64,000 nucleotides of DNA from a virus. Shown one piece after another: positions 1 through 64,000 of the stretch; positions within the stretch are counted from its first letter, which is position 1, and every line of letters starts with the position of its first letter. The position numbers and the translations under genes were made by a program. The stretch is from the IMG/VR virus record IMGVR_UViG_3300047312_000028, positions 112,326 through 176,325 of that record. One strand, given 5' to 3'. The notes under the pieces were generated by a model that saw only the letters and a program-made list of their open reading frames with translations, was not told the origin of the DNA and made no database searches.

Positions 1-480
1 TTCATCCGCAATCTTGTCTTGTCACTCAAGGGGAATACGCTGATTCTGTTTCAGCTAGTGCGGAAGCACGGCGGACCGATGTACGACGATATTGTGGCAC
101 ACACCAAAGACCGTAACATCTTTTTCGTGCATGGTGGCGTTGATACGATGGACCGTGAAGACGTTCGACGAATCACTGAAGAAAGCACTGATGCTGTGAT
201 TGTGGCATCATATGGAACATTCAGCACAGGCACGAATATCAAGAACATCGACAATGTAATTCTTGGTGCTCCATCGAAAGCGAGAATCAGAAACCTGCAA
301 TCAATCGGGCGAGGATTGAGAAAAACAGATACCAAAAATTCAGTCATGTTGTTTGATATCGTCGATGATCTACGAGTTGGTAAACATGTCAACTTCTTAT
401 TGAAGCATTTTGTCGAACGTGCCAACATCTATAACGAAGAAAAGTTTCCATTCAAGCAATACATGATAGACCTCAAATGA
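1..480 (+). CDS. uvsW: UvsW SF2 DNA helicase, C-terminal part (5' truncated by window edge)
   Basis: SF2 motifs VASYGTFSTGTNI and QSIGRGLR; lies upstream of gp55 as in many T4-like phages. Confidence 0.93.
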   Translation, partial: FIRNLVLSLKGNTLILFQLVRKHGGPMYDDIVAHTKDRNIFFVHGGVDTMDREDVRRITEESTDAVIVASYGTFSTGTNIKNIDNVILGAPSKARIRNLQSIGRGLRKTDTKNSVMLFDIVDDLRVGKHVNFLLKHFVERANIYNEEKFPFKQYMIDLK

Positions 481-857
481 AAATGACCAAAGAAGAGGTG
501 GCGTCTTACCATGCCAACTATTACCGCAACAACAAAGATAAATGGAAGCCCAACACAAGAACCAGTGCAGTAAGAAGAGCGGACGGTCAAAAACTAAAAA
601 ATCTAGTGTTCAGTCATTATGGAACAGTTTGTCAATGTTGTGGAGAATCTAGATTGGTGTTCTTAGCTTTGGACCACATTCATAACAATGGAAAAGAAGA
701 CAGAAAAATTACTGGGCTGGGACAAAATCTCTATCGATGGCTGAAACTTAATAATTACCCAGACGGGTATCAAGTGTTATGTCATAATTGTAATTGGGCA
801 AAAAGAGATGGAATATGTCCCCACAAGATAGAGAATGTCATTGATCTAAAAGGATAG
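477..857 (+). CDS. HNH-family endonuclease (free-standing homing-type)
   Basis: CQCC...LDHIHNNG...VLCHNCN zinc/HNH motifs. Confidence 0.75.
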   Translation: MKMTKEEVASYHANYYRNNKDKWKPNTRTSAVRRADGQKLKNLVFSHYGTVCQCCGESRLVFLALDHIHNNGKEDRKITGLGQNLYRWLKLNNYPDGYQVLCHNCNWAKRDGICPHKIENVIDLKG

Positions 858-869
858 TTGTGCTATAAT
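841..869 (+). promoter_or_regulatory. sigma70-type promoter
   Basis: TTGATC-N17-TATAAT. Confidence 0.6.
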
Positions 870-877
870 TACTTTCA

Positions 878-1429
878 GTGAAACCTCTCACAAGAAAGAT
901 GGACATGGTTGAATCCAAAGCTGATAACGACATAGCAATGGTGATGCTTGAGAACAGAGATGTAATTCTAACTGAGGTACAATCAGAAGATACGACAGGA
1001 CCGATAGGACAAACACGCATTCATATATTCATCACACCAGCTTTAGTCATTGCGCAGCGCGGCCTGCATGGAAGTTTGGGACTACAACTTACCCCGTGGC
1101 TCCCATATGAAATCATGTCTGGCTCACACATTGAATACAGAAAAGATAAGATTATCGGCATATTACAACCCAATCCCCATCTTGTGACATATTACAAATC
1201 GTGGGCGAAGATCGAACGAGACAAACAGGTAGAGTTTGGTAAAGACTTTGCCAGTCAGATCGGAGAACTTCAAGAGTACCACGATCAGAAATATGCACGA
1301 ACAAAACAAATGCACCAAGAGGAGAATGCTGCATCGCCTGTACCAAATCAGCACTCCGCACTGACACCGATTATCTATCAAATGTTCGACGAGGACAAGG
1401 ATTGGGGAGACTCAGGCACGACCCATTAA
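878..1429 (+). CDS. conserved T4-like hypothetical protein (gp55-upstream, Sm-like fold possible)
   Basis: ORF with L.PW..Y and P...L..YY pattern; position directly before gp55. Confidence 0.55.
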   Translation: MKPLTRKMDMVESKADNDIAMVMLENRDVILTEVQSEDTTGPIGQTRIHIFITPALVIAQRGLHGSLGLQLTPWLPYEIMSGSHIEYRKDKIIGILQPNPHLVTYYKSWAKIERDKQVEFGKDFASQIGELQEYHDQKYARTKQMHQEENAASPVPNQHSALTPIIYQMFDEDKDWGDSGTTH

Positions 1430-1437
1430 GGAGATTC

Positions 1438-1992
1438 ATGGCCCAGGCTCATTATGTCAATAATCAAGATTTATTGAAAGCACTCATTGAACACAGACAA
1501 GCACTGAAAGAAGCAAAAAAGACCAAGCAAACTCCACCTGAATTGAGTGAGTATCTTGGTACCTGTTTTCTCAAGATCGCCGAGCATCTTTCGCGCAAAC
1601 CGAACTTCATGTCCTACACGTTTCGTGAGGATATGATTTCCGACGCGGTAGAGAACTGTATTCAGTATGTCAACAACTTCAATCCAGCGAAGTCCAAGAA
1701 CCCCTTCGCCTACTTCACCCAAATCATCTACTTCGCTTTTCTGAGACGAATCAGCAAAGAGAAGAAACAACTTTACGTTAAATACAAAGCGACTGAACAG
1801 CTTGGTATCTTACAGAACACTGAAATGCACGACCTCGATGGGATAGGTCAAGGAGGCGGTAAAGCGTTCCAAGTATATGAAAACATTACAGAATTCATTC
1901 AAACGTTCGAGCAGGGGCGTAAAAACAAGAAACGTACCAAGAAGTCAACGAAGACAGCAACGCGCGGAACACTTAAATTTATAGGTGACTAA
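1438..1992 (+). CDS. gp55: late-transcription sigma factor gp55
   Basis: HYVNN, YTFREDMISDAVENC, NPFAYFTQIIYFAFLRRI.KEKKQ; AGGAG SD before ATG 1438. Confidence 0.97.
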   Translation: MAQAHYVNNQDLLKALIEHRQALKEAKKTKQTPPELSEYLGTCFLKIAEHLSRKPNFMSYTFREDMISDAVENCIQYVNNFNPAKSKNPFAYFTQIIYFAFLRRISKEKKQLYVKYKATEQLGILQNTEMHDLDGIGQGGGKAFQVYENITEFIQTFEQGRKNKKRTKKSTKTATRGTLKFIGD

Positions 1993-2234
1993 TGTCCAAA
2001 GGTAAATTTCAACCGCAACCACAACGTTCTCAGATCGATCAACTCGAACAGAGAATGGAAAAGCTTGAGAAACGAATCGAAGCATTAGAACGACAGCAAC
2101 AAAGCGACCACGGCAGACTCGGTCCAGCAGTCATGGGATCGGGCAAAGATAGTCCGTTCTTGGAAATGCAAGACCGCATTAAAGAACTCGAAGATCAGAA
2201 TATCTTTGGTCTCAACCAACGAATAGGTTTTTAA
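1992..2234 (+). CDS. hypothetical coiled-coil protein
   Basis: ORF coupled by TAATG overlaps on both sides. Confidence 0.6.
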   Translation: MSKGKFQPQPQRSQIDQLEQRMEKLEKRIEALERQQQSDHGRLGPAVMGSGKDSPFLEMQDRIKELEDQNIFGLNQRIGF

Positions 2235-3316
2235 TGAAGCTGGCACTAATCAACGACACGCACGCCGGAGCGCGTAGTGATAACCCACAGGTGAATGAAT
2301 ATTTCTTTCGTTTCTGGAACGATATCTTCTTTCCTTCGCTCACCAAATATAATATCGACAAAATCATCCACTTGGGTGATGTAGTCGACCGTCGCAAGTT
2401 CATTAACTTCGCAATTTGGTATAAGTGGAAGAAGGATTTCTTTGATCGTATTCAGAACGAATTCAATCTTCCTATAGACATGCTCTGTGGTAACCACGAC
2501 GTATACTATAGAAATACCAATGATGTGAATGCGTTAGATGAATTGCTGGGTAACTATCCCAACATTCGTATCTTCAAAGAAGCGCAAGACATGCAATATG
2601 GTAGCTTGAACGTCGCCTTAATCCCGTGGATTAACTCAGGCAACCTTGAGCGCAGCATGACCTATATTAACGAGACCAAGGCGCCTGTGATCTTCGGTCA
2701 CTTAGAAATCTCAGGCTTTGAGATGGACAACGGCAACGTGTGCCTTACCGGTTTGACCAAAGATGTATTTGATCGATTCGACATGGTTCTGTCAGGTCAC
2801 TTTCATCACCGATCAAGCGACGGATCAATCTTCTATCTCGGTAACCAATATGAAATGACATGGGCCGACTACAAGGACCCGCGCGGCTTCCATATCTTCG
2901 ATACCGAAACAAGAGACTTGACTTATATCGAAAATCCATATAGACTGTTCCATAAGATTACTTACGATGATAGTCTCCAGAGCTTTGAATTCTGGAAGAA
3001 TCATGCGTTCAAAAAGTACACAAGTTCGTATGTGAAAGTCGTAGTCGTTCGCAAGCAGAATCCTTATCTATTCGACACGTTCATGGACATGCTGTACAAG
3101 GCATCCCCTCTCGACGTGACTACAGTAGAAGATTACACAGAGACCGCACTAGATGCCGCACAAGGTGTAGTCAATCAGGCAGAAGATACCGTGACCATCA
3201 TTCGCAAGTGCGTCGATGGCATGAAGATGCCTGGTGGTGTGGATCCAGAAAAGCTCAAAGGTATTCTGCAAGAGATTTATGTTGAAGCGGTAAATACGGA
3301 AACGGACGCGCAATAA
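2234..3316 (+). CDS. gp47: recombination endonuclease subunit gp47 (Mre11/SbcD-like)
   Basis: DTH, GDVVDRR, GNHD, GHLE, SGHFH metallophosphoesterase motifs. Confidence 0.96.
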   Translation: MKLALINDTHAGARSDNPQVNEYFFRFWNDIFFPSLTKYNIDKIIHLGDVVDRRKFINFAIWYKWKKDFFDRIQNEFNLPIDMLCGNHDVYYRNTNDVNALDELLGNYPNIRIFKEAQDMQYGSLNVALIPWINSGNLERSMTYINETKAPVIFGHLEISGFEMDNGNVCLTGLTKDVFDRFDMVLSGHFHHRSSDGSIFYLGNQYEMTWADYKDPRGFHIFDTETRDLTYIENPYRLFHKITYDDSLQSFEFWKNHAFKKYTSSYVKVVVVRKQNPYLFDTFMDMLYKASPLDVTTVEDYTETALDAAQGVVNQAEDTVTIIRKCVDGMKMPGGVDPEKLKGILQEIYVEAVNTETDAQ

Positions 3317-5025
3317 TGCTGCATTTCAAAAAGTTGAAGTGGAAGAACTTTCTTAGCACTGGGAACTACTGGTCAGAAATCGTATTCGACCGCAGCCAGA
3401 ACACACTGGTTGTAGGAGAGAACGGTTCTGGTAAGAGCACAATGCTGGATGCTCTCTGCTTTGCTCTCTATAATACACCGTTTCGTAACGTCAACAAGGG
3501 AACTCTAGTCAACTCTATCAACCAACGCGATTGTTCGGTTGAAGCTGAATTCACTACCGATAACCATGAGTATCGAGTCGTTCGTGGAATCAAGCCTGAT
3601 GTGTTTGAAATCTACAAGGACGGAGTCCTCGAGGACCAGACTCCTTCTGTGGACTATCAAGATCATCTAGAGAAGTTCATTCTTAAGCTGAACTATAAAA
3701 GCTTCACCCAGATCGTGATTCTTGGATCGGCTTCGTTCACTCCGTTCATGCAATTGAAAGCCAGTGATCGACGCGCCATCATTGAAGACTTGCTAGACAT
3801 ACAGATTTTCTCGTTGATGAACAAGATAGTCAAGACTAAGCTTTCAGAACTCTTGAACGGTAAGCTTTCAAATAAGCTCCTGATTGATGCCTGTGCAGAT
3901 AAGATTACCATACAAGAACGATATATTGCTGAAGCGCAGCAGGATGTCCAGGCACGTATCTCAGAGCACAATGAAGAGCTACGAAAGAACATTGAAGAGA
4001 TTACAAAACTCAATATGAATATCGCAGTCTCTAAACGTTCGCTCTCTGACATGAGCTCCAAGATTGCCGACAAAGCGAAAATTGAAGCGTCCTTAAGAAA
4101 AGTGACTCAATTGGAAGCTCAGATCGAAAACAACACAAGTAAACATAAAAAGAATATCAAGTTCTTTGAGACAGAAGATCAATGCCCAACCTGTACACAG
4201 GTGATCGATTCGACATTCAAGACAGCGCAAATCACAGGATTGACTGCTAAAGTATCTGAGTGTCAGACGGGTCTAACCCAACTTGAACAGAAAGCAATCA
4301 CCTATCAAAAGCAGTTGAGTGATATCGCCGTTATTGAACAGGAGATGAATCTACATGAAGTGGGTATCTCTGGCTATGAAAATTCGATTGCGCAGATCGA
4401 ACGATTCAACCAGGTCTTGACAAATAAACTGAACGAATTACAGAACAACCACCACTCGACAGTGCGTGAACAAGATCGACTCAAAGAACACCAAGACGAA
4501 CTCGCCAAGCTCATTGCTGAGAAACAGGTGCTGATTAGCACCGAAGCGTATTATGAAGCGTCTAGCACTCTTCTAAAGGACACCGGGATCAAGACAAAGA
4601 TCATTCGACAGTATTTGCCAATTATCAATACATTCTCGAATAAATACCTTGCCAGTATGGACTTCTTCGTGAACTTCAACCTGGACGAGACATTCAAGGA
4701 AACAATCAAGTCTCGATTCCGTGATGAATTCACATATCATTCGTTCTCAGAAGGACAGAAGCAACGCATTGACATGGCCCTGATGTTGACCTGGAGAGGA
4801 GTCGCTAAACTCAAGAACTCAGCAGACACCAATCTGTTAATCCTTGATGAAATATTCGATTCCAGTCTTGACAATGCGGGCGCCGAAGAACTGATGAAGA
4901 TTCTGTATTCCCTTGAAGGCACAAATGTCTTCGTCATTAGCCACAGAGGAGACATTTTACAAGACAAATTCAGAACCGTCATTAAGTTCGAGACTCACCA
5001 AAACTTTTCACGTATTGCATCATAA
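3316..5025 (+). CDS. gp46: recombination ATPase subunit gp46 (Rad50/SbcC-like)
   Basis: GENGSGKS Walker A, CPTC zinc hook, FSEGQ signature, LILDE. Confidence 0.97.
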   Translation: MLHFKKLKWKNFLSTGNYWSEIVFDRSQNTLVVGENGSGKSTMLDALCFALYNTPFRNVNKGTLVNSINQRDCSVEAEFTTDNHEYRVVRGIKPDVFEIYKDGVLEDQTPSVDYQDHLEKFILKLNYKSFTQIVILGSASFTPFMQLKASDRRAIIEDLLDIQIFSLMNKIVKTKLSELLNGKLSNKLLIDACADKITIQERYIAEAQQDVQARISEHNEELRKNIEEITKLNMNIAVSKRSLSDMSSKIADKAKIEASLRKVTQLEAQIENNTSKHKKNIKFFETEDQCPTCTQVIDSTFKTAQITGLTAKVSECQTGLTQLEQKAITYQKQLSDIAVIEQEMNLHEVGISGYENSIAQIERFNQVLTNKLNELQNNHHSTVREQDRLKEHQDELAKLIAEKQVLISTEAYYEASSTLLKDTGIKTKIIRQYLPIINTFSNKYLASMDFFVNFNLDETFKETIKSRFRDEFTYHSFSEGQKQRIDMALMLTWRGVAKLKNSADTNLLILDEIFDSSLDNAGAEELMKILYSLEGTNVFVISHRGDILQDKFRTVIKFETHQNFSRIAS

Positions 5026-5036
5026 AGGAGATTGCT

Positions 5037-5732
5037 ATGAATGATCTGACCGTCAATCAGCCAACCGCACCGAAGAGCTTTTCATATAATACAGAAGCCC
5101 CTCCTACGATTGCACCTAAGCAGCCACCTAAGTTGCTTCCGTTGTATAATGAAAATAATCCCATGTTGGCACTCAAGCAGCCAGAGTTTGATGTAAAGAA
5201 CCCACCAGTCAATATTATAGACTTTGCTAATCAGCTTCTCTACACCATGAGTCATTACGGTGGAGTAGGTCTTGCGGCACCACAATGCGGATTCCCTTTC
5301 CGTATGTTTGTCATGACGGGCGGGATCGTCTGTATCAACCCAGTGATCGTAGAACGATCAAAAGAAACAATATACACAAAGGAAGGGTGTCTCAGCTTCC
5401 CAGGTCTCTATTTGCCTGTGACCCGTCCCGAAACAGTCTTGATTCGCTACACCAACGAGTATGGAAAAGAAGTTGAAGTGCGATGGACAGGCGCCACGGC
5501 TCGATGTGCGCAACATGAGTACGATCATTTGGAAGGGAAAGTCTACACTTCACTAGTTGGTAACCTGACTCTTCAGATGGCGAAGAAGAAGCGACAGAAG
5601 CTTTTCAAGAAGATCCAACGCGCTGTAGAAATCAAGCAACGCAACCTTCGTATCGCTGGAAAAGATAAAGCATATGTCGCCAAGACAGTTGAAAATAGAC
5701 CGGTAGAGATTGAAACACATAGGCAGGGATAA
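5037..5732 (+). CDS. def: peptide deformylase
   Basis: GVGLAAPQ, EGCLS, HEYDH motifs. Confidence 0.93.
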   Translation: MNDLTVNQPTAPKSFSYNTEAPPTIAPKQPPKLLPLYNENNPMLALKQPEFDVKNPPVNIIDFANQLLYTMSHYGGVGLAAPQCGFPFRMFVMTGGIVCINPVIVERSKETIYTKEGCLSFPGLYLPVTRPETVLIRYTNEYGKEVEVRWTGATARCAQHEYDHLEGKVYTSLVGNLTLQMAKKKRQKLFKKIQRAVEIKQRNLRIAGKDKAYVAKTVENRPVEIETHRQG

Positions 5733-6871
5733 TGAAAGACTGGCAACACGGTATTGAAATCGACTATCTCAAGGCGCAAGAACGATTCTATGAACCGTTC
5801 AACAAACATGCTTTGTCGGTCTTTGGTAAGTTCAAGAAAAACGACATTGCTGCCAAATTGTATGCTGGTGTGTGGAAGAGAATGCGCGACTGTGCTTATG
5901 TCGTAGAAGAAGCGAAGGTAGCTACCAAGATCAGTATGCACGGCAGCACGATCATCGGTCAGAAAGAAAAAGGAGATTTGACATTTTCTAAGCTTGTAGG
6001 TGATCTGATAGAGTTGACTTTTGCATTTCACGCATTACACTATAAAGAACGAAACTGTTTCATCGTCGCGTATGCTGGTCAAGAAGATATCTGTGCATTT
6101 GCCGAATACCAGGGATTCAGAAAGCTTGGTTATAAAGTTACTTCGTTTGCAGAGATTCTAGCAGTCTACTATCGTGATTCAGATTTAAGTCTCGCTCCAC
6201 GCGATCATCCTAGAGCGTCTACTGCCGATCTTGTCGGCATGGCACAAGTCGGAATAGCGAATCATAAACTCCTATTAGCCATTCTAGGAAAACTTCAATC
6301 ACTTGACCCTAAGTTCACGAACCACTATAGCAACTACAATGCGAAGAATGCGTGGTCCGCTCTTTCACTTCGTGGCTACTCAGCAGATCCGGGCTTCATT
6401 ATCAAGCCCGCTGAGATGAATGATAAGTGGTTAGCTGAACACAAAACTGAGAACTACTTTCTACAAGATACACCTTTATATACCCAATTCCCCGAGGTCC
6501 GACAATTATTGTCGTTCTTAGATGGGGAAGTGCACCGGGTACGATTTATGCAATTAGCTCCTGGCGGGGGAGAGTTACAAAGACATACAGACCAGGTCGA
6601 TCCTGATGCTGGCAACTCGTTAGGCGCCGTGGCTCGCTTGCACTTCCCTTTAGTCACAAATGAACGAGTGATCTTCAGTACATGGAATGAGTTTGACAAA
6701 GAAGAAAACTATCATTATGGATTCGGTGAAGTGTGGGTGATCGATACACGCAAACCACACAAAGCAGTCAACGGTGGCAAAGACAATCGTATACATCTTG
6801 TGGTTGATGTAGTTGTCACACCTAAGATTGAAAGGATAATTTGTGAAGGTACCTCAAGACGTATTGAATAA
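5732..6871 (+). CDS. fusion: N-terminal GNAT-like domain + C-terminal Asp/Asn beta-hydroxylase-type 2OG-Fe(II) dioxygenase
   Basis: C-term RVRFMQLAPGG..HTD...RLHFPL...H.AVN...RIHLVVD; N-term ends in GF.KLG.K, a GNAT-like motif (weaker). Confidence 0.7.
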   Translation: MKDWQHGIEIDYLKAQERFYEPFNKHALSVFGKFKKNDIAAKLYAGVWKRMRDCAYVVEEAKVATKISMHGSTIIGQKEKGDLTFSKLVGDLIELTFAFHALHYKERNCFIVAYAGQEDICAFAEYQGFRKLGYKVTSFAEILAVYYRDSDLSLAPRDHPRASTADLVGMAQVGIANHKLLLAILGKLQSLDPKFTNHYSNYNAKNAWSALSLRGYSADPGFIIKPAEMNDKWLAEHKTENYFLQDTPLYTQFPEVRQLLSFLDGEVHRVRFMQLAPGGGELQRHTDQVDPDAGNSLGAVARLHFPLVTNERVIFSTWNEFDKEENYHYGFGEVWVIDTRKPHKAVNGGKDNRIHLVVDVVVTPKIERIICEGTSRRIE

Positions 6872-7286
6872 GATGTTTGAGACGGCAGACCTCTCAAAGG
6901 ATGAACTCTATGATGCTTTGAGAAAGATGGGTGCCAAAGCGATCAAGCCCAAGTTCCGATTTGGTTGGTCTGAAGAAGTGCCTACGTGGTGCACTTGCTA
7001 CTTTGTCTCTGAGTTTGCCTACTTCTATCTTGCACCGAAGGGAACGAAACCCTATTCAGTAAAAGTGCCTGGTGATCCTGGGACGCATAGATTCTTGATG
7101 TGGCCAGATTCCATCATTGTTGATTTAACAGCAGAACAATTCCCAGATTATGGACTGGTGAGAACAGCCTACTCAAAAGCTAGAGTTACAATGTTCATGC
7201 AAACAGGATGTGTCGGTCCATCACAGAGAGCGAAGGAGCTAGCCGGGATCCTTGGCTTTAATGAATCAGCCTGGTCAAAACCTTAA
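6843..7286 (+). CDS. hypothetical protein (Cys...His...Asp, possible papain/transglutaminase-like triad)
   Basis: CYFVSE...THRFL...VDLTAEQF pattern. Confidence 0.45.
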   Translation: MKVPQDVLNKMFETADLSKDELYDALRKMGAKAIKPKFRFGWSEEVPTWCTCYFVSEFAYFYLAPKGTKPYSVKVPGDPGTHRFLMWPDSIIVDLTAEQFPDYGLVRTAYSKARVTMFMQTGCVGPSQRAKELAGILGFNESAWSKP

Positions 7287-7296
7287 AGGAGAAGCT

Positions 7297-7914
7297 ATGA
7301 AGCAGAATTACACACATATGATTTTGGTGCTCGACGAATCAGGTTCCATGGCATACACCGCGGCCGCGACACGAGAAGGCGTCAATGGATTGCTCGATAC
7401 GCAGCAAGCGGTGCCTGGCGATCTCACGACAGCGTTGTATAAGTTCTCAAACTCAGTATCGGAAGTAGCGACCCTCTTGGCGCTCACGACAGACAACTAT
7501 CGTCCAAGTGGTGGTACAGCATTGAATGATGCCGTATGCCAAGCGATTGACAAAGAAGGTGCGCGCCTTTCTGCATTGCCAGAAGAACAACGACCGGATA
7601 AGGTTGTGGTAGCGATTGTGACTGACGGATTTGAAAATGCGTCAATCAAATTCAAGAAAGCAGATGTGAAGGATCGTATCACCCGCCAAGAAGCACAGTA
7701 CCAGTGGCAATTTGTATTCTTGGGTGCCAACATGGATGCGTTCGCTGAAGCAGAATCCTACGGCATCTTGAAAACGTCAGGTTATGCGTTCAATATGACA
7801 GCAGACAGCATTAAGACCTCTTATGATGTTACCTCGAAAGCGTTTGCTGATTACAGAGTGGGAACGAAAAAGACAGTCAACATGGCAGACGCCGCAAAGG
7901 ACCTGGGTAAATAA
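7297..7914 (+). CDS. vWA domain protein
   Basis: MIDAS DESGS, GGTALNDA, IVTDG.EN, FLGAN. Confidence 0.9.
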   Translation: MKQNYTHMILVLDESGSMAYTAAATREGVNGLLDTQQAVPGDLTTALYKFSNSVSEVATLLALTTDNYRPSGGTALNDAVCQAIDKEGARLSALPEEQRPDKVVVAIVTDGFENASIKFKKADVKDRITRQEAQYQWQFVFLGANMDAFAEAESYGILKTSGYAFNMTADSIKTSYDVTSKAFADYRVGTKKTVNMADAAKDLGK

Positions 7915-7915
7915 T

Positions 7916-8743
7916 ATGTTTTACAAACCCCTCTCAGTTATGCCTGGTATGTTTGATTTTCTGCATGAATCGATTGCAGAGATAGAACATTCTGGATGGC
8001 AAGACCCAAACCCACCAATTCAAGTCATGGATCATGAGGGCTTCCTCGTGGTCCGTGATGACCTCCTCGGATACGGATCGAAAGCTCGATTCATCGATTA
8101 TATGATTAAGACAGCACCACAACAGCAATTCGTATTCGGTGCCTGTCCTGCGACTGGTTACGCACAGATCAGTTTACCCGCCGTCGCTACTCGGTATAAT
8201 AAGCAGGTGCATTTGTTCATGGCACAACGAAACATGAACAAACTTCACGACTATCAGAAGCTAGGAGCGGACTTAGGATCGATCTATCACTGGGTGCCTT
8301 CTGGTATGCTGAACGTAACCAAAGCCAGAGCAATGGAGTATGCCGCAGAAGATCCAATCAATCGCGTCTTATTACCTATCGGTCTTGAGAATCCCACAGT
8401 CATTGCCAGCATCGTCAAAGTGGCAAGAGACCAAATAGGATTCACACCAGATCATGTATGGACGGTTGGTTCTAGCGGTACGCTGAACAGAGGTCTGCAA
8501 CTTGCCTGGCCGACTGCCGAAGTACATGTAGTCTCTGTGGGTCATAAAATGAGTGAACGAGAAATAGGCAGAGCAATCATACATACCGTTCCGTATAAGT
8601 TCGACAAGAAGCTGAAGCCAATCGATGCACCACCGTTCCCAAGTGCGCCGACATACGATGCAAAGGGATGGCGTCCGATGGTTGATTGGTATAAGACACA
8701 TGAACGACCTGAGAAGGTTCTCTTCTGGAACGTCGCCGCATAA
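7916..8743 (+). CDS. PLP-dependent enzyme, fold type II (ACC deaminase/D-Cys desulfhydrase-like)
   Basis: VVRDDLL..GSKAR (Schiff-base Lys), VGSSGT phosphate loop, YDAK. Confidence 0.8.
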   Translation: MFYKPLSVMPGMFDFLHESIAEIEHSGWQDPNPPIQVMDHEGFLVVRDDLLGYGSKARFIDYMIKTAPQQQFVFGACPATGYAQISLPAVATRYNKQVHLFMAQRNMNKLHDYQKLGADLGSIYHWVPSGMLNVTKARAMEYAAEDPINRVLLPIGLENPTVIASIVKVARDQIGFTPDHVWTVGSSGTLNRGLQLAWPTAEVHVVSVGHKMSEREIGRAIIHTVPYKFDKKLKPIDAPPFPSAPTYDAKGWRPMVDWYKTHERPEKVLFWNVAA

Positions 8744-8747
8744 TTCC

Positions 8748-8776
8748 TTGACATTTCAATTCACTTGTGGTATAAT
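8748..8776 (+). promoter_or_regulatory. consensus sigma70 promoter
   Basis: TTGACA-N17-TATAAT. Confidence 0.85.
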
Positions 8777-8784
8777 TCTCACTT

Positions 8785-9174
8785 ATGCGTCTACTTGTCT
8801 GCGGCGACCGTGAATGGTCAGACTACATTATGATCGAACGTGAAATCAAAAATCTCAAGCCCGCCATCGTGATTGAAGGTGAAGCTAGAGGCGCAGACAG
8901 TCTTGCCCGCAAAGCTGCCGAAACTCTCGGCATTCCAGTTCTCCCCTTCCCCGCTGATTGGGACCAGTATGGTCGATCAGCGGGGCCCATTCGCAATCGC
9001 TTGATGTTAAGTAAAGGTATGCCTACACTTGTACTTGCGTTCCATGATAATCTAGCGAAGTCAAAAGGCACTCTTGATATGGTGAATGCTGCACGAAAGT
9101 ACGGCGTAGAAGTGAGAGTGATTGGACATGGCTCAACCGTAACCTACCCCGCAACAGGAAGACTTGATCTATGA
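8785..9174 (+). CDS. SLOG-superfamily YspA-like (DUF2493) protein
   Basis: VCGDR, IEGEARGAD, ADW..YGRSAGPIRN..M, SKGT.DM. Confidence 0.85.
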   Translation: MRLLVCGDREWSDYIMIEREIKNLKPAIVIEGEARGADSLARKAAETLGIPVLPFPADWDQYGRSAGPIRNRLMLSKGMPTLVLAFHDNLAKSKGTLDMVNAARKYGVEVRVIGHGSTVTYPATGRLDL

Positions 9175-10847
9175 ATTGGTTTTATGAAAAGAACAACGAA
9201 CTCTTAGAGTCACCCGTCAACAAGACGTTTGAAGAACTCTTGTGGATGACGAAAGATGAATTCAGACAATGGGTGATTGATCTCCGCAAGACGGTGGTAT
9301 ACCTATGGGATGAGAAAGGCCAGCCACCTCGTGTTGGATATAACGAGAATGAAATTATCGAACAGTTCAACGATCTTGAGCCATTCATGGTCGATAGCTT
9401 CTTGAAACTTGATGAATACACAGGCGACAAGAATATCATTCGCAACACATCCAATCTTGGTAACGCGGTCAATCAGTTCTTCCCTACTATGATGAAGACT
9501 CGTATCAACTACACAAAAGACCCAAGTGCAGGTAAGTCCATCTATGACTTCTTCGCAAAGCCAGAGCTACTTGATACATTCATCACGTATGCTTCGCGGC
9601 ACTTTAAGCGCGACAGCTTCTATCATTACTCTGTACCAATCAAGACGTTTGATCGAACGCGCATGGGATTGCTGCCAGTGACACAGACTGGTATTGAGTG
9701 GATCAAAGAGTTTGAAGCTGGTGTATTCAGAAAGAAGAACTGGGACTACTGGCTGGCGCCACGAGAAATTGAATCAGAATACACAGGTTACAACGAAGAC
9801 CTGAAAGGCCAGTCCTACCTTCGTGTAACCAAACAAGAACTCGACACACTCACTGTACCCGACAAATGCAAGACTAATGTTCGAGAACTCAAAGACAATG
9901 AATCATTCTTGATCCGTGTGTTTGAGAAGGGACAGAAAGTATTCCCTATCGGTCTCAAAGCGTTTCGTGTCTCGTTCTGTCAATACGCTGTGAACTTCCC
10001 ACCGTTGACTGCAAAGTTCATTTATGAGAAGTATACCCAAGAGTGGAAAGATGAATCGATGATCTATGTCTGGGACCCATCGTCTGGTTGGGGTGGTCGT
10101 TTGCTCGGTGCATTGTCTGTTGCCGATACTTTGCGACTCACCTACCTAGGCAACGATCCTAATACCGATCATAACATCGGTCACGGGAAGACGAAGTATC
10201 ACGCTATTGCCGACTTCTATCATGAACATGTGCAGAAGGGCGGCGGGACCATGATGAAGTATGCAGAAAGTCCACGACCGCATAACAAGTTCGTCTTCTG
10301 GCAGAAGGGTTCTGAGGAGATGCAGTATGAACTTGAGTTTCTGAAGTATAAAGGAAAGTTGAGTCTGGTATTCACAAGTCCTCCGTACTTTGCCAAAGAA
10401 GCGTATTCAGAAGACAAAGAGCAATCTTATAAGAAGTTTTCACAGTATGATCTGTGGCGCGATGGTTTTTTACAAGAAACACTCAAGACCGCAGTTGAAT
10501 GGTTGCGCCCAGGCGGATATCTCGCGTGGAACATTGCCGATGCAGACTTTGGTGGGCAGACACTTCCACTAGAAGGAGATTCGCGTAAGTTCCTTGAAGA
10601 TGCCGGTATGATCTACGTTGAGACTATGAAAATGTCACTCGCACAGATGCCTGGCGGTAATCGACTTGACACTGTTACCGGTTTGCCGAAAGCTAAGAAC
10701 TTCTGCAAAGTCGATGGATTGTGGCTGAAGTACGAACCCATCTTTATCTATCGCAAACCCGGCACATCCGGCGCACAACGGCGCAAAGAGACAACACCCG
10801 ACAGACAGATCATAGTCAGACCTCCGGCAGGGAAGCTAGACTTTTGA
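9171..10847 (+). CDS. SAM-dependent DNA amino-methyltransferase-like protein
   Basis: motif I WDPSSGWGGRL, motif IV FTSPPYF, LRPGG, YEPIFI. Confidence 0.8.
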   Translation: MNWFYEKNNELLESPVNKTFEELLWMTKDEFRQWVIDLRKTVVYLWDEKGQPPRVGYNENEIIEQFNDLEPFMVDSFLKLDEYTGDKNIIRNTSNLGNAVNQFFPTMMKTRINYTKDPSAGKSIYDFFAKPELLDTFITYASRHFKRDSFYHYSVPIKTFDRTRMGLLPVTQTGIEWIKEFEAGVFRKKNWDYWLAPREIESEYTGYNEDLKGQSYLRVTKQELDTLTVPDKCKTNVRELKDNESFLIRVFEKGQKVFPIGLKAFRVSFCQYAVNFPPLTAKFIYEKYTQEWKDESMIYVWDPSSGWGGRLLGALSVADTLRLTYLGNDPNTDHNIGHGKTKYHAIADFYHEHVQKGGGTMMKYAESPRPHNKFVFWQKGSEEMQYELEFLKYKGKLSLVFTSPPYFAKEAYSEDKEQSYKKFSQYDLWRDGFLQETLKTAVEWLRPGGYLAWNIADADFGGQTLPLEGDSRKFLEDAGMIYVETMKMSLAQMPGGNRLDTVTGLPKAKNFCKVDGLWLKYEPIFIYRKPGTSGAQRRKETTPDRQIIVRPPAGKLDF

Positions 10848-10903
10848 GCAATATCAATGACTTACCCTCCAACATTATAATCCTCTAATCTTCACACAAT
10901 TTC

Positions 10904-10932
10904 TTGACTAACCCCCTATGCTCTGATATTCT
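10904..10932 (+). promoter_or_regulatory. sigma70-type promoter (IHF-consensus site at 10852-10864 upstream)
   Basis: TTGACT-N17-TATTCT; TATCAATGACTTA fits WATCAANNNNTTR. Confidence 0.55.
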
Positions 10933-10971
10933 CTAACCATAATGAGCAACAAAATAGGGGAGACAAAAAGC

Positions 10972-13449
10972 ATGTTCACAGTCGAAACAAAAAGCATGTT
11001 GGCAAAGTTGATGGCGACTGAGAATATCAAGGTCGAACATCGAAACTGCAAGACAGCGGGATTCAATCTGAAGACCCGCACCTTGATTTGCCCAATCTGG
11101 AAAGACATGTCAGGTGATCTGTATGACATGTTGATGGGTCATGAAATCTCACATGCTCTTCGTACCCCTGTTGATGGTTGGCACGATTCAGTTGTCTACG
11201 CTGGCGGCGACAAGAAAGCGAGCCCGGAAGCTCAACGCGCATTCAAGCATTTCCTGAACGTTGCTGAAGATGCACGAATTGAAAAGCTTGTGAAGCGCCA
11301 GTATCCCGGCATTCGTCGACCCATGGTCAATGCGTACAAAGAACTGCTAGCAAAAGACTTCTTCGGTCTTTCTGCCATCACAAATTTCAATGAACTCTAT
11401 TTGATCGATAAGCTGAATCTTGCCGCGAAGTGTGGAACTCTTGTAAACATTCGCTTCTACGGCAAAGAAAAAGCACTCTATGATGAAATGATGGGCACAG
11501 AGACATGGGATGAAGTGGTCGCGTTCACGCGCAAAGTGTACGAATATAGCAAAGAAGAACAGCAACAAGGCGAACAGAAGCGCAAAGAGCTTGCCGATCA
11601 TTTGAAAGAAATGTATGAGCAGGAGCAAGCTGAAGAGGACGAACAATGCGACGATGACGAAGATTCTTATTCTTTTGAGGGTGAAGGCGACGATGAAGAC
11701 GGCGAAGAAGGTGAGGATGGCGACAGCGACGGAGAGAGTGATGAAGATGAAGACGGCGAAGATGGCGACGGAAAAGGTGAAGATGGGGAAGACGGAGAAG
11801 AAGGCGATGGTAAGAAAAGTAAGTCAAAGGGTGAAAATGCCAAAGATGACAAAGAAAAGAAAGCTGATGACAAAGCAGTAGACAAAAAGAAAGATGACGG
11901 CAAGGGAAATCGAAGCAAGAAGTCTGATTCGACAAAACCGGCTCAGGTTGGCGAAGATAAGGGTCAAGAGAACTCGAACGAGAAAGGCGACTTTGTTCCT
12001 AAAGCAAAGACAGATGAAGCGTTCCGTGCTCGTGAGGAACGATTGATCGAAAAGACCAAGACTGAATCATATTATGTAAATATTCCTCTAGTCACGTTGA
12101 AGGATGTTGTAGCTCCTGCGGAGATCGTGAATCGTGGGCTCACGTACTACTACGCGGCGCGAAAAGAAGAAGGATACAAGCTCTTCAACGAATTCAAGAA
12201 GAAGAATGAGGACTATATCTCATTGCTGGCAAAAGAATTTGAAATGAAGAAAGCTGCACGATCATATGCGAAAGCGAAGATTTCAGATTCGGGCGATATC
12301 AATATCAACAAGCTGGCAAACTATCGCATGGAAGATAACATCTTCAAGAAGATGATTCAGGTTCATAAAGGTAAGTCTCACGGTCTAGTCTTGATTCTCG
12401 ACAAATCTGGTTCGATGCACCAGCACATTGAAGGGGCAATGGAACAGATTCTTGTCATGGCGCTCTTCTGTCGTAAGGTCAATATCCCGTTCGTTGCGTA
12501 TAGCTTCACAAGCAGTGGGTGTGGTTCGATGGAACATGACTTTCCAGGACGTGGACATGGATCAAAGAATCCTTTAAGACCATTCAGCAAGCGCCCCCTC
12601 GACATGATAATGGGCAATCTTGAACTTCGTGAAATGTTCAACTCAAAGATGCCCGCTAGCGAGTTTACACAATCAATTATGAACCACTTGATGGTAGCGA
12701 AAGCGTTATCAAGTCGCCAAGGGTATTCAGCACCCAATCATGAACGCATGGGCGGCACCCCGCTGAACGAAGCGTTGGTAGCCTTGCGTGATCTGATTCG
12801 CCAGTTCAAAGGTCAACATCGATTAGATATCGTGAATGCTGTAGTCGTGCATGACGGCGATTCTGATGGTAACAGCAGAGCCTTTGCTGAGAATAGCAAT
12901 ACCAAGGGCAACGAGGGCGACCATTCGTATTCATACAACACAATCCATTTTCATCCAGAAATCAATCGTCTGACTCTTGTGGACACGAAAGAGAAGATCC
13001 AGATTGATGTGCCGAAAGAAAGCCGGGGCCTCACGATTGCATTGATGAAGTGGATTCAGATGACCGCCGATTGTGGAGTCTTCGGATTCTACATCACAGG
13101 CGCTACAGCATCGACGGCACGTGGTGGGATCATGAATCTCTTTCAGAATGAGCAGGGAATTAAATTAGAGCATGTGCGCAAGCATAATACAAATGAAGCG
13201 GGGATGTTGATTGACAAGCTCTGCCGCGAAGTGATCGAAAAGAAGTTCCTTGAATCATGGACTTCAGGCTACACGCGGTTCTATTTCATTCCCGGTTCAG
13301 TTGAGTTGAAGACCGAGAATCTTCAGATGGTTGAGAACGGCAAGGGTTGGACCCCTTCGCGTCTTCTGACGGCGTTTAAGCGGGTCAATCGACGTAAACA
13401 AGTGTCTCGCGTTCTCGTGAACAAGTTTATTGAGCTAATCGCCGTCTAA
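10972..13449 (+). CDS. CobT-like protein: N-terminal HExxH domain, acidic linker, C-terminal vWA
   Basis: GHEISHAL, NVAEDARIE, D/E/G-rich linker, LDKSGSM MIDAS, GGTPLNE; GGGGAG SD before ATG 10972. Confidence 0.85.
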   Translation: MFTVETKSMLAKLMATENIKVEHRNCKTAGFNLKTRTLICPIWKDMSGDLYDMLMGHEISHALRTPVDGWHDSVVYAGGDKKASPEAQRAFKHFLNVAEDARIEKLVKRQYPGIRRPMVNAYKELLAKDFFGLSAITNFNELYLIDKLNLAAKCGTLVNIRFYGKEKALYDEMMGTETWDEVVAFTRKVYEYSKEEQQQGEQKRKELADHLKEMYEQEQAEEDEQCDDDEDSYSFEGEGDDEDGEEGEDGDSDGESDEDEDGEDGDGKGEDGEDGEEGDGKKSKSKGENAKDDKEKKADDKAVDKKKDDGKGNRSKKSDSTKPAQVGEDKGQENSNEKGDFVPKAKTDEAFRAREERLIEKTKTESYYVNIPLVTLKDVVAPAEIVNRGLTYYYAARKEEGYKLFNEFKKKNEDYISLLAKEFEMKKAARSYAKAKISDSGDININKLANYRMEDNIFKKMIQVHKGKSHGLVLILDKSGSMHQHIEGAMEQILVMALFCRKVNIPFVAYSFTSSGCGSMEHDFPGRGHGSKNPLRPFSKRPLDMIMGNLELREMFNSKMPASEFTQSIMNHLMVAKALSSRQGYSAPNHERMGGTPLNEALVALRDLIRQFKGQHRLDIVNAVVVHDGDSDGNSRAFAENSNTKGNEGDHSYSYNTIHFHPEINRLTLVDTKEKIQIDVPKESRGLTIALMKWIQMTADCGVFGFYITGATASTARGGIMNLFQNEQGIKLEHVRKHNTNEAGMLIDKLCREVIEKKFLESWTSGYTRFYFIPGSVELKTENLQMVENGKGWTPSRLLTAFKRVNRRKQVSRVLVNKFIELIAV
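11620..11900 (+). repeat. low-complexity acidic (D/E/G) then Lys/Asp-rich coding tract
   Basis: repeated GAAGA(C/T)GGCGA units encoding EDGE/DGD. Confidence 0.7.
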
Positions 13450-13487
13450 GTGTACAAAAATGTACAGAAAATACGTGGTATTTGAGC

Positions 13488-13516
13488 TTGACTTTGTGGT
13501 GTGTCTTTGTTAGACT
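13488..13516 (+). promoter_or_regulatory. sigma70-type promoter
   Basis: TTGACT-N17-TAGACT. Confidence 0.65.
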
Positions 13517-13555
13517 TCTACCAGATTGACACACATATCAACAAAAGGAGCGAAT

Positions 13556-14791
13556 ATGACAGAGCGAATTGAATCCCGTGACAAGTTTCTGGCTCTCTTA
13601 GTCTCGACTGGCAAGAGTGTCATTACGAAACAAGAGATACGGGACTTGTGTGAAGCGAATGATATGAAGGTCCCTCAGTGGTTCACGAAAGACGATGTGA
13701 ACCGCGCGGGTCGCGGGATGTTCAGAGTGCCAGGTGTCCCAGTGTCAATCACAGCAGATAATCACGTATCAACTCAAGAAGAGAAAGAGGAGGAGATTGT
13801 GGAACAAGTTGCTATGCAGCCGTTGGCATTGGCGCCTGTGACAAAGAAACTCAAGATTGCGACGATTGCAACCGATCTTGAAGAGCAGGGGATTATCCCG
13901 CTCAAGTATAAGAACTATGTTCCCTTCGGCAACTTTGATGATCTGAAGGCGATCATTCTTTCTCGACAGTTCTACCCCGTGTTCATCACAGGCCCGTCTG
14001 GTAACGGCAAGAGCTTGTCAGTTGAGCAGGTCTGTGCAATGCTCGGGCGTGAATATGTGTGTGTTAGTATGACGCCTGAGACTGATGAAGGTGACTTGCT
14101 CGGCAACTACATCTTGCTTGACAATCAGATGATTTGGCGAGACGGTGCAGTGACTACAGCGGCTCGACGTGGCGCGGTTCTTTGTATCGATGAAATTGAC
14201 TACGGCGCACAGAATCTTTCGTGTCTGCAACGAGTGCTTGAAGGAAAGCCGTTCTTGCTTAAGAAGAAAGGCGAACTTGTGACCCCGGCTCCTGGGTTCC
14301 AGATCATTGCGACTGCGAACACAAAGGGGAAGGGATCTGAAGACGGACGCTACATGTTCACGAACGTCTTGAATGAATCGTTCCTTGAGCGATTCCCTAT
14401 CACGTTCGAGCAAGAATGGGCGCCGAACAATGTTGAGCGACGTATTATCAAGAAAGAACTCGAAACGTCTGGTCGTGAGGATGATGACTTTGCGATGAAC
14501 TTGGTCACCTGGGCTAGCACGATTCGCAAGGCCTACGAAGAAGAAGGTGCTTCAAGTGAAGTAGTCTCGACTCGTAGACTGGTGCACATTGCCCGTGCGT
14601 ATCCGATATTCAACGGAGATCGTATCAAGGCCATCACGTATTGTTTGAACCGATTCGATGAAGAAACCAAGAAGTCATTCATCGATTTGTACACGAAGGT
14701 GGATGCCAGCGTGACTGTGAACAATACAGTGAACTCTACCGATCCGAGTGCGATACCAGACCCTGATGCGGCGACTATAGTGGTAACATAA
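13556..14791 (+). CDS. cobS: CobS/MoxR-like AAA+ ATPase
   Basis: GPSGNGKS, LCIDEID, ATANTKGKG..DGRY, FLERF, STRRLVHI. Confidence 0.9.
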   Translation: MTERIESRDKFLALLVSTGKSVITKQEIRDLCEANDMKVPQWFTKDDVNRAGRGMFRVPGVPVSITADNHVSTQEEKEEEIVEQVAMQPLALAPVTKKLKIATIATDLEEQGIIPLKYKNYVPFGNFDDLKAIILSRQFYPVFITGPSGNGKSLSVEQVCAMLGREYVCVSMTPETDEGDLLGNYILLDNQMIWRDGAVTTAARRGAVLCIDEIDYGAQNLSCLQRVLEGKPFLLKKKGELVTPAPGFQIIATANTKGKGSEDGRYMFTNVLNESFLERFPITFEQEWAPNNVERRIIKKELETSGREDDDFAMNLVTWASTIRKAYEEEGASSEVVSTRRLVHIARAYPIFNGDRIKAITYCLNRFDEETKKSFIDLYTKVDASVTVNNTVNSTDPSAIPDPDAATIVVT

Positions 14792-14798
14792 AAAGTTC

Positions 14799-14827
14799 TT
14801 GACAGTTCGTCCGAGTTGTGTTATCAT
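14799..14827 (+). promoter_or_regulatory. sigma70 promoter
   Basis: TTGACA-N17-TATCAT. Confidence 0.8.
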
Positions 14828-14843
14828 GCGTCATTGAATGTAC

Positions 14844-14924
14844 ATGCTGCCGCCTGAAAGAGTGCAGCATTAAACAAATTGAGGGTGGATCGACCTCCTT
14901 TTCGATCCGTTAAACAATGAGGTG
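14844..14924 (+). promoter_or_regulatory. structured 5' leader: two hairpins, anti-SD loop, repeated TTAAACAA
   Basis: ATGCTGC/GCAGCAT and GGATCGA/TCGATCC stems; loop CCTCCTTT complementary to the downstream SD GAGG. Confidence 0.6.
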
Positions 14925-14929
14925 TTTTG

Positions 14930-15214
14930 ATGGCGAAGGTAGCAAAGGTTTCTGGCAAGTCACGCATTTTGGCATTCTTGCAGAAGACTGAGGGTTACAA
15001 CACTCTCAGCGTCCGTCAGGCTCAAGCCCGCTTTAGAGTTGCAAACGTGTCAGCAACGATTGCGAAGCTCAGAGCAGAAGGATATTCCATCTACACAAAC
15101 ACGCGCAAGCGTGGCGATGGAAGTGCAGTGGCAGTGTATCGCTTGGGTCGTCCGTCTGCGTCCTTTATTGCGCAGTGTGAATTGCGGAACGTCACCCCGA
15201 AGGGCACGAACTAA
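14930..15214 (+). CDS. small winged-HTH DNA-binding protein
   Basis: LS..QAQARF.V.NVSA.I..LR.EGY.IYTN...YRLG pattern; has its own promoter and terminator. Confidence 0.7.
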   Translation: MAKVAKVSGKSRILAFLQKTEGYNTLSVRQAQARFRVANVSATIAKLRAEGYSIYTNTRKRGDGSAVAVYRLGRPSASFIAQCELRNVTPKGTN

Positions 15215-15245
15215 TCCAAGTTCGTTTCTGTCCTTCTAGTAGTCG

Positions 15246-15280
15246 GCGGAGGTCTCCAATCGGGGGCCTCCGCTTTGTTT
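15246..15280 (+). terminator. Rho-independent terminator
   Basis: GCGGAGGTCTCC-AATC-GGGGGCCTCCGC followed by TTTGTTT. Confidence 0.8.
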
Positions 15281-15300
15281 CGTCTTCTGGAGAACCCACC

Positions 15301-15762
15301 ATGACTCAATCATTTAGAAAATGGGACCTGCGTTTCATCGAACTCGCCAAACATATTTCCACATGGTCAAAAGATCCCAGCACTCAGCTAGGTTCAGTGA
15401 TCGTTGACAAGCGCAATCGAGTTATCTCTATGGGGTACAACGGTTTCCCTCGTGGCGTGAAAGACACACCTGAACGACTGAATACCAGAGAAGTCAAATA
15501 TAAGATGATCGTTCATGGTGAAATGAATGCCCTAGTGTTCGCAACGCAACCCCTCAAGGGAACCACCATGTACATCTGGCCGTTTATTTCATGCTCTACA
15601 TGCACAGCGGTTATTATCAATGCGGGTATACAACGAGTCGTAGCACCTGTGAATGACAACCCACGATGGAAAGAATCGTTCGATCTAAGTAAGCAACTCT
15701 ACCATGAAGCTGGCGTACAAGTTGTCCTTCTTGATGGATTATTGGGGGAGGAGTTATGCTGA
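15301..15762 (+). CDS. cd: dCMP deaminase
   Basis: SKDPSTQ.G, GYNG.PRG, HGEMNA, CSTC. Confidence 0.92.
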   Translation: MTQSFRKWDLRFIELAKHISTWSKDPSTQLGSVIVDKRNRVISMGYNGFPRGVKDTPERLNTREVKYKMIVHGEMNALVFATQPLKGTTMYIWPFISCSTCTAVIINAGIQRVVAPVNDNPRWKESFDLSKQLYHEAGVQVVLLDGLLGEELC

Positions 15763-15836
15763 TTTTTATTACTATAATTGCAGTACTGCTTTTCTTGATC
15801 TTCGTTCATGAAATTACAACCCCAAAAGGACAATAG
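15756..15836 (+). CDS. 26-aa hydrophobic microprotein
   Basis: strong GGAGGAG SD; MLIFITIIAVLLFLIFVHEITTPKGQ. Confidence 0.5.
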   Translation: MLIFITIIAVLLFLIFVHEITTPKGQ

Positions 15837-15837
15837 G

Positions 15838-16152
15838 ATGATACCAGAATATATAAAACAAGAAGCAGGTAAAATACTTTACTCATACGCGGGGGAGGTA
15901 AATGATGAAGTCACAAGGTCGCGTATTACCCTTCAGCTTGCTGGATTATTTCGTTCGCTCAAAGAGGCTGATATGATAGAACGATTCTCTGTGTACTGCA
16001 ATAAAGAGAACAACACACCGGATGTGATCGACGAACATGCCGTTGTGGTTGATATCAGAATACAGTTTCCTGAATCCCCAGATCATATAGATTTCCAAGC
16101 TAAATTTGAAGTGAAAGGAGTAGATTTCTCTGAGTTAACCTCCGGAGAATGA
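15838..16152 (+). CDS. stand-alone tail-sheath (gp18) C-terminal-domain-like protein
   Basis: E.ND..TR...F.V.C..ENNTPDVID.....DI......GVDFSE matches the gp18 C-terminus pattern. Confidence 0.7.
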   Translation: MIPEYIKQEAGKILYSYAGEVNDEVTRSRITLQLAGLFRSLKEADMIERFSVYCNKENNTPDVIDEHAVVVDIRIQFPESPDHIDFQAKFEVKGVDFSELTSGE

Positions 16153-16198
16153 CGCATATATAGTATGATGATATTTATTTCTCCCACGGAGGTGAACT

Positions 16199-16993
16199 TT
16201 GGAAATCAAGATTGACCTAGATAAACTGCGCCAACATCGAATCTTCATTGCCACTCCAATGTACGGCGGTATGTGTTGTGGTATGTACATGAAGAGTTGC
16301 TTGGATCTGCAAACGATCTTTCAACAATATGGCATTCCTTCTCGCTTCAGTTTCATCTTCAACGAATCACTAATCACCAGGGCCCGTAACTACTTGGTGG
16401 ATGAATTCTTGCGTACCGATTTCACACACTTACTCTTCCTCGATGCCGACATTCATTTCAACCCGCAAGATATCGTGGCCATGTTGGCATTAGACAAAGA
16501 CGTGATCGGTGCACCTTATCCTAAGAAAGCATTGAACTGGGGAAACATTGCTGATGCCGCGCGTAAACACCCAGAGCTTGATCCTAAAGAACTCGAAAAC
16601 GTAGTCGGTGATTATGTGTTCAACGTGGTCAAGGGTACTGAACGTTTCCAAGTGTCTGAACCCCTTGAAGTCATGGAGATCGGCACAGGCTACATGCTCA
16701 TTAAGCGTGATGTGTTTATGAAGTGGGCAGAAGCGTATCCACATAAGAAGTATCGTCCTGACCATGTCGGTCAAAAGAACTTCGACGGTTCGCGCTATAT
16801 TCATGCGTACTTTGACACCGAGATCGATCCAGACTCAGAGCGTTACTTATCAGAAGACTATGCGTTCTGCCAGTGGTATCGTAAGATTGGTGGTCATATC
16901 TGGCTCTGTCCTTGGGTGCAGACTCAACACGTTGGTACCTATGCGTTCACAGGCAACATGGCGAAGATTGCAGACTTGACGGGGAAACTCTAA
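16199..16993 (+). CDS. GT-A fold glycosyltransferase-like protein
   Basis: IATPMYGG, ESLITRARN, LFLDADI (DxD), GTGYMLIKR, SEDY.FC; TTG start after GGAGGTG. Confidence 0.8.
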   Translation: MEIKIDLDKLRQHRIFIATPMYGGMCCGMYMKSCLDLQTIFQQYGIPSRFSFIFNESLITRARNYLVDEFLRTDFTHLLFLDADIHFNPQDIVAMLALDKDVIGAPYPKKALNWGNIADAARKHPELDPKELENVVGDYVFNVVKGTERFQVSEPLEVMEIGTGYMLIKRDVFMKWAEAYPHKKYRPDHVGQKNFDGSRYIHAYFDTEIDPDSERYLSEDYAFCQWYRKIGGHIWLCPWVQTQHVGTYAFTGNMAKIADLTGKL

Positions 16994-17142
16994 TGGAAGA
17001 ACTTCTTTGGAAAATCTCTGTGGAAGGTGTAGAGCACAAAAAACTCTACACTACCAAAGAGCGTGATGAAATGTTCGGCAGATTGACAATGATACAATTT
17101 GCCACAGTAACGGCCATTCAAGTAGGAGTGAATTATACATGA
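16993..17142 (+). CDS. hypothetical 49-aa protein
   Basis: TAATG and ATGA overlaps with its neighbours. Confidence 0.5.
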   Translation: MEELLWKISVEGVEHKKLYTTKERDEMFGRLTMIQFATVTAIQVGVNYT

Positions 17143-17777
17143 TTATTGGACTTGTGGGATTCATCGGCTCTGGGAAAGGCACTGTTGGCGACCTACTACA
17201 CACTCAATATGGTTATGCGACTGATTCATTTGCTCGACCATTGAAAGATGCTGTAGCTGCGATCTTTGGTTGGGACCGTGACATGCTAGAAGGCAACACG
17301 GTACAATCACGCGCCTGGCGCGAAGTGCCAGATGCTTTCTGGTCTGAGAAGTTTGGATATCCTTTCACTCCTCGACAAGCTCTCCAATTGATGGGTACCG
17401 AAGCGGGCCGAAACGTATTTCACAAACAAGTCTGGGTGATTTCTCTCCTACAGCGAAACCAGGGTCGTGATGTGGTGGTCACTGATGTTCGATTCAAGAA
17501 CGAAGTGCAGGCCCTTCATGATGCAGGTGGTATTATCGTGCGAGTGCGACGTGGTCCAGAACCAGAATGGTACGAGACCGCATTGAATGCCAATCAAGGT
17601 GATCCGGTCGCGTTAGCGAGTATGATGTTTTCATCCCCACTTATTCATTCTTCAGAATGGGACTGGATCGGTTCCAATATCAATCACACAATCTATAATG
17701 ATGGTAGACTTGCCGACCTTCAAGATAATGTTCGGCATTTAGTTGAAAATCGAAATGTGTTCTTGACTTCGTTGTAA
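17139..17777 (+). CDS. gp1: deoxynucleoside monophosphate kinase
   Basis: G..GSGKGT, SFA.PLK, PRQALQ.MGTE, TDVRF.NE, H.SE. Confidence 0.92.
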   Translation: MIIGLVGFIGSGKGTVGDLLHTQYGYATDSFARPLKDAVAAIFGWDRDMLEGNTVQSRAWREVPDAFWSEKFGYPFTPRQALQLMGTEAGRNVFHKQVWVISLLQRNQGRDVVVTDVRFKNEVQALHDAGGIIVRVRRGPEPEWYETALNANQGDPVALASMMFSSPLIHSSEWDWIGSNINHTIYNDGRLADLQDNVRHLVENRNVFLTSL

Positions 17778-17791
17778 GTTCCGAGTATAAT
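17763..17791 (+). promoter_or_regulatory. sigma70 promoter
   Basis: TTGACT-N17-TATAAT. Confidence 0.8.
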
Positions 17792-17819
17792 TCATTTATT
17801 ATTAACCTGTGAGGTCCCT

Positions 17820-18488
17820 ATGAAACTATCAGAGAACACCCTATCCGTCATTAAGAACTTCGCCGCAATCAACGATTCTTTGTTTTTCAAAACAGGAAAC
17901 GTTCAACGCACAGTCTCTACACACAAGACGATTCTTGTGGAAGCTGTACTCGACGAAGTGTTCCCGGTTGACTTCGGTATTCACCAGTTGAACCAACTTC
18001 TATCAATCATGTCTCTCTCAAAAGATGGTGTTGAATTAGAAGTAAACGGACCGAATGCAATGTTGACTACACAAGTAGGTCGCAGTAAATTCACCTACCG
18101 TTGCTGTGATGAAACGATGATTAAGAATCCACCACCAAAGAACGTCGCGCTGCCTTCTCAAGATTGTTCGTTCCTGTTAACGGAATCGGACATGGAGTAC
18201 ATTCTCAAGGCCGCTAGTGTATTGAGCAGTCCAAACATTGCTGTGGTGAGAGAAGCTGATAAGCTTTTCATTAAGACCATGGACGCGCAAGACGATGCAG
18301 CACATATCCAAACGCTTGACATGGGTCCTGCAATTGGTCCTGCACAGACCTTCCTCTTTAAGACTGAGAACTGGAAAATGATGCCAGGTGATTATACCGT
18401 CACACTCTCAAGTAAAGGTGTGTCTCATTTCCAGAATAACGCCCGCAAAATCCAGTACTGGGTCGCTCTTGAACAGCGTTCCAGCTAA
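17820..18488 (+). CDS. gp45: sliding clamp gp45
   Basis: MKLSENTL..KNFA.IN, GDY.V.LS, YWVALE. Confidence 0.95.
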   Translation: MKLSENTLSVIKNFAAINDSLFFKTGNVQRTVSTHKTILVEAVLDEVFPVDFGIHQLNQLLSIMSLSKDGVELEVNGPNAMLTTQVGRSKFTYRCCDETMIKNPPPKNVALPSQDCSFLLTESDMEYILKAASVLSSPNIAVVREADKLFIKTMDAQDDAAHIQTLDMGPAIGPAQTFLFKTENWKMMPGDYTVTLSSKGVSHFQNNARKIQYWVALEQRSS

Positions 18489-18519
18489 CTGACAGTAGAT
18501 ATTCTAACAATACCGATTT

Positions 18520-18630
18520 GCACCCCGCTCTAGTAGCGGGGATTGCCAGGCGATTTCCCTGTTTCCCGGCGGTTCCACCCATTCCCGACACAAGATACAG
18601 TTTTTGATTGGAACCGCCGTTCTCCCGCCG
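18520..18630. other. GC-rich triple-hairpin intergenic element
   Basis: CCCCGCT/AGCGGGG, CAGG/CCTG and 11-bp CGGCGGTTCCA/TGGAACCGCCG stems. Confidence 0.55.
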
Positions 18631-18657
18631 TTTTATCGTCTTTATTATGAGGTCATT

Positions 18658-19593
18658 ATGTTGCAGCATATGCTATGGACAGAGAAGTATCGTCCGCACA
18701 AAGTTGAAGATTGTATCCTTCCAGATCGACTCAAACAACCATTCGCCGAATACGTCAAACTGAAGATGATTCCCAATCTTCTGTTGTCTGGTGGTGCAGG
18801 CACCGGAAAGACCACTATCGCCAAAGCGATGTGTCAAGAGATCGGGTGCGACTATTTGGTCATTAACGGATCAGATGAATCTGGCATCGACACGTTCAGA
18901 ACCAAGATCAAGAATTATGCCTCCTCTATGAGTCTGTCAGGTGGTCGTAAAGTCATTATCATCGACGAAGCAGATTACCTGAATCCAAACTCTACTCAGC
19001 CCGCCTTGCGTAATGCGATGGAAGAGTATGCAGGTAATTGTTCGTTCGTCTTCACCTGTAACTTTAAGAGTCGAATCATCGAACCATTACATTCACGATG
19101 CGCCGGGGTGGACTTCACCCTCAAAGCAAGTGAGAAGAAGCAGATGGCCGGGACGTTCTTTAAGCGAATCTGCGGCATCTTGAGAACTGAGAACGTTGAA
19201 TATGATGAAAAAGTAGTGGCCGAACTGCTTAAGAAATACTTCCCAGACTTTCGACGTGTGGTGAACGAACTTCAGCGATACTCGAAGTTCGGAAAGATCG
19301 ATGTAGGCCTTCTGGCGCACATTGGTGATATTGAAATCACCGAAGTGGTGAAGTATCTCAAAGAGAAAGATTTCAACTCACTGCGTAAGTGGGTCGCCTC
19401 ACGCGATGTGGAGCCTGCGGTGTTGTATCGCAAGCTGTATGACAACCTCTACGAAGTCCTGAAGAAGGAATCAATCCCACAGGTTGTATTATTGTTGGCA
19501 GACTACCAATACAAAGGTGCGTTCTGCGCGGACCAAGAGATCAACACCATGGCCTGTTTGACAGAGATCATGGTCAGTTGTGAATTTCTATAA
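18658..19593 (+). CDS. gp44: clamp loader large subunit gp44
   Basis: WTEKYRP, GGAGTGKTT, IIDEAD, SRC, PDFRR. Confidence 0.97.
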   Translation: MLQHMLWTEKYRPHKVEDCILPDRLKQPFAEYVKLKMIPNLLLSGGAGTGKTTIAKAMCQEIGCDYLVINGSDESGIDTFRTKIKNYASSMSLSGGRKVIIIDEADYLNPNSTQPALRNAMEEYAGNCSFVFTCNFKSRIIEPLHSRCAGVDFTLKASEKKQMAGTFFKRICGILRTENVEYDEKVVAELLKKYFPDFRRVVNELQRYSKFGKIDVGLLAHIGDIEITEVVKYLKEKDFNSLRKWVASRDVEPAVLYRKLYDNLYEVLKKESIPQVVLLLADYQYKGAFCADQEINTMACLTEIMVSCEFL

Positions 19594-19602
19594 GGAGTGT
19601 TC

Positions 19603-20298
19603 ATGGTATATGATAAGATGTTAGAAGCTTTGCAGTCGTGTTATAACCAACATGTGATGCCCACACACCCTGATTTCAAAACTGACCATGAAGAGGGGGT
19701 ATTGGAACGATTCACCCGAGTTGGGTTCTCGATTGTCACACGAGAAAAATATCCACCTAAATTTCAAGACTACGAAGAGTGGTTATATGCAGGCAGTCGA
19801 TTTATGCCTAATATGACAATCATGAGGCATCCTTTCGGTAAGAACCGTCCAACGGATCTTATTGTGGTAGAGCATGATAGGAGTTTTCTAATCGAGTGTA
19901 AGGGAACAAAGGAACGCTCCATACAGAGTGTACAATTTAACAGTTCGCTGCCTCATGAGGCCATCATTTATATCATGTCAACGATGGATCAAACTATGAT
20001 TATGAGAGGCGATCATATCATCACTCCGGCACAACGAGCACCTTGGTTAGAATATGAGAAAAAAGTGTTTGCGGTGGAGCCACCCAACCATGATATATTA
20101 GGCGGCCGACCGCGCCTGTTTTATTTTATCAAGCCAAATGAAGAATTTCTTGCCGAAGCTGCAAGCGCAGGATCAAAGAAAGTGTTTGACGAACTTCGTG
20201 GCATCACAGAACAAGCGCCTGCAACAATGTGCTATTATCAACCTCCATTCTCAATTGTAGATTTTTGCATGAGCTCCCAAGAACCAGATGATAACTGA
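19603..20298 (+). CDS. PD-(D/E)XK nuclease, restriction-endonuclease-like
   Basis: HEE...P.G..RPTDLIV...LIECK...FNSSLP. Confidence 0.6.
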   Translation: MVYDKMLEALQSCYNQHVMPTHPDFKTDHEEGVLERFTRVGFSIVTREKYPPKFQDYEEWLYAGSRFMPNMTIMRHPFGKNRPTDLIVVEHDRSFLIECKGTKERSIQSVQFNSSLPHEAIIYIMSTMDQTMIMRGDHIITPAQRAPWLEYEKKVFAVEPPNHDILGGRPRLFYFIKPNEEFLAEAASAGSKKVFDELRGITEQAPATMCYYQPPFSIVDFCMSSQEPDDN

Positions 20299-20785
20299 TG
20301 CCGTCATAGATCAAACGAGAAAGTACCGATACAGACTCTCCAGAGAGTGGGGAGTGATACGGGATTGGCAAGACGAAGCACATCCACATACAATTACATG
20401 GATCATGCTGAATCCGTCGACCGCTGATGCCGATAAAGATGACCCCACTATTCGACGTTGTATTACGTTCTCAGAGCGTTGGGGATACTCGAAACTCATT
20501 GTCGTGAATCTCTATGCTATGAGAGCGACGAATCCCCAACACTTACTCAAAGATCATGATCCTATTGGTCGTGAGAATAGAGGATATATACAAGAAGCAA
20601 TTCAATATAGTAGCACGGTTATGGCGGCCTGGGGTGCATTCAAGATGGGTGTGCCACAAGAACTCGTCCGGCTTTTACAAGACTGCAACCTGTGGTGTTT
20701 AGGAACAACCAAGAACGGGTCTCCAAAACATCCCCTCTATGTAAGTTCGATCACCGACCGCGAACGCTTTCAATTAACATTATGA
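20288..20785 (+). CDS. DUF1643-family protein
   Basis: YRY.L.R.W, IMLNPSTAD..DDPTIRRC, NLYA.RAT.P, AAWG, P.HPLY. Confidence 0.85.
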   Translation: MITDAVIDQTRKYRYRLSREWGVIRDWQDEAHPHTITWIMLNPSTADADKDDPTIRRCITFSERWGYSKLIVVNLYAMRATNPQHLLKDHDPIGRENRGYIQEAIQYSSTVMAAWGAFKMGVPQELVRLLQDCNLWCLGTTKNGSPKHPLYVSSITDRERFQLTL

Positions 20786-21399
20786 AACCAAAAAGAAGTT
20801 CTATTTCAGTGACAAAGGATGAAATCATCATTCATTGGGGTGAATTTCTAATGAATCACAAAGGGAGAAGGGATGATTTGTTTGGTAGATGTTTCGCTTG
20901 TGATTTCAAAACAGAACATCTAGATAGAGCGCACATCATGCCAGTTATGGAAGGCGGTAGTAACAAGGTCGATAATCTTCACTGTTTGTGTAAAATATGT
21001 CATCTTGAAAGTGAATTACTATACGGGGATCAGTATTTTAGATGGTTCAAATCCATGAGTCCGGAGAAACGAAGAGCTATAGAGTTTTTGAAATATGGAG
21101 ATGACTCTATCAATAGTAAGTTTATTTCAATGATTAAAAAACCACATCATATAGATGTGGCAGAAGCTTCTCACCAAAGATCCTTAAGTAGAAAATTAAA
21201 CATCACAAAAAATATGCAATCTTCTGACAATATGGGAAGGCCTTCCCGAGATTTTACTCCAGAAGAAATACAAACCATATTAACTGAAAGAAAGAATGGT
21301 ATTGGGATAAAGGTTCTAGCAAAGAAATATAGCATAGGAATAGGTACCATATATAGAATTTTAACCCAACCAATTCAATCAACACATGAACCCCTTTGA
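20782..21399 (+). CDS. HNH endonuclease with C-terminal HTH
   Basis: CFAC...RAHI.P..GGSN..DNLHCLC..CH; GRP...GIKVLAKKYSIGIGTIYRIL; AT-rich. Confidence 0.75.
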   Translation: MKPKRSSISVTKDEIIIHWGEFLMNHKGRRDDLFGRCFACDFKTEHLDRAHIMPVMEGGSNKVDNLHCLCKICHLESELLYGDQYFRWFKSMSPEKRRAIEFLKYGDDSINSKFISMIKKPHHIDVAEASHQRSLSRKLNITKNMQSSDNMGRPSRDFTPEEIQTILTERKNGIGIKVLAKKYSIGIGTIYRILTQPIQSTHEPL

Positions 21400-21769
21400 T
21401 TACGTCAAAAACATCCAACACACCAAAGAAAATCTCATGGCTGACCCTCAGTCAGAGAAAGAGTATCAGCCGTTCCTTATCAACAAGACACTCTCCTATG
21501 AGATGGATTGTTTGATGCAGGCGAACGAGATGAACCAGCGGCATCACCTCGACAAAAAGCTTCAATACCACTATCTTATAAATATCATTCGCGCACGTAA
21601 GCGACCTTTTCATAAGTGGATTAAGCCTGAGACCAGTGAAGTGATAGACGCAATCAAGCTCTTTTTTGATTGCTCGGACCAAAAAGCGCAGGAAGCTCTC
21701 AGAATACTTTCCACCGAAGAGATCGAACTCATTCAACAGAAGACGATTAAAGGTGGTATTGTAAAATGA
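21386..21769 (+). CDS. gp62: clamp loader small subunit gp62
   Basis: PFDY, Y.PFLINK.LS, ANEMN, LQY.YL. Confidence 0.93.
   Translation: MNPFDYVKNIQHTKENLMADPQSEKEYQPFLINKTLSYEMDCLMQANEMNQRHHLDKKLQYHYLINIIRARKRPFHKWIKPETSEVIDAIKLFFDCSDQKAQEALRILSTEEIELIQQKTIKGGIVK
21577..21584 (+). promoter_or_regulatory. T4-type late promoter inside gp62, upstream of regA
   Basis: TATAAATA. Confidence 0.45.
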
Positions 21770-22176
21770 TTGATCTATCTACATTCGCTGAGGTATCCCT
21801 CAAATCACCAGATGACTTCTTGAAAGTACGCGAAACGCTTAGCCGCATTGGTGTAGCGTCACGCAAAGACAAGATTCTCTACCAGTCTTGTCATATTCTA
21901 CACAAGCGCGGCAAGTATTATATTTGCCACTTCAAAGAACTCTTCGCCCTCGATGGAAAACTCACCGATATCTCTTCAAACGACTATGCACGCCGAAATG
22001 CGATTGCACGATTGTTGGAAGAATGGGGCCTGGTGACCATTATCAATCCAAGTGTACTTGGTGAAGTTGCACCATTACACCAAATCAAAATCATTACCCA
22101 TAAAGAAAAACACGAATGGCAATTGATTACTAAATACACAATTGGAAAGAAAAGAATCGAAGAACAAAAACAGTAA
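21766..22176 (+). CDS. regA: translational repressor RegA
   Basis: PDDFLKVRETLSRIG, LYQSCHILHK.GKYYI.HFKELF.LDG. Confidence 0.97.
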   Translation: MIDLSTFAEVSLKSPDDFLKVRETLSRIGVASRKDKILYQSCHILHKRGKYYICHFKELFALDGKLTDISSNDYARRNAIARLLEEWGLVTIINPSVLGEVAPLHQIKIITHKEKHEWQLITKYTIGKKRIEEQKQ

Positions 22177-22197
22177 CGAATTGGTAATGAAAAATAA

Positions 22198-22332
22198 ATT
22201 TCCTAAAAGGTTCAGATTTGGGAAAATGATGACATATATACTCTTATCCGGACCTCTTAAGAATCCTAAATCATTCCTAATGAGTCTTACGACGAACGAG
22301 CAGAGCGAGTGAGGAGTAAACGCCGAAGGCGT
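22198..22332 (+). other. candidate replication origin / ssDNA hairpin element
   Basis: AT-rich tract with 3x TCCTAA; 33-nt hairpin with three tandem GA/AG pairs (22287-22319); CGAAG mini-hairpin (22320-22332). Confidence 0.45.
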
Positions 22333-22346
22333 CAATAAGGAACCTA

Positions 22347-22622
22347 TTGCCTCTTCATCATATCATTCCAAAACACGAGTGGATGGAACGATTTGGAACT
22401 CTTCAGGGAGTAAATGCACCTGACAATACCGTTATTCTCACTCTCCACCAACACGCTGAAGTGCATTTGTTATTGTATGAATTGAATCATAATGAAAACG
22501 ATTTCATTGCTCATAAAGCAATTGTCGGAATGCTCTTGAAAAGATATCGAGCACAAAAGCGTCACAAACCTCGACCCAAGAAACGCAAACCCCGCAATCG
22601 ATATAGAAGATGGTCACTATGA
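22347..22622 (+). CDS. short HNH-endonuclease-like protein (possibly truncated)
   Basis: HHIIPKH...N.V.LT..QHA.VH; TTG start. Confidence 0.65.
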   Translation: MPLHHIIPKHEWMERFGTLQGVNAPDNTVILTLHQHAEVHLLLYELNHNENDFIAHKAIVGMLLKRYRAQKRHKPRPKKRKPRNRYRRWSL

Positions 22623-22921
22623 ACAATCATATTCACACCTCAGGTTACATGAGAATTATTTGTGGCACCTGTGGCGAACCTATGAACTACACCATTGGTT
22701 ATATTAACGGCATGGGTGTATGTCTGTATTGTTACGATCTTCATAGGATTAGCAAAAACACCATGGAGCTTCCTATCAAAAATCTTCGCAGTCGTAAACT
22801 ACCAGAGAAGCCACAACCAATCAAATGTGAATTGAGCACAGGCGTTATAGGATTAACTAACCCAAATGCGAACACTTTTACGGTTCCTACCTTACATTCA
22901 CAATGGCTGGGTAAACCCTAG
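22610..22921 (+). CDS. hypothetical Zn-finger protein
   Basis: CGTC...CLYC. Confidence 0.45.
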   Translation: MVTMNNHIHTSGYMRIICGTCGEPMNYTIGYINGMGVCLYCYDLHRISKNTMELPIKNLRSRKLPEKPQPIKCELSTGVIGLTNPNANTFTVPTLHSQWLGKP

Positions 22922-23456
22922 TCACCTCGTTATCATTAAGCATCCTGAATATGGATTCGGACGCTATCATGATGCCGATACCACCATGCTGTTCGCTATG
23001 TTTCAGATATTGGTAGACTTCGTGGAGATTGAGTGTGGTTCGATCTGTGGTCCATATCGATTTGAAACTCGTCTGCAAAAGATTCACCGAGTCATTACCA
23101 ATCTACCATTGCTGCATTGGTTGCTTCCTCCGGTGAGAAATAAGCGCCGTGGATTGCATCATTTGCGTTGGGCGATGAAGTTGCAAGACTCACCGAGCCA
23201 AGCCGCGCACGCCAAGGATGTGTTCGCGTTATATAGATTCTGGACGAAGCAACGACCGAATCGTAAGGGTCCTTGGGATTGGGCAGAGACATTTGAAGAG
23301 ATCAAGCGCATACCAAATACTGAAGGCCTTCTTAGTTTCTCACCTGAGTATAGTGCTCGACTTGATGAAGCAAATGAACTAGAAGAACTCTACCACCAAG
23401 AAGACGAAGCGGCGCTTCTGCTTCTAGTTAAGATAAGGAGAGGATTATGGACCTAA
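22866..23456 (+). CDS. hypothetical phage protein
   Basis: long ORF; D.D..ML.A.FQILVDFVE.E ... L.KIR.GLWT pattern. Confidence 0.6.
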   Translation: MRTLLRFLPYIHNGWVNPSHLVIIKHPEYGFGRYHDADTTMLFAMFQILVDFVEIECGSICGPYRFETRLQKIHRVITNLPLLHWLLPPVRNKRRGLHHLRWAMKLQDSPSQAAHAKDVFALYRFWTKQRPNRKGPWDWAETFEEIKRIPNTEGLLSFSPEYSARLDEANELEELYHQEDEAALLLLVKIRRGLWT

Positions 23457-23938
23457 ATCAACAGCTTACACCTCATTTCACACTACGAGAACTCACACGT
23501 TCCGATACAGCGGTTCGATTGGGAATTGACAACACTCCTAACGAAGTGTATTTGAAGAATTTGATTATCGTATGTGAGAACGTCTTAGAACCAGTTCGAG
23601 CACACTTCGGTCCTGTTCGAGTGAATTCTGGATTTAGGGCCCTTGCAGTCAATATGGCAGTCAATCCTATGACGGCGACTGTCACGACGGTAAGTAAACA
23701 TTGCACAGGTCAAGCGGCAGACTTTGAAGTAATTGGTGTGTCAAATGTTACACTCGCTGAGTGGTGCCGAGATAACCTACCAGACTACGATCAGATCATT
23801 CTTGAATTCTATACACCAGGCGATCCAAACTCTGGTTGGGTACATGTTAGTTTTGTTGCAGGTGTCAATCGAAAACAATTACTTACGGCCGTGACAGAGA
23901 ACAAGAAGACGGTCTACAAGCAAGGATTGATAGCATGA
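23447..23938 (+). CDS. peptidase M15 (Zn D-Ala-D-Ala peptidase fold), probable endolysin
   Basis: SGFR, SKH..GQAADF, WVHVS. Confidence 0.87.
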   Translation: MDLNQQLTPHFTLRELTRSDTAVRLGIDNTPNEVYLKNLIIVCENVLEPVRAHFGPVRVNSGFRALAVNMAVNPMTATVTTVSKHCTGQAADFEVIGVSNVTLAEWCRDNLPDYDQIILEFYTPGDPNSGWVHVSFVAGVNRKQLLTAVTENKKTVYKQGLIA

Positions 23939-24312
23939 ATCGTGAACAAGCGATGGTACAGGGATTTCATGAAACATTCGACATTGCCCGTGGTGTACGG
24001 CCCGACCACGTTAATGACGAAACGAAGACGCTTCGCATTCGATTGATTCAAGAAGAGTTTGATGAAGTTAAAGAAGCGATGGGTCTTGAAAGTCTTGCTG
24101 ATATCGCTAAAGAGATGGCAGATTTGTTGTATGTGATTTATGGTACGGCTATCTCCTATGGCATCGATATGGAGCCTGTGTTTCTTGAAGTGCACCGCTC
24201 GAATATGAGCAAAGTGGGTGGTCATAAACGTGAAGATGGAAAGTGGGTGAAACCGGCGACCTACTCTCCGGCAAACATTACGCCGATCATTGTGAGTCAA
24301 CAGTCCATATAG
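23935..24312 (+). CDS. MazG/PRA-PH-like nucleoside triphosphate pyrophosphohydrolase
   Basis: LIQEEFDE, KEMADLLYV, EVHRSNMSK, REDGK..KP. Confidence 0.88.
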   Translation: MNREQAMVQGFHETFDIARGVRPDHVNDETKTLRIRLIQEEFDEVKEAMGLESLADIAKEMADLLYVIYGTAISYGIDMEPVFLEVHRSNMSKVGGHKREDGKWVKPATYSPANITPIIVSQQSI

Positions 24313-24323
24313 GAGGTTTTATT

Positions 24324-24653
24324 ATGTCAGATGTTCGTTTAGTGGTTTTGAACAACGGGTTACAGTTAGTCGGTGTGTTTGAAGGAAAGGACGAGGAGAG
24401 TCATTCGATTAAGTTGAGCAGTCCGGTACAGCTTATCATCATCCCTCAGGGACAGGATGCAGCAGGAAAAGGTAACCAAGTTGGTATGGCATTCGCTCCG
24501 TTTTTGCAATACACTGAAGAATGGAAATCTGGTTTGAAGTTTGTGGTCAGTGATGTACTCACAGTCGCTACTCCGGTACGCGATCTTGTGAACTCCTATC
24601 AGCAATCGTTCGGTACAGGTCTCGTGTTGCCACCTGGCGTTGGGTCGTTATAA
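24324..24653 (+). CDS. Sm-like fold hypothetical protein
   Basis: AGGAGG SD; L.NG..LVG ... PF ... L.N.Y...FGTGLVLP. Confidence 0.6.
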   Translation: MSDVRLVVLNNGLQLVGVFEGKDEESHSIKLSSPVQLIIIPQGQDAAGKGNQVGMAFAPFLQYTEEWKSGLKFVVSDVLTVATPVRDLVNSYQQSFGTGLVLPPGVGSL

Positions 24654-24656
24654 TCC

Positions 24657-24685
24657 TTTACTTTTGTGATGTGAACTGATATAAT
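24657..24685 (+). promoter_or_regulatory. sigma70-type promoter for gp43
   Basis: TTTACT-N17-TATAAT. Confidence 0.7.
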
Positions 24686-24690
24686 ACACA

Positions 24691-27315
24691 ATGAGATTTT
24701 ACACCAACGTTGCCTGCCAAGGTAACTATATTTACTATCGTGGTATCGATGAAGGACGGAGAGTACGCCTGAAGATGGAGTACTCTCCGACTTTGTTTAT
24801 GCCTTCAAACGCTCCAACTATTAAGGGTCGTGAATACTGGAAAAACTTACAAGGTGAGATTGTTGATGCAAAAGAATTCAACAGTATCACTGAGGCGCGT
24901 GAGTTTATCAAGTCGTATGAAGATGTTGAAGGGTTTACGATCTACGGTAACTCAAAGTTTGAATACTCATTCATAGCTGACCAGCATCCAGAAGAATTGA
25001 TGGAGTGGCAAGCGGAACAAATTGTGACCGCATTCATCGATATCGAAGTCGGCACAGAACATGGCATGCCCGATATCAACCTCTGCAACAATCCCATCAC
25101 GGCTATTACTGTCAAGCTCTCCAACGATCCAAAGTATTATGCGTTTGGGTGTAAAGATTACACACCCCACCGCCCAGATATACATTGGAACAGAGCGATC
25201 AACGAAGTGGATCTATTGAACTCTTTCTTGAGTTTCTGGAATGACAAAGCGCCTGATGTGGTCACAGGATGGAACGTCAAGACGTTCGATATTCCATACC
25301 TTGTGGGACGTATGGTAGGCCTACCTGAGTTTGGTGAAGATAAAGCACGATGGTTGTCACCGTGGGGACGAGTCAATCGACGTGAAGAGACCTTCTATAA
25401 CAAGCCACAATCAGTCTACCAGTTGCTTGGTATCTCTATTCTCGACTACATGCAGTTATTCAGAAAGTATGCTCCGAATGCCGCACAGGAAAGCTATAAG
25501 CTCGACCATATCGCTCACGTTGAACTGAAAGAGCGCAAGACCGACTACTCTGAATATGAGACACTCCACAACCTCTATCGTGATAACTACCAGAAGTTTA
25601 TTGAGTACAACATTCATGACGTAGAACTGGTACAGAAGTTAGATGATAAGGGTAAGTTGATTTCTATGGCGTTCACACTCGCCTATGACAACAAGACAAA
25701 CTATGAAGATTGTTTCTCTCAGGTGCGCATGTGGGACGCGATCTGCTACAATCATTTGAGACGTAAGGGTATCGTTATACCTCCCAAGAAGCATACCAGT
25801 AAAGATCAAGCGTATGAAGGCGCGTATGTGAAAGACCCGCAGCTTGGGTTGCATGAATACATTTGTTCACTCGACTTGAACAGTTTGTATCCTCACCTCA
25901 TGATGCAATACAACATGTCACCCGAGACGATCATTGATCCGAAGCATTACACAGATGCGCATAGAAAGATTCTTCAAGATGGCGTCAACGTCAACAATCT
26001 CTTGTATAAAAAGATCGACCTGAGTTTTCTTGGCGATTCGACTATCACACCTAATGGACAGTTCTTCACCAAGATGCAATATGGTTTCTTACCAGAGATC
26101 ATGCAGAAGATGTACAACGACCGAGTGGTCTACAAGAAGAAGCAGATTGCAGCACAAAAAGAAAAAGAGCAATGCACCGATCCTGTGCGCAAGAAAGAGC
26201 TTGAAGCGATTATCTCACGATATAAAAATCTTCAGCTTGCAAAGAAGGTCGGTCTGAACTCTGCATATGGTGCCATGGGGAATGAGTACTTCAGGTTCTT
26301 TGATGTTCGAGTCGCAGAAGGTATCACGCTTGCCGGTCAATTGAGTATTCGTTGGATTGAAAACAAACTCAACGAATTTATGAATAAGCTGTTGTCAAGC
26401 ACCAACGTTGATTATGTGCTGGCAAGCGATACCGACTCGGTCTATCTGAATCTAGGACCTCTGGTCAAGAAGGTGTACAAAGATACCAGCAACACGGCAA
26501 AGATCATCGAATTCATGGATAAGGTATGCCAACAGAAGTTGCAACCATTCATTGATACGAGTTACCAAGAACTCGCTGATTACACAAATGCCTATGAACA
26601 GAAGATGCAGATGAAGCGAGAATCTTTGGTGGATAAAGCGATCTGGACAGCCAAGAAACGCTATATACTGAATGTCTGGGATCTTGAAGGTGTGAGATAC
26701 AAAGAACCTGAATTGAAGATCCAGGGGTTGGAAGCAATCAAGTCTTCAACACCGAGCGCCTGCCGAGATAAGATCAAAGAGGCGATCAAAATTATCATCA
26801 CAGGCACTGAAGATCAGTTGATAGCATACATCGGTAAGTTCAGAGAAGAATTCAAAGCATTACCGATTTCTGATATCGCATTCCCACGAGGGATGAACGG
26901 GCTAGGCAAATATACAAACAAAGATGGCAAGCAGAAGTGGGAGACCTCTACGTTTATGTCGTTCGATGCCGGTGCGCCGAAACTCAGCAGTGCCATCTAT
27001 ATTAGCGGCACTCCCATTCATGTGAAGGGTGCATTGGTATACAATCACTTCTTGAAAGAGATGAAGCTTGATAAGAATTATGAGACGATTCGAGAGGGTG
27101 AAAAAATCAAGTTCGTACATCTGAAACCCCATAACCAGTTTGGTGAATCGGTCATGTCCTTCATTGGACGTATACCGAAAGAATTTAAGCTCGAAACGTG
27201 TGTGGATTATGATATGCAGTTTGAAAAGAGCTTTGTTGAGCCGCTAAATATCATATTATCTTGCATAGGATGGCACTCAGAAAAAACATCTACATTGGAG
27301 GATTTCTTCGGATGA
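24691..27315 (+). CDS. gp43: family B DNA polymerase gp43
   Basis: DIE exonuclease motif, DLNSLYP, K..LNSAYG, SDTDS, KKRY, C-terminal PIP-like LEDFFG. Confidence 0.98.
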   Translation: MRFYTNVACQGNYIYYRGIDEGRRVRLKMEYSPTLFMPSNAPTIKGREYWKNLQGEIVDAKEFNSITEAREFIKSYEDVEGFTIYGNSKFEYSFIADQHPEELMEWQAEQIVTAFIDIEVGTEHGMPDINLCNNPITAITVKLSNDPKYYAFGCKDYTPHRPDIHWNRAINEVDLLNSFLSFWNDKAPDVVTGWNVKTFDIPYLVGRMVGLPEFGEDKARWLSPWGRVNRREETFYNKPQSVYQLLGISILDYMQLFRKYAPNAAQESYKLDHIAHVELKERKTDYSEYETLHNLYRDNYQKFIEYNIHDVELVQKLDDKGKLISMAFTLAYDNKTNYEDCFSQVRMWDAICYNHLRRKGIVIPPKKHTSKDQAYEGAYVKDPQLGLHEYICSLDLNSLYPHLMMQYNMSPETIIDPKHYTDAHRKILQDGVNVNNLLYKKIDLSFLGDSTITPNGQFFTKMQYGFLPEIMQKMYNDRVVYKKKQIAAQKEKEQCTDPVRKKELEAIISRYKNLQLAKKVGLNSAYGAMGNEYFRFFDVRVAEGITLAGQLSIRWIENKLNEFMNKLLSSTNVDYVLASDTDSVYLNLGPLVKKVYKDTSNTAKIIEFMDKVCQQKLQPFIDTSYQELADYTNAYEQKMQMKRESLVDKAIWTAKKRYILNVWDLEGVRYKEPELKIQGLEAIKSSTPSACRDKIKEAIKIIITGTEDQLIAYIGKFREEFKALPISDIAFPRGMNGLGKYTNKDGKQKWETSTFMSFDAGAPKLSSAIYISGTPIHVKGALVYNHFLKEMKLDKNYETIREGEKIKFVHLKPHNQFGESVMSFIGRIPKEFKLETCVDYDMQFEKSFVEPLNIILSCIGWHSEKTSTLEDFFG

Positions 27316-27608
27316 CACGCAATGAAGCATTATTAACACAACTCGCTGAAGAAGCTTCCGAAGTCGCACAGGCGGCAAGTAAGTGCAATCGTTTCGGTGT
27401 TGAACATACATGGCACACACATGTCGGTACCGCTGAACGTAGACTCTTCCAAGAGTATGTTGAGGTTGTTGCCGTAATGGAAATGTGCATCGATGCTGGA
27501 TTAGTCACACCATACTCAACCGAAGAATACTTTGCTGCCATTAAAGCTAAGAGAGAAAAAGTAGAGAAGTATTTGAAAGTCTCTATGGAACTAGGGTGTG
27601 TACAATGA
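27312..27608 (+). CDS. MazG-like all-alpha protein
   Basis: LAEEASEVAQAASK..RFG. Confidence 0.6.
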   Translation: MTRNEALLTQLAEEASEVAQAASKCNRFGVEHTWHTHVGTAERRLFQEYVEVVAVMEMCIDAGLVTPYSTEEYFAAIKAKREKVEKYLKVSMELGCVQ

Positions 27609-27820
27609 AGCCAGGCTTTCGTGTTGTAGATATGCCTAAACTCAACCACAAAGATAGAGTGGTATGTAAACGATGCAACACAGAGTATCATGCCGATGAA
27701 CTCTTGTATGCCTGTCCGCTCAAAGGTCCCAATAACACTCACCTAAGCTGGTATTGTCCTACCCATAATTGTCTCGGTCGCTTAAACTACGGAGTCTACT
27801 ACCTCCAAGTATCATGTTGA
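27605..27820 (+). CDS. hypothetical Cys-rich protein
   Basis: CKRC, CP..NC. Confidence 0.45.
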   Translation: MKPGFRVVDMPKLNHKDRVVCKRCNTEYHADELLYACPLKGPNNTHLSWYCPTHNCLGRLNYGVYYLQVSC

Positions 27821-27845
27821 TTCATACGTAAAATTCTGCTATAAT
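27817..27845 (+). promoter_or_regulatory. sigma70-type promoter
   Basis: TTGATT-N17-TATAAT. Confidence 0.7.
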
Positions 27846-27860
27846 GAAAGGATTAGAATA

Positions 27861-28220
27861 ATGTCAAAAATGTTGCTCACTCACGAACAAATTGCCGAAA
27901 TGGCGCACGAAAATAACAGAGCGTATTGTCATGCGTTAGGAGATTACTCACAAGCACCTTGGAGACTTCTTTCGGATGAACTAAAGACTTCTGCTATTCA
28001 TGGTGTGGGATTTCATATTGCCAATCCTGATGCAACACCAGAACAGTCGCATGAGAGTTGGATGAAAGAGAAGACAGAGAACGGCTGGAAATTTGGTCCA
28101 GTGAAAGATTTAGTCAAGAAGGAACATCCGTGTTTTGTTCCGTACGGTCAGTTGCCGCTCGAACAACGAGTTAAAGATTATCTCTTTACCGCAATAGTAG
28201 ATACTCTTAAAACTTTCTAA
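27861..28220 (+). CDS. RyR-domain protein
   Basis: HESWM..K..NGWKFG..KD..KKEHPC.VPY..LP..Q..KD. Confidence 0.85.
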   Translation: MSKMLLTHEQIAEMAHENNRAYCHALGDYSQAPWRLLSDELKTSAIHGVGFHIANPDATPEQSHESWMKEKTENGWKFGPVKDLVKKEHPCFVPYGQLPLEQRVKDYLFTAIVDTLKTF

Positions 28221-28247
28221 GATATCCTCCAGAAAGGTATAATCATA

Positions 28248-29288
28248 ATGAGTCTCATGGATCGAATGAAGAAGAACAGCAGCATTAGTATTGCTAGTGT
28301 TTTGGACGAGTCAGAAGTCTTCGGTGAACGACAAACAATCCCTACCGAAGTGCCGATTATCAATATTGCATTATCAGGCTCACTGAAGGGCGGATTGACT
28401 TCTGGTGTCACGCAAATTGCAGGTCCCTCAAAACATTTCAAGACTGGTATCGCCCTCTTGCTTATGAGATCGTTCTTGAATCTCTATCCTAAAGAAGGTG
28501 TGATTCTATTCTATGATGCCGAATTCGGAACTCCTCAGTCGTACTTTAAGACGTTTGGCATCGATATGAGCAAAGTGTTCCACACCCCTATTACAGATGT
28601 GGAGCAACTTAAGCACGATATCATGAAGCAACTTGCTGAATTTAAGCGCGGCGAACGAGTCATGATCGTGCTCGATTCGGTAGGACAGCTTGCATCATTG
28701 AAAGAAGTCGAAGATGCGCTTGAAGGGAAACAAGTCGCAGACATGACCCGCGCCAAGGCGCTGAAGTCATTGTTTCGCATGATTACTCCTCATTTGCGTA
28801 TCAAGGATATCCCTTTCGTGGTCGTGAATCATACATACAAAGAAATCGGGATGTTCCCAAAAGACATTCCTGGTGGTGGTACAGGTAGCTACTTCGCTGC
28901 CGATAACATCTGGATCGTTGGTCGCCAGCAAGAGAAAGTTGAAGGGGCGATCACAGGCTTCCACTTTGTCATAAACATCGAAAAGTCACGTTATGTGAGA
29001 GAGAAATCTAAGCTTTCGTTGTCCGTCATGTTTGGAGAAGGAATTGAACAGTACTCAGGTTTGCTCGAACTGGGATTGGAGAGTGGATTTGTTGAGAAGC
29101 CCGCACCAGGATGGTATCTCAAGAAGGGTGAAAAGACACGAGTCCGAGAAGCAGACACTAAGACCGCAGCGTTTTGGAATGATATTCTAAAGGATGAGGC
29201 CTTCAATGAATTTGTTAAGAAGAAGTTTGAAGTGGCTTACGGAGAGATTCTGGAAGACTCCAACGAGACCACTACAAAAACTAAATGA
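28248..29288 (+). CDS. uvsX: RecA-like recombinase UvsX
   Basis: AGPSKHFKT, FYDAEFG, DSVG.LAS.KE, ADMTRAK, KSRYV.EK. Confidence 0.96.
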   Translation: MSLMDRMKKNSSISIASVLDESEVFGERQTIPTEVPIINIALSGSLKGGLTSGVTQIAGPSKHFKTGIALLLMRSFLNLYPKEGVILFYDAEFGTPQSYFKTFGIDMSKVFHTPITDVEQLKHDIMKQLAEFKRGERVMIVLDSVGQLASLKEVEDALEGKQVADMTRAKALKSLFRMITPHLRIKDIPFVVVNHTYKEIGMFPKDIPGGGTGSYFAADNIWIVGRQQEKVEGAITGFHFVINIEKSRYVREKSKLSLSVMFGEGIEQYSGLLELGLESGFVEKPAPGWYLKKGEKTRVREADTKTAAFWNDILKDEAFNEFVKKKFEVAYGEILEDSNETTTKTK

Positions 29289-29598
29289 GGATTATGAGTT
29301 TTACGATATCACGGTAGAAGAAGAGTTGGTGAGTGCTGTACGATTATTGACAGAACCATACTCTAAAGTAATTTACTACTATGGATATGTAAAGGTAGTC
29401 CCAGAAGGTAATCTCAACAAACTCGCCTATCAATATACGCTGTGGGACACAGCCTGTTTCACAAAAGGTCAACTCACAGGTTCAGCAGCATTTAATACCC
29501 GTATTGGTGATGTGTTGGTATCGATCATTGCGGATGAGCACGGGAAGGGGGAATATGTATCGCCTAGAGTCAACGATCCTGAAGAACTTAGTCTATAA
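29194..29598 (+). CDS. gp40-like head-vertex assembly chaperone (start uncertain)
   Basis: between uvsX and gp41; Y..VIYYYG.V....L.YQY...F...IGD.L. Confidence 0.65.
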   Translation: MRPSMNLLRRSLKWLTERFWKTPTRPLQKLNEDYEFYDITVEEELVSAVRLLTEPYSKVIYYYGYVKVVPEGNLNKLAYQYTLWDTACFTKGQLTGSAAFNTRIGDVLVSIIADEHGKGEYVSPRVNDPEELSL

Positions 29599-30952
29599 CG
29601 AAACGTACATGAGGAAGGTGATTCCCTTCCTGAAATCAGAATACTTCAAAGAACGCACCGAACGAACGGTGTTCGACCAGATTGCCTCTTTCATTGATAA
29701 GTATAAAAACCTCCCAACACATGAAGCGTTAGTTATCAACATCACAGAATCGATAGAGTTGAAAGAAGAGCAGGTAAAAGACGCCATCGATCTACTCAAG
29801 CAGATTCATGTGGACCGCAGTGAAGCGACGGACCTAAAGTGGTTGACTGAAGCGACAGAGAAGTTCTGTCAAGAGTCGGCATTGTATAATGCAGTGCTTG
29901 AAGCGGTACAGATCATGGACGACAAAGGCGACAAGAAGAAGCCCAAAGAGTCGATCCCTGATATTCTCACAAGGGCCCTTGCAGTCACATTTGATCCACA
30001 TGTCGGGCATGATTACATGCAAGACTCAGAAGCACGATTTGCGTTCTATCACAGTAAAGAAAGAAAGATTCCATTTGATCTTGAGATGTTCAACAAGATC
30101 ACCGGTGGTGGGTTCTCAGTTAAAACATTGAACATCTTCTTGGCAGGCACCGGCGTCGGTAAGACGTTGTTGATGTGTCACTTAGCCGCGGCAGCCCTCA
30201 CAATGGGGTTCAACGTCCTCTACATTACGCTTGAGATGGCGGAAGAGCGAATAGCTGAACGTATCGATGCAAACCTCTTAAATGTTGATATTAACACGCT
30301 TGAGCAGATCCCAAAAGCGGAATACGATAAGCGATTTGCAGGCTTTCGTAGTAAGACACAAGGCAAGCTGATTATCAAGGAGTATGCGACAGCTTCAGCC
30401 TCGACGTTACACTTCAAAGCGTTGTTGAATGAATTGTTGCTGAAGAAGACCTTCAAGCCTGATATCATTTTTATTGACTATATAAACATCTGTGCTAGTT
30501 CGCGCATTCGCCAAGGCGGCAATGTCAACAGCTACACATACATAAAAGCTATTGCTGAAGAGCTTCGTGGGTTGGGTGTTGAATTTGTAGTGCCTGTAGT
30601 GTCGGCGACACAGACGACCAGATCGGGGATGGATTCAAGCGATCTTGAAATGACTGACACCTCAGAGTCAATTGGATTGCCAGCCACAGCAGACTTCATG
30701 GCAGCGATTATCAATAACGAAGAGTTAGAGCAATTGAATCAGTTGATGATAAAACAGTTAAAGAGTCGCTATCAAGACAAATCTACACGAAAGAAGTTTG
30801 TGGTTGGTATCGATAAGAAGAAGATGCGATTATATGATGTGGCGCCGAGTGCGCAAGTGAATATCAGCGATGCAGGGCCTAAAGAAGAAATGATGCAGAA
30901 GCCATTTGAAAAGTCGCGCACCACCAGAGACTTCACTAAGTTTAAGGTATAA
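29555..30952 (+). CDS. gp41: replicative DnaB-like helicase gp41
   Basis: AGTGVGKT, ITLEMAEE, IDYINIC, SATQTTR, SESIGLPATAD. Confidence 0.97.
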   Translation: MYRLESTILKNLVYNETYMRKVIPFLKSEYFKERTERTVFDQIASFIDKYKNLPTHEALVINITESIELKEEQVKDAIDLLKQIHVDRSEATDLKWLTEATEKFCQESALYNAVLEAVQIMDDKGDKKKPKESIPDILTRALAVTFDPHVGHDYMQDSEARFAFYHSKERKIPFDLEMFNKITGGGFSVKTLNIFLAGTGVGKTLLMCHLAAAALTMGFNVLYITLEMAEERIAERIDANLLNVDINTLEQIPKAEYDKRFAGFRSKTQGKLIIKEYATASASTLHFKALLNELLLKKTFKPDIIFIDYINICASSRIRQGGNVNSYTYIKAIAEELRGLGVEFVVPVVSATQTTRSGMDSSDLEMTDTSESIGLPATADFMAAIINNEELEQLNQLMIKQLKSRYQDKSTRKKFVVGIDKKKMRLYDVAPSAQVNISDAGPKEEMMQKPFEKSRTTRDFTKFKV

Positions 30953-30953
30953 C

Positions 30954-31550
30954 ATGCAAATCAGTGAATTACAATTACCAGAACAACCATTCTTCCCCTA
31001 CGTGACCGTGTTTGATGGTGCGTTGCCACGAGCATTTTGCGAACGAATGATTGGTAAGTTTGAAGCCAACGAAGGGGACGTTCAGCGTCAAACATATCTA
31101 CGAGGGGTGAGAAACTTCACAGAAATCAATGTGTCTGAGAACTGGCACGATGAACATGAAATCATGGTGCGTTGTATTCAATCAGCAACAGCGGCGTATG
31201 TGGCCTACCATGGTATCATATACGATGCACAAATTCCTAGACAGTTTGGGTATGAACAGTTCAGAATGAAGCGATATCTCCCCAATGGCATCGATGTATT
31301 CAACCAGCACGCCGATGTGGGTAACTATGGTTCAGCACGACGCTTTGTGGCATTTCAATGGTATTTGAATACTGTAAAAGAAGGTGGAGAGACGGGGTTT
31401 GGTAGAAAGGCTGATGAAGCAGTCTTAAAGATTCCAGCAGTAGAAGGACGTTTGCTTGTGTTTCCTCCATTATGGACCCATTTACATTGGGGATCAAAAG
31501 TAGTCAGCGGACCTAAGTACATTCTAACTGGATATTTACATTACATCTAA
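30954..31550 (+). CDS. 2OG-Fe(II) oxygenase (prolyl-4-hydroxylase-like)
   Basis: HAD...YLN.V.EGGET...FPP.WTH.H...KY. Confidence 0.88.
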   Translation: MQISELQLPEQPFFPYVTVFDGALPRAFCERMIGKFEANEGDVQRQTYLRGVRNFTEINVSENWHDEHEIMVRCIQSATAAYVAYHGIIYDAQIPRQFGYEQFRMKRYLPNGIDVFNQHADVGNYGSARRFVAFQWYLNTVKEGGETGFGRKADEAVLKIPAVEGRLLVFPPLWTHLHWGSKVVSGPKYILTGYLHYI

Positions 31551-32182
31551 TGAAACTACAACACATTCATGACTTGGTTGTGAAGGTGCCAGAGGGTAGT
31601 CTCACTCCCAAGCAGATCATTCAGCCATTGAGAAAAGCGTTCAAACCCTATCCTTGGATACGGTTTGAGAAAAGAATTATGTCTATTTCAAACGCAAAGG
31701 GTCTTGCTGATGGAATGCTTATCACTGGAAAGTTTGAGCATGATTGGGTTGATCGGCCAGTCTGCTTTGTGACACTGTGGTTTCACTCTGGCAAAGAAGA
31801 TAAGAGTATATGGTTCTCTGGTAAACTAAGAGATCGTATCTTGTTTGATATCTTTGCCACGATTGCTCATGAGCGCGTTCATATGTTGCAGGCGAAGAAA
31901 GCCAAAGCCTGCCCTCGAAACTTTCATGTGAATATAACGCATGATTGGATGTTGAAGCGCGATATTCAATATTACGGATCGAAGATTGAGATTGATGCGT
32001 TCGGTCTTACTTCCGTGCTTGAAGATCGATTCGGTATGTCCGGTGAAATCATAGAACGTTATAGAAAGCTATTCACACCTTATAGTCTTCTCTATAAGCG
32101 ATTCTTAAAGAAAAAGTATGAGTACAACTTGAAAACTCCTCACATAAATAGTTCATTATGCAACCATTCAAAACTCACATAA
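31550..32182 (+). CDS. zincin-like HExxH protein
   Basis: AHERVH..Q...YY...EIDAF. Confidence 0.6.
   Translation: MKLQHIHDLVVKVPEGSLTPKQIIQPLRKAFKPYPWIRFEKRIMSISNAKGLADGMLITGKFEHDWVDRPVCFVTLWFHSGKEDKSIWFSGKLRDRILFDIFATIAHERVHMLQAKKAKACPRNFHVNITHDWMLKRDIQYYGSKIEIDAFGLTSVLEDRFGMSGEIIERYRKLFTPYSLLYKRFLKKKYEYNLKTPHINSSLCNHSKLT
32143..32150 (+). promoter_or_regulatory. late-type promoter
   Basis: CATAAATA 7 nt before ATG 32158. Confidence 0.55.
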
Positions 32183-33375
32183 CAACAGAGAAGAATATAC
32201 ACCTAGAGCACATTGAAGACCAGGTGCTCAATCGTGGCGCCTATGGTGCGACAGAATCACTCAACTTCCTATTTGCGTTGCGTGATATGCTTGCCGGCCA
32301 TGCGACTGCACCAATCAATCTTACCACTAAGTGGGACGGAGCACCGGCAGTTGTATGCGGAGTCAATCCAGAAAACGATCAGTTCTTTGTTGGAACAAAA
32401 TCAGTGCTCAACAAAACACCAAAGTTGAACTATACTGAGAGAGATATTAACGTCAATCACCCTAACGATGAACTTAATCAGAAGTTGAAGGCCTGTCTTC
32501 GATATCTTCCTAAGCTCGGTATCAAAGGTATCTTGCAAGGGGATCTGATGTTCACGAAAGGTGATGTGAAGGATCAAACCATCGACGGCCGAGAGTATGT
32601 GACGTTCACACCCAACACACTCACCTATGCGTTTCAGAAGGGTACTACACTTGCTGAGAGGATCAAAGAGGCACAACTCGGTATCGTGTTTCATACATCA
32701 TATCACGGCACGAAGATGGATAACCTAATCGCGTCTTACAACGTCGATATCGGGTACTTGAATCACCCCAAAGAAGTCTGGTATCGTGATGCTAGTTATG
32801 TGGATGAAACAGGCACGGTCACATTCACGCAAGAAGAACTGACATACTTGAATACACTCTTGAATAGTGCAGTCAAGTCATTTTCGGCGATCAATGACAA
32901 GGTACTCAACCAGATTGCGCTGAACGGTATCTATCGTGACAACATAAAGATTTTCAACAACACAAAGGTCCGCGCTGGCGAATCAATCTTAGATACGACA
33001 CTATATACCAATCAGTTGATCCACTGGCTTGAAACTCGTATGACAGCAGCTATCGGTGAAGCGAAGTTACCAGAGACAAAACGCAAGCGTACACAAGAGC
33101 GAACCAACGTCCTAGGGTTCTTAAGAGCCCATGCTCCTGAACTCAGATCGATTTTTGACTTGCAGAATCAACTTGTCTATGCTAAAATGTTTATCTTAAA
33201 TAAGCTTCACCAAGTCAGCAACACACATACATTCCTACGAACAGAGACGGGATACAAAGCGACGAACCCAGAGGGGTTTGTGGCCGTCGATCATTTTGGC
33301 AATGCTGTTAAGCTTGTCGATAGACTCAGCTTTTCCCATGCGAACTTCACCGCCGCAAAGGATTGGTCAAAGTAA
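32158..33375 (+). CDS. DUF6267-like protein, RNA/DNA-ligase-type nucleotidyltransferase fold
   Basis: HLEH.ED, motif I KWDGAP, QGDLMF, EGFV, VKLVDR. Confidence 0.75.
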   Translation: MQPFKTHITTEKNIHLEHIEDQVLNRGAYGATESLNFLFALRDMLAGHATAPINLTTKWDGAPAVVCGVNPENDQFFVGTKSVLNKTPKLNYTERDINVNHPNDELNQKLKACLRYLPKLGIKGILQGDLMFTKGDVKDQTIDGREYVTFTPNTLTYAFQKGTTLAERIKEAQLGIVFHTSYHGTKMDNLIASYNVDIGYLNHPKEVWYRDASYVDETGTVTFTQEELTYLNTLLNSAVKSFSAINDKVLNQIALNGIYRDNIKIFNNTKVRAGESILDTTLYTNQLIHWLETRMTAAIGEAKLPETKRKRTQERTNVLGFLRAHAPELRSIFDLQNQLVYAKMFILNKLHQVSNTHTFLRTETGYKATNPEGFVAVDHFGNAVKLVDRLSFSHANFTAAKDWSK

Positions 33376-33391
33376 TAAAAATGGAGTGATT

Positions 33392-34273
33392 ATGAGCAAG
33401 CGTGATTTGGTAATCGGTGCAGTAACAGGCTACAAGTTCAATCAACTTCTCCCTTGGGTCAATAGTCTAGATCGATCAGGCTTTGAAGGTATCAAGGCCT
33501 TGATTATGTACAACACAGACTTTGACACTGTGCGCGAACTCAACAACCGCGGATACGCGACGATTCTTCTTGGTAAAGATGATACAAAAGGAAACTTCGT
33601 TTATCATAAACAAGACTTTGCCATTGTAGTCGAACGGTTCCTCCATTACTATCTCTTCCTTGGTAACAACGACAATGCTAACATCGTCCGAAATGTCATT
33701 GCAACCGATGTGAAGGATGTAATCTTCCAACATAACCCATCTACTTACCTCGATACACTAGAAGCCCGTAAGAAGAAGCTGGTAGCTTCCTCTGAAGCGA
33801 TTGCTTATGAACATGAGCCGTGGGGCGCCAACAATCTATTACAGTCATTTGGTATCGAGATGTACGAACGACACAAGTCCAATATCGTTGTAAACTGCGG
33901 AGTCATTGCAGGTGAATTTTCAACGTTCATGGGATTGTGTAAGACGATCTATTTGGCATGTGCTGGCACGGTGCAACATGTGCCTGGAGGTGGCGGTCCC
34001 GATCAAGCAGCATTGAACTTGATGATGGAGACTCCCGCCTATCAAGATATCACCGACTTTGCGACACATGAGTATCCTTGGGCTGCACAATTGGGTACGA
34101 CAATGGATCCCAATAAGATCAATGCGTATCTTCCCAACATTCACGAAGCATTGCCGGTCTTCAACCCAACTACAAATATGGTGGAAACGCCATCTGGTAT
34201 GCCGTATGCGATTGTACACCAGTGGGATCGTGTCCCTGAAGTCAAGCAAGCTGTGGAGAAACTTTATCTATGA
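33392..34273 (+). CDS. glycosyltransferase-like protein (GT-A)
   Basis: TDVKDVIFQ.NP, NCGVIAG, DQAALN, VHQWDR. Confidence 0.75.
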   Translation: MSKRDLVIGAVTGYKFNQLLPWVNSLDRSGFEGIKALIMYNTDFDTVRELNNRGYATILLGKDDTKGNFVYHKQDFAIVVERFLHYYLFLGNNDNANIVRNVIATDVKDVIFQHNPSTYLDTLEARKKKLVASSEAIAYEHEPWGANNLLQSFGIEMYERHKSNIVVNCGVIAGEFSTFMGLCKTIYLACAGTVQHVPGGGGPDQAALNLMMETPAYQDITDFATHEYPWAAQLGTTMDPNKINAYLPNIHEALPVFNPTTNMVETPSGMPYAIVHQWDRVPEVKQAVEKLYL

Positions 34274-35292
34274 GCACTGTAGAAGAATCCCCTGAGAATC
34301 GGAAAGTACCAGTCGTTCAAGAACCAGAACGACTGAGACGTATATGTTATGTGGTACATCGTTATGCGCCATATCCGGGTGGCTCTGAGAACTATGTACG
34401 CGACATGGCAGAAGAAACTGCTATGAGAGGTCACCATGTGGCGGTGTTCGCAGGTGAGCACATGGGTAATCAACGAGGCATTCGTGTGACTTCAGACCCA
34501 GCGATTCTGATGGAACGTTGGGATTTGATTGTCGTACATGGTGGTGATGTAGCGGTACAGAACTTCGTCTTGAACAATGCACACCGACTTGGTGGTCCTG
34601 TGCTCTATATGCTCATTATGCCCTCCCACTCTGTTGAATGCGTAGGAGCACTCCATAAAGCTGCATACATAGGATGCTCGACATATGCAGACTGGCGACA
34701 TGTAACATCATATAATGCTCAAAATCGTTCGGTCAGAATTCGTCATGGAATCAACCTTGACTCTTCTGTGGGCACTCCAGGCTTCCGTAAGAAGTACAAT
34801 ATTAAAACTAGGTACATGTTCTTATCATCTGGAGGATATTGGGCCAACAAAGCATTTAATGAATTGGTTGAGACCTTCAATAAGGTCAATCGCCATGATG
34901 TTACGTTAGTTCTAACTGGCTATGACAATCGATCAAACTTGATGCCCAAAGCGAGTGAATTTGTGAAACCGTTCTTGTTAGATGATCGTGGGGAGATGTT
35001 ATCGGCCCTTATGGATTCCGATCTATATATCCTCAATAGTCACAGTGAGGGGTTTGGATTGGTGTTGCTTGAATCGATGTTGAATCTAACCCCGTGGGTG
35101 GGGCGACACATTGCAGGCGCAGAACTCATGAGAGAATTTGGGAAGACATATACCACGCAAAATGAACTAGCTCGATATCTGAATGACTTTGTGGGGCAGA
35201 CTGCGGCGCATTTACTCGAATCACAGAAGTATGTTATGTCCACGCACCTTATTAGACATACGGTCTCTGATATCTTAAGGGTATTTAAGTGA
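34270..35292 (+). CDS. GT-B (GT4-like) glycosyltransferase
   Basis: P..GGSE, HGI, K...LV, S.SEGFGLVLLESM. Confidence 0.88.
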   Translation: MSTVEESPENRKVPVVQEPERLRRICYVVHRYAPYPGGSENYVRDMAEETAMRGHHVAVFAGEHMGNQRGIRVTSDPAILMERWDLIVVHGGDVAVQNFVLNNAHRLGGPVLYMLIMPSHSVECVGALHKAAYIGCSTYADWRHVTSYNAQNRSVRIRHGINLDSSVGTPGFRKKYNIKTRYMFLSSGGYWANKAFNELVETFNKVNRHDVTLVLTGYDNRSNLMPKASEFVKPFLLDDRGEMLSALMDSDLYILNSHSEGFGLVLLESMLNLTPWVGRHIAGAELMREFGKTYTTQNELARYLNDFVGQTAAHLLESQKYVMSTHLIRHTVSDILRVFK

Positions 35293-35915
35293 ACCTAACG
35301 TTTGGTGTCTTGACAGCATACGAAGATCACACACGGCTGAACGCGGTGATTCAGTCGATCAAAGATTTGAATGTACCAAACTCTGAGGTGATTGTTGCGG
35401 GGTCTTATAGTCCAAATAAGCTTCCTACAACAGGCGCCTTTGAAGGAGTTGGACATATTCTCACTGACGGTTGGATCACTCGTAAGAAGAACTTAATTGC
35501 CAATCTAGCCCTCGGTGAAGTGTTAGTGCTTGTTCATGACTATTATCTCTTTGATAAAGGGTGGTATCGATCATATGAGAAGTTTGGGTATGATTGGGAT
35601 ATTTGCAGCAATCCGCAGTTTCTACAGAATGGGCGGAGACATTTTACTGATTGGGTGGTGTGGGATTCCCCGACCTATCCAAGGTATCATTCGTTGTGTT
35701 ATGACGATTTGAGTCAAACTAAATATCAGTATATTTCAGGTGGTTATTTTCTTGTGAAGAGAGATTTCTTACAAGCGTACCCCCTTAACGAAGAGATGCA
35801 ACCTGGGTCACCAGAAGACGTTGAGTGGAGTCTACGAGTCAGAGACGTAGCAACAATCAAATGCAACCCGTGGGCAATCGTTCGCCACAATAAGAGGCAC
35901 CGTGACTGCAAATAA
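35289..35915 (+). CDS. GT2-like glycosyltransferase
   Basis: WITRKKN, HDY, EDVEWS.R; GTG start. Confidence 0.75.
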   Translation: MNLTFGVLTAYEDHTRLNAVIQSIKDLNVPNSEVIVAGSYSPNKLPTTGAFEGVGHILTDGWITRKKNLIANLALGEVLVLVHDYYLFDKGWYRSYEKFGYDWDICSNPQFLQNGRRHFTDWVVWDSPTYPRYHSLCYDDLSQTKYQYISGGYFLVKRDFLQAYPLNEEMQPGSPEDVEWSLRVRDVATIKCNPWAIVRHNKRHRDCK

Positions 35916-37275
35916 ACTTGTGATATTTGATTTAGATGGTGTATTAGTTAAGAGTCGAGAGATTCACTTTGAGGCGCTGAATAAGGCCTTAGCTGAAGTG
36001 CATCCTAATTGGGAGATCGGTTGGGAGGAACACCTCGCTAAGTATGATGGTCTCCCTACAACAAAGAAACTTCAATTACTCACGGAAGAGAAAGCATTTC
36101 CAGAACACTACTACGATCAAATTTGGAAAGCCAAACAAAAATATACAGTCGAACTCTATCAACAGATACAACCTAGTATCAAGCTGCAAGGACTATTAAA
36201 ACATTTAAAGGATTGTAATATCAGAATCGCCGTAGCATCTAATAGCATACGTGAGACCATGGAAACGGCGTTGATTCGTTTGGGTATAAGAAGTATGGTA
36301 GGATGCACAGTGTCTAATGAAGATGTGCAGTATCCTAAGCCGTATCCGGAAATGTACTGGAACTGTATGTCGTTCTTTAAGGCGCTACCAGAGAACACTG
36401 TGATTATCGAAGACTCTCATATCGGTAGGGAGGCTGCACTTGCAAGTAGAGCACATTTAGTTCCTGTGAGTGACCCTGAAGACCTCACATGGAAGACGAT
36501 CAGCCATACCATCGACATATTAAATGGTGTAGGCAAGACCAACGTGCCATGGCGCAATAAGAAGATGAATGTGGTCATTCCTATGGCAGGTCATGGTTCA
36601 CGCTTTGCACAAGCAGGCTACACATTCCCAAAGCCACTCATTGAAGTGAACGGCAAGCCGATGATTCAGCTTGTCGTAGAGAACCTAAACATCGACGCTC
36701 ACTACATTTTCATTGTGCAGAAAGAGCATCATGATAAGTACCAACTCAAGTATATGCTCAATCTGATTGCACCTGGTTGTGATATCGTACAAGTAGAAGG
36801 AGTAACAGAAGGCGCGGCATGCACCACGCTTCTTGCTTCGCACCTTTATGGTAATGGAGATCCTCTCTTGATTGCCAACTCCGATCAATTTATTAAATGG
36901 AACTCCAATGAATGTTTGTATGCGTTCACCGCAGACGGCATTGATGCTGGGTTGTTAACCTTTAAGTCGATACATCCTAAGTGGTCATTTGCTCGATTAG
37001 GACCTGATGGATTTGTTGCTGAAGTGGCAGAGAAGCGTCCTATCTCAGACTTAGCATCTGTGGGTATATACTACTGGAAGCAGGGGCTTGATTATGTGCT
37101 GTACGCAGATAGAATGCTCCGAAAAAACATTCGCGTCAACAATGAATTCTATGTGTGTCCTGTGCTCAACGAAGCAATCGCCGATGGGAAGAAAGTTCGC
37201 GTCAAGAGTGTGGAAGAGATGTGGGGTCTGGGTACACCTGAAGATTTGAAAACATATTTGGAGCATCATCCATGA
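35902..37275 (+). CDS. HAD phosphatase fused to BcbE-like sugar nucleotidyltransferase
   Basis: FDLDGVL, KPYPEMY, IEDS; IPMAGHGSRF..AGY..PKPLI, ANSDQ, EK, NNEFYV.P, GLGTPEDL. Confidence 0.88.
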   Translation: MTANKLVIFDLDGVLVKSREIHFEALNKALAEVHPNWEIGWEEHLAKYDGLPTTKKLQLLTEEKAFPEHYYDQIWKAKQKYTVELYQQIQPSIKLQGLLKHLKDCNIRIAVASNSIRETMETALIRLGIRSMVGCTVSNEDVQYPKPYPEMYWNCMSFFKALPENTVIIEDSHIGREAALASRAHLVPVSDPEDLTWKTISHTIDILNGVGKTNVPWRNKKMNVVIPMAGHGSRFAQAGYTFPKPLIEVNGKPMIQLVVENLNIDAHYIFIVQKEHHDKYQLKYMLNLIAPGCDIVQVEGVTEGAACTTLLASHLYGNGDPLLIANSDQFIKWNSNECLYAFTADGIDAGLLTFKSIHPKWSFARLGPDGFVAEVAEKRPISDLASVGIYYWKQGLDYVLYADRMLRKNIRVNNEFYVCPVLNEAIADGKKVRVKSVEEMWGLGTPEDLKTYLEHHP

Positions 37276-37802
37276 GTGTTATAGTAGAAGTAGGCGCCCA
37301 TTTAGGTGCTGAGACATTTAATTTTCTAGGCGATGCTGAGGCACTGGTCTATGCGTTTGAGCCAGAACAACGAAGCTTTGCAGAACTCTATCGTAAAGCA
37401 CAATCCTACCCACGACTCACGGTCCTTCCATTCGCTGTTGATATCGGGGACAATCAAGAACCATTGTTTCATAGAGAATCGGGATTCAGCACACTTGATC
37501 CTCCAGCATTCGGTTCGCAGAGTGCTCAATTTACGATGACATGGACCATTCGTCTAGACACGTTCATGACGCTCTATAACATCGAAAAGATTGATTATCT
37601 ACGAATCGACGCTCCACTACGGGAAGAGATGTGCTTGGAGAGTATCGACACCCGTATAAAAGACGTACAGAGAGGACGCATTCGACGCTACGGCCCTCGA
37701 TCCGTGGTTCCTGCATGGTTACTTGACCACGGCTTCCATCTTGAACTAGACACAACTTCTGATAATGTGACAGATCCTGATATTCGATTCTGGAGGACAT
37801 AA
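37272..37802 (+). CDS. FkbM-like methyltransferase
   Basis: EVGAH.G, YAFEP, IRLDTF, IDYLRID. Confidence 0.78.
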   Translation: MSVIVEVGAHLGAETFNFLGDAEALVYAFEPEQRSFAELYRKAQSYPRLTVLPFAVDIGDNQEPLFHRESGFSTLDPPAFGSQSAQFTMTWTIRLDTFMTLYNIEKIDYLRIDAPLREEMCLESIDTRIKDVQRGRIRRYGPRSVVPAWLLDHGFHLELDTTSDNVTDPDIRFWRT

Positions 37803-38581
37803 TGAATACGTGGATTTTGACATTTAACAGGCCAGCAGCACTTAATAGACAAATTTCTTCATTCAAAACATGGACAGGTGTGAATATTTTCACCAACCAC
37901 CCCTATGTGCAACTCAATCAGGAACACCATGATTCTCACTCCGCAGGGAATTTGCCAGTACTTTATAATTCACTCTCAGACCAAGAAGCAACTTCCTATT
38001 GTGCTAGAAGTTGGAACAACATATTCTTAAAGGGGTTTAAGTATGTCGATGAAATGATCTGTGTTCAAGATGATACCTTTATCACTGACCCAGAACGATT
38101 CAAGGACCTGATTCTCAGCAACAAAGACAAGTATGATTTGATATGGGGACCTGCTGGTGACCAGTTCTTCTACCTCAAAAAGAAAGTCCTACAGACGGTA
38201 GGATGGTTCGATGAACGCTACCTTGGTTGCTACTGTGGAGATGCTGATTGGCTCAAACGTGTGTGGAATAACTACGACCGTAACCGTTTGTCAATCTCCG
38301 AATCCCACGACTGGGGATTCAAACACAACAACATTGGGTTGGAGAATATCATCCCTACCCATATCAATTCTAAGCGAATTGACGCCACATATATAAATCA
38401 GCATGAGGAGATAGAACAGGCTGTAGGCGCCAAAACGAATCGTGTTCTTGAGCACTCTCAGTTATTCTATGAGGAGAAGTGGGGGCACCCACTCAATGGC
38501 AATCCATTGAATTCACGAGTGGAACCTCTTATCGAAGAGATTGATTGGTATCCGTGGTTCACAGAGAAGTATCTAAAGTAA
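37802..38581 (+). CDS. GT2-like glycosyltransferase
   Basis: TFNRP, ARSWN, QDD, VGWFDERY...D.DW. Confidence 0.75.
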   Translation: MNTWILTFNRPAALNRQISSFKTWTGVNIFTNHPYVQLNQEHHDSHSAGNLPVLYNSLSDQEATSYCARSWNNIFLKGFKYVDEMICVQDDTFITDPERFKDLILSNKDKYDLIWGPAGDQFFYLKKKVLQTVGWFDERYLGCYCGDADWLKRVWNNYDRNRLSISESHDWGFKHNNIGLENIIPTHINSKRIDATYINQHEEIEQAVGAKTNRVLEHSQLFYEEKWGHPLNGNPLNSRVEPLIEEIDWYPWFTEKYLK

Positions 38582-38603
38582 TTTATTTTAACTAGGAGGT
38601 ATC

Positions 38604-39059
38604 ATGAAAAAGTTACTAAGTTTTATTGTGTTGGCATTTATGTTGGTGTTTGGATCAACATCCTATGCTGATACCACAACAAGTGCACCTATCAATATTG
38701 ACGGAAACGCATTCTATAATGCCACTTTCACACCGGCCGGTGGAACTTGTGTACTCTCTAACCAGATTCATATTGACGGTCTCAACCACGTCATGATCTA
38801 CTCTAAGGTTGATAATAACGCATTCGCTGAGGCTGGTGGTTATATGATCGTTGAATTCAGCCCAAATGGAGTGGTCTGGTATGATCTACAAGGAACGGGT
38901 TGGTCTTTTGCGTCAGGTTGGTTGGTGCCATTCCCACCTGCCAATGGGGTATATAATTACACATTTTCCTATCCTACAGGTTCTGTTGTGGCTACAGATA
39001 TTAGATTTAAGGTGTGTTTCGCTGTTGTTAATTTGACAGTCTCGGTATTTGGGAGGTAA
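38604..39059 (+). CDS. secreted beta-rich protein with signal peptide
   Basis: MKK-hydrophobic-SYA/D signal; AGGAGG SD. Confidence 0.65.
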   Translation: MKKLLSFIVLAFMLVFGSTSYADTTTSAPINIDGNAFYNATFTPAGGTCVLSNQIHIDGLNHVMIYSKVDNNAFAEAGGYMIVEFSPNGVVWYDLQGTGWSFASGWLVPFPPANGVYNYTFSYPTGSVVATDIRFKVCFAVVNLTVSVFGR

Positions 39060-39060
39060 T

Positions 39061-39741
39061 ATGTCAGAACATTTGAAGCCTTTTTGGAACGAAGAAGCCT
39101 CCCGATGGTCCTTGACAAACAAGAACCCTCTTGTCGGTTGGTATGATGAACACATGAATGACACTCAAGAGGGGGAGATATTATTCCGAGGCATTCCAAC
39201 GAAGGTAGGCTCGCTGGCCTTAGAGTTTGGGTGTGGGCCGGGACGTAACTTCATTAAGTTCCGTGATTGGTTCAGCCGTATTGATGGAGTAGATATCTCT
39301 GATGAAATATTAAGAAAACTTCCTCTCAACTTAGCAGAGTCGAATACGCCAGTCCCAAATACATGGTTGATCGATGGTCACTCTCTACCCGAGGTGCCAT
39401 CCAACACCTATGATGTGGTATTCTCTATTATCTGTATGCAGCATATCTCTTGCCGATCCTGGCGCTTGGAGTTGTACAGAGAATTTATGAGAGTACTCAA
39501 GCCAGGTGGCTTCTTCACATTTCAGATGGGATTCGGCCCAGGCCATCCTATCTCACGGGATTACTTCCATGAATACGGGCCCGAAGACTTGATACATCGT
39601 GATACGAGGGTAGAAGATCCTGATGCACTTAAGAAGGATCTGATGGACCAAGGATTTGAGGGATTTGATTACAAACTTACTGTACCTTGTCATGACCAGC
39701 ATCCATCGTGGATTTGGGCGCGAGTGCAGAAGCCTTTATAA
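39061..39741 (+). CDS. class I SAM-dependent methyltransferase (paralog 1)
   Basis: LEFGCGPGR, GVDIS, YDVVFS, RVLKPGG. Confidence 0.88.
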   Translation: MSEHLKPFWNEEASRWSLTNKNPLVGWYDEHMNDTQEGEILFRGIPTKVGSLALEFGCGPGRNFIKFRDWFSRIDGVDISDEILRKLPLNLAESNTPVPNTWLIDGHSLPEVPSNTYDVVFSIICMQHISCRSWRLELYREFMRVLKPGGFFTFQMGFGPGHPISRDYFHEYGPEDLIHRDTRVEDPDALKKDLMDQGFEGFDYKLTVPCHDQHPSWIWARVQKPL

Positions 39742-39757
39742 TATTTAAGAGGTTATT

Positions 39758-40504
39758 ATGAGCGTTGGAGAAAGCAGCTTTCTACAGAGACAACAGAGAT
39801 TTTGGGGCGACATTGCGAAGACCTGGAGTCTTCAGAATAAGAATCCTATCGTCGGTTGGTACAATGAGCACCAGAACTTTCCAGAGTACGATACGGTCCT
39901 GTTCAGAGATATTGCTATCACAGGGCAAGAGGTCGTACTTGAGTATGGTTGTGGGCCTGCACGAAACATCATTCGATGGTATGGAAAGTTCAAGCGTATT
40001 GATGGTGTAGACATTGCGCCTGAGTGCATCGAAAAAGCCAAGATCAACCTTGCCGCTTCGCGTCTTCCAGAACCCAATCTCTGGTCGAACGATGGTCGCT
40101 CACTTAATATGATCGACTCAGCAGGAAAAGATCCTAATAACCCAGGCCCAAGTGAGTGGCAGGGTTATGATATTGTGTTCATGGTGATTAGTCACCAGCA
40201 TATCACGTCCCGCGCTGTGCGTTTGCATTTGTATAGAGAATTCTTACGTGTCTTGAAGCCGGGCGGACACTTATGTTTCCAAACAGGCTTCGGTCCTGGA
40301 CATCCACGTTCTGTTGATTACTTTGCCGAAGACTTTAACACTGAAGCAGACTTCGTGGATAAAGACGTGCGAGTAGAGAACGTAGAGATTATCAAGGCCG
40401 ACTTGGTCAACCAGGGATTCACTTGGCTCGATCATGCAATCACGAGGACCTGTAAGGATGAACACCCAGCTTGGTTGTGGGTGCGTTGTCAAAAACCATT
40501 ATGA
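39758..40504 (+). CDS. class I SAM-dependent methyltransferase (paralog 2)
   Basis: LEYGCGPAR, GVDIA, RVLKPGG; collinear with paralog 1. Confidence 0.88.
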   Translation: MSVGESSFLQRQQRFWGDIAKTWSLQNKNPIVGWYNEHQNFPEYDTVLFRDIAITGQEVVLEYGCGPARNIIRWYGKFKRIDGVDIAPECIEKAKINLAASRLPEPNLWSNDGRSLNMIDSAGKDPNNPGPSEWQGYDIVFMVISHQHITSRAVRLHLYREFLRVLKPGGHLCFQTGFGPGHPRSVDYFAEDFNTEADFVDKDVRVENVEIIKADLVNQGFTWLDHAITRTCKDEHPAWLWVRCQKPL

Positions 40505-40974
40505 TCTATATTGCGCACAGAGGTAATATCAAAGGTTCGGATCCTCAACGAGAAAATGCGCCTGGATACATCGACGAGGCTTTGAACCTGGGGTATAAAG
40601 CTGAGGTTGATCTGTGGGCAGAGGGTGACCAATTGTGGCTCGGCCACGATGCTCCCCTTTACCCAATCTACATTGATTTCATTCGATGTAGACAACGAGA
40701 ACTCTTTGTTCACTGCAAGAATACAGATGCACTAGATGCCGTAAGATCAGGTAAAGTTGATGCCCATTACTTCTTTCACCAACATGATGACTACACATTG
40801 ACCAGTGAAGGCCTTGTATGGGTCTATCCTGGTCGCATGATGTGTGATAAGTCAATCCTCGTCCTTCCTGAGTCGTGGCTTAACAACGATCAGTATGTTG
40901 ATTACATAGAGCGATGGCAAGGTAAGATCGTTGGTGTGTGTTCAGATTTTGTTGACACACTCAAGACTTTATAA
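40501..40974 (+). CDS. glycerophosphodiester phosphodiesterase-like (PLC-like) small protein
   Basis: IAHRGN, EN, EVD, LGHD, HCKN, GVCSD. Confidence 0.8.
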   Translation: MIYIAHRGNIKGSDPQRENAPGYIDEALNLGYKAEVDLWAEGDQLWLGHDAPLYPIYIDFIRCRQRELFVHCKNTDALDAVRSGKVDAHYFFHQHDDYTLTSEGLVWVYPGRMMCDKSILVLPESWLNNDQYVDYIERWQGKIVGVCSDFVDTLKTL

Positions 40975-40977
40975 ATA
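40970..40977 (+). promoter_or_regulatory. T4-type late promoter
   Basis: TATAAATA upstream of the 41014 ORF. Confidence 0.8.
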
Positions 40978-41013
40978 CACCACAATCTAATATTCCTGTA
41001 GAGGGGATAGTCC

Positions 41014-43440
41014 TTGTATCTACCAAAAGACGGCCTTAATATCTCCAGAGAACTTCTCCCCCAGGTCGCCAACGCGGACCTCCCCGATTACTTCAATTGG
41101 CTTAAAACTAACAAGCAAATCTCCTGCATTACTACCGAATTGCCTGTTTCTTCGCTTCATCCATCACAAGGTGACTTCAATGAAGAGAAGATTGCCGAAT
41201 TGATGACGCATAGACTGGAAGAACTCAAAAAGCCAATCATTGTGTCTTCTGACTTCTTCGTGCTCGATGGTCACCATCGTTGGCTAGCGTTGCTCAATAT
41301 GGACCAGAACGACACTATACCGGTAGTCATGACGAATGTGAAGATCATGGATCTGCTTGCAGCCACGAAAGAGTATCCTAAGTCATTCACTAGAACTGTG
41401 GTCGAATCATTCAAGAGTATGATCGGTAGCAAACATGCGGTTATGTCTTATGCCCGCATGAATCCTCCAACGAAGGGTCATGAGAAGCTGATTCATACGG
41501 TGCATCATGTAGCGAATGAGTTTGCCGCTCACCATGAGATCGTATTAAGTCATAAACACGACAACACAAAGAACCCATTGAGCCAGGAGACCAAGCACAG
41601 CTACCTGAAGCAGATGTTTCCAGATACAAATTTTGTGAACGCAACAGATGAACATCCAAGTATATTTCACCACGCGACACGTTTGAATCGCGCAGGATAC
41701 AAGCATTTACATGTGGTCGCTGGTGATGATCGTGCCAAAGAGTTTGAGGAGAAATTACATAAATACAACGGGCACTATGATGACGCAGGCAACGGCTATA
41801 AATTCGACTCGATAACTCTTCACTCCGCTGGTTCGAGAAACCCAGAAGGAAAAGGACTTGAGGGGTTATCGGGTACGAAATTGCGTGATTATGCAGCAAA
41901 TGGGAACTATCCAGAATTTGCAAAAGGTGTGCCAGGATCAACAGAAGTCGCCAAAAGACTCTACAACGATGTGCGACAAGGATTAAAACCGATGAACGAG
42001 AGTGCAGAACTTCTAGAAGAAGGCGTCCATGACGCTGCTATTTTCAAGGCCGTGTTTCTTGCTGGTGCACCAGGCTCCGGTAAAGACTATGTTCTTAAGC
42101 ATGCCTTAGATGGCCACGGTCTTACAGAGATCAGTTCAGATCCGATGTTGACCCATTTGATCGATAAGAACCAAATGGATCGAAAGATGCCAGAGCATGA
42201 GCAAGAGAAGCGTGGCCTGTTGAGAAAGAAAGCTCAATCACTCACCGACCTGCGCCAGAAGCTTGCATTACATGGTCGCAACGGTATCATAGTCAACGGT
42301 TCAGGTGCTAGTTTTGACCAGGTTAAGAAAATCAAAGGTATGCTTGATGAACTAGGCTATGCCTGCAAGATGATCTTTGTAGATACCAGCGACAATGTAA
42401 GCCGCAATCGCAATATCGAACGTGGTCAGAAGGGCGGTCGCACTGTTCCTGAGAAAGCACGAGCAGAGAAGTGGAGAGCCGCGCAGGATTCTCGTGTCAA
42501 TTTCTCTAAACTCTTTGGTTCTGAGAACTATCACGAATTCAACAACGACGAAGACCTCCGCAATAACACTGACGGTGAAGTACATAAGCAGAAGACGAAA
42601 GAACTTGAAGACCTCTTCAAGACAGTCAAGAAGTTTACGCAGCAACCACCGGAGCATCCATCTGCACAAGAATGGGTTCATAAGAATCTTGGTAAGCTTG
42701 CAAAGCAACCACTTGGCAACAAGACTCAGCAAAAGAAGCAAATCCCGGCTTCACCCGATGCACAAGCGACAGAAGACGCCCGCAAACTTGGGCTTCAGTA
42801 CTATGGGTATGGTCGCTATGGTAAAGCAGGACGTGTCACGCATTTCTCATTGAACGGCAAACTGGTAGAGAAGAAGAAAGCATTGACTCCACCTAAGTCG
42901 TTAGAACCAGCAAAAACAACAAAGAAGCTTGATGAAGCTTTTGAAGAACTATTTACGGAGGATAATGATGAACGTATACGATTGGAAAATCACATGGCTT
43001 CTTCTTTTGTGGTGGGAGGATTGGAAGTGGTTCCTTTACATGTACAATACCTCTCCGACACCATGCGAGGACACAGAGAAAGAGTTGATAAAAACAGTCA
43101 AGACAGATTCAGTAACCTCCGTGAATACGTTTGTGAAACCAGCAGGAGTGAAGTTCGAGTGGGAACCGACAAAAGTGACACCAAAGCGCAAGGTAACCAA
43201 GAAGAGAAACCCCAAGAAACAACTTCTTCTTTCCGAGGGCTCATGGAACGATTGGGGTCTAGAAGAACAGAAGTCAAAAAAGAAATCCTCAAAGAAGGCG
43301 AGCCGACGCAAGACGTAGGAGGTGACGGTGGTCCTATTCTTGGTACTGGAACCGCCGAGACTGTTGATAGTACAAACGGTGGCATTGCCACGAACGGTCC
43401 AAAGAAGACATTGAAGAAGTTCAAGGGAGATATCAAGTAA
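41014..43440 (+). CDS. polyvalent virion-type protein: ParB/Srx-like + HIGH-family cytidylyl/adenylyltransferase + zeta-toxin/Pnk-like P-loop kinase
   Basis: L.PSQ..LDGHHRW; RMNPPTKGH..VAGDDR..SGTKLR; FLAGAPGSGK..RN..R; TTG start after GAGGGG. Confidence 0.8.
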   Translation: MYLPKDGLNISRELLPQVANADLPDYFNWLKTNKQISCITTELPVSSLHPSQGDFNEEKIAELMTHRLEELKKPIIVSSDFFVLDGHHRWLALLNMDQNDTIPVVMTNVKIMDLLAATKEYPKSFTRTVVESFKSMIGSKHAVMSYARMNPPTKGHEKLIHTVHHVANEFAAHHEIVLSHKHDNTKNPLSQETKHSYLKQMFPDTNFVNATDEHPSIFHHATRLNRAGYKHLHVVAGDDRAKEFEEKLHKYNGHYDDAGNGYKFDSITLHSAGSRNPEGKGLEGLSGTKLRDYAANGNYPEFAKGVPGSTEVAKRLYNDVRQGLKPMNESAELLEEGVHDAAIFKAVFLAGAPGSGKDYVLKHALDGHGLTEISSDPMLTHLIDKNQMDRKMPEHEQEKRGLLRKKAQSLTDLRQKLALHGRNGIIVNGSGASFDQVKKIKGMLDELGYACKMIFVDTSDNVSRNRNIERGQKGGRTVPEKARAEKWRAAQDSRVNFSKLFGSENYHEFNNDEDLRNNTDGEVHKQKTKELEDLFKTVKKFTQQPPEHPSAQEWVHKNLGKLAKQPLGNKTQQKKQIPASPDAQATEDARKLGLQYYGYGRYGKAGRVTHFSLNGKLVEKKKALTPPKSLEPAKTTKKLDEAFEELFTEDNDERIRLENHMASSFVVGGLEVVPLHVQYLSDTMRGHRERVDKNSQDRFSNLREYVCETSRSEVRVGTDKSDTKAQGNQEEKPQETTSSFRGLMERLGSRRTEVKKEILKEGEPTQDVGGDGGPILGTGTAETVDSTNGGIATNGPKKTLKKFKGDIK
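42965..43318 (+). CDS. nested out-of-frame ORF (Trp-rich N-terminus, Lys-rich C-terminus)
   Basis: GGAGG (42957-42961) before ATGATG; 117 codons open in another frame inside the 41014 ORF. Confidence 0.45.
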   Translation: MMNVYDWKITWLLLLWWEDWKWFLYMYNTSPTPCEDTEKELIKTVKTDSVTSVNTFVKPAGVKFEWEPTKVTPKRKVTKKRNPKKQLLLSEGSWNDWGLEEQKSKKKSSKKASRRKT

Positions 43441-45281
43441 TGGATACCTCAACGAAGTGGACGCCAGCCGTAAAGACTGCCCATCATTATCAGGGGCAGA
43501 TCAACGGTAAGACATATGTGGTACCTCATGCGTCTTTGAATATCTATCACAAAGGTGGATATGCAGAGCCGATGCGTCATTCGATTGTCACTTCGTTGCA
43601 TCATGTGCAGCATAACAATCCAGACTTGACGCCTGAAGAACATACACGAGTGCATGAACATATCAAGGCAATTCATGGGGGACAAGCGCCTGCCAAGCTG
43701 AAGGAAGAAATCAAAATCACCACGACGCCTGCAACACGAAAAGAGTTGAAGGCGGCACGACCAATGCGTAAAGGAGCCGCGGAGAGATTTATGAAAAGAT
43801 TTGCTGCCAAAACAGAACTAGAAAAAAAAGAACAACTCAGTGAATCAAAACAAAAGCTCTACAATCCCGATGGGTCGTTTCGAGCCGGCGTCAAAGTGAC
43901 CGTCGATGGAAAGCACGGAGAGATCAGTCATGTTCATCACAGTCAAGAACACCCAACCTATCCACACTCCTATAAAGTCACTGACTTGGGCGCGAATGAT
44001 CCCTACAAACAAACTCGTTTACGCGGCAACACATTCATTTCACATAGAGACATAAAGCCATTAGAAGAACGAGCATTAACTGCCGCCGAGACGGACAAGA
44101 AAGAGGATATGGTGCATTCCATGAAGAAGAACCTTCAGAGCTTCAAAGATCGATACGGCGCGGACGCCAAGAGTGTGATGTACGCGACGGCGACGAAGAA
44201 AGCAAAAGAGTTGGCAGAACGAAGTGAGAACTTCATGTTTACCCATCACCCTGGCGACCCAGAGAGCGAAGATAAGTTGAAACGCGCTAAACAAATGCTA
44301 CAGGGTACCGGTAAGAAGCTGCACGTTCGCGCCCGTTTAGGAAAAGACAATCCTAACGCCCATGAATATAAGAACAACACGCGCCATGGGCATCCTGCTT
44401 CAAATAGATATCAGACGATCTTGAAGCAAGACGCCAAGCATTTTGACGTATACAAGCGTCCAAGCATTCATGAAGAATCGCATGGTAGTAACTTCCTTGA
44501 TAAGGACCGTACAGACGCCAAGATCAATCGACGTAAAAGTTTTGCGGCTCATGCGAAAGAGAAGAGAGAGAATGAAGCCCATAAGGATAATCATCATGAG
44601 GGTCCTTTGAATGAAAGTCTCTCTGCCTTTATGAAGACCTATAAGAAAAACGAAGCACGAAACGAACACCAAGCTAATATGGTGCATCTTGCAAAACACT
44701 TCGGTAATGAAGCCGATCAAAAAGAAGCACAGTTTTACTATGATGAACAGAAGAAGCACGGAGAGAATAGACACTCCGAAGCTCAATCTAAGTTACACAG
44801 AAAGTTATGGCCGAGAGCAGTAGCCAAACACACCTATAGCAATTACAACGAAGAGGTAGACGCCATGAGTCAACTTAACGAAACATTACATGCGTACCAG
44901 GTACATCACAACGGCAAGCATATCGACACTGTATTCTATGGTAGTCACGAAGACCCAGCCGATGTGAAGAAGTCGTTGGTCAACCATGATGGTTATGACC
45001 CAGGCATCACAATCAAGAAAGAAAAGTTCCATCACCTTCCAGTGAGAAAGAACCTGAAGGAAGAAACACCATCCAAGCTTCCATTGATTCGATCTGTGTT
45101 GAAAGAAATGTCCACCCGTAAACACTTTCAACAAGTGGCCGATTTGATTAAGGCGAACCCAGATGCGAAGAAGCGCCAGGAGTTTGCGAATCATCATGCT
45201 ACAGTGTTTGCGGCGCAGAACCCACGTTTCAACCATGAGTTATTTCATAAGGCCGCGGGCACCACATATACGAAATCATAA
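43440..45281 (+). CDS. putative internal-head polyprotein of small His/Lys-rich modules
   Basis: about 10 modules separated by LKEE, LSES, LEER, LAER, IHEE, LNES, LNET, LKEE, LKEM. Confidence 0.65.
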   Translation: MDTSTKWTPAVKTAHHYQGQINGKTYVVPHASLNIYHKGGYAEPMRHSIVTSLHHVQHNNPDLTPEEHTRVHEHIKAIHGGQAPAKLKEEIKITTTPATRKELKAARPMRKGAAERFMKRFAAKTELEKKEQLSESKQKLYNPDGSFRAGVKVTVDGKHGEISHVHHSQEHPTYPHSYKVTDLGANDPYKQTRLRGNTFISHRDIKPLEERALTAAETDKKEDMVHSMKKNLQSFKDRYGADAKSVMYATATKKAKELAERSENFMFTHHPGDPESEDKLKRAKQMLQGTGKKLHVRARLGKDNPNAHEYKNNTRHGHPASNRYQTILKQDAKHFDVYKRPSIHEESHGSNFLDKDRTDAKINRRKSFAAHAKEKRENEAHKDNHHEGPLNESLSAFMKTYKKNEARNEHQANMVHLAKHFGNEADQKEAQFYYDEQKKHGENRHSEAQSKLHRKLWPRAVAKHTYSNYNEEVDAMSQLNETLHAYQVHHNGKHIDTVFYGSHEDPADVKKSLVNHDGYDPGITIKKEKFHHLPVRKNLKEETPSKLPLIRSVLKEMSTRKHFQQVADLIKANPDAKKRQEFANHHATVFAAQNPRFNHELFHKAAGTTYTKS

Positions 45282-45289
45282 GGACTGAT

Positions 45290-46585
45290 ATGAAGAAGTT
45301 CACTGAGTTAAAAGAAAACACACCGACAGTGCATACCTACAGAGGGTACTCTATCAAGGAGTATGAGGGAAAGTTCCATGTGCAGAAGACGCCTGGGACT
45401 ACTCTATCCCATCATGCCAGCAAGAAGGATGCCAAGAGTCGTATCGATTACTACCACAGGCTCCCAGATAAGAGCATGTCGCATGGTGATATGGTCTCGT
45501 TGGTCAATGAAACAAAGTGGCATGTTAAAGAAGAGAAAGAAGTACCGAAGAGCACACTACCTAGCGACGAACCAAAGAAGAATGAGGAGTCTATCAAGAA
45601 CATATCTGCGCATGATAAAAGGACTCTATCACTCATGAAGTCAATGTTTGGTCGCCGCCCTATGAAGGAAGAGACAGAGCGAGAACGTAAGTCTCATGCT
45701 GTGCGTATGGCACCTGCACCTACTAATGACCAATTAGAAAAGCGGGATGAGTCAGATGATCTTATCAAGAAGAATTTTGAGACTGCACAAAAGAAAACGG
45801 CTGATGCACTTGCCTCTAAGGAAATCACGAAAGTCATGAAAGAGTCAGTCGGTAGTGTACCGGGTGGCGGTGTGCTCGACGAAAGCGGACCTGATACATA
45901 CAAAGTCGGAGATCATGTCATTGCAAAGATCGGTCCTCACGCTGGTCAGGTGCATAGAGTCATTCATGTGCATCCTACAGGGCATCTGAATATTACACCA
46001 ATCGGGCACAGCAACCGATATAAGTTAGGGGCAGCGAAAGCGAACCCAGAAGATGTGACGCGACAGCTTGAAGAAGCGAAGAAGAAACCTAAAAAGAAGT
46101 TCGTACCAGATCCAAAGATTTGGAAAAAACTGCCCGTACTATCAAAGCTCCTAGGTGTCAAATTAGAAGAATCGATCATATCACGCACGACAGTCCAAGA
46201 GGTCTTTCAGGCAGCGAAAGCGAAGAAGAAAGAAGCGGGTAAAGACAAGAAAGAGATCAAGACTGACCCAAAGAAAGATCCAAAGAAAGAGAAAGTGTCA
46301 GCACAAGACTTTGACAAACCGAAGGAGTTTCAGGACCCTGGGCAAGCTGAACCAGATCAGACCGAAGTCCAGGCAAAACCCCCTCAGTTCGGCGGCAAAG
46401 ACGGTGACGATGCAAAGCCCAAGGAGAAGAAGAACAACACTCCAGAGCCAGAAAAGAAGGGCACAAAGCTTGTAGTCAAGGGCCCTGGTGCTGATGACAA
46501 GTTCCAGACCGATCCTATCGTAACCCCTGTGACAACGTTGCCGGACACGGCATCCGCACGAACCGGTAGCCAAGGGGTCAGGTAA
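45290..46585 (+). CDS. putative internal-head polyprotein with capsid-targeting-like N-terminus and KOW module
   Basis: MKKFTELKE; VNET, VKEE, MKEE, MKES, LDES, LEEA, LEES; KVGDHV..KIGPHAG. Confidence 0.65.
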   Translation: MKKFTELKENTPTVHTYRGYSIKEYEGKFHVQKTPGTTLSHHASKKDAKSRIDYYHRLPDKSMSHGDMVSLVNETKWHVKEEKEVPKSTLPSDEPKKNEESIKNISAHDKRTLSLMKSMFGRRPMKEETERERKSHAVRMAPAPTNDQLEKRDESDDLIKKNFETAQKKTADALASKEITKVMKESVGSVPGGGVLDESGPDTYKVGDHVIAKIGPHAGQVHRVIHVHPTGHLNITPIGHSNRYKLGAAKANPEDVTRQLEEAKKKPKKKFVPDPKIWKKLPVLSKLLGVKLEESIISRTTVQEVFQAAKAKKKEAGKDKKEIKTDPKKDPKKEKVSAQDFDKPKEFQDPGQAEPDQTEVQAKPPQFGGKDGDDAKPKEKKNNTPEPEKKGTKLVVKGPGADDKFQTDPIVTPVTTLPDTASARTGSQGVR

Positions 46586-46587
46586 CA

Positions 46588-46595
46588 TATAAATA
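46588..46595 (+). promoter_or_regulatory. T4-type late promoter
   Basis: TATAAATA. Confidence 0.8.
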
Positions 46596-46608
46596 GAGTG
46601 ACAATATT

Positions 46609-47121
46609 ATGAGAGATCCAAATATGATTATTTACTGCGATAGTGACGGTGTTATCTGTGACTTCTACGGTGGTGCCGAGAAGCTCCTGGGGCATCCTTG
46701 GGGTGAACGGCACGGGGTAAGACAAAAAGCACTCGAACAAGGTTTACTACTCAACAAGCACGAAACTTTCTGGTCGACACTCCCAGAGATACCAGATTGG
46801 AAAGTTTTGTGGAGCTTTATTGAAAAGTACGATCCTCATATTCTGACAGCAGTTCCGGCTTGGGATCATGATTTTGCTGTAGTTGAAGAAGGTAAGTGGG
46901 AGTGGTATCAGAAACACATTCCTTTGCTTCCGAGAGACCGCTTTCATGTTGTGTATCGTGACGAAAAGGCACAATTCGCACGAAATGGTGACGTGCCTAA
47001 CATTCTGATTGATGACCATCCAGGTAACATAAAAGACTTTGAAGCGGCCGGCGGTATTGGAATCTATCATGTCAGTGCGAAAGTTACGATTTTGAAACTT
47101 AAGGAACTCGGGTATCACTAA
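46609..47121 (+). CDS. HAD-family 5'(3')-deoxyribonucleotidase
   Basis: DSDGVICDF, ILT, K, LIDD...NI..F..AGG.GI. Confidence 0.85.
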   Translation: MRDPNMIIYCDSDGVICDFYGGAEKLLGHPWGERHGVRQKALEQGLLLNKHETFWSTLPEIPDWKVLWSFIEKYDPHILTAVPAWDHDFAVVEEGKWEWYQKHIPLLPRDRFHVVYRDEKAQFARNGDVPNILIDDHPGNIKDFEAAGGIGIYHVSAKVTILKLKELGYH

Positions 47122-47138
47122 CAAAAGGGAGAAGTAAC

Positions 47139-47711
47139 ATGAGTCTATGGACAATGACCGATTTAGCTAACGGGGCACCAAAATTCGCTGTGGCAGGAGG
47201 CCTCGGTGTTGCGGCGAATGGCAGTGTCCTATTCGACAACGTGCAAGTTGGCGCTTTTGTCACAAATTCCGCAATTGGAATCTTTGGCGTCGATGCGAAT
47301 GAAACATCCAATCTGTTAGGGACCGCGGTTGAGTCCAACAGAGGGTATCACGCAGGATGGGTCAATCGTAAGGTTGGTACGGGCCCGGTTACAGGAATCA
47401 CTCTTGTAACAGGTGGTCTTGGATACTCAAACGGCTTCATCGATTTCACAGGTGCAGGTGGCCAGGGGGCTGGTGCCAATGCAGCATTCACAGTGAACGC
47501 AAATGGAGCAGTGGTATCTGTTACGTTAGCGAGTGGTGGTGGAGATTATATTTCTGCACCAACTGCAACAGCGAACGGGGCCAATAACTCTGCCGCTGTA
47601 TTCACTACAACGGTAGGTGGTCGTGCAAATCGTATTCAATATGAAACTATCGTAGCCGCTGGATCAATATCAACAGACGGCGGAGCAGACGATACTGAAT
47701 TCGGCGTATAA
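47139..47711 (+). CDS. virion structural/decoration protein
   Basis: MSLW start, HAGWV, Gly/Ala/Thr-rich GG.GY repeats, R..YET.VA; late operon. Confidence 0.65.
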   Translation: MSLWTMTDLANGAPKFAVAGGLGVAANGSVLFDNVQVGAFVTNSAIGIFGVDANETSNLLGTAVESNRGYHAGWVNRKVGTGPVTGITLVTGGLGYSNGFIDFTGAGGQGAGANAAFTVNANGAVVSVTLASGGGDYISAPTATANGANNSAAVFTTTVGGRANRIQYETIVAAGSISTDGGADDTEFGV

Positions 47712-47713
47712 TC

Positions 47714-48148
47714 ATGAAAGCATTCGATTTGTTTTTGAAAGAACATGCGATGGGGGAGGAGCCTCTTCTCCCCTCTACGCAAGGCGAACTGGGTGCTCTA
47801 GATTTACATGATGAACAAGTCAGAGATGGCTTGAACATGGAGCTTCTAGATATCACAGATAGTCCTGAACGTATGCTTCCTGTGATTACTTTCGATAGAG
47901 TGCGCGAGGTACTTGGAGCCGCTGGCTACTGGATCCCTTCCGCCACTATGAACTCTGCACTCTTTGATGAAGAGATAGGGGATGAAGTATTCGTATTGTC
48001 TCCACCTACGAAGGATGCCGATCAACCAGTGAAAGCAGATTGTTATTTGTATTTTGCATTTGCAGAGACCGAAACAGGTGATTGGGATGTATTGGCTGAA
48101 GTAGTCAACTCCTTGGAGCTAGAAGATATTCTTTCAGATCAACAGTAA
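47714..48148 (+). CDS. acidic protein with capsid-targeting-like N-terminus
   Basis: MKAFDLFLKE; late operon. Confidence 0.55.
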   Translation: MKAFDLFLKEHAMGEEPLLPSTQGELGALDLHDEQVRDGLNMELLDITDSPERMLPVITFDRVREVLGAAGYWIPSATMNSALFDEEIGDEVFVLSPPTKDADQPVKADCYLYFAFAETETGDWDVLAEVVNSLELEDILSDQQ

Positions 48149-48162
48149 GGGTGCACTAGATT

Positions 48163-48561
48163 ATGGATGATATGATTGATCTGACACCTGATACTGTTAT
48201 GATCTACGCGGTGAAGTCATATGATAAACCCACGTATATCAAAAGTGAGCTTCAAGAAGACCTCAAGCATTTAAGTTATGTGAGGAGATTGTTTAGACGA
48301 TATCACCAGTACGGTGAATTGCGAGAGCGGCTGATTCTGAACCATATTGTGATTCTCTACAATATCTTCGGTGTCCCCGCTGCCACCAAACTTCTCTTCT
48401 ATCACACACGACCTGAAGACTTTGCAATTCTTAAGACGTTTCTTGTGTTCTTGAACTATATGCCTGATAGAGTCTATGGAATCAATAGCAAGACGATCTA
48501 TTCATCGGATTTACAAGTTGACCCTATCATCGTAGACGCGCTGAGAAAGATTAAAGGGTAA
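48163..48561 (+). CDS. conserved T4-like hypothetical protein
   Basis: YA.K.YD.P, EDLK...Y..RL..RY, ERLILNH...LYN.FG, LKTFL.FL. Confidence 0.75.
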   Translation: MDDMIDLTPDTVMIYAVKSYDKPTYIKSELQEDLKHLSYVRRLFRRYHQYGELRERLILNHIVILYNIFGVPAATKLLFYHTRPEDFAILKTFLVFLNYMPDRVYGINSKTIYSSDLQVDPIIVDALRKIKG

Positions 48562-48563
48562 TT

Positions 48564-49181
48564 ATGCAGTTTCTTGTCGAACAGATCGAACGCTTTGATT
48601 CAGCGGGTCAAGAAGATCAAATAAACGACTTCTATCATTTTTGCTGTGTTGGTCTTGAAATCTTCGATAACCCCACCATCTTCTTCATTACAGAAACAGG
48701 CGGAACATCATTCGGTTCTTACAGCCCATCACAACAATTGGTGATGGTAGCTACTAACGGTCGTCATATCTCTGACATTCTACGCACATTCGCCCATGAA
48801 CTCGTCCATCACAAACAGATGGAAGTCAATCCGAATGCACCTATTGAAGAACTTGAGTATGAAGCGAATGCGATTGCTGGTATGATAATGCGCGACTATA
48901 ATAAGCTACATCCAGAGATGTTCAATTTAACAACTGAGATAGAAGATGCCGCTCCTTCAGATTCATTAGGTGACTCACAAGGTGCGGTAGCAGATGATAC
49001 GACCAGGCCTTCACAGCCCGTCGAAATGTCTGAAGATGCAGGCGCTGTCACAGCAGGGAGTGGTGATATCGCTGGTATTGGTGTTGGACCACAAGGGGAG
49101 CCTGGATTCACGAAGAAGAATCGTCCTAACATGTTTAAGCGCAAGACACTCAAACAATTGAAAGAAGAATTGAAGGGGTAA
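48564..49181 (+). CDS. zincin-like HExxH protein with head-protein-like tail
   Basis: DILRTFAHELVHHKQ, E.EANA.AG; MSED..AGSGDIAG. Confidence 0.7.
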   Translation: MQFLVEQIERFDSAGQEDQINDFYHFCCVGLEIFDNPTIFFITETGGTSFGSYSPSQQLVMVATNGRHISDILRTFAHELVHHKQMEVNPNAPIEELEYEANAIAGMIMRDYNKLHPEMFNLTTEIEDAAPSDSLGDSQGAVADDTTRPSQPVEMSEDAGAVTAGSGDIAGIGVGPQGEPGFTKKNRPNMFKRKTLKQLKEELKG

Positions 49182-49183
49182 TC

Positions 49184-49729
49184 ATGGCAGACTTTTTGAA
49201 ATCAGCAGGCGGCATTCTTGCAACACTCGCACCAACCGTAGCTAGCGTCTTAGGTGGACCACTCGCAGGCATGGCGACTACGGCTATTATCAGTGCGTTC
49301 GGTTTAGCACCTGATGCCAGTCAAGATGATATCATGAAAGCTGTATCAGCCGCTACACCTGACCAGATGATAAAGCTAAAAGAGATTGAATCGAAACTCA
49401 TTATTGATTTGAAAGCTCTCGACGTTGACCTCGAAAGAATCAATGCTGGCGATAGAGACTCAGCACGTAAGAGAGAAATTGCTACGAACGATTGGACACC
49501 ACGAATCCTTGCAAGTCTTATCATTGGTCTCTATATCGGCGTACAATATTTTATTTTCGGTGGTCATGTACTCGATCCAGGAATGCGTGACATTGCGATG
49601 CGATCACTTGGTACATTAGATGCCGCAGTGGGATTAGTCCTAGCATATTACTTTGGATCATCTAATTCTTCAAAGCAAAAGACAGATCATCTTGCATCGT
49701 TGGCCATAGCAAATAAGGATTCAAAGTAA
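49184..49729 (+). CDS. holin-like membrane protein (3TM family)
   Basis: APT.A..LGGP, D..SAR.RE, two TM helices, YYFGSS. Confidence 0.7.
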   Translation: MADFLKSAGGILATLAPTVASVLGGPLAGMATTAIISAFGLAPDASQDDIMKAVSAATPDQMIKLKEIESKLIIDLKALDVDLERINAGDRDSARKREIATNDWTPRILASLIIGLYIGVQYFIFGGHVLDPGMRDIAMRSLGTLDAAVGLVLAYYFGSSNSSKQKTDHLASLAIANKDSK

Positions 49730-49730
49730 G

Positions 49731-50144
49731 ATGGCTGAACCAGAAATCAGTTCTGAATGCCAGGAAGATTTTACCGACCTACGACTTGCCGTTGGCATCA
49801 TTCAGCATGACTTGGTCTCCCAGAGTAAGATCACCGATAAGCTTGCTGAGGCAGTAGAGAAGATTGAAGAGATGAATGCCAATCTAGTAAAGATGATTGC
49901 CCTTCATGAACTGAAGCATGAGAATGCTACTGATGATCTAAAAGAACTCGAACACCGATTTGATAACTTTCGTCAAGGTAGTGTGACGACCACAACCACC
50001 ACATCTACTGTTGAGGATGAAGCGCGACAGACACTCGAACAATTGAATAAGTGGAAATATATGATTATTGGTGGCGCTCTAGTTGTTGGTGCGTTACTCT
50101 CACATGTAAAATGGTCAGTGTTACTTTCCATCTTCGGCGGATAA
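49731..50144 (+). CDS. coiled-coil protein with C-terminal TM helix
   Basis: heptad region then KWKYMIIGGALVVG. Confidence 0.6.
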   Translation: MAEPEISSECQEDFTDLRLAVGIIQHDLVSQSKITDKLAEAVEKIEEMNANLVKMIALHELKHENATDDLKELEHRFDNFRQGSVTTTTTTSTVEDEARQTLEQLNKWKYMIIGGALVVGALLSHVKWSVLLSIFGG

Positions 50145-50148
50145 TCTC

Positions 50149-50177
50149 TTGCAATTCCGCTATGTTTGATATATAAT
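50149..50177 (+). promoter_or_regulatory. sigma70-type promoter
   Basis: TTGCAA-N17-TATAAT. Confidence 0.75.
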
Positions 50178-50185
50178 GATTCGCT

Positions 50186-51232
50186 ATGGCACTCCACATT
50201 GATTTGAAATACGCCAATCTACTTTCTTCACACTTTGACAGATTCGTCCGTAAGGATGATTATCTGTTTAATGTGCGTTGTCCTATCTGTGGCGACTCTC
50301 AAGCGAAGAAAACCAAGATGCGCGGGTACATCTACCAGTCGAAACAACGACTGGCCTATAAGTGTCATAACTGTAATGCGAGCCTGTGGTTAGGCGCATT
50401 GATTAAGCACATGAACCCAGGCTTATATAAAGAGTATGTGCTTGAGACGTTCAAAGACTCTCCCCGACCATCGAAAGCTACCACACCACAGAACTCTTGC
50501 ACGACAAAGATCCGATTTGGTACCGTTGACCAACCTATCTATCAACATGCTGAAAAGATTAAGGATTTACCACAACAACATTACGCGAAGAAATACGTCA
50601 AAGATCGACTCATACCAGAGAAGTTCTGGCACAAGCTCTACTTCACTGAACGCTATAAAGATTTCTGTGATGAAGTCGCACCTGGTCATGATAAAGAACT
50701 TCGCAACGATGCCCGCTTAGTGATTCCTTTCTATGACGCGCATGGAGATGTGATAGCAGTAAGTGGTAGAGCGTTCGACGATGATGGCATTCGGTACATT
50801 ACGATTCGCACGACGAAAGATACCAATAAGATCGTCTATGGCCTGGATAGGGTGGATCAATCGAAACCAGTCTTCATTGTAGAAGGCCCGCTTGATTCGT
50901 TGTTCTTGAGCAATGCGGTAGCTTCAGGTGACTCAAATTTGATCTTGACTGCCAAACAGCTATCAGCCGCTCAGGTGGTTCTTGTGTTTGACAATGAGCC
51001 ACGGAACAAAGAAAACATACGACTCATTGAAAAAGCAGTAGAGGAAGGATACTCAGTAGTGATTTGGCCAGAATGGCTACATGAGAAGGATATTAACGCT
51101 ATGGTATTGGCGAAATACGATCCTTCTGCAATCGAAACTATTATACATACATCTATACACAGTGGGCTAACTGCACTAACCCACCTCTCTTTCTGGAAGA
51201 AAACCCCAACACGTAAAGGAGTTTTGGTATGA
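50186..51232 (+). CDS. gp61: DNA primase gp61
   Basis: RCPICGDS..K.RG, CHNC, VEGPLDS, DNEPRN, KDIN. Confidence 0.96.
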   Translation: MALHIDLKYANLLSSHFDRFVRKDDYLFNVRCPICGDSQAKKTKMRGYIYQSKQRLAYKCHNCNASLWLGALIKHMNPGLYKEYVLETFKDSPRPSKATTPQNSCTTKIRFGTVDQPIYQHAEKIKDLPQQHYAKKYVKDRLIPEKFWHKLYFTERYKDFCDEVAPGHDKELRNDARLVIPFYDAHGDVIAVSGRAFDDDGIRYITIRTTKDTNKIVYGLDRVDQSKPVFIVEGPLDSLFLSNAVASGDSNLILTAKQLSAAQVVLVFDNEPRNKENIRLIEKAVEEGYSVVIWPEWLHEKDINAMVLAKYDPSAIETIIHTSIHSGLTALTHLSFWKKTPTRKGVLV

Positions 51233-51909
51233 GTGAAGTGAAGGTATTAGACCATGGTCATGTGAGATTGGTAGATCATATGGGATCTGACTTGTCTATC
51301 GTGCGATCAGCACGAGTGAGTTACAATGCCGTCTGGCGCACGGGCGAAGATGAAGGCAAAGATGCTAAACTGATTCAGTACCTAGTGAAGAATAAACACA
51401 CGACCCCTCTTGAATCTGTGACGTTTACCTTTGATGTGAAGTCTCCCATCTTCGTGTTTCGTCAATGGCATAGGCATCGTACATGGGCCTACAATGAAGT
51501 AAGCGCCCGCTATACAGAGTTGCCAGAAGAGTATTACATTCCCGCAGTCGATGTGATTACGCACCAGTCTACATCGAATAAACAAATGAGAACTGATGAA
51601 GTGCATCCTGAAGCAGAGAAGATGCGCCAAATGATGATAGAGTCAAACAAGCGGTCCTTTGGTGTGTATAAAGAACTACTTGCTATGGGGTGTGCGCGAG
51701 AACTGGCACGAACAGTGCTTCCTCTTGCTACCTACTCACAAATGTTCGGTACAGTGAACTTACACAACCTCTTTCATTACCTTGGACTCAGAACGCATTC
51801 ACATGCGCAGCATGAGATCCGAGTATATGCCGTTGCAATGCTAGAACTTATTCGCCCAATCTGCCCCATTACAGTGGCCGCCTGGGAAGAACTCAATCTA
51901 AAAAAGTAA
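51229..51909 (+). CDS. thyX: flavin-dependent thymidylate synthase
   Basis: RQW.RHR...NEVSARY, RELARTVLP, HAQ.EIR. Confidence 0.95.
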   Translation: MSEVKVLDHGHVRLVDHMGSDLSIVRSARVSYNAVWRTGEDEGKDAKLIQYLVKNKHTTPLESVTFTFDVKSPIFVFRQWHRHRTWAYNEVSARYTELPEEYYIPAVDVITHQSTSNKQMRTDEVHPEAEKMRQMMIESNKRSFGVYKELLAMGCARELARTVLPLATYSQMFGTVNLHNLFHYLGLRTHSHAQHEIRVYAVAMLELIRPICPITVAAWEELNLKK

Positions 51910-51964
51910 ACAGTCGAGAACATTGGCGTAGTATTTGCCTGTTCTCTAGGAAAGGTATTTTCAA

Positions 51965-53746
51965 ATGGACGCACCCGAGTATTCTCCAGAAGGCTTCTCC
52001 CTTAAGATTTTTCGAGATCGTTACGCATTCACAGCAGAAGAGACATGGCAAGAAGCGTGTACTCGTGTCGCACACCAGATGGCCATAGCTGAAGCGCCAG
52101 ACAAACAAAAAATCTACGTAGATCGTTTCTACAAGATTCTCGCCTCTAATGTTTTTGTGCCTGGTGGTCGTATTTGGTACAATTCAGGACGCACGAACCC
52201 ACAGTTACTCAACTGCTTTGTGCTCGATCCCAATAAGGATAGCAAAGAAGGTTGGGGTAAGTCAGCTTACGATATGATTGTCACGAGCATGACCGGCGGT
52301 GGATGTGGCGATGACTTCAGTGATGTACGGCCGCGTGGCGCGTCAATAGCGGGGCAAAGGGGCGCCGCACCTGGCGCTGTTGAACTCATGCGATTGATCG
52401 ATGCCTGTGCGCAGCCAGTACGCAACGGTGGGCAACGACGTGTCGCGTTGATGTTCTCGTTGGATCTATCACACCCAGACATTGAAGAGTTTCTAAGTGC
52501 AAAGCTTACCAAAGGTGAACTCACTCATGCGAATGTGTCTGTGCGATCACGACACACAAAAGCTTTCATTAAGGCGGTGAAGGATGATGGTGAGATTGAG
52601 TTACATTGGAAGGGTAAGTATAAGCGTCATATTAAGGCGCGCACCTTATGGGATACGATTGTTAAGAACGCATACAACTCAGCAGAACCAGGCTTCTTGA
52701 ATTGGGAACTCGTAGAGCATGAGAGTAACATCTATTACATTGAAGACTTAGTGACCACGAACCCGTGCGGCGAGTTAGCATTAGCCACGATGGAACCCTG
52801 TTGCCTGGGGCATATCGTACTCAGTCGCTTTGTAAATGATGGTGATATTGACTACCCATGCCTAGGCAATACGATTCGATTGGCGGTACGCTTCCTTGAT
52901 AATGCGCTTAGTGTGAATCACTTCCCATTAGAAGAGATGAAGATTAAGTCCAGCAATCTTAGACGCATTGGTCTTGGTACGACTGCATTAGCTGATACGC
53001 TGGCGCTATTGGGTCACCGTTATGGTTCTGAAGAGGGGAACAAGTTCGTCGATAAGCTCTATCGATTCATTAGCAAAGCTGCATATGAGGCAAGTGTGAT
53101 GCTTGCGATTGAGAAGGGTGCCTTTCCTATGTGCAACCCTATCAAGCATGTTGAATCAGGCTTCATGAGACGCATGACCGCCAAGACACAGGCATTGGTA
53201 CTTGAGAACGGCATACGCAATTGTGCAATTCTCACACAGGCACCAACAGGCACAGTCAGCATACTCTCAGAGAATTGTTCGAGTGGTATTGAACCGATGT
53301 TTGCCCCTGCCTATGAACGTCGCTATTGGGAGAATGAGGTACGCAAGATGGAGTTAGTGTTTCACCCCTTGTTTGAAAAATTCATGCAAGAAGGTAAGTC
53401 GGTTGAGCATTTTGTGGGATCACATGACCTCAGTGTGCGCGATCACCTTGAAGTGCAAAAGGTGATTCAGAAGCATGTAGACAATGCCGTGAGCAAGACG
53501 ATTAACATACCACATGACTTCCCTATCGAAGAGATGGAGAAGGCCTGGCTTGAGTATCTACCATACTTGAAAGGCACGACGTTCTATCGTGAGACAACCC
53601 GAGGCTATGTGAATAAGTTAGGGGAAGTAGAAGAGCCACCGTTGACTGCTATTCCATTGAAGGATGCCAAGAAGCGATTCAAAGAGAAGCATAAGGTTGA
53701 AGCAGCGCAGGTCAGCGATTGCCCATCTGGGATCTGTACTATATAG
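51965..53746 (+). CDS. nrdJ: class II (adenosylcobalamin-dependent) ribonucleotide reductase
   Basis: NCF, TNPCGE, PTGT, SSGIEP, SKTIN, C-terminal CPSGIC; no nrdB nearby. Confidence 0.85.
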   Translation: MDAPEYSPEGFSLKIFRDRYAFTAEETWQEACTRVAHQMAIAEAPDKQKIYVDRFYKILASNVFVPGGRIWYNSGRTNPQLLNCFVLDPNKDSKEGWGKSAYDMIVTSMTGGGCGDDFSDVRPRGASIAGQRGAAPGAVELMRLIDACAQPVRNGGQRRVALMFSLDLSHPDIEEFLSAKLTKGELTHANVSVRSRHTKAFIKAVKDDGEIELHWKGKYKRHIKARTLWDTIVKNAYNSAEPGFLNWELVEHESNIYYIEDLVTTNPCGELALATMEPCCLGHIVLSRFVNDGDIDYPCLGNTIRLAVRFLDNALSVNHFPLEEMKIKSSNLRRIGLGTTALADTLALLGHRYGSEEGNKFVDKLYRFISKAAYEASVMLAIEKGAFPMCNPIKHVESGFMRRMTAKTQALVLENGIRNCAILTQAPTGTVSILSENCSSGIEPMFAPAYERRYWENEVRKMELVFHPLFEKFMQEGKSVEHFVGSHDLSVRDHLEVQKVIQKHVDNAVSKTINIPHDFPIEEMEKAWLEYLPYLKGTTFYRETTRGYVNKLGEVEEPPLTAIPLKDAKKRFKEKHKVEAAQVSDCPSGICTI

Positions 53747-53755
53747 GAGACGATC

Positions 53756-54115
53756 ATGAACTACGGTCTTGTGTTCGCTGTGTTGTTATTATCTGGGTGC
53801 TCAGTATTATTCATCCCTCAATGGGATGCTACAGAGTATAATGATTTTGTTGACATTGCTAGTGAATCAGCACAAGGTACCTGTTCAGTTGAACAACGTG
53901 ACCGACTGGCGAAACTCTCTACCCATGCTCGATATTATTCAGAGTTTCTACCCCATAACGAGTTGATTGCAGAAGGCGCACTCAAAATGGATGAGACGGT
54001 GCAAGAACTTAATCAGAATGACACACCTTCCGCCGTGTATTGTAAGATAAAGCTACGCGCTATTAACATGATGGCAAGAACGTTAGCTAAGTCCGTAGGA
54101 GGGAAGCCGAAATGA
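53756..54115 (+). CDS. lipoprotein
   Basis: lipobox LLSGC. Confidence 0.7.
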   Translation: MNYGLVFAVLLLSGCSVLFIPQWDATEYNDFVDIASESAQGTCSVEQRDRLAKLSTHARYYSEFLPHNELIAEGALKMDETVQELNQNDTPSAVYCKIKLRAINMMARTLAKSVGGKPK

Positions 54116-54381
54116 TTCTCGAACAAATACTTGAACTCAATCTAGAACAACTTTTACAATATGGTGACCCACAGGTCACAGAGTTTGCACAGTTACTTAA
54201 AGATATCAAGTCCGCATTAGACGAAAAGAAGCTCACACAACAAGAGTATGTCAGCCTTATGGTCGATGCTGAACGACTCAAAGATATCATTGCACTCATG
54301 GAACGCCAGGCCCTTAACGTCAAGATCAACGATGCAATCAAGATCATTGTCGAGATTGCCAAAGCCGCTAACATACTCTAA
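54112..54381 (+). CDS. hypothetical helical protein
   Basis: ATGA overlap with the lipoprotein gene. Confidence 0.55.
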   Translation: MILEQILELNLEQLLQYGDPQVTEFAQLLKDIKSALDEKKLTQQEYVSLMVDAERLKDIIALMERQALNVKINDAIKIIVEIAKAANIL

Positions 54382-54389
54382 AGGTGTCT

Positions 54390-54791
54390 ATGTTCACCAG
54401 ACTCTTACTATTATTCACATTCTTATTGATGACATTCACAGCCACGACTACTGAAGCCCACCTTTCAAAGAAGGTACTTCAATGCCCGCAGTTCAAAGTA
54501 ATTGCGCCCAAGGGAGATCCGAAGCTGTTGAAGAGTGAAGCAATCGAGATGGGATTGTTTGTAGAGTTGTATGATGTGAATAGAGACGGCAACCCTGACG
54601 TGGCCACATACTCAGCACAGATTGATCCGCGATTACATGTGAAGCAACCCATCTTCTATGAAATTGATTTAGATGGAGATATGGTGCCTGATGTGCTCTA
54701 CATAGATGTAATTGGTGAACTCAAGTGCTCAGACCTATTACAATACTCACACGAAGCAAGAGGCGGGCTCGCTTCGTGGTATGCTAATTAA
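54390..54791 (+). CDS. secreted protein with DxDxDG Ca-binding-like loops
   Basis: signal peptide; DVNRDGNPD, DLDGDMVPD. Confidence 0.65.
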   Translation: MFTRLLLLFTFLLMTFTATTTEAHLSKKVLQCPQFKVIAPKGDPKLLKSEAIEMGLFVELYDVNRDGNPDVATYSAQIDPRLHVKQPIFYEIDLDGDMVPDVLYIDVIGELKCSDLLQYSHEARGGLASWYAN

Positions 54792-55233
54792 CTAAATGTG
54801 CCTTGAGTTGCCAACCGATCTTAGCATGTTTGTCGATACGCTCTTCAATGAAGTTGACCAGACCATCATGCTCTTCTTCTTTGGCCGCACTGTGCGCGTC
54901 ATAGAGAGAAGCCAAGACAGCGTGATTGTACTCTAGTAGTTCTTGAATCATTTCATTTGGTGTGCCAGGTGTGGCTGTTGTATTGCTTGTGAGAGGGGTT
55001 GTGGCGTGTTGTACGAGATCGTTGAGGGTAGCAGGTGCAAGTGGGCCCAATGCTCGAATCTCTTCAGCAATAGGATCAACGGCTTGCCATAGCTCATTGT
55101 AGAGATTATCAAAGTACTGGTGCATGGAGTGAAACAAAATGCCTGTGACGTTCCAATGAAACGCATGGGCGCGAATGTACATCATGAATGTATTCGCCAA
55201 GACTACTTCCAATGCAATCGCTGAATTTTCCAT
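54784..55233 (-). CDS. dps: Dps-family mini-ferritin
   Basis: H..HWNVTG..F..MH..F...Y....D.IAEEIRALG; K..WQL. Confidence 0.93.
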   Translation of the reverse strand: MENSAIALEVVLANTFMMYIRAHAFHWNVTGILFHSMHQYFDNLYNELWQAVDPIAEEIRALGPLAPATLNDLVQHATTPLTSNTTATPGTPNEMIQELLEYNHAVLASLYDAHSAAKEEEHDGLVNFIEERIDKHAKIGWQLKAHLVN

Positions 55234-55255
55234 AGTTCACCTCCGTTGATAGGAG

Positions 55256-55263
55256 TATTTATA
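55256..55263 (-). promoter_or_regulatory. T4-type late promoter driving dps
   Basis: TATTTATA on + (TATAAATA on -), followed by GGAGGTGA SD. Confidence 0.7.
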
Positions 55264-55454
55264 TGAGATGTTCTCGCACATGTGAAGACTGTAACCGTAA
55301 ATACACGATTGAGTATGATGAAAGCGACGGAACCCCGGAATTCTGTCCTTTGTGCGGCAGTGAGAGCGATAGCACCACCTGGGGAGAAGAAGACATACTA
55401 GAGGTTGACGTTGATATTCAGGATCACTTAGATGGAGAGATTGAAGATTTCTGA
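55263..55454 (+). CDS. small acidic zinc-ribbon protein
   Basis: CEDC...CPLCG; AGGAG SD. Confidence 0.65.
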   Translation: MRCSRTCEDCNRKYTIEYDESDGTPEFCPLCGSESDSTTWGEEDILEVDVDIQDHLDGEIEDF

Positions 55455-55849
55455 AGCGTTGACTTATGAAGCTTCAATGATACCCATTTGTTATAATACT
55501 TATCAGAGAGCAATGCGCCCCGTGTCAGTATCTCATATGCTTCCCAATAGTTCGTTTCGCCGCGTCCCTTACAAAGTCGTAGAATCTCACGGCTGAACTT
55601 CTCTTTCCCTAGAGTCTTGATATCGTCGAGTAGTTCTTGAGATGAACCATAGTAGTTCTCCCAGTCGCTTGCGACTCTGAGTTTCTTCTTACGAGTTGTT
55701 TTTGTCTTAGCTTTTATCTTCGCTTTTGTGAAGAGCTTACGCCCGATATATTGTCTACCGGTGTCTAAGTTCGTGATAATATAGACAAATCCGAAGTAAT
55801 TGGTGGGATCTTCAGTGAATGGATATCCGTCGCCATAAGTCCATGACAT
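55424..55849 (-). CDS. GIY-YIG endonuclease (EndoII/DenA-like)
   Basis: GFVYIITN...YIGRK, SDW..YYGSS, F.REIL, YYN. Confidence 0.85.
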   Translation of the reverse strand: MSWTYGDGYPFTEDPTNYFGFVYIITNLDTGRQYIGRKLFTKAKIKAKTKTTRKKKLRVASDWENYYGSSQELLDDIKTLGKEKFSREILRLCKGRGETNYWEAYEILTRGALLSDKYYNKWVSLKLHKSTLQKSSISPSK

Positions 55850-55876
55850 AATGAGTCTCCTTTGTGTATATTTAGC

Positions 55877-55906
55877 TTGACAAGCAAGGGGATCGTATGT
55901 TATCGT
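55877..55906 (+). promoter_or_regulatory. sigma70-type promoter
   Basis: TTGACA-N18-TATCGT. Confidence 0.55.
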
Positions 55907-55930
55907 GTTACATAAAGGAGGAGAACTATC

Positions 55931-56197
55931 ATGCTTGAAACACTATTGTTGGTGATGTTGTGGGCTGTCGGTATCATTGCAGCGGTTGCACTCTCGCCAT
56001 TTTTACTGATACTTGCTGTGATATTATTGATGGTGGCGTTTATGGGTATCATGGCAGTACTATTCATTGCGTTCTTTGTTGTGGCGATTGTTGTGAAAAT
56101 CATCATGCTTCCATTTGAAAAGCTTGCTGATTACGTTCGAGAACGAAGACGTTCAAAGATTGAAACAATCAAGCGAATGAATAGAATCAACCGATGA
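55931..56197 (+). CDS. membrane protein
   Basis: long hydrophobic N-terminus, basic tail; AGGAGG SD. Confidence 0.65.
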   Translation: MLETLLLVMLWAVGIIAAVALSPFLLILAVILLMVAFMGIMAVLFIAFFVVAIVVKIIMLPFEKLADYVRERRRSKIETIKRMNRINR

Positions 56198-56652
56198 ATT
56201 TCAAAGCAGCACAACAGAACTCAGTATCAGCAGAACAAAAACCTGAGAAATGGGATGGGTTCGGGTTCTTCAAAGACTATGAGACAGGGGAAATAAAATT
56301 CTATTTCTTTGATGACGTGTCAGAAATGTTTGGCGAACAAGAACGCGAGCCTGGCATCCCTGATGACCGCGACCCCTATCATGTCTTGCTTACTTCGACC
56401 CACAAAGGTGTCATATGGGTCGATCATCCATTTGTGTCGAACTTCATTGATCCTATCATCTATGCAGCACGAATTGCCGGTATGGGCTTCTCAGGTACGA
56501 TGTTACGCAAGACGAAGGTCTCTGACACATTGATGCACGAGGTACTCAAATATACCTTGATGCTACATAGTAAGGGTCGTAACTTTGTCTATGTTGATGA
56601 ATCGGGCGCACAACTTACACTGAAAGGGAAGCTTGGCGATGCTACCGTATGA
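56194..56652 (+). CDS. hypothetical protein
   Basis: ORF with overlapping start/stop. Confidence 0.55.
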   Translation: MNFKAAQQNSVSAEQKPEKWDGFGFFKDYETGEIKFYFFDDVSEMFGEQEREPGIPDDRDPYHVLLTSTHKGVIWVDHPFVSNFIDPIIYAARIAGMGFSGTMLRKTKVSDTLMHEVLKYTLMLHSKGRNFVYVDESGAQLTLKGKLGDATV

Positions 56653-56920
56653 GTGTCATATCACAATCGAACCAGTGATACCCATGACTCTTGAGGGTAT
56701 CAAGATCAGGGTAGAAGAAGTGAAGTGGTTCTTTTCATGTATTCATGCCGACCCTATGCTTGGCCAGAAAACATTGTGCTATGCCACGAATCATTTTAGT
56801 AATGAATCGAGTGCCATATTGATGACACAAAGAGTGTCTGAGGTACTCAATGAATTGGGGTGTTATGTCGTTCGAGCAAAGGTTGAGCATGTGATATTCG
56901 ACACAAGGAGCAAAGCATGA
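56639..56920 (+). CDS. hypothetical protein
   Basis: YECHITI...R.KVE..IFD. Confidence 0.55.
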   Translation: MLPYECHITIEPVIPMTLEGIKIRVEEVKWFFSCIHADPMLGQKTLCYATNHFSNESSAILMTQRVSEVLNELGCYVVRAKVEHVIFDTRSKA

Positions 56921-57216
56921 TACTTGATGCAGATAAGCTTGAAATGGGAATTGACATGCTCAGTGACTATCTCTCACGAGATGTGATGGTGGTATCATTC
57001 ACGAAGAAAGACGGCACAGAACGAGTCATGCGATGCACTCAGAATATGGACTTGATTCCTGTTGAGTTTCATCCCACCCCCAAGTTGCCCACCGATTTAC
57101 AAGAAGATTCAGACCCCCAGTTATTTAAGGTCTTTGATCTTGATAAGAAGGGATGGAGATCGTTCCGGTACACAACAATCAAGTCGTTAATAGCGTTTAC
57201 AAACCAGAAGAAATAA
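56917..57216 (+). CDS. WYL-like SH3-fold protein (DUF2693 type)
   Basis: V.FTKKDG..R.M.CT...VFDL.K.GWRSFR. Confidence 0.82.
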   Translation: MILDADKLEMGIDMLSDYLSRDVMVVSFTKKDGTERVMRCTQNMDLIPVEFHPTPKLPTDLQEDSDPQLFKVFDLDKKGWRSFRYTTIKSLIAFTNQKK

Positions 57217-57220
57217 AGTC

Positions 57221-57249
57221 TTGACAAATGCCAGAGTGTGTGTTAGAGT
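57221..57249 (+). promoter_or_regulatory. sigma70 promoter
   Basis: TTGACA-N17-TAGAGT. Confidence 0.75.
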
Positions 57250-57301
57250 AGCGATATAATTTGAATGGGGATTCTCCCATCACAAAAACAGGAGGTTTGT
57301 T

Positions 57302-58027
57302 ATGTTTATGAAGTCATTGCGGCATTCGATGCTTGCAGTATCGATGCTGTTTGTGTTTGCACTCATGACGGCATGTAGTTCAGTGTCGTTCTTGCCTATC
57401 ACTGCCGTCGGTCCAGACAGGATGTTGGGGCAACGCACAGTCAACGAAATGAATGCGCTGGCGCCTTCAGTTCAGCGTTCATGGACAGAAGTTTGTAACG
57501 TTCTTATCGTGCAGCACACTGCTCCTTGGGACTGGTCAGAAACATTGTATGAGCCCCCATGTGATCCAGTCGTTATTCCTGGTGCAAACTATGCGAACTC
57601 TCCTGGATACATTGCAGGACTCGCTGCTCCTTTGATTCAAGCAGGAGCAATCGTTGGTGGCGCGTATTTGATTGGGGACGGAATCAAGCATTCTGGCTCT
57701 AAGACTACGAACAACAACGGCGCTTCATCTAATGTCAGCGGTAACACGAACGGCAACAGCAACAATGCTAATGCTCACGGTGGAAACGCGAATGCCCATG
57801 GCGGGAACGCTCAGGGTGGACAGGGTGGAGTTGGTAACGGTGGTCAAGGCGGCGTAGGTAACGGTGGTGAGGGTGGAGTTGGGCAAGGCGGTCAGGGTGG
57901 TGGCGGTGGAATAGGTAACGGCGGCGAGGGCGGCGTCGGAGGCCAGGGTGGCAACGGTGGTCAGGGTGGAGTTGGCGGACAGGGTGGAGCAGGTGGAAAA
58001 GCCTGTGGACAGAACCCAAACTGCTAA
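57302..58027 (+). CDS. lipoprotein with C-terminal glycine-rich repeat
   Basis: lipobox LMTAC; (GG[QE]GGVG[NQ])n; AGGAGG SD. Confidence 0.8.
   Translation: MFMKSLRHSMLAVSMLFVFALMTACSSVSFLPITAVGPDRMLGQRTVNEMNALAPSVQRSWTEVCNVLIVQHTAPWDWSETLYEPPCDPVVIPGANYANSPGYIAGLAAPLIQAGAIVGGAYLIGDGIKHSGSKTTNNNGASSNVSGNTNGNSNNANAHGGNANAHGGNAQGGQGGVGNGGQGGVGNGGEGGVGQGGQGGGGGIGNGGEGGVGGQGGNGGQGGVGGQGGAGGKACGQNPNC
57760..57997 (+). repeat. coding tandem repeats NANAHGG x2 and GG(Q/E)GGVG(N/Q)
   Basis: imperfect ~24-nt repeats. Confidence 0.8.
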
Positions 58028-58052
58028 TCTCTCTTAGTAGTCACTCAGAGAA

Positions 58053-58083
58053 GCTCCGGGGTGTAATGCCCCGGAGCATTTTG
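58053..58083 (+). terminator. Rho-independent terminator
   Basis: GCTCCGGGG-TGTAATG-CCCCGGAGC then ATTTTG. Confidence 0.75.
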
Positions 58084-58301
58084 TTGAAGACTGGAGCTAT
58101 CGATGAATCGTTTAACTCTCTTATGTGCTGTGATTGTTGTTCTCGCGGCAGTCATTGTGTTCATGCAATGATGCTCCTCGTGGCAATACAAGTTTTTTCT
58201 GTCTCAGTCACACTGATAATCATACTTGTCGGTCTCAGTGTCTTAGATAGATTCGGAATGTGGTGTCTTCGTCTTATTGATCGAATAGGGAGTACTTTGA
58301 A

Positions 58302-58481
58302 ATGAACCCAGCGAACTTCCCAGACAACAAAAGACGCAAACAAAAAGAAGCATTGGATCGTAACAATGAATGGAAGCTCATGGCCCCAGGTGCCCAGTTG
58401 AAAGCTCTTGATCGTCGGCCTGGCGCCTGCAAGAAGCAACGAGAAAAGATTCTTGAGAGATTGAAACCAGCAGTGAAGTAG
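58302..58481 (+). CDS. basic 59-aa hypothetical protein
   Basis: GGGAG SD; MNPANFPDNKRRKQKEAL... Confidence 0.5.
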   Translation: MNPANFPDNKRRKQKEALDRNNEWKLMAPGAQLKALDRRPGACKKQREKILERLKPAVK

Positions 58482-58488
58482 AACATAA

Positions 58489-58774
58489 GGGAGAGGTGTG
58501 GCAGAAGTCTCCTTCTTGCGAGGAGAATGCTGAGTACGTTCACCTCGGAAAGAACAAGTAGTTGGCTATTGGGTAGTGCCAGTAGATATGAGGACTCTGG
58601 TGTGGGTCTCATGGTCGCTGAATCACATGTATACATAAAAACCAGCAAGCATGTGACGGAGGGTAAAATCCCCCTAGTTCGTAGAAGCGTTGTTGCAACA
58701 GCGTGGAGAACTATCGCATAGTAACCTGTAGTTGATGAACGTTGTAGGGGTTGGCATCCCTATCACCTCTCCCA
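58489..58774 (+). ncRNA. putative large structured non-coding RNA with tRNA-like topology
   Basis: terminal GGGAGAGGTG/CACCTCTCCC helix ending in CCA, long-range ACGTTCA/TGAACGT helix, at least 6 internal hairpins. Confidence 0.7.
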
Positions 58775-58792
58775 TTTTATTATTGAGGTATC

Positions 58793-59086
58793 ATGAATAA
58801 AACTTTAACCGACGATCAAAAGACAATTAAAGACCTCAGAAGGCAAATCTCTCAACTCAAAGAACAAGGCAACAGGTTCTTCGATCAAATCATATGCCGT
58901 GAGACTTACGGTATGTTCCTTTACCCAAAAGACAAACTCAACATATCGTGGACACTTTCTGATGTGTACGAGCGCGCCCATGCTGCACAGACGCTTGGGT
59001 ATAACGTACTGATTCGTGTGGATGATAAAGGGTTGCACGTCGATTACGCGAAGAAGCTCCCAAACTCACGACCATGGGCATTCTAA
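58793..59086 (+). CDS. hypothetical protein
   Basis: GAGGT SD, 97-aa ORF. Confidence 0.6.
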   Translation: MNKTLTDDQKTIKDLRRQISQLKEQGNRFFDQIICRETYGMFLYPKDKLNISWTLSDVYERAHAAQTLGYNVLIRVDDKGLHVDYAKKLPNSRPWAF

Positions 59087-59105
59087 ATCTAAAAGGAGTG
59101 CAATC

Positions 59106-59537
59106 ATGAAACTGGCATTGAAATACTGGTTAGTCATGGCGGCAATTGTTGCTGCTATCGCATTGTTCGGTGCACTCGCCCAGGCATCTGATAAGATACA
59201 ATCATGTGTACAAGCAGATGGCACAATGATCTACACGAACAAAGATATCAAAGGGTGCACAACTCTAAAGGCACATGAACTTTCCGTGGTTCCCTCTTAC
59301 GATCAGATTAAGCACGAAGATATTGCTCAGTCATTGATCGTGCCAACCCCGCCAGTCGTTCTTACCCCCGAAATCTCAAGCGTCTTGAGCGATACCTGCC
59401 AACTCTATCATGAATGGGTCAAACTAAATTCAACAGACCAAGGTGGGCTGAGAAACAACACAATAGAACGTCAACAGCGACGTGTGGCACTCACGATGAT
59501 TTTCGGATCAGGCTTCTCACCTTCAAACTGCAAATAA
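59106..59537 (+). CDS. secreted DUF4124-like protein
   Basis: signal peptide; C...DG...YTNK...GC. Confidence 0.6.
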   Translation: MKLALKYWLVMAAIVAAIALFGALAQASDKIQSCVQADGTMIYTNKDIKGCTTLKAHELSVVPSYDQIKHEDIAQSLIVPTPPVVLTPEISSVLSDTCQLYHEWVKLNSTDQGGLRNNTIERQQRRVALTMIFGSGFSPSNCK

Positions 59538-59950
59538 TGGGCAAACAAGATTTCAAAACTCGATTGATTGTAACCGCGCTCACACGAGATCACGGAATAC
59601 AACAAATTGAGGTAGACACAGATTTATCTGGGTTCATGCCTGAGTATGCTTCTGTACGCATACTCCACAAAGGGCAGGAACCATCGAGTTTTGACCCACG
59701 GAAACAATGGGACAGATGGACACATTCAACAGAAGATCCTAGAGACATAATGATTTGTGTTCAGTATTTTTGTGCTGGGTTCTATATTCAAAAAGATTTA
59801 CCGTTCATGATTGAAACGACAGAATACAGACAGCATTTGAGAGCAAATAGATCAAGAATAAACGAAACGGCGAGATGGGTAGGTATGGATTTACTGAACA
59901 ATCCAATGAGAAAGAATCTTCATTGGGGTATAGGTAATATAGTATGTTGA
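59537..59950 (+). CDS. hypothetical protein
   Basis: TAATG coupling. Confidence 0.5.
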   Translation: MGKQDFKTRLIVTALTRDHGIQQIEVDTDLSGFMPEYASVRILHKGQEPSSFDPRKQWDRWTHSTEDPRDIMICVQYFCAGFYIQKDLPFMIETTEYRQHLRANRSRINETARWVGMDLLNNPMRKNLHWGIGNIVC

Positions 59951-60165
59951 GTGAGATCAACATGACGCAACAACTCTCACCGCGCGATTACTCAGTGGTT
60001 CTTGGTAGACTCACAGATCATGGAGTGATTGAAGAAACTGAAAAGAATCAATGGCTTATGAACGCTATACAAATGTCAGACTGTGACTACCATGCACGAT
60101 ATCTTGAATGCCTCAAAGAACTTCATACCCGCCACATAACTCTTGACAATCACTTTCACCTATGA
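59944..60165 (+). CDS. hypothetical protein
   Basis: ORF in the operon. Confidence 0.45.
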   Translation: MLSEINMTQQLSPRDYSVVLGRLTDHGVIEETEKNQWLMNAIQMSDCDYHARYLECLKELHTRHITLDNHFHL

Positions 60166-60171
60166 TAGAGT
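60143..60171 (+). promoter_or_regulatory. sigma70 promoter for the NAD module
   Basis: TTGACA-N17-TAGAGT. Confidence 0.75.
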
Positions 60172-60179
60172 GAGACATT

Positions 60180-60974
60180 ATGATTATCTCAAACATACCG
60201 CACAAGATGTTTAAGTTCCCTGTGGGCGAAATGCAGGTGAATGTAGAGTATGAACGCCCCTATGATAGTGCTGTTCATGCTGTCAATGTGACGTTTACAT
60301 TCACAAAGAACGAAGACATTATCGAACTCATGTTGTTTGTTGATGCGTGTAAGCGCCAGGGAATGGTCTTAGGTACGCTCACGATGCCGTATGTGCCGTT
60401 TAGTCGCCAGGATCGTAAGAATGCTATTGGAGAATCATTCAGTCTTGCTGTCTTCTGCAATCTCATTAACTCACTCAACTTCTTTCAAGTTGTTGTGCAT
60501 GATCCGCATTCTGATGTGACACCCGCCCTCTTGAATAACTGCTTCGTGCGCGAACAACATACGATGTTGAAGCCTATCCTTGATAAGAACTTAGGCGCTC
60601 AACCATTCTATCTTGTCAGCCCTGATGCTGGCGCACTCAAAAAGATATACAAACTGGCAAAGATGTTTGATAACAACAGGATGATTGGTGTGATTGAGTG
60701 CGGAAAGAAGCGCGATACATCGACGGGTGATATCACAGGCACAGTCATATACAGAACACAACCACTCGTGCCTCAAGTGCCATGTGTGATGATCGATGAT
60801 ATTTGTGATGGTGGGCGAACATTCGTTGAACTTGGTAAAGCACTCAAAGCAAAAGGCGCAGAGAGAGTCCACCTCTATGTGACACACGGATTCTTCACGA
60901 AGGGTCTTGATGTGTTCAATGGAATTGTTGATGTAGTCGATGCAGCACACTTTTATCCGAGCTTCAAATCATGA
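60180..60974 (+). CDS. prs: ribose-phosphate pyrophosphokinase-like protein (Prs; Adps-like)
   Basis: FP.GE, MPY.PFSRQDR, DPHS, SPDAGA, IDDICDGGRTF, VTHG.F. Confidence 0.9.
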   Translation: MIISNIPHKMFKFPVGEMQVNVEYERPYDSAVHAVNVTFTFTKNEDIIELMLFVDACKRQGMVLGTLTMPYVPFSRQDRKNAIGESFSLAVFCNLINSLNFFQVVVHDPHSDVTPALLNNCFVREQHTMLKPILDKNLGAQPFYLVSPDAGALKKIYKLAKMFDNNRMIGVIECGKKRDTSTGDITGTVIYRTQPLVPQVPCVMIDDICDGGRTFVELGKALKAKGAERVHLYVTHGFFTKGLDVFNGIVDVVDAAHFYPSFKS

Positions 60975-61444
60975 CTATCACCTTTGTTGAATTTGTCACA
61001 TATAAAACAAAACTAGATGAACGTCTAGCCATTGCAAGTGAACGATGGCGTGAATTGCTGAACAGAAATAACAGAAGGAGCATTCATCCTTCAGTTGTTT
61101 TCACTGACATTTACTATAATCTAGAGCCCGTAACCCAATTACTCAAAGAACTTGGAGTGACAGGCGCCACGGCATACATGAGTGGTATAGATAGATGGGG
61201 CGATGGAGAAAGTATAGAGGTGCCCCTTGATCTTGTGCTGCCGTTATTTGAATTCACAGATGAGGATCCCTATAGCACTGTGAAACTTCTACACTATCGA
61301 TCAATGCTTGATGAACTCGACCAACGGCTACTTACAGAAAAGAAAATACAAGAAGAAAAAGATGAAGTAGCTAGAAAAGAGAGTGATTTGAGAGTATTTG
61401 AATCATTGTTAAAGAAATATCCAGAACTCAGGAATAACATATGA
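60971..61444 (+). CDS. hypothetical protein
   Basis: ATGA coupling. Confidence 0.55.
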   Translation: MTITFVEFVTYKTKLDERLAIASERWRELLNRNNRRSIHPSVVFTDIYYNLEPVTQLLKELGVTGATAYMSGIDRWGDGESIEVPLDLVLPLFEFTDEDPYSTVKLLHYRSMLDELDQRLLTEKKIQEEKDEVARKESDLRVFESLLKKYPELRNNI

Positions 61445-61749
61445 GAGAAATCTTAATTGCCATAGCAATGGGTGTTCTATTGTATATGTCAGGATGCTCA
61501 AGTGTTCCCTCATTATACAGTGAGCTTGAAGCATGGAAAGGTCAATCGATTGGGTTAGTCATTGAGCATTATGGCAAACCGAGTCAGATTTCTTACAAGG
61601 CAAAGAGCACAGAATATCGATGGCTCAATCATGTTCATGATATGAAGAGTGGTCGAGATTTCTATTGTGCCATCATCGTGACAACAGGCGCAGATGATAA
61701 GGTTGTTGGTTGGGAATACGCTGGTGATAGACAAGCAGGTTGTATCTAA
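61441..61749 (+). CDS. lipoprotein
   Basis: lipobox MSGC; W.G.....LI..YG.P. Confidence 0.65.
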   Translation: MREILIAIAMGVLLYMSGCSSVPSLYSELEAWKGQSIGLVIEHYGKPSQISYKAKSTEYRWLNHVHDMKSGRDFYCAIIVTTGADDKVVGWEYAGDRQAGCI

Positions 61750-61763
61750 CATAGGAGATTGAC

Positions 61764-63221
61764 ATGAGCACATCCCCAATACATTTTTCAGATTTCTACA
61801 AAACAGATCACGCACGTCAAGCGCCTGATGGTACGACAGGTATTTATGCGAACATGACGCCGCGCGGATCACGTATTGAGGGGATTGATAAGGTGGTTGT
61901 GTTCGGCTTTCAATATTTCGTGCTTGAGTATCTAATCAAGCGATTCAATCGAGACTTTTTCGAGCAGCCTAAGGACCTTGCCGTTCGGAGATATAAGCGC
62001 AGACTTGACAATGCCCTAGGCAAAGATGCTGTAGAGGTCTCACGATGGGAGAAGCTGCATGATCTTGGCTATCTACCATTGCATATCAAGGCGCTGAACG
62101 AAGGATTGTTGTGTCCTATGCGTGTGCCTGCACTCACAATTCGTGAGACACATCCAGATTTCTATTGGCTACCTACATGGATGGAAACGCTGTTATCAAC
62201 AGTCACATGGCATCCGATGACTAGCGCGACGATTGCACACCAATATCGTGTACTGATTGATGCGTATGCTGTAGAGACTTCAGACATTCCAAACTTTGCA
62301 GATTGGCAGGGGCATGACTTCAGTATGCGTGGTCATACAAGTGTTGAATCATCCTGTGTGAGCGGCATGGCGCACTTGTTAAGCTTCACAGGTACAGATA
62401 CGATTCCAGCAATTGATTTCCTCGAGGAATACTATTTTGCCAACTCTGATGAAGAGTTAGTGGGTGGTAGTGTGCCTGCGACTGAACACTCGGTCATGTG
62501 TTTGGGTAGTAAAGAGACTGAATTTGAAACATATAAACGCCTTATCTCTAAAGTGTATCCAAAGGGATTCATTAGCATTGTGTCAGACACATGGGACTAC
62601 TGGAAGATTCTCACAGAGGTGCTCCCTGCCTTGAAAGCAGAGATCATGGCACGAGATGGTCGCGTGGTCATACGACCTGACTCAGGCGATCCTGTGAAAA
62701 TCATTTGTGGCGACCCTGATGCACCCAAAGGGAGCCCAGCACACAAAGGCACTATCGAATTGCTCTACGAAGCATTCGGTGGTGAGAAGAACTCGAAAGG
62801 GTACATACAGCTTGATACCCATATCGGTGCTATCTATGGTGATTCGATCACTCTGCAACGTGCCAAAGAGATACTTGAGGGATTGAAGAGTAAAGGATTT
62901 GCATCCACCAACATAGTATTCGGCATCGGTTCATTCACATATCAATATGTGACACGAGACACATTTGGATTCGCAGTGAAAGCAACCTCAGGTATTATCA
63001 ATGGGGAACGAGTAGCGATCTTCAAAGATCCAAAGACTGATTCAGGTCTTAAGCGATCTGCAAAGGGATTACTCAGAGTCAATGCAGACTTCAGCTTATC
63101 GGAAGATGTGACTGAAGATGAAGAGAAAGAGGGATTACTTGAAACCATATTCGACAATGGGGTAGCATACAACCTTCAAACACTTACGGAGATTCGTAAG
63201 AGATTGGCAGAGCAGCTATGA
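61764..63221 (+). CDS. nadV: nicotinamide phosphoribosyltransferase-like protein (NAMPT; Namat-like)
   Basis: DFYK..H, HDFS.RG, GTDT, SVPATEHS, SIVSDTWD, RPDSGDP, IYGDSIT, K.SAKG. Confidence 0.93.
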   Translation: MSTSPIHFSDFYKTDHARQAPDGTTGIYANMTPRGSRIEGIDKVVVFGFQYFVLEYLIKRFNRDFFEQPKDLAVRRYKRRLDNALGKDAVEVSRWEKLHDLGYLPLHIKALNEGLLCPMRVPALTIRETHPDFYWLPTWMETLLSTVTWHPMTSATIAHQYRVLIDAYAVETSDIPNFADWQGHDFSMRGHTSVESSCVSGMAHLLSFTGTDTIPAIDFLEEYYFANSDEELVGGSVPATEHSVMCLGSKETEFETYKRLISKVYPKGFISIVSDTWDYWKILTEVLPALKAEIMARDGRVVIRPDSGDPVKIICGDPDAPKGSPAHKGTIELLYEAFGGEKNSKGYIQLDTHIGAIYGDSITLQRAKEILEGLKSKGFASTNIVFGIGSFTYQYVTRDTFGFAVKATSGIINGERVAIFKDPKTDSGLKRSAKGLLRVNADFSLSEDVTEDEEKEGLLETIFDNGVAYNLQTLTEIRKRLAEQL

Positions 63222-63370
63222 GGCCTTTAACAGATACACAGGCAGAGATATTAAGAATTCAAATCCAACAACTTAAATTTGCTGCTAAGTTTAAGTTTGA
63301 TGTGGATGATGTGTTGTATTTTGTCGATAAGATCAGACGAAATGTTAGCCGTTGGTCACACAAATCATGA
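63218..63370 (+). CDS. hypothetical 50-aa protein
   Basis: ATGA overlap with the nadV stop. Confidence 0.45.
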   Translation: MRPLTDTQAEILRIQIQQLKFAAKFKFDVDDVLYFVDKIRRNVSRWSHKS

Positions 63371-63391
63371 TTGAGATAGTTGGGGACTAGG

Positions 63392-63586
63392 ATGGGACTA
63401 AAGTATCAGATATACACACCAGGATCCAAGAAGCGTCTACTCTTTATCATTCGTGATATTGAGAATTTGCTTGAATGTGATGCCGACCGTGAACATATTA
63501 TGTTTAAGATAGCAGAATTGATGCCTTTAGCGGTCAATCAATTCGCCTGTTGTCCATCACCAATAGTCAAGAAGAAAGATTCATGA
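63392..63586 (+). CDS. hypothetical protein
   Basis: short ORF. Confidence 0.4.
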   Translation: MGLKYQIYTPGSKKRLLFIIRDIENLLECDADREHIMFKIAELMPLAVNQFACCPSPIVKKKDS

Positions 63587-63993
63587 ACCCAGAATATGAG
63601 GCATGGCTCGATGGTTATAGGGGACCCGCTCTCTTTCAATTTGGTGTCTTTACCCTTCATTCCGGTAAGCAATCAACATTCAAACTTGAATGCGATGCCG
63701 TCCGTAAATCTGAATGGCATTCACTTGCACGAATTGCGCTACCGATTCTGCCAGCATTTGGTGCTGTGCAAGCTGTCCCGAATGGTGGTTACAACTGGGC
63801 AGATATCTTCGAGCATTATATCCAACCGGGTGTCCACAGAACTTTAGTCGTGGATGATGTGTGGTCAACAGGTGATAGTATGATGCAGCACGTCCCTAAA
63901 GATACTCCCTGGCATGGTCTCGTGCTCTTTGCCCGTGGGCCTGTACCTAAGAATGTCACAGCATTGTTTATGTTGCATGAGGATCTACAATAA
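63583..63993 (+). CDS. type I phosphoribosyltransferase (orotate PRTase-like)
   Basis: G.FTLHSG..S..K.ECD, VP.GG, VVDDVWSTG. Confidence 0.78.
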   Translation: MNPEYEAWLDGYRGPALFQFGVFTLHSGKQSTFKLECDAVRKSEWHSLARIALPILPAFGAVQAVPNGGYNWADIFEHYIQPGVHRTLVVDDVWSTGDSMMQHVPKDTPWHGLVLFARGPVPKNVTALFMLHEDLQ

Positions 63994-64000
63994 TGGCCAA

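Follow-up and report, generated by a model that had tools for sequence, protein, structure and literature searches.

On the evidence of sequence, four proteins of an uncultured T4-like phage, the methyltransferase-fold protein MT558, the hydroxylase fusion HYD379, the small protein o147 and the fold-type-II PLP enzyme PALP, are functionally coupled and form one unit. We propose that the four genes constitute a hypermodification module, in which MT558 would transfer a 3-amino-3-carboxypropyl (acp) group to a base amine and HYD379 and PALP would tailor it, a reading to which we give an even chance of being correct. The product is probably a DNA base with a hitherto undescribed side chain of amino-acid origin, made without the known thymidine machinery. 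A literature search found no paper describing the MT558-HYD379-PALP module.

HYD379, PALP and MT558 are all encoded on the plus strand between positions 5732 and 10847 of the window, the 64,000-nucleotide stretch of DNA analysed here.

5037-5732: peptide deformylase (PDF), between gp46 and HYD379
5732..6871, plus strand: HYD379, N-terminal GNAT-fold domain and PF05118-type Fe(II)/2OG hydroxylase
6843..7286, plus strand: o147, small YunG-like protein, alternative start ATG 6873
7916..8743, plus strand: PALP, fold-type-II PLP enzyme of the M6 gp52 / phrog_7093 family, 275 aa
8748..8776, plus strand: sigma-70-type promoter match (TTGACA, 17 nt with TG, TATAAT), perfect, as a consensus match only
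8785..9174, plus strand: SLOG129, YAcAr/SLOG-family protein, translationally coupled (ATGA) to MT558
9171..10847, plus strand: MT558, 558 aa, N-terminal ~290 aa followed by a class I SAM-methyltransferase fold

The HYD379 start overlaps the PDF stop (TAATG); o147, a small VWA protein and the SLOG/YAcAr protein are three extra genes interspersed among HYD379, PALP and MT558, and the predicted promoter lies upstream of SLOG129 and MT558. The sequence-only reading had left these three extra genes unlisted and had placed the set next to gp46. The region is correct, but the module gene nearest to gp46 is the HYD379 fusion and not the methyltransferase, and PDF intervenes.

The same reading had supposed that three of these genes work together, and their natural triple and double fusions, along with their joint occurrence outside T4-like synteny, bear this out about as firmly as sequence can. 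Elsewhere among viruses, and in a few bacteria, MT, HYD and PALP form one polypeptide of ~1050-1190 aa (P0001-P0013, P0023); one NR entry among these fusions, of 1148 aa, bears the name of Nitrosomonas nitrosa. Further natural fusions are MT+PALP, HYD+PALP, HYD+o147+PALP and o147+PALP, with o147 joined to PALP or HYD+PALP in P0022, P0024, P0170 and P0235. The module genes are also adjacent in contexts that lack gp46/47 (L050-L055, L066-L075). Co-occurrence in other genomes had been set beforehand as a test of the idea, and the genes both co-occur and fuse. Among complete relatives, two carry MT only (G001, G002), two carry MT and HYD without PALP (G003, G004) and others hold all module parts, which is the pattern expected for optional tailoring. 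DNA as the target is favoured by further fusions of PALP-family proteins, to N6_N4/Eco57I methylases and to ParB_N, and by the surroundings of the bacterial copies, which include an integrase or resolvase as well as restriction systems of type I or type ISP.

The open reading frame listed for PALP spans 7823-8743, and homologues of the protein begin near residue 59, making ATG 7916 the likely start. PALP itself has no Pfam match; PF00291 is matched by 16 of its 42 close homologues (best E 6e-11), and the GSKxR lysine and SSG loop are invariant across the homologues, confirming the fold-type-II PLP enzyme recognised from the sequence. Its motifs comprise Lys56 in GSKAR, the phosphate loop GSSGT and the C-terminal PFPSAPTYDAKGW and FWNVA. 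Comparison with Pseudomonas phage M6 gp52 by hhalign gives 98% probability (E 1.8e-13, 220 columns), with Lys56 aligned to Lys36 of gp52, and phrog_7093 is matched by both gp52 (2e-159) and PALP (2.9e-35). Against nine E. coli PALP enzymes, the hhalign probability never exceeds 13%. By these comparisons, the specific kinship of PALP is with DNA-adduct decarboxylases and not with metabolic lyases. M6 gp52 and ViI gp226 are proven decarboxylases of amino-acid:nucleobase conjugates in DNA (PMC8989533). Their substrates are C5-linked thymidine adducts and not N-linked ones, and the only characterised members of the PALP family act on DNA. PALP is predicted to decarboxylate a base-linked alpha-amino acid.

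The predicted GNAT/beta-hydroxylase fusion also held up. HYD379 residues 191-361 match PF05118 Asp_Arg_Hydrox (E 3.4e-12), and its AF2 model (pLDDT 94.4) contains both folds. The GNAT fold covers residues 8-153 (Z 12.0, 139 residues aligned to 2pc1), is akin to N-terminal acetyltransferases among many others, and lacks the Q/RxxGxG/A acetyl-CoA loop. The 2OG-oxygenase fold (residues 163-365) is nearest to L-proline cis-4-hydroxylase (Z 15.8) and AspH (Z 15.1), and is thus closer to amino-acid hydroxylases (Z 15-16) than to AlkB or TET enzymes (Z 10-11); H285, D287, H343 and R353 are invariant. A homologue, gp4 of mycobacteriophage LilMcDreamy, adjoins a PF18724 amino-acid:DNA transferase. HYD379 is predicted to hydroxylate the amino-acid side chain of the base adduct, and together the two enzymes strongly suggest that they act on an alpha-amino acid attached to a base in DNA, supporting the amino-acid-like group on DNA envisaged earlier. 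The o147 protein, whose homologues match PF24585 YunG and share an invariant Cys52, His82 and Asp94, belongs to the module as an accessory and is possibly a thiol acyl-transferase or hydrolase. The membership of SLOG129 is uncertain, and only a minority of relatives have it.

MT558 is indeed the SPPY-type methyltransferase-like protein described previously. PF01555 N6_N4_Mtase is matched by residues 398-533, the only such match in the genome (rated 100% complete); motif I, DPSSGWGGR, occupies aa 302-310 (nt 10074-10100), motif IV, FTSPPYF, aa 401-407 (nt 10371-10391), and D329 ends strand 2. The C-terminal half adopts a class I methyltransferase fold (AF2 pLDDT 87), while the conserved N-terminal ~290 aa have no recognised fold. 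All PALP-fused MT domains of the MT558 class share D-x-x-x-G-(W/F)-G-(G/D)-R and TSPPY, and a second, distinct MT class with a (S/T/A)CPPY motif is also fused to PALP. MT558 is predicted to install a group on an exocyclic base amine. The genome contains no thymidylate-synthase-like, Tet_JBP, ADDT, M6 gp51-like or M6 gp54-like genes, and no hmU/hmC source (dUMP/dCMP hydroxymethylase), 5-hmdU DNA kinase or amino-acid:DNA transferase (aGPT-Pplase/AADT); therefore, the MT-fold enzyme is the sole candidate installer.

We infer that the group moved by this enzyme is aminocarboxypropyl and not methyl, and that it is placed on DNA and not on RNA. The module would work on phage DNA after replication. 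MT558 would flip a base out and move the acp group of SAM to the exocyclic amine, instead of or besides methyl, releasing methylthioadenosine (MTA); cytosine N4 would be the most likely target because of the TSPPY motif. The 2OG domain of HYD379 would then hydroxylate the side chain and PALP would strip its carboxylate, leaving a positively charged N-(3-aminopropyl) or hydroxy-aminopropyl base. In an alternative order, PALP would make decarboxylated SAM and MT558 would transfer aminopropyl, giving the same product. Phages with MT alone would stop at acp, and those with MT and HYD at hydroxy-acp. Several findings count against this model. The SAM-binding and TSPPY motifs of MT558 are typical of ordinary amino-methyltransferases, its best viral structural matches carry plain m4C methylase annotations, the M6 gp52 and ViI gp226 adducts are C5-linked, and the GNAT domain, with its missing acetyl-CoA loop, is given no part in the scheme. 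Since PALP is fused to two MT classes, acp transfer would need to have arisen in, or be common to, two MT lineages.

The proposed logic has precedents. In wybutosine synthesis, TYW2 is an acp transferase using SAM and TYW5 is a 2OG hydroxylase of the side chain; nocardicin NAT and the enzymes of tRNA acp3U are other SAM-acp transferases. The likeness, MT-fold acp transfer followed by 2OG hydroxylation, is an analogy of logic only, as TYW2, TYW5 and NAT show no specific sequence relationship to the module proteins and the nocardicin acp transferase 8zhv is one among many generic fold matches of MT558. Furthermore, TYW5 is a JmjC enzyme whereas HYD379 belongs to PF05118, and the SAM-acp systems target tRNA or small molecules and have no decarboxylation step. 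Phage Mu Mom, a GNAT-fold enzyme making N6-carbamoylmethyl-adenine, is a case of non-methyl modification of an exocyclic base amine. It is likened here by fold and function and not by homology, and the GNAT fold of HYD379 is instead an N-terminal hydroxylase appendage. In thymidine hypermodification (M6, ViI, PaMx11; Lee et al., NAR 2021, PMC8989533), a PLP enzyme of the same family tailors a base-attached amino acid in polymeric DNA, and tailoring genes likewise occur in combinatorial sets and as fusions in metagenomes; the LilMcDreamy cluster is of this kind. However, the constant partner here is an amino-methyltransferase-fold enzyme, the group is predicted to sit on an exocyclic nitrogen (probably that of cytosine) and not on the C5-methyl of thymine, and the PF05118 hydroxylase is a new tailoring class relative to those pathways. 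With N4-cytosine/N6-adenine DNA methyltransferases (PF01555, Eco57I-like), MT558 shares the class I fold, the G-x-G of motif I, the acidic residue after strand 2 and TSPPY(F), but all of its clade have the G(W/F)G(G/D)R form of motif I, and MT558 carries the conserved 290-aa N-terminal domain.

A plain methyl mark fails to explain the habitual fusion or adjacency of the MT to a PLP enzyme of decarboxylase type and a hydroxylase of amino-acid type. MT558 might nevertheless be an ordinary N4-cytosine/N6-adenine DNA methyltransferase, with the hydroxylase turning N-methyl into a hydroxymethyl handle, an amino acid being joined to it, with the GNAT-like domain or o147 as a possible catalyst, and PALP decarboxylating that amino acid, in parallel to the 5-hmdU route. 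The canonical motifs of MT558, its best viral structural matches (named cytosine-N4 DNA methyltransferases), the logic shared with the proven thymidine pathway and the GNAT and thiol-protein domains at hand as possible transferases favour this route. We nonetheless consider it unlikely, as many MT+PALP fusions and loci are devoid of any hydroxylase, HYD379 is nearer to amino-acid hydroxylases than to AlkB/TET, and unstable N-hydroxymethyl hemiaminals suit the complete genomes with only MT and HYD poorly. Somewhat more doubtful is a module acting on RNA (tRNA/rRNA) or a translation-apparatus protein, for instance making a base like wybutosine or acp3U, or modifying a protein N terminus or a glutamine. 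An RNA target is conceivable because the top PDB matches of the MT558 fold are the tRNA m2G methyltransferases Trm11, TrmN and Trm14 (Z 15-16), with PrmC also among them; the JGI name TrmN6 of some fusions, the upstream PDF and the resemblance of the GNAT fold to N-terminal acetyltransferases point the same way. Against it stand the DNA-acting members of the PALP family, the ParB_N and DNA-methylase fusion partners, the restriction islands housing bacterial copies, and the PADLOC matches, to mad2 (one bacterial MT domain) and to Type II methyltransferases. In non-T4 contexts PDF is missing, and several T4-like loci retain the module without it; no RNA-binding domain, THUMP included, was detected.

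It is very improbable that no polymer is marked and that the MT-fold protein cleaves SAM, with the PLP enzyme and hydroxylase degrading the amino-acid product or S-adenosylhomocysteine, so that SAM depletion or relief of product inhibition counters restriction or serves metabolism. There are SAM lyases with a class I methyltransferase fold (azetidine-2-carboxylate synthases), and fold-type-II PLP enzymes include gamma-eliminating/deaminating lyases; NCBIfam matches to threonine dehydratases are present but weak. However, TSPPY is invariant and serves to bind a planar target amine, the kin of PALP are DNA-adduct decarboxylases, and constitutive SAM destruction would be costly for bacterial genomes with the fusion. 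Hardly credible is the view that these are unrelated auxiliary genes, together only through the gp47-gp46-PDF...CobT syntenic block of the phage lineage. Most trio loci do keep the T4-like order and VWA and SLOG genes are interspersed, but the genes are adjacent on contigs without gp46/47, and their fusion in many independent single polypeptides contradicts it.

If the acp-based hypermodification that we propose is true, its likely purpose is the shielding of phage DNA from restriction, and the few bacterial copies may serve self-marking inside defence islands.

The window covers the final 64 kb of a virus record of 176,325 bp that is rated 100% complete. The source is an uncultured T4-like phage, whose gp46 shares 47% identity with its counterpart in Methylophilales phage Melnitz and 46% with those of cyanomyoviruses; a megablast search with the region found nothing among 50,697 phage records. 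The genes around the putative modification module are arranged as follows.

Genes of the module region (window positions, strand, product)
2234-3316, + strand: gp47
3316-5025, + strand: gp46
5037-5732, + strand: peptide deformylase (PDF)
5732-6871, + strand: HYD379, a fusion of a GNAT fold and a PF05118 2OG-hydroxylase
6843-7286, + strand: o147, a small YunG-like protein
7297-7914, + strand: small VWA protein (phrog_7371), found within the module in a minority of T4-like relatives
7916-8743, + strand: PALP, a fold-type-II PLP enzyme
8785-9174, + strand: SLOG129, a SLOG/YAcAr protein
9171-10847, + strand: MT558, a 558-residue amino-methyltransferase-like protein
10942-13449, + strand: CobT-like VWA/peptidase protein (phrog_459) that has a long acidic stretch of low complexity
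13526-14791, + strand: MoxR/CbbQ-type AAA_5 ATPase

The genes are tightly packed and in places overlap, with TAATG at the junction of PDF and HYD379 and ATGA at that of SLOG129 and MT558; homologues place the start of PALP at 7916 and not at 7823. The 41-nt gap 5' of SLOG129 holds a perfect extended sigma-70-type promoter match (8748-8776; TTGACA, 17 nt with TG, TATAAT), and SLOG129 and MT558 may therefore be transcribed early and separately from the upstream genes HYD379 to PALP. The CobT-like protein and the MoxR/CbbQ-type ATPase (10942-14791) come after MT558 in nearly all T4-like relatives.

Conservation of the gene neighbourhood, which the sequence-only reading had offered as a check on its proposal of a DNA base-hypermodification set, was borne out: the module genes (MT558, HYD379, o147 and PALP) recur across 157 related viral loci, most of which keep the T4-like order, and also as fusions. 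Recurrence in this order alone could be synteny. The module nevertheless extends beyond mere synteny, because contigs that lack gp46/47 also carry its genes together, with PALP directly after the methyltransferase (MT) gene in one group (L050-L055) and the order MT, HYD379-type hydroxylase (HYD), o147, PALP in another (L066-L075), and because they are fused to each other. A search for longer PALP relatives yielded 47 fusion proteins, about 15 of which join MT558-type, HYD379-type and PALP domains in a single chain of 994-1191 residues, one of which is in NR under the name of Nitrosomonas nitrosa; two fusions contain MT558 in full, N-terminal domain included. Further fusions comprise MT+PALP, HYD+PALP, HYD+o147+PALP and o147+PALP; the metagenomic proteins P0022, P0024, P0170 and P0235 are among those that join o147 to PALP-family domains, with or without HYD. 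This is Rosetta-stone evidence, at the level of sequence, for a common process in which the four proteins act. Among complete relatives, whole-genome searches found two genomes with MT only and two with MT and HYD without PALP; such gene content shows the parts to be optional around a constant MT.

A second class of MT, with an (S/T/A)CPPY motif, is also fused to PALP, for example in Erythrobacter phage R6L gp1 (L002), Microcystis phage Mae-JY30 (L001) and P0027-P0040; GenBank annotates proteins of this class simply as DNA modification methylases, and where the two are fused, the PLP domain seems to form an insertion that separates motif I from motif IV. As judged from these fusions, the MT-PALP partnership is older and broader than MT558. 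In Mae-JY30, a homologue of the SLOG/YAcAr protein of the window (L001 1353-1769; 37% identity) lies about 4 kb upstream of the MT and PALP genes and may be a further accessory link.

The three proteins from which the earlier proposal had been built are all real. The methyltransferase-like protein with the atypical motif I DPSSGWGGR has a class I fold, and its DPSSGWGGR-type and FTSPPYF motifs are invariant; the fold-type-II PLP enzyme has invariant PLP motifs and belongs to a family in which PF00291 is found in 16 of the 42 homologues, PALP itself giving no Pfam match; and the GNAT-like domain fused to a beta-hydroxylase-type dioxygenase is seen both in a PF05118 hit (E 3.4e-12) and in the GNAT and 2OG-oxygenase folds of the structure model.

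The C-terminal half of MT558 forms a Rossmann-like class I methyltransferase fold (AF2, pLDDT 87), which Foldseek matches to many SAM methyltransferases with E of about 1e-6. No variation is seen across 41 sequences at residues D302, S304, G306, W307, G309, R310 and D329, which cover the motif I glycine loop and the acidic residue that follows strand 2; the loop carries W and R, and the variant G(W/F)G(G/D)R is common to all PALP-fused MT domains of the same class. Motif IV, F401-T-S-P-P-Y-F407, at which the Pfam match begins, is likewise invariant among the homologues. Motif IV follows the pattern (S/D/N)PP(Y/F), within which T-S-P-P-Y/F marks the N4-cytosine type (PROSITE signature). In BFVD, the viral structures that match MT558 best are annotated as cytosine-N4 methyltransferases; these matches and motif IV make cytosine N4 our best guess for the putative target atom. 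The N-terminal domain of 290 residues is strongly conserved and found no fold match in whole-model searches, which the methyltransferase domain dominates.

PALP is related to M6 gp52. The phrog_7093 profile matches PALP with E 2.9e-35 over positions 14-278 of 279 (M6 gp52 itself, 2e-159), and in hhalign the profile of PALP homologues and gp52 align over 220 columns (98% probability, E 1.8e-13). PALP homologues vary neither in the lysine of GSKxR nor in the SSG loop; this lysine, K56, pairs with the Schiff-base lysine K36 of gp52, which PMC8989533 names, the invariant SSG(T) loop lines up as well, and a distinctive C-terminal region, PFP..P.YD.K.W ... FWN(V/I)G, matches between the two. Since hhalign gives the PALP profile a probability of at most 13% against nine E. 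coli fold-II PALP enzymes, the relationship to gp52 is, on profile comparison, specific. Working with purified proteins, Lee et al. demonstrated that thymine-attached amino acids in polymeric DNA are decarboxylated by M6 gp52 and ViI gp226 (PMC8989533), and from family membership we infer that PALP would decarboxylate an amino-acid:nucleobase conjugate in DNA. Within fold II, hmmsearch and hhalign against these nine enzymes gave no subfamily placement, and NCBIfam gave only weak threonine-dehydratase and CuyA matches; that RDDL...GSKxR resembles the motif of ACC deaminase and D-Cys desulfhydrase is hence no more than a lead. Searches of PDB sequences with PALP, its profile and the MT558 profile gave nothing meaningful, and the ESM Atlas returned only unnamed viral clusters. 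The gp52-type PLP family has 1148 representatives at E ≤ 1e-10, and it is repeatedly fused to amino-methyltransferases, YunG-like domains, ParB_N and DUF3102.

HYD379 was modelled confidently (pLDDT 94). H285, D287, H343 and R353, forming the HxD...H iron triad and the 2OG-binding arginine, are invariant in 40 homologues, and the hydroxylase domain is a double-stranded beta-helix (Z 15.8 to 4p7x, 15.1 to AspH) whose nearest folds (Z 15-16) are L-proline cis-4-hydroxylase, a nucleoside-antibiotic hydroxylase, AspH and proline 3-hydroxylase. Residues 8-153 adopt a GNAT fold (Z 12.0 to 2pc1, 139 residues aligned, rmsd 3.3; several other GNATs at Z 10-11). The Q/R-x-x-G-x-G/A loop that binds the acetyl-CoA pyrophosphate was sought after strand 4 of this part and no such motif is conserved, the loop reading AGQED in HYD379 and WAED in the homologue consensus; the domain is therefore not classed as an active acetyltransferase. 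In o147, the invariant residues Cys52, His82 and Asp94 suggest a thiol enzyme.

The sole HYD379 homologue among cultured phages is gp4 of mycobacteriophage LilMcDreamy, which directly follows a PF18724 amino-acid:DNA transferase and a weak Tet_JBP match. The LilMcDreamy gp3 protein is an ADDT/aGPT-Pplase-type transferase (L003, gp1-gp4), and gp1-gp4 has the look of an uncharacterised hypermodification cluster of thymidine type that includes a hydroxylase. The annotation of LilMcDreamy gp2 as 'queuine tRNA-ribosyltransferase' raised a 7-deazaguanine lead, which was dropped: Pfam finds no TGT there, only the weak Tet_JBP match, and the phage studied here has no TGT in its own genome. With the gp52 kinship of PALP and the gp4 context of HYD379, the two tailoring enzymes of the module are thus, by homology, kin to enzymes of bona fide or predicted DNA amino-acid hypermodification clusters.

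The known route of this kind, thymidine hypermodification through 5-hmdU, differs from the present case in its machinery, as its hydroxymethyl source, its 5-hmdU DNA kinase and its aGPT-Pplase/ADDT were not found in this genome. Neither PF00303 (thymidylate-synthase-like hydroxymethylase) nor PF12851 (TET/JBP), sources of 5-hmdU or 5-hmdC, has a match in the phage's own genome, rated 100% complete, and M6 gp54 (kinase), M6 gp51 (transferase) and PF18724 (ADDT) have none at E ≤ 0.1 in single-sequence searches, which distant forms could escape. A TGT and a Dam are absent from the genome as well. The smallest fused systems consist of an MT domain and PALP alone. A PLP decarboxylase requires a free alpha-amino acid, and a SAM-binding methyltransferase fold has just one to offer, the 3-amino-3-carboxypropyl (acp) group of SAM itself, which TYW2, the nocardicin transferase and other enzymes transfer. 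The absent machinery, the minimal fusions and the need for a free alpha-amino acid together lead us to a model of acp transfer. MT558 would place acp on an exocyclic base amine, HYD379 would hydroxylate the acp side chain and PALP would decarboxylate it to a (hydroxy)aminopropyl group. In an alternative order, PALP would first decarboxylate SAM and MT558 would then transfer aminopropyl, as spermidine synthase does, to give the same product. The acp model accounts for every occupancy pattern (MT; MT+HYD; MT+PALP; all), each with a stable product. The likeness found between MT558 and the acp transferases TYW2 and NAT is a generic class I fold similarity only, the nocardicin transferase 8zhv standing 15th in Foldseek and not above ordinary methyltransferases, and with the second, (S/T/A)CPPY class of MT also joined to PALP, acp transfer would have to apply to both MT lineages.

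DNA is the rather probable target of the module, because the proven substrates of the PALP family, the ParB_N and DNA-methylase partners, the PADLOC matches (mad2 and Type II methylases for a fused MT domain) and the restriction-system neighbours all favour it; bacterial copies adjoin an integrase or resolvase and type I or type ISP restriction systems. An RNA target, which we consider the less probable, would agree with the top PDB fold matches of MT558, which are tRNA m2G methyltransferases (aTrm11 5e72: Z 16.2, 179 residues aligned, rmsd 2.9), but these matches may merely reflect the unpermuted motif order. The scan of species-representative genomes found only six loci, mostly on short MAG contigs and phage-derived in appearance. 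A conserved nuclease partner was sought beside the bacterial fusions: PADLOC gave no match, and the neighbours of two loci have no mutual similarity. The upstream neighbours of two unrelated bacterial MT-PALP fusions (L158 9340-10029, L161 4658-5635) are helical, basic proteins with a common NLPP(Y/S)..LY.L motif and no BLAST-level similarity, and P0238, a PALP-DUF3102 fusion, hints at a partner related to them.

We therefore put forward, as a tentative proposal to which we give somewhat less than even credence, that in widespread aquatic T4-like phages and a few bacteria an enzyme with a DNA-methyltransferase fold moves acp onto an exocyclic DNA base amine, probably cytosine N4, and that hydroxylation and decarboxylation then yield a cationic (hydroxy)aminopropyl base. 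Literature searches for DNA hypermodification by a PLP enzyme and a methyltransferase (with or without a hydroxylase), for acp-DNA and for aminopropyl-DNA found no description, including in the thymidine-pathway paper PMC8989533. We class the module as phage DNA hypermodification through tailoring of an appended amino acid, that is, a known kind in a different form; that it represents a new chemical class of DNA modification is possible, though we would lean slightly against it. To our knowledge, all known amino-acid-derived DNA hypermodifications begin from 5-hydroxymethyl pyrimidines. If the acp proposal is true, the module would be a second, hmU-independent route to amino-acid-derived hypermodified DNA, and its methyltransferase-fold start would add a new way to write complex groups on DNA. 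Such a route would lead one to expect new bases with resistance to restriction enzymes and possibly to CRISPR nucleases, and its two or three enzymes would make a compact kit with which to tag DNA site-specifically with a primary amine. At E ≤ 1e-10, MT558-type proteins fall into at least 2221 clusters, all of them unnamed in the databases searched; given the size of this family and its lack of names, many abundant environmental phages may bear DNA chemistry that sequencing pipelines do not expect.

Follow-up and report, generated by a model that had tools for sequence, protein, structure and literature searches.

We have identified, in an uncultured 176-kb T4-like myovirus, two adjacent genes, ORF1 and ORF2, that encode chains of small protein modules. 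That both are strings of independent modules is supported by comparison with their relatives. It is likewise supported that a short motif, [LIVM]-x-E, marks the module borders and is kept in hundreds of relatives, irrespective of which module lies next to it. The explanation that we favour, with a probability of roughly two in three, is that these genes belong to a late operon and that their products are prohead cargo polyproteins, cut at the joints by an S77 protease. Both proteins would be made late and taken into the core of the assembling prohead. For ORF2 the way in would be its N-terminal leader, which is like the capsid-targeting sequence of T4; ORF1 may owe its entry to the conserved modules at its ends or to association with further proteins of the core. 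The gp21-type (S77) protease of the phage would then cut both inside the prohead, after the Glu of the joints, to give some 10 pieces of ORF1 and some 7 of ORF2. The predicted pieces are mostly of 4–10 kDa, with two peptides of about 1–2 kDa and one piece of 15 kDa, and mostly basic (pI 8–10 for most of them). These would remain associated with the DNA and probably exit the head with it at infection. Constant ends (module A and modules i and I in ORF1; leader, KOW-like barrel and C-terminal tail in ORF2) enclose an interior cassette region, in which close relatives swap, drop, duplicate and reorder modules at the joints.

Packaging and cleavage of both proteins are probable as judged from sequence. 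More precisely, loading and cutting into about ten mini-proteins each is probable because the modules are joined at the motif expected for a head-maturation protease. Since ORF1 lacks a leader, its packaging is argued from the leaders of its relatives, from modules shared with head-gene blocks and from the operon context. Ejection of the pieces is a further step that we infer. Pieces of 1–6 kDa might escape from the capsid, which counts against their retention.

Operon layout and composition of the two proteins

Table 1. Features of the ORF0-ORF1-ORF2 locus. Positions are those of the window, i.e. the whole 64,000-nucleotide stretch of DNA that was analysed.
Feature	Position	Strand	Description
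Late-promoter-like motif TATAAATA	40970..40977	+	44 nt 5' of ORF0
ORF0	41014..43440	+	808 aa; first operon gene
ORF1	43440..45281	+	613 aa; putative polyprotein, ~10 modules (A-I), without N-terminal leader
Module A	43440..43706	+	residues 1-89, ends LKE89; conserved N-terminal 'bookend'; beta-rich part then helix
Module B	43707..43844	+	residues 90-135, ends LSE135; basic, poor model
Module C	43845..44069	+	residues 136-210, ends LEE210; beta-rich, SH3-like
Module D	44070..44219	+	residues 211-260, ends LAE260; helical, TLTxAE...VMYATATKxAKxLAE
Modules E, F	44220..44615	+	residues 261-345 and 346-392; end IHE345 and LNE392; largely disordered in model
Module G	44616..44882	+	residues 393-481, ends LNE481; helical bundle, pLDDT 93-97
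Module H	44883..45062	+	residues 482-541, ends LKE541; small beta-alpha unit
Mini-module i + module I	45063..45278	+	i: residues 542-556, ends LKE556; I: residues 557-613
ORF2	45290..46585	+	431 aa; ~7 modules
ORF2 leader MKKFTELKE	45290..45316	+	residues 1-9; like T4 capsid-targeting sequence
ORF2 variable cargo region	45317..45883	+	residues 10-198; sites VNE74, MKE127, MKE185, LDE198
ORF2 KOW/SH3-like barrel	45884..46075	+	residues 199-262, ends LEE262; pLDDT 85-92
ORF2 basic spacer and C-terminal region	46076..46585	+	residues 263-294 (ends LEE294) and 295-431 (conserved)
Second TATAAATA	46588..46595	+	3 nt past ORF2 stop, 21 nt before NT5C-like gene

Both ORFs were found where a preliminary description of this DNA had placed them (Table 1). 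That description also put a late promoter upstream of the two genes. The motif TATAAATA is indeed present, but it precedes ORF0 and not ORF1 or ORF2 directly, and because of this position ORF0, ORF1 and ORF2 are read as a three-gene late operon, probably driven by this motif. The stop codon of ORF0 overlaps the ATG of ORF1 (TAATG), and 8 nt separate ORF1 from ORF2. From its place in the sequence, the second TATAAATA is the downstream end marker of the operon. Genome-wide, 16 of the 26 plus-strand NATAAATA copies are followed by a gene start within 80 nt, and the genes preceded by NATAAATA that could be identified by homology are those for sheath, tube and scaffold and a gp67-like head-block gene; that the same motif stands before the operon and before structural genes suggests late expression. 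Promoter-like and terminator-like matches in the 64-kb window were at chance level. The ORF1/ORF2 locus is located about 45 kb away from the head block, among replication and nucleotide-metabolism genes. ORF0 comprises, in this order, a ParB-like domain, a cytidylyltransferase-like domain, a P-loop kinase of the zeta-toxin/AAA_33 type and a variable Lys-rich tail, and it is colinear with its homolog in relative L002 (59% identity).

The His/Lys-rich character noted in the preliminary description is borne out by comparison with the whole proteome of the phage (K 6.1%, H 2.4%, C 1.3%): ORF1 contains 11.9% K and 8.6% H, ORF2 contains 16.2% K, and both are devoid of Cys. All 13 of the [LIVM]-x-E sites that it listed are present, and ORF2 starts with MKKFTELKE as reported; two further junction sites were found, LKE541/E in ORF1 and LEE294/S in ORF2. 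This 9-residue leader has the same form as the capsid-targeting sequence of T4, MKTYQEFIAE. ORF1 begins with MDTSTKW and opens directly in module A; its closest relatives likewise have no targeting leader. By itself, the motif count inside the two ORFs is only marginally above chance and constitutes weak evidence. ORF1 has 9 [LI]xE versus 4.2 in shuffled sequences (p=0.019), the count of [LIVM]xE is not significant (10 versus 7.2), and neither is the motif count of ORF2. The strong evidence for the joints is comparative, and comes from the relatives of both proteins.

Modules, joints and their conservation among relatives

With a cut-off of E≤1e-3, 1787 relatives of ORF1 (79–1445 aa) were retrieved, among them WJZ48229.1 of the cultured Synechococcus phage DSL-LC02. 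The expectation that modules are shuffled or occur as free genes holds across this set, in which they are found reordered (I-D, G-D), duplicated (I-I, D-D, H-H) and solitary. Module I is immediately preceded by [LIVM]xE in 88 of 99 relatives, and module D in 58 of 64. For module E the placement is exact in 39 of 60 and within three residues in 56 of 60, and for module G a site lies within three residues of the start in 24 of 33; the background is 2.3% per position. These counts of conserved joints, like those of motif-poor cores, are not independent events because the relatives share descent. The joint has D, N, E, A, H or R at P2, and the sequences before it are of unrelated types, e.g. TVKSVLNE and EEVEQLDE. 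Where a module comes first in its protein, it follows a short Met leader that ends in the motif, as in MKKEELELDE|KTLT, MTTLKQLKE|SKS and MKSFKHYLEE|GSGPTRKH. In ORF1, 9 of the 10 [LIVM]xE sites coincide with module borders that were set independently by the start or stop of homology. Homology breakpoints cluster at the sites, as proposed, with 20.1 versus 7.4 for random positions in ORF1 (P=0.001) and 5.7 versus 2.5 in ORF2 (P=0.02).

The variability is also evident at short range. In four syntenic relatives in which ORF0 is 55–59% identical, the ORF1-like proteins range from 369 to 761 aa and the ORF2-like proteins from 207 to 850 aa. T4-like leaders (e.g. MKKFTEFIAE) are present in 21 of 36 ORF2 relatives and 20 of 149 ORF1 relatives, versus 5 of 270 proteins of the phage proteome. 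Within ORF2, no relative among the 36 has a match to residues 10–77 and only some match residues 78–198, and elsewhere other modules, such as DUF5661, take the place of this variable region.

The ORF1 model resembles beads on a string, with confident modules and a pTM of 0.30. Four of the nine joints are held in low-confidence linkers, a fifth, LNE392, lies three residues beyond one, and LAE260 sits within a predicted helix; in the ORF2 model four sites adjoin such linkers. Module A (pLDDT >90) comes first in about 40 relatives, in some of them behind a leader of the MKSFKQVAE type. The earlier remark that some units resemble stand-alone small proteins proved correct for modules C, D, H and I. 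Module C is free-standing in P0074 and P0145 and has weak Tudor/SH3-like matches in Foldseek, and module D is also contained in cyanophage proteins. In Pseudomonas Pakpunavirus phages, among others, module H is a protein in its own right, about 47 aa long (phrog_6353), with BFVD matches at TM 0.7–0.97 and an Atlas cluster of 48-aa proteins; in PAK_P1 the free form is PAK_P100096, located among small non-structural genes. Module I, with the pattern TRKHF...HHA..F...NPRF, is the conserved C-terminal 'bookend' and also has free-standing forms. The KOW/SH3-like unit of the preliminary description is confirmed at the level of fold for ORF2 residues 199–262, which align with the NusG KOW domain 2xhc_A over 55 residues (Z 8.3, rmsd 2.4 Å) and with 4zn3_A (Z 8.2), a Z of about 8 speaking for fold and not for function. 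This barrel is conserved in the family, with two copies in L002. In residues 295–431 a short helix is combined with a long K/E/P/D-rich stretch, which is disordered, and with the tail KGPGxDDKFQxDPIVTP.

A Pfam search at E≤0.1 found no family, and no peptidase domain, in ORF1 or ORF2; conflict and enzyme domains were found in ORF0 only. All PHROG matches of the two proteins are of unknown function, and none is a scaffold or core family. Sequence and structure searches gave no match of any module to proteins of known function, enzymes or inhibitors.

Protease, head genes and known packaged proteins

The phage encodes a gp21-type (S77) prohead protease at G000:C1:105354-105815 (PF03420, E 2.5e-32; phrog_207, E 1e-68), and PF03420 was present in all 10 large contigs tested, which carry ORF0-like or module-I genes. 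In the capsid protein of the phage, the sequence ...ARMLNE|SAPTN aligns beside LTE, residues 63–65 of T4 gp23, which is presumably cut after Glu65. The gp23 propeptide has 65 residues (PMC5694885). This LNE|S belongs to the same motif type as LNE/S and LNE/T in ORF1. The specificity assumed for the phage protease is that of its T4 counterpart. Modules and linkers of this family also occur in head blocks: in L132 a module-I protein is encoded between the portal and gp67-like genes, ahead of the genes for protease and scaffold, and the phage's own head block encodes proteins of 235 and 284 aa with EETEQLDE and EDIEELDE linkers.

On sequence grounds, ORF1 and ORF2 are classed as a variant of the T4 internal-protein system. 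T4 internal proteins are diverse, have only the targeting sequence in common and are cut by gp21 (PMC3012670, PMC5694885), and those of T-even phages are mutually unrelated apart from this leader (PMC3012670). As for IPI, IPII, IPIII and Alt, the phage has an S77 prohead protease of the T4 type, a late-promoter-like motif lies ahead of the operon, ORF2 has a leader, and relatives differ extremely in content, as they do at the internal-protein locus of T-even phages. The L/I-x-E cut rule and the small basic products are also alike, as predicted here from sequence. However, each T4 gene encodes a single cargo with its own leader, whereas ORF1 and ORF2 chain about 7–10 unrelated cargos with internal cut sites, constant end modules frame a variable interior, and ORF1 has no leader; the profile matches (Pfam and PHROG) of the two proteins included no T4 internal-protein family.

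Polyvalent proteins (Iyer et al. 2017, PMC5512222) also have many unrelated domains per polypeptide, a late-gene context, and proposed delivery with the DNA and release by proteolysis, and ORF0, with its ParB-like, nucleotidyltransferase and zeta-like kinase domains, fits this class well. They contain large enzymatic conflict domains, and their release by an embedded zincin-like peptidase has been proposed (PMC5512222). ORF1 and ORF2 share the several unrelated domains, but in Pfam they gave no conflict/enzyme, LPD or zincin-like (MPTase) domain, their units are of 30–90 aa, and their joints fit a protease acting in trans. Head-internal proteins of phiKZ, 201phi2-1 and SPN3US are cut by a T4-related protease at x-x-E, sometimes at several sites, and are ejected (PMC5694885, PMC7411985, PMC10052503). 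The cutting that we propose from sequence for ORF1 and ORF2 is similar, but the giant-phage proteins have propeptides of more than 100 aa, mostly one mature product and an S/A/G-x-E motif, and they are not chains of shuffled mini-modules. Like T4 gp67, gp68 and gp22, ORF1 and ORF2 have several predicted L/I-x-E sites, and, as for T4 core proteins, relatives of module I and EQLDE-type linkers are encoded between portal and protease genes. Unlike gp67, gp68 and gp22, the two proteins lie outside the head block, have no scaffold or core family match and are far more variable; relatives in head blocks are those of single modules only.

In the literature searched, no description of such chained cargo polyproteins was found. 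If they are packaged and released, environmental T4-like phages carry a far larger and more changeable payload of pre-made protein than one would expect from T4. Virion cargo could be recognised in the genomes of uncultured phages by a simple rule, namely a leader together with [LIVM]-x-E between shuffled modules. The modules represent a large pool of small folded proteins, with more than 1700 cluster representatives in the ORF1 family alone, and are candidates for interference with the host or its defences within the first minute. For T4-based capsid vectors, the polyprotein layout might be a natural model of how to load several cargos at once.

Alternative functions of the modules

It is possible, though doubtful, that ORF1 and ORF2 form a plug-in cargo system, in which leader and constant ends load the polyprotein, an exchangeable set of freed, folded mini-proteins (~50–90 aa) is injected to serve as anti-defence or host-takeover factors, and new cargos are gained by recombination at the joints. 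A single gene would in that case supply about ten effectors as soon as infection starts. We consider it unlikely that the pieces, packaged and cut, are not effectors but have a mainly physical role, neutralising and organising the DNA or aiding packaging and ejection as the bulk of T4 internal proteins do, with a largely neutral turnover of modules. The basic pI of most pieces, the 12–16% Lys without Cys, the long, disordered, K/E/P/D-rich tail of ORF2, the contact of T4 internal-protein Lys residues with DNA phosphates (PMC3012670) and the lack of any module match to a known enzyme or inhibitor are in line with such a role, and the data agree equally well with 'micro-effectors' and with basic pieces that bind DNA or act as counter-ions. 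However, several modules are small domains with a confident fold and a conserved sequence, unlike generic basic peptides, free small genes exist for H and I, for H even in unrelated phages including PAK_P1, and the sharply different cassette content of close relatives is typical of conflict loci such as that of T-even internal proteins.

The prohead cargo explanation has also to be set against two others. That ORF1 and ORF2 are ordinary late proteins of several domains, cytoplasmic or structural, which stay uncleaved and in which the Glu motif is a helix cap or acidic flexible linker, is very improbable. [LIVM]xE is common, at 1.5% of positions in the phage proteome, the locus lies outside the head block, ORF1 lacks a leader, and EEVEQLDE-like linkers could be plain acidic spacers; but this leaves unexplained the exact motif at the edges of modules I and D after unrelated sequences, the Met leaders of first-position modules, the T4-targeting-like N-termini in the ORF2 family, and the same modules and linkers in head-core blocks beside the protease. 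Least probable is a sacrificial scaffold or core filler like gp22, chopped and expelled before DNA packaging, so that nothing is delivered to the host. Many close-set sites and small predicted pieces would fit it, T4 gp22, gp67 and gp68 are cut to short fragments (PMC5694885), and the phage's own scaffold protein is also motif-rich (13 [LI]xE versus 6.8 expected). However, hypervariable content and a two- to four-fold length range in close relatives are a misfit for an essential size-determining scaffold, the pieces are predicted to be folded and basic, unlike the fragments expelled in T4, most of which are acidic or unstructured, and the phage already has a canonical scaffold gene (phrog_237).

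Genomic setting and putative late operon

The source record (176,325 bp, rated complete by CheckV, with the window at bases 112326-176325) comes from a phage that is T4-like. It encodes a gp43-type DNA polymerase with 48% identity to cyanophage enzymes, together with gp41 helicase, gp61 primase, a gp46-like nuclease, CobS and NAMPT. The sheath, tube, portal, S77 prohead protease, scaffold and major capsid genes are all upstream of the window, and the locus formed by ORF0, ORF1 and ORF2 is distant from these head genes.

Coordinates of the three genes and of the late-promoter-like motif (window positions)
Feature	Position	Strand	Remark
TATAAATA	40970	+	5' of ORF0
ORF0	41014-43440	+	808 aa; stop overlaps ORF1 ATG (TAATG)
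ORF1	43440-45281	+	613 aa
ORF2	45290-46585	+	431 aa; 8 nt after ORF1
TATAAATA	46588	+	second copy; closes operon downstream

The preliminary description had both ORF1 and ORF2 downstream of a TATAAATA late promoter; this has to be made more precise, as the gene that the motif precedes is ORF0 and not ORF1. Its position there, the overlap between the ORF0 stop and the ORF1 ATG, and the short distance to ORF2 argue for a three-gene late operon. A programmed frameshift joining ORF0 to ORF1, suggested by the TAATG overlap, was rejected as unnecessary: two related loci (L005 and L006) have this overlap too, and it is of the usual termination-reinitiation type. When the operon was scanned for sigma-70 promoters and terminators, promoter-like and terminator-like matches were no commoner than in shuffled sequence. 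Genome-wide, 16 of the 26 copies of NATAAATA on the + strand have a gene start within the next 80 nt. Homology identifies some of these genes as sheath, tube, scaffold and, after portal, the gp67-like gene, and most other such copies are found at 58-109 kb of the genome, where the portal, protease and capsid genes also sit. In the replication half the motif occurs at only three genes (window 32143, 40970 and 46588), among them ORF0 and the NT5C-like gene that follows ORF2. NATAAATA is thus a credible late promoter in this phage. Downstream of the second TATAAATA copy come the NT5C-like gene, a 190-aa Gly-rich ORF that weakly matches a 'head closure' PHROG, and then a 144-aa acidic ORF (window 47714-48148) that starts with MKAFDLFLKE, a capsid-targeting-like leader.

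Modules and joints of ORF1 and ORF2

ORF1 and ORF2 are rich in Lys and His and have zero Cys. All [LIVM]-x-E sites listed in the preliminary description were found. In the two sequences alone the motif is hardly above chance: [LIVM]xE makes up 1.5% of positions in this phage's proteome, ORF1 has 9 [LI]xE where shuffles give 4.2 (p=0.019), and the count in ORF2 does not differ significantly from shuffles. More informative are the relatives of ORF1, sought among 1.84 billion cluster representatives at E<=1e-3. The 1787 proteins retrieved, of 79-1445 aa, each have one to five separate matching stretches, and mapping these onto ORF1 delimits modules A to I, about ten in all. The ends and starts of the alignments concentrate at residues 82-90, 201-210, 257-268, 391-400, 472-482 and 551-556, and nine of the ten [LIVM]xE sites of ORF1 coincide with the homology-defined module borders. 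As the preliminary description would predict, breakpoints cluster at the sites: their density near ORF1 sites is 20.1, versus 7.4 at random positions (P=0.001) and 8.2 at other Glu residues, and near ORF2 sites 5.7 versus 2.5 (P=0.02).

The motif immediately precedes module I in 88 of 99 relatives, module D in 58 of 64 and module E in 39 of 60 (at most three residues away in 56 of 60), against a background of 2.3% per position; these counts come from relatives by descent and are not independent observations. At the joints, P1 is always Glu and P3 always Leu/Ile, P2 is variable, and the upstream sequences are of unrelated types, e.g. TVKSVLNE, EEVEQLDE or PHLPEETIEE. Modules in first position are preceded by a short Met leader that ends in the motif (MKKEELELDE|KTLT, MTTLKQLKE|SKS, MKSFKHYLEE|GSGPTRKH). 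In Pseudomonas phage PAK_P1, a Pakpunavirus (L084, NC_015294.2 56660-56803), module H is the free 47-aa gene PAK_P100096, surrounded by small hypothetical genes and devoid of a Glu-ending leader. Since the motif is present whatever lies upstream, is found in Met leaders and does not precede the free Pakpunavirus module H, it is a property of the joint and not of the modules or of the module H fold. Module cores are poor in the motif (4 versus 26 expected in A, 2 versus 34 expected in D), which may back this reading, but weakly as the sequences are related by descent. Altogether, the comparative evidence for a putative joint motif is strong.

The expectation that modules would be free or shuffled elsewhere was borne out. 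Among relatives the orders A-D-G-iI, A-BCD-H-I, I-D, G-D-iI, I-I, D-D and H-H were seen. Modules C, D, H and I also occur alone, in proteins of 79-123 aa, and further free proteins that have the fold of H or I and measure about 48-57 aa are present in BFVD and ESM Atlas. Cultured phages that carry modules of the family include the Synechococcus phages DSL-LC02 (WJZ48229.1), S-CRM01, S-B05 and S-H68. Genomic contexts of relatives were read from IMG/VR loci; a single-protein query gave one locus for ORF1 and none for ORF0, and an alignment query retrieved the loci. The syntenic loci L002/L003, L005 and L006 are complete, and the L004 contig stops shortly after ORF0. In these relatives ORF0 is 55-59% identical. 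In the complete loci the downstream genes are the same; the ORF1-like protein has a length of 761, 369 or 579 aa, and that of the ORF2-like protein is 850, 222 or 207 aa. The ends are constant (module A and modules i+I for ORF1; leader, KOW-like barrel and C-terminal tail for ORF2), and the interior of both proteins is variable. The L002 ORF2-like protein has the KOW-like barrel twice in clear form and a third time as a more divergent variant. DUF5661 (PF18905) is found as an interchangeable cargo module in ORF2 relatives (L002:8465-11017, P0155-P0188); this domain of unknown function thereby gains a likely head-internal context.

Whole-protein structure prediction for ORF1 (82-sequence alignment; mean pLDDT 73, pTM 0.30) gave separate confident modules (pLDDT 75-86 for C and above 90 for A, D, G, H and I) and low-confidence linkers at 83-112, 126-139, 289-358, 375-389 and 532-545. 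Four of the nine junction sites are inside these linkers, LNE392 is three residues beyond 375-389, three further sites are between secondary-structure elements, and LAE260 is within a helix. The whole-protein ORF2 model is confident only at residues 199-262, where the KOW/SH3-like unit noticed earlier was recognized by superposition on NusG and Spt5 KOW domains (Z 8.3 and 8.2). Four ORF2 sites adjoin low-confidence linkers, and the last ~100 residues are predicted to be disordered. For both proteins, Pfam gave no family at E<=0.1 and PHROGs matched only two families, both of unknown function. ORF1 had no PDB sequence match at E<=1, and the ORF2 profile gave chance-level rows only. A Foldseek search of PDB with the full-length ORF1 model returned none at E<=0.001, with only weak Tudor/SH3/CarD-like rows. 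ESM Atlas gave no usable feature matches, and its structure matches were all to unnamed clusters, of 48-57 aa. Among cultured phages, the nucleotide search gave a single 125-nt match and tblastn with ORF2 no match.

Links to head genes and possible roles

Comparable sites are present in head proteins. In the phage's own capsid protein, ...ARMLNE|SAPTN aligns beside LTE (residues 63-65) of T4 gp23, and T4 gp24 begins with MAKINELLRE|S. ORF2 begins with MKKFTELKE, and ORF1 is without leader. T4-like leaders such as MKKFTEFIAE were counted in 21 of the 36 relatives of ORF2 and in 20 of the 149 relatives of ORF1; in the phage's own proteome this form is found in 5 of 270 proteins, including the protease and ORF2. 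The phage's own protease gene is at G000:C1:105306-105959, and PF03420 is encoded in 10/10 large contigs tested, all carriers of ORF0-like or module-I genes. At locus L132, tube and portal are followed by a 289-aa protein with module I, then by an acidic, gp67-like protein, three small genes and finally protease and scaffold. Outside the window, between the phage's own portal and protease genes, are multi-module proteins of 235 and 284 aa (G000:C1:102939-104505, on the whole record, corresponding to L165:4940-6506). In the former the middle is gp67-like, the linker is EETEQLDE and the C-terminal module reads KNWIAGAVKNKGG...ARLAKTLKGF; the latter has the probable start MKEFTDLRKQLYE and linkers EEEQLQE and EDIEELDE. 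The head block thus shares its joint style with ORF1 and ORF2. T4 gp67 and gp68 have only weak BLASTP similarity to the phage's head-block proteins (E 0.37 and 0.11); the label 'gp67-like' is based on position, a phrog_1064 match in locus L089 and a pattern match that is itself weak.

In our view ORF1 and ORF2 are probably (about 0.65) polyproteins that serve as cargo of the prohead. A gp21-type protease would cut them in the prohead into small, mostly basic pieces, which would then stay with the DNA. The predicted cuts would fall behind E89, E135, E210, E260, E345, E392, E481, E541 and E556 of ORF1 and behind E9, E74, E127, E185, E198, E262 and E294 of ORF2. The closest known system is that of the T4 internal proteins, with their targeting sequence and gp21 processing (PMC3012670, PMC5694885). 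Polyvalent proteins (PMC5512222) have a logic in common with ORF1 and ORF2, but their domains are large and enzymatic and their peptidases are embedded. Mini-modules that are shuffled and chained through prohead-protease sites are not described in these three papers, and our literature searches found no paper on them. That the released pieces act as effectors is favoured by cassette turnover and by free-standing homologs in other phages, and we regard it as a tentative and rather doubtful proposal. A DNA-binding or counter-ion role would also fit, being consistent with the composition of the pieces.

ORF0 and the ORF2 tail

In ORF0, ParB-like, cytidylyltransferase-like and zeta-toxin/AAA_33-type kinase domains are fused. 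In Pelagibacter phage HTVC008M the matching region is split over two neighbouring genes, one annotated as a cytidyltransferase and the other as a hypothetical protein; in T4-like cyanophages the cytidyltransferase is a gene of its own. The ORF0 domain borders bear VVE131/S and MNE329/S, with the residues V-V-E and M-N-E kept in L002. ORF0 may be processed in the way proposed for ORF1 and ORF2.

The C-terminus of the ORF2 family is strongly conserved (VKGPGxDDKFQxDPIVTPLTTMPDTASPKSGSQGVR; window 46490-46582, residues ~395-431; relatives P0153-P0188). It comes after a long disordered K/E/P/D-rich stretch and has no known counterpart. This tail could anchor the protein, either in the core or at the portal.

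Follow-up and report, generated by a model that had tools for sequence, protein, structure and literature searches.

Within the 64,000-nucleotide stretch of viral DNA analyzed here (the window; IMG/VR record IMGVR_UViG_3300047312_000028, positions 112,326 to 176,325), a single late gene raises the question why a phage should join a ParB/Srx-like domain, a nucleotidyltransferase and a P-loop kinase in one chain, and where these enzymes would act. The open reading frame at 41014..43440 (+ strand), encoding 808 amino acids, is real, and every domain noticed in the original prediction is present. Its TTG start codon is located 7 nt 3' of a GAGGGG Shine-Dalgarno sequence (41001..41016, + strand, including the start); this element, GTAGAGGG, also occurs in relatives, and alignments to relatives begin already at residues 1-4 of the protein. 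An internal start at Met327 was rejected, as Met327 is not conserved. The late promoter that had been proposed at 40970 proved to be genuine and of the T4 type: the motif TATAAATA (40970..40977, + strand) lies 37 nt 5' of the start codon, and three related contigs retain it at a distance of 29-41 nt ahead of the homologous gene. Genome-wide, 34 ATAAATA sites were counted, about 21 of which are intergenic and located 6-37 nt ahead of genes, mostly in the structural block. Nucleotide relatives of the gene were not detected by megablast among 50,697 phage records, a sequence search with the whole-protein profile against the PDB returned marginal matches at best, and the cluster look-up provided no informative names.

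The encoded parts follow one another in the order ParB/Srx domain, HIGH nucleotidyltransferase (CT), P-loop kinase, small beta module and disordered tail. AlphaFold modelling yielded four folded units (aa 1-129, 141-325, 345-565 and 584-623), with pLDDT values below 50 exactly at both junctions (130-136 and 326-338) and from residue 646 to the C-terminus. The motifs named in the original prediction were located at aa 85-90 (DGHHRW), 150-156 (NPPTKGH), 286-291 (SGTKLR), 351-357 (GAPGSGK) and 593-603 (LGLQYYGYGRY), and motifs, profiles, structure and conservation all support the three catalytic domains and the small module. Moreover, the catalytic residues are invariant or near-invariant across 40 homologues rather than degenerate. 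The composition of the family is variable: the ParB domain is missing from about half of its members, the CT partner is a kinase, NT5C, DUF6267 or ParB depending on the protein, and phage HTVC008M encodes CT and kinase as separate genes.

Evidence concerning the place of action was obtained from the N-termini of these relatives. In T4, the internal proteins IPIII and IPII start with M-K-T-Y-Q-E-F-I-A-E/A, as read from the record; tag residues 4 and 7 are needed for targeting and residues 8 and 10 for processing by gp21, which cuts after L/I-X-E (PMC9026906). Most stand-alone CT homologues as well as the ParB-less fusions possess an N-terminal near-copy of this tag, featuring aromatic residues at positions 4 and 7, an aliphatic residue at position 8 and Glu at position 10. 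Among 86 stand-alone CT homologues, 27 matched the loose tag pattern, and among 119 fusions, 65 matched the 9-residue variant; the background amounted to one and zero matches, respectively, in the 254 ORFs of the genome. A regex screen of the genome's ORFs for tag-like N-termini revealed one clear case only, at window position 47714. Cultured phages also encode tag-bearing N-termini, namely Syn9 gp184, S-SM2 gp161, S-CREM2 gp154 and S-SZBM1 gp140. Two of these proteins were found in virions by mass spectrometry, S-CREM2 gp154 (PMC10665884) and S-SZBM1 gp140, the latter together with its downstream neighbour gp139 (PMC9146016); these cyanophage detections are of low abundance, and the authors caution about possible carry-over. 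The tag on the cyanophage CT proteins is not mentioned in the virion-detection papers, and within CC-licensed PMC and bioRxiv texts the terms 'capsid targeting sequence' and 'cyanophage' co-occur only in a T4 review, where this tag is not discussed.

The N-terminus of the 808-aa protein itself carries no capsid-targeting tag; it is occupied by the ParB/Srx-fold domain (41014..41400, + strand; aa 1-129). Sequence support for this domain is weak (Pfam ParBc_2 E 0.01, TIGR00180 E 0.002) and fold support is strong, with matches to phage ParB/Srx models in BFVD at E 3e-12 and TM 0.85. The DGHHR motif is conserved on this fold, placing the domain in the superfamily defined by the fold and a D-G-x-H-R-type nucleotide-binding motif. 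Furthermore, stand-alone ParB-like homologues of Ackermannviridae bear structural or virion protein labels, which stem from ESI-MS/MS of virions. Directly behind the ParB domain, the segment P-K-S-F-T-R-T-V-V-E/S-F (41377..41412, + strand; aa 122-133) aligns with the N-terminal tag of ParB-less members. This relic retains tag positions 4, 8 and 10 within aa 122-131, with Thr replacing the aromatic residue at position 7, and its V-V-E-S is kept in 20 of 22 sequences. The ParB/CT junction may have originated as an N-terminal capsid-targeting sequence, in front of which a ParB domain was then added.

The gene is the first one of a conserved late operon with internal-protein-like genes. It is followed by two translationally coupled genes (43440..46585, + strand) encoding Lys/Glu/His-rich proteins of 613 and 431 aa without a Pfam match; within this block no promoter or terminator above chance was found, and the next late promoter is located at 46588. 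Tags of the two downstream ORFs in the window are weak at best, and their counterparts in relatives start with tag-like peptides. In S-SZBM1, the gene at the downstream position is that of the virion-detected gp139. The genome also encodes a gp21-type prohead protease (Peptidase_S77, PF03420, 108.6 bits; genome positions 105354-105815), and the density of [LI]xE[AGS] motifs peaks in the protease gene and adjoining genes upstream of the capsid region.

Since relatives carry the T4 tag and relatives occur in virus particles, the probable fate of the protein is packaging into the head, followed by cleavage and by injection alongside the DNA. The family tag, the virion detections, the gp21-type protease, the conserved linker sites and the late operon together render head packaging and cleavage probable, and we favour the reading that the 808-aa protein serves a T4-like phage as a cargo polyprotein expressed late in infection. 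According to this model, the polyprotein would be built into the prohead scaffolding core, as are the T4 internal proteins and Alt, and the prohead protease would cut after E131, E329/E336, E641 and E761. The separate enzymes thereby set free would be retained within the capsid until they pass into the cell together with the DNA. As a tentative extension, aquatic T4-like phages might deliver a pre-made capsid enzyme set comprising a PPAT/NMNAT-type transferase, a PNK/PSTK-like kinase, ParB/Srx and possibly DUF6267; loaded by the tag and separated by the protease, such a set could act within the first seconds of infection on RNA/tRNA of the host or the phage or on a nucleotide cofactor, serving counter-defence or takeover without any need for phage gene expression.

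Two substrate classes are the commonest candidates. By analogy to NadR or CoA synthase, the enzymes may process a small phosphorylated metabolite, the kinase acting before nucleotidyl transfer; alternatively, RNA/tRNA or DNA ends may be processed with the aid of the ligase-like DUF6267. The latter option also underlies an alternative view of the locus, namely a nucleic-acid end-healing and sealing set, in which the kinase would phosphorylate 5'-OH RNA/tRNA or DNA ends and DUF6267 would seal them; we regard this as possible, though on the unlikely side. The kinase (42028..42708, + strand; aa 339-565) belongs to the Zeta_toxin/AAA_33 clade, exceeding both Pfam cut-offs (Zeta_toxin 41.1 bits versus 22.3; AAA_33 40.3 bits versus 27) and featuring an invariant Walker A motif, Asp after strand 2 and Arg-rich lid. 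In the wide VIA comparison, its closest structures were Kti12 (Z 12.6), PSTK (12.3) and the Pnkp kinase (12.1), as compared to about 10.5-10.6 for NMP kinases, so the modelled domain leans towards RNA-acting kinases, although the Z margin amounts to merely 1.5-2. DUF6267 contains the motifs KxDG, EGFV and VKLV, by which it appears ligase-like; it is a conserved partner, adjoining in HTVC008M and S-SZBM1 the genes for CT or kinase and being fused to CT in other viruses. Its ligase role is putative, however: sequence relatives of DUF6267 were not found in the PDB, the protein atlas added a DUF6267-CT fusion only, and DUF6267 is absent from the S-SZBM1 virion protein set. The best PDB sequence match of the CT domain, MJ0951/UPF0348, likewise speaks for end healing, but the alignment is confined to two nucleotide-binding motifs, and Pfam HIGH_NTase1 (PF05636) gave no match at E values up to 10; membership in TmcAL/UPF0348 was rejected at the family level on this basis. 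In addition, we know of no role of a PPAT/NMNAT-type transferase in RNA repair. The T4 Pnk and Rnl enzymes and bacterial Pnkp/Hen1 resemble the locus in the structural clade of the P-loop kinase and in the ligase-like partner gene; unlike those enzymes, which are unpackaged, it features no phosphatase domain and includes a HIGH transferase that has no counterpart there.

The linkers bear on the question whether the chain is cut at all. Linker 2 (41989..42027, + strand; aa 326-338; pLDDT <50) contains M-N-E/S and L-E-E/G, kept in 38/38 and 40/40 sequences, respectively; L-D-E/A marks the start of the disordered region (42928..42939, + strand; aa 639-642) and is kept in 34 of 40 sequences. Accordingly, the junction sites VVE/S, MNE/S, LEE/G and LDE/A of the original prediction are conserved, whereas FEE is not. 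It is nevertheless conceivable, albeit unlikely, that the protein operates as one intact, uncut multidomain enzyme whose Glu motifs are structural or due to chance. The number of cleavage-type motifs is not enriched relative to shuffled sequences (p about 0.2), and the argument for the sites therefore rests on their position and conservation. Several hydrophobic-x-Glu triplets within the folded domains are as conserved as those in the linkers, so that conservation by itself does not prove cleavage, and the P3 residue is Val at the first site and Met at one other, as compared to the canonical Leu/Ile. Against an intact enzyme, all five linker motifs, located at pLDDT below 50, are 85-100% conserved amid variable flanking sequence, one motif corresponds by homology to the site at which the N-terminal tag is processed, and the domains exist as separate genes elsewhere.

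A NadR-like NAD+ salvage enzyme, combining NR kinase and NMN adenylyltransferase activities to counter NAD+-depleting defences as in NARP3, is considered improbable. A phage NadR-like enzyme has been validated (PMC13464706), and Bas30_86 of NARP3 as well as NadR share with the present protein the nucleotidyltransferase followed by a P-loop kinase, with a nucleic-acid-binding-type domain ahead. Foldseek matches covering two domains included the NadR structures 6gyf, 1lw7 and 8x7f (E about 1e-5). The CT domain (41428..41988, + strand; aa 139-325), the genome's sole HIGH-type transferase, matched PHROG cytidyltransferase families at E 3e-56 and 1e-37; its TxGH and SxTKxR motifs are conserved and invariant on a Rossmann-like fold, as in the HIGH family. 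NadM and archaeal NMNAT reached Z 13-13.8 in the VIA comparison (NadM 13.8), but PPAT scored equally well (Z 14.3, rmsd 2.8, 148 aa), so that PPAT and NMNAT tie as models for this domain. Moreover, no PnuC (PF04973) match exists in the complete genome, AAA_28 (PF13521) matches another gene and does not occur among the Pfam matches of the kinase segment, and membership in the NadR/NARP3 group was rejected since neither an AAA_28-type kinase nor a PnuC partner was found. Cyanophages, too, retain CT without a kinase, and the Prs-like and NAMPT-like pair of the genome fits NARP1, which needs no NMNAT. Based on the NARP1 literature, the idea that CT supplies an NMNAT missing beside NAMPT was dropped, as such pairs do without one.

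A cytoplasmic, unpackaged late enzyme for the adjacent glycan island, in which the kinase would phosphorylate a sugar or alcohol and CT would form the NDP-derivative for glycosyltransferases, is likewise improbable: a kinase together with a nucleotidyltransferase is the standard path to activated sugars, the gene lies directly behind a glycosyltransferase cluster, a HAD-NTP_transferase fusion and methyltransferases, and a distant relative has a different sugar cluster at the same place, but the gene possesses its own late promoter, HTVC008M and S-SZBM1 retain CT/kinase/DUF6267 genes without a glycan island, the family features capsid tags and virion detection, and the CT fold resembles PPAT/NMNAT instead of sugar-1-phosphate transferases. 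Upstream of the gene, a GDPD-like ORF was also considered as counterpart of a 170-aa HTVC008M gene and rejected; it has no relative in the PDB.

Returning to the proposed packaged cargo polyprotein, its closest known precedents are IPI, IPII, IPIII and Alt of T4, with which it shares late expression, a gp21-type protease and, as candidate cleavage sites, hydrophobic-x-Glu motifs, while the family's 9-10-residue tag has the same four functional positions. Alt, too, is an enzyme, and it is cut at both ends (PMC9026906). In contrast to the T4 proteins, three enzymes are joined in one chain with internal sites, the tag is internal behind the ParB/Srx domain, and packaging is a prediction in the present case. 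A further likeness concerns the polyvalent proteins, which combine unrelated effector-type domains in variable mixes, include ParB/Srx and are predicted to be delivered with the DNA (Iyer 2017, PMC5512222). The repertoire described for that class comprises MPTase, ART and DdrB-like ParB domains, among others. The original assumption that phage polyvalent proteins combine such domains thus holds in part, for ParB at the level of the ParB/Srx fold, as HIGH nucleotidyltransferases and P-loop kinases are unmentioned in that work (Iyer 2017, PMC5512222). Unlike polyvalent proteins, the 808-aa protein features no MPTase or other autoprotease, and release would need the head protease.

The cyanophage 'cytidylyltransferases' S-CREM2 gp154, S-SZBM1 gp140 and Syn9 gp184 correspond to the protein in CT homology (34% identity of the CT domain to S-CREM2 gp154, E 1e-26), the helicase-primase position and the late operon; they differ in having neither kinase nor ParB and in keeping the tag N-terminal. 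In marine and freshwater T4-like phages, this 'cytidylyltransferase' gene is common and lacks a functional explanation, as do the sightings of its product in virion proteomes. The T4-type tag, together with protease-punctuated fusions to kinase and ParB/Srx domains, would provide a mechanistic reason for these detections and would widen the principle of the T4 internal proteins to include enzymes of metabolic type in environmentally dominant phages. The role of packaged nucleotide enzymes at entry thereby becomes testable in cultured phages.

Finally, the C-terminal part comprises a small module consisting of a helix and four strands, L-G-L-x-Y-Y-G-x-G-R-Y ... G-K-L-V-E (42763..42882, + strand; aa 584-623), which is folded in both models and in which G593, L594, G600, G603 and L617 are invariant. 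It is followed by a disordered spacer (42949..43287, + strand; aa 646-758; pLDDT 30-39), differing in length and sequence across the family, and by the site L-K-E/G (aa 759-762; kept in 30 of 34 sequences) with a conserved tail and a basic K-K-x-L-x-x-F-K end (43288..43437, + strand), where E761, G773, G790, K797 and K798 are each at least 90% conserved. The same small module stands directly behind the N-terminal tag in Syn9 gp184 and S-SM2 gp161.

The window spans the final 64 kb of an IMG/VR virus record, a complete sequence of 176,325 bp with the gene set of a T4-like myovirus (SbcCD, DNA polymerase, gp41-type helicase, primase, RNR and a NAMPT-like gene). The polyprotein is encoded by an ORF at 41014-43440 (+), comprising 808 aa and a TTG start after a GAGGGG Shine-Dalgarno sequence; this start is considered sound because relatives align from residues 1-4 onwards. 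Every motif quoted in the original prediction was located within this ORF; the underlying observation is confirmed, and its interpretation as a late enzyme released from cleavable linkers in the head and injected is partly supported. Pfam models for Zeta_toxin and AAA_33 matched aa 345-493 above cut-off, and cytidyltransferase families of PHROGs matched aa 133-331 (E 3e-56), corresponding to the HIGH-type nucleotidyltransferase domain (CT). By sequence, the N-terminal ParB domain yielded a weak PHROGs match as well as matches to Pfam ParBc_2 (E 0.01) and TIGR00180 (E 0.002), and Foldseek searches of viral models assigned it to phage ParB/Srx proteins (E 3e-12, TM 0.85). CT-plus-AAA fusions were numerous among the viral models matching the polyprotein.

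More than 460 metagenomic proteins matched the polyprotein family, whose constant core consists of CT, kinase, small module, variable spacer and conserved tail. The ParB domain occurs in approximately half of the sequences, and one member has ParB and kinase but lacks CT. The catalytic motifs vary little or not at all. In Pelagibacter phage HTVC008M, kinase (220 aa) and CT (596 aa) are encoded by separate adjoining genes in reversed order relative to the fusion; there, the kinase gene lies ahead of the CT gene (6648-8438 of the compared locus), whose product carries a C-terminal DUF5824 and the N-terminus M-K-T-L-K-E-L-L. The small L-G-L...G-R-Y...G-K-L module follows the kinase in the window's polyprotein and directly follows the N-terminal tag in the CT proteins of Syn9 (locus L014, 155-334) and S-SM2 (locus L015, 80-259). 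This module is mobile and possibly serves retention in the head.

An AlphaFold model, built with a 40-sequence alignment, predicted folded units at aa 1-129, 141-325, 345-565 and 584-623, with pLDDT values below 50 precisely at the two junctions (130-136, 326-338) and from residue 646 onward. In T4, gp21 cleaves after L/I-X-E (PMC9026906). The genome encodes a Peptidase_S77, and the density of [LI]xE[AGS] motifs peaks in the protease gene and adjoining genes upstream of the capsid region; their count in the polyprotein is not above chance. Five sites in the predicted linkers are conserved (20/22, 38/38, 40/40, 34/40 and 30/34), which is suggestive only, since certain triplets within folded domains are conserved equally. 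The FEE site originally proposed for cleavage is not conserved among homologues.

T4 IPIII and IPII share the N-terminus M-K-T-Y-Q-E-F-I-A-E/A (NC_000866), in which targeting requires residues 4 and 7 and processing residues 8 and 10; Alt is trimmed at both ends (PMC9026906). A T4-like N-terminal pattern, e.g., M-K-S-F-K-E-F-I-T-E, was found in 27 of 86 stand-alone CT homologues. Furthermore, a nine-residue variant, with aromatic, aromatic, aliphatic and Glu residues spaced identically to the T4 tag, begins 65 of 119 fusions and was seen in those without ParB. Among 254 ORFs of the whole genome, the two patterns occurred once and not at all, respectively. The sole fit is a 144-aa ORF at 47714-48148 (M-K-A-F-D-L-F-L-K-E); its candidate counterparts in relatives, ORFs of similar length and placement, carry DUF7207. 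Cultured phages also encode N-terminally tagged proteins (Syn9 gp184, S-SM2 gp161, S-CREM2 gp154 and S-SZBM1 gp140). In the polyprotein, the aligned segment is internal (P-K-S-F-T-R-T-V-V-E/S-F, aa 122-133); the residues matching tag positions 4, 8 and 10 are preserved, but position 7 is Thr. This segment is interpreted as the relic of a tag, to which the ParB domain would have been fused.

The late promoter (TATAAATA) is located at 40970, 37 nt ahead of the polyprotein start. The genome contains 34 copies of ATAAATA, of which about 21 fall between genes, 6-37 nt ahead of the next gene, and are concentrated in the 58-109 kb block containing the prohead protease gene. Hence, the phage uses T4-type late promoters. 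In three related contigs, the homologous gene is likewise preceded by both the promoter motif and the Shine-Dalgarno sequence. Two genes for Lys/Glu/His-rich proteins without Pfam match (43440-45281 and 45290-46585) follow in the same late operon, with translational coupling to the polyprotein gene and no separator above chance found between them; the next late promoter lies at 46588. The second of these products starts with M-K-K-F-T-E-L-K-E, and counterparts of the two products in related contigs show clearer T4-tag-like N-termini, one with DUF5661.

S-CREM2 gp154, 34% identical to the polyprotein's CT domain (E 1e-26), was found in purified virions by three peptides; such enzymes are often detected in cyanophage virion proteomes, for which the authors warn of carry-over (PMC10665884). 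The S-CREM2 protease belongs to the same family as that encoded here. In S-SZBM1, CT (gp140) was the sole enzyme among 30 virion proteins, and gp139, encoded directly downstream, was also detected, with an emPAI near that of residual prohead core proteins (PMC9146016). The ParB-like homologue that occurs as a protein of its own is annotated in Dickeya phage JA15 as 'unknown structural protein' and in Marzo as 'virion-associated', the latter by homology to a ViI protein. Labels of this kind in the group go back to LIMEstone1 virions analysed by ESI-MS/MS, and ViI has counterparts (PMC3296691); size and position suggest that the homologue corresponds to LIMEstone1 ORF102. On balance, the polyprotein is rather likely to be packaged in the head and cleaved.

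The closest known system is the tag-directed cargo of T4 (IPs, Alt), from which the polyprotein differs in its enzyme types, in being a polyprotein that bears internal sites, and in the inward shift of the tag in the window's member. Polyvalent proteins described by Iyer (2017) likewise bear ParB, but neither a HIGH transferase nor a P-loop kinase was described among them (PMC5512222). In CC-licensed PMC articles and bioRxiv, the capsid targeting sequence and cyanophages are mentioned together only in a T4 review, which draws no connection between the two.

As to their chemistry, the enzymes may carry out either a reaction on a small molecule in two steps or the processing of nucleic-acid ends. 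Structurally, CT matched PPAT (Z 14.3) and NMNAT (Z 13-13.8) in a tie, and two-domain Foldseek matches of the polyprotein include NadR and ATP sulfurylase/APS kinase. The kinase folded alone (pLDDT 79) was closest to Kti12, PSTK and the Pnkp kinase (Z 12.1-12.6), compared with Z values of about 10.5 for NMP kinases and dephospho-CoA kinase. By sequence profile, the best solved relative of CT was MJ0951/UPF0348 (both motifs, E 6e-6), followed by PPAT. Membership in UPF0348, which we take to be the TmcAL family, was rejected, as the Pfam model of that family gave no match. Against a NadR-type enzyme, PnuC was not found in the whole genome, and the AAA_28 model matched another gene instead of the polyprotein kinase. 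Nudix and a second HIGH-type transferase were not found in the genome either. A small AAA_28-type kinase gene (35 bits, above cut-off) lies at 109411-109830 of the genome, outside the window, where the structural block ends. Moreover, Prs-like (264 aa) and NAMPT-like (485 aa) genes are located at 60180-63221; this pair fits NARP1 (Adps and Namat), not NARP2, and NARP1 needs no NMNAT.

Partners of CT, as genes or domains, vary and include kinase, NT5C deoxyribonucleotidase, ParB and DUF6267. A separate TATAAATA promoter lies 14 nt ahead of the neighbouring 5'(3')-deoxyribonucleotidase (NT5C) gene at 46609-47121, and about 20 metagenomic proteins in which NT5C is fused to the same CT domain carry a tag-like N-terminus in front. 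The DUF6267 gene (32158-33375, 405 aa), preceded by the late promoter CATAAATA 8 nt upstream, encodes a tag-like N-terminus and the ligase-type motifs KxDG (KWDG), EGFV and VKLV. In HTVC008M, DUF6267 lies near the kinase and CT genes, two genes ahead of the former; in S-SZBM1 it immediately precedes CT, and viral proteins of about 760 aa join it to CT. It is not among the S-SZBM1 virion proteins (PMC9146016). Between the DUF6267 and polyprotein genes, a glycan-type island (33392-40974) encodes a GT4 glycosyltransferase, a HAD-NTP_transferase fusion, FkbM and class I methyltransferases and a GDPD-like ORF; a different sugar cluster occupies its position in the distant relative L010.
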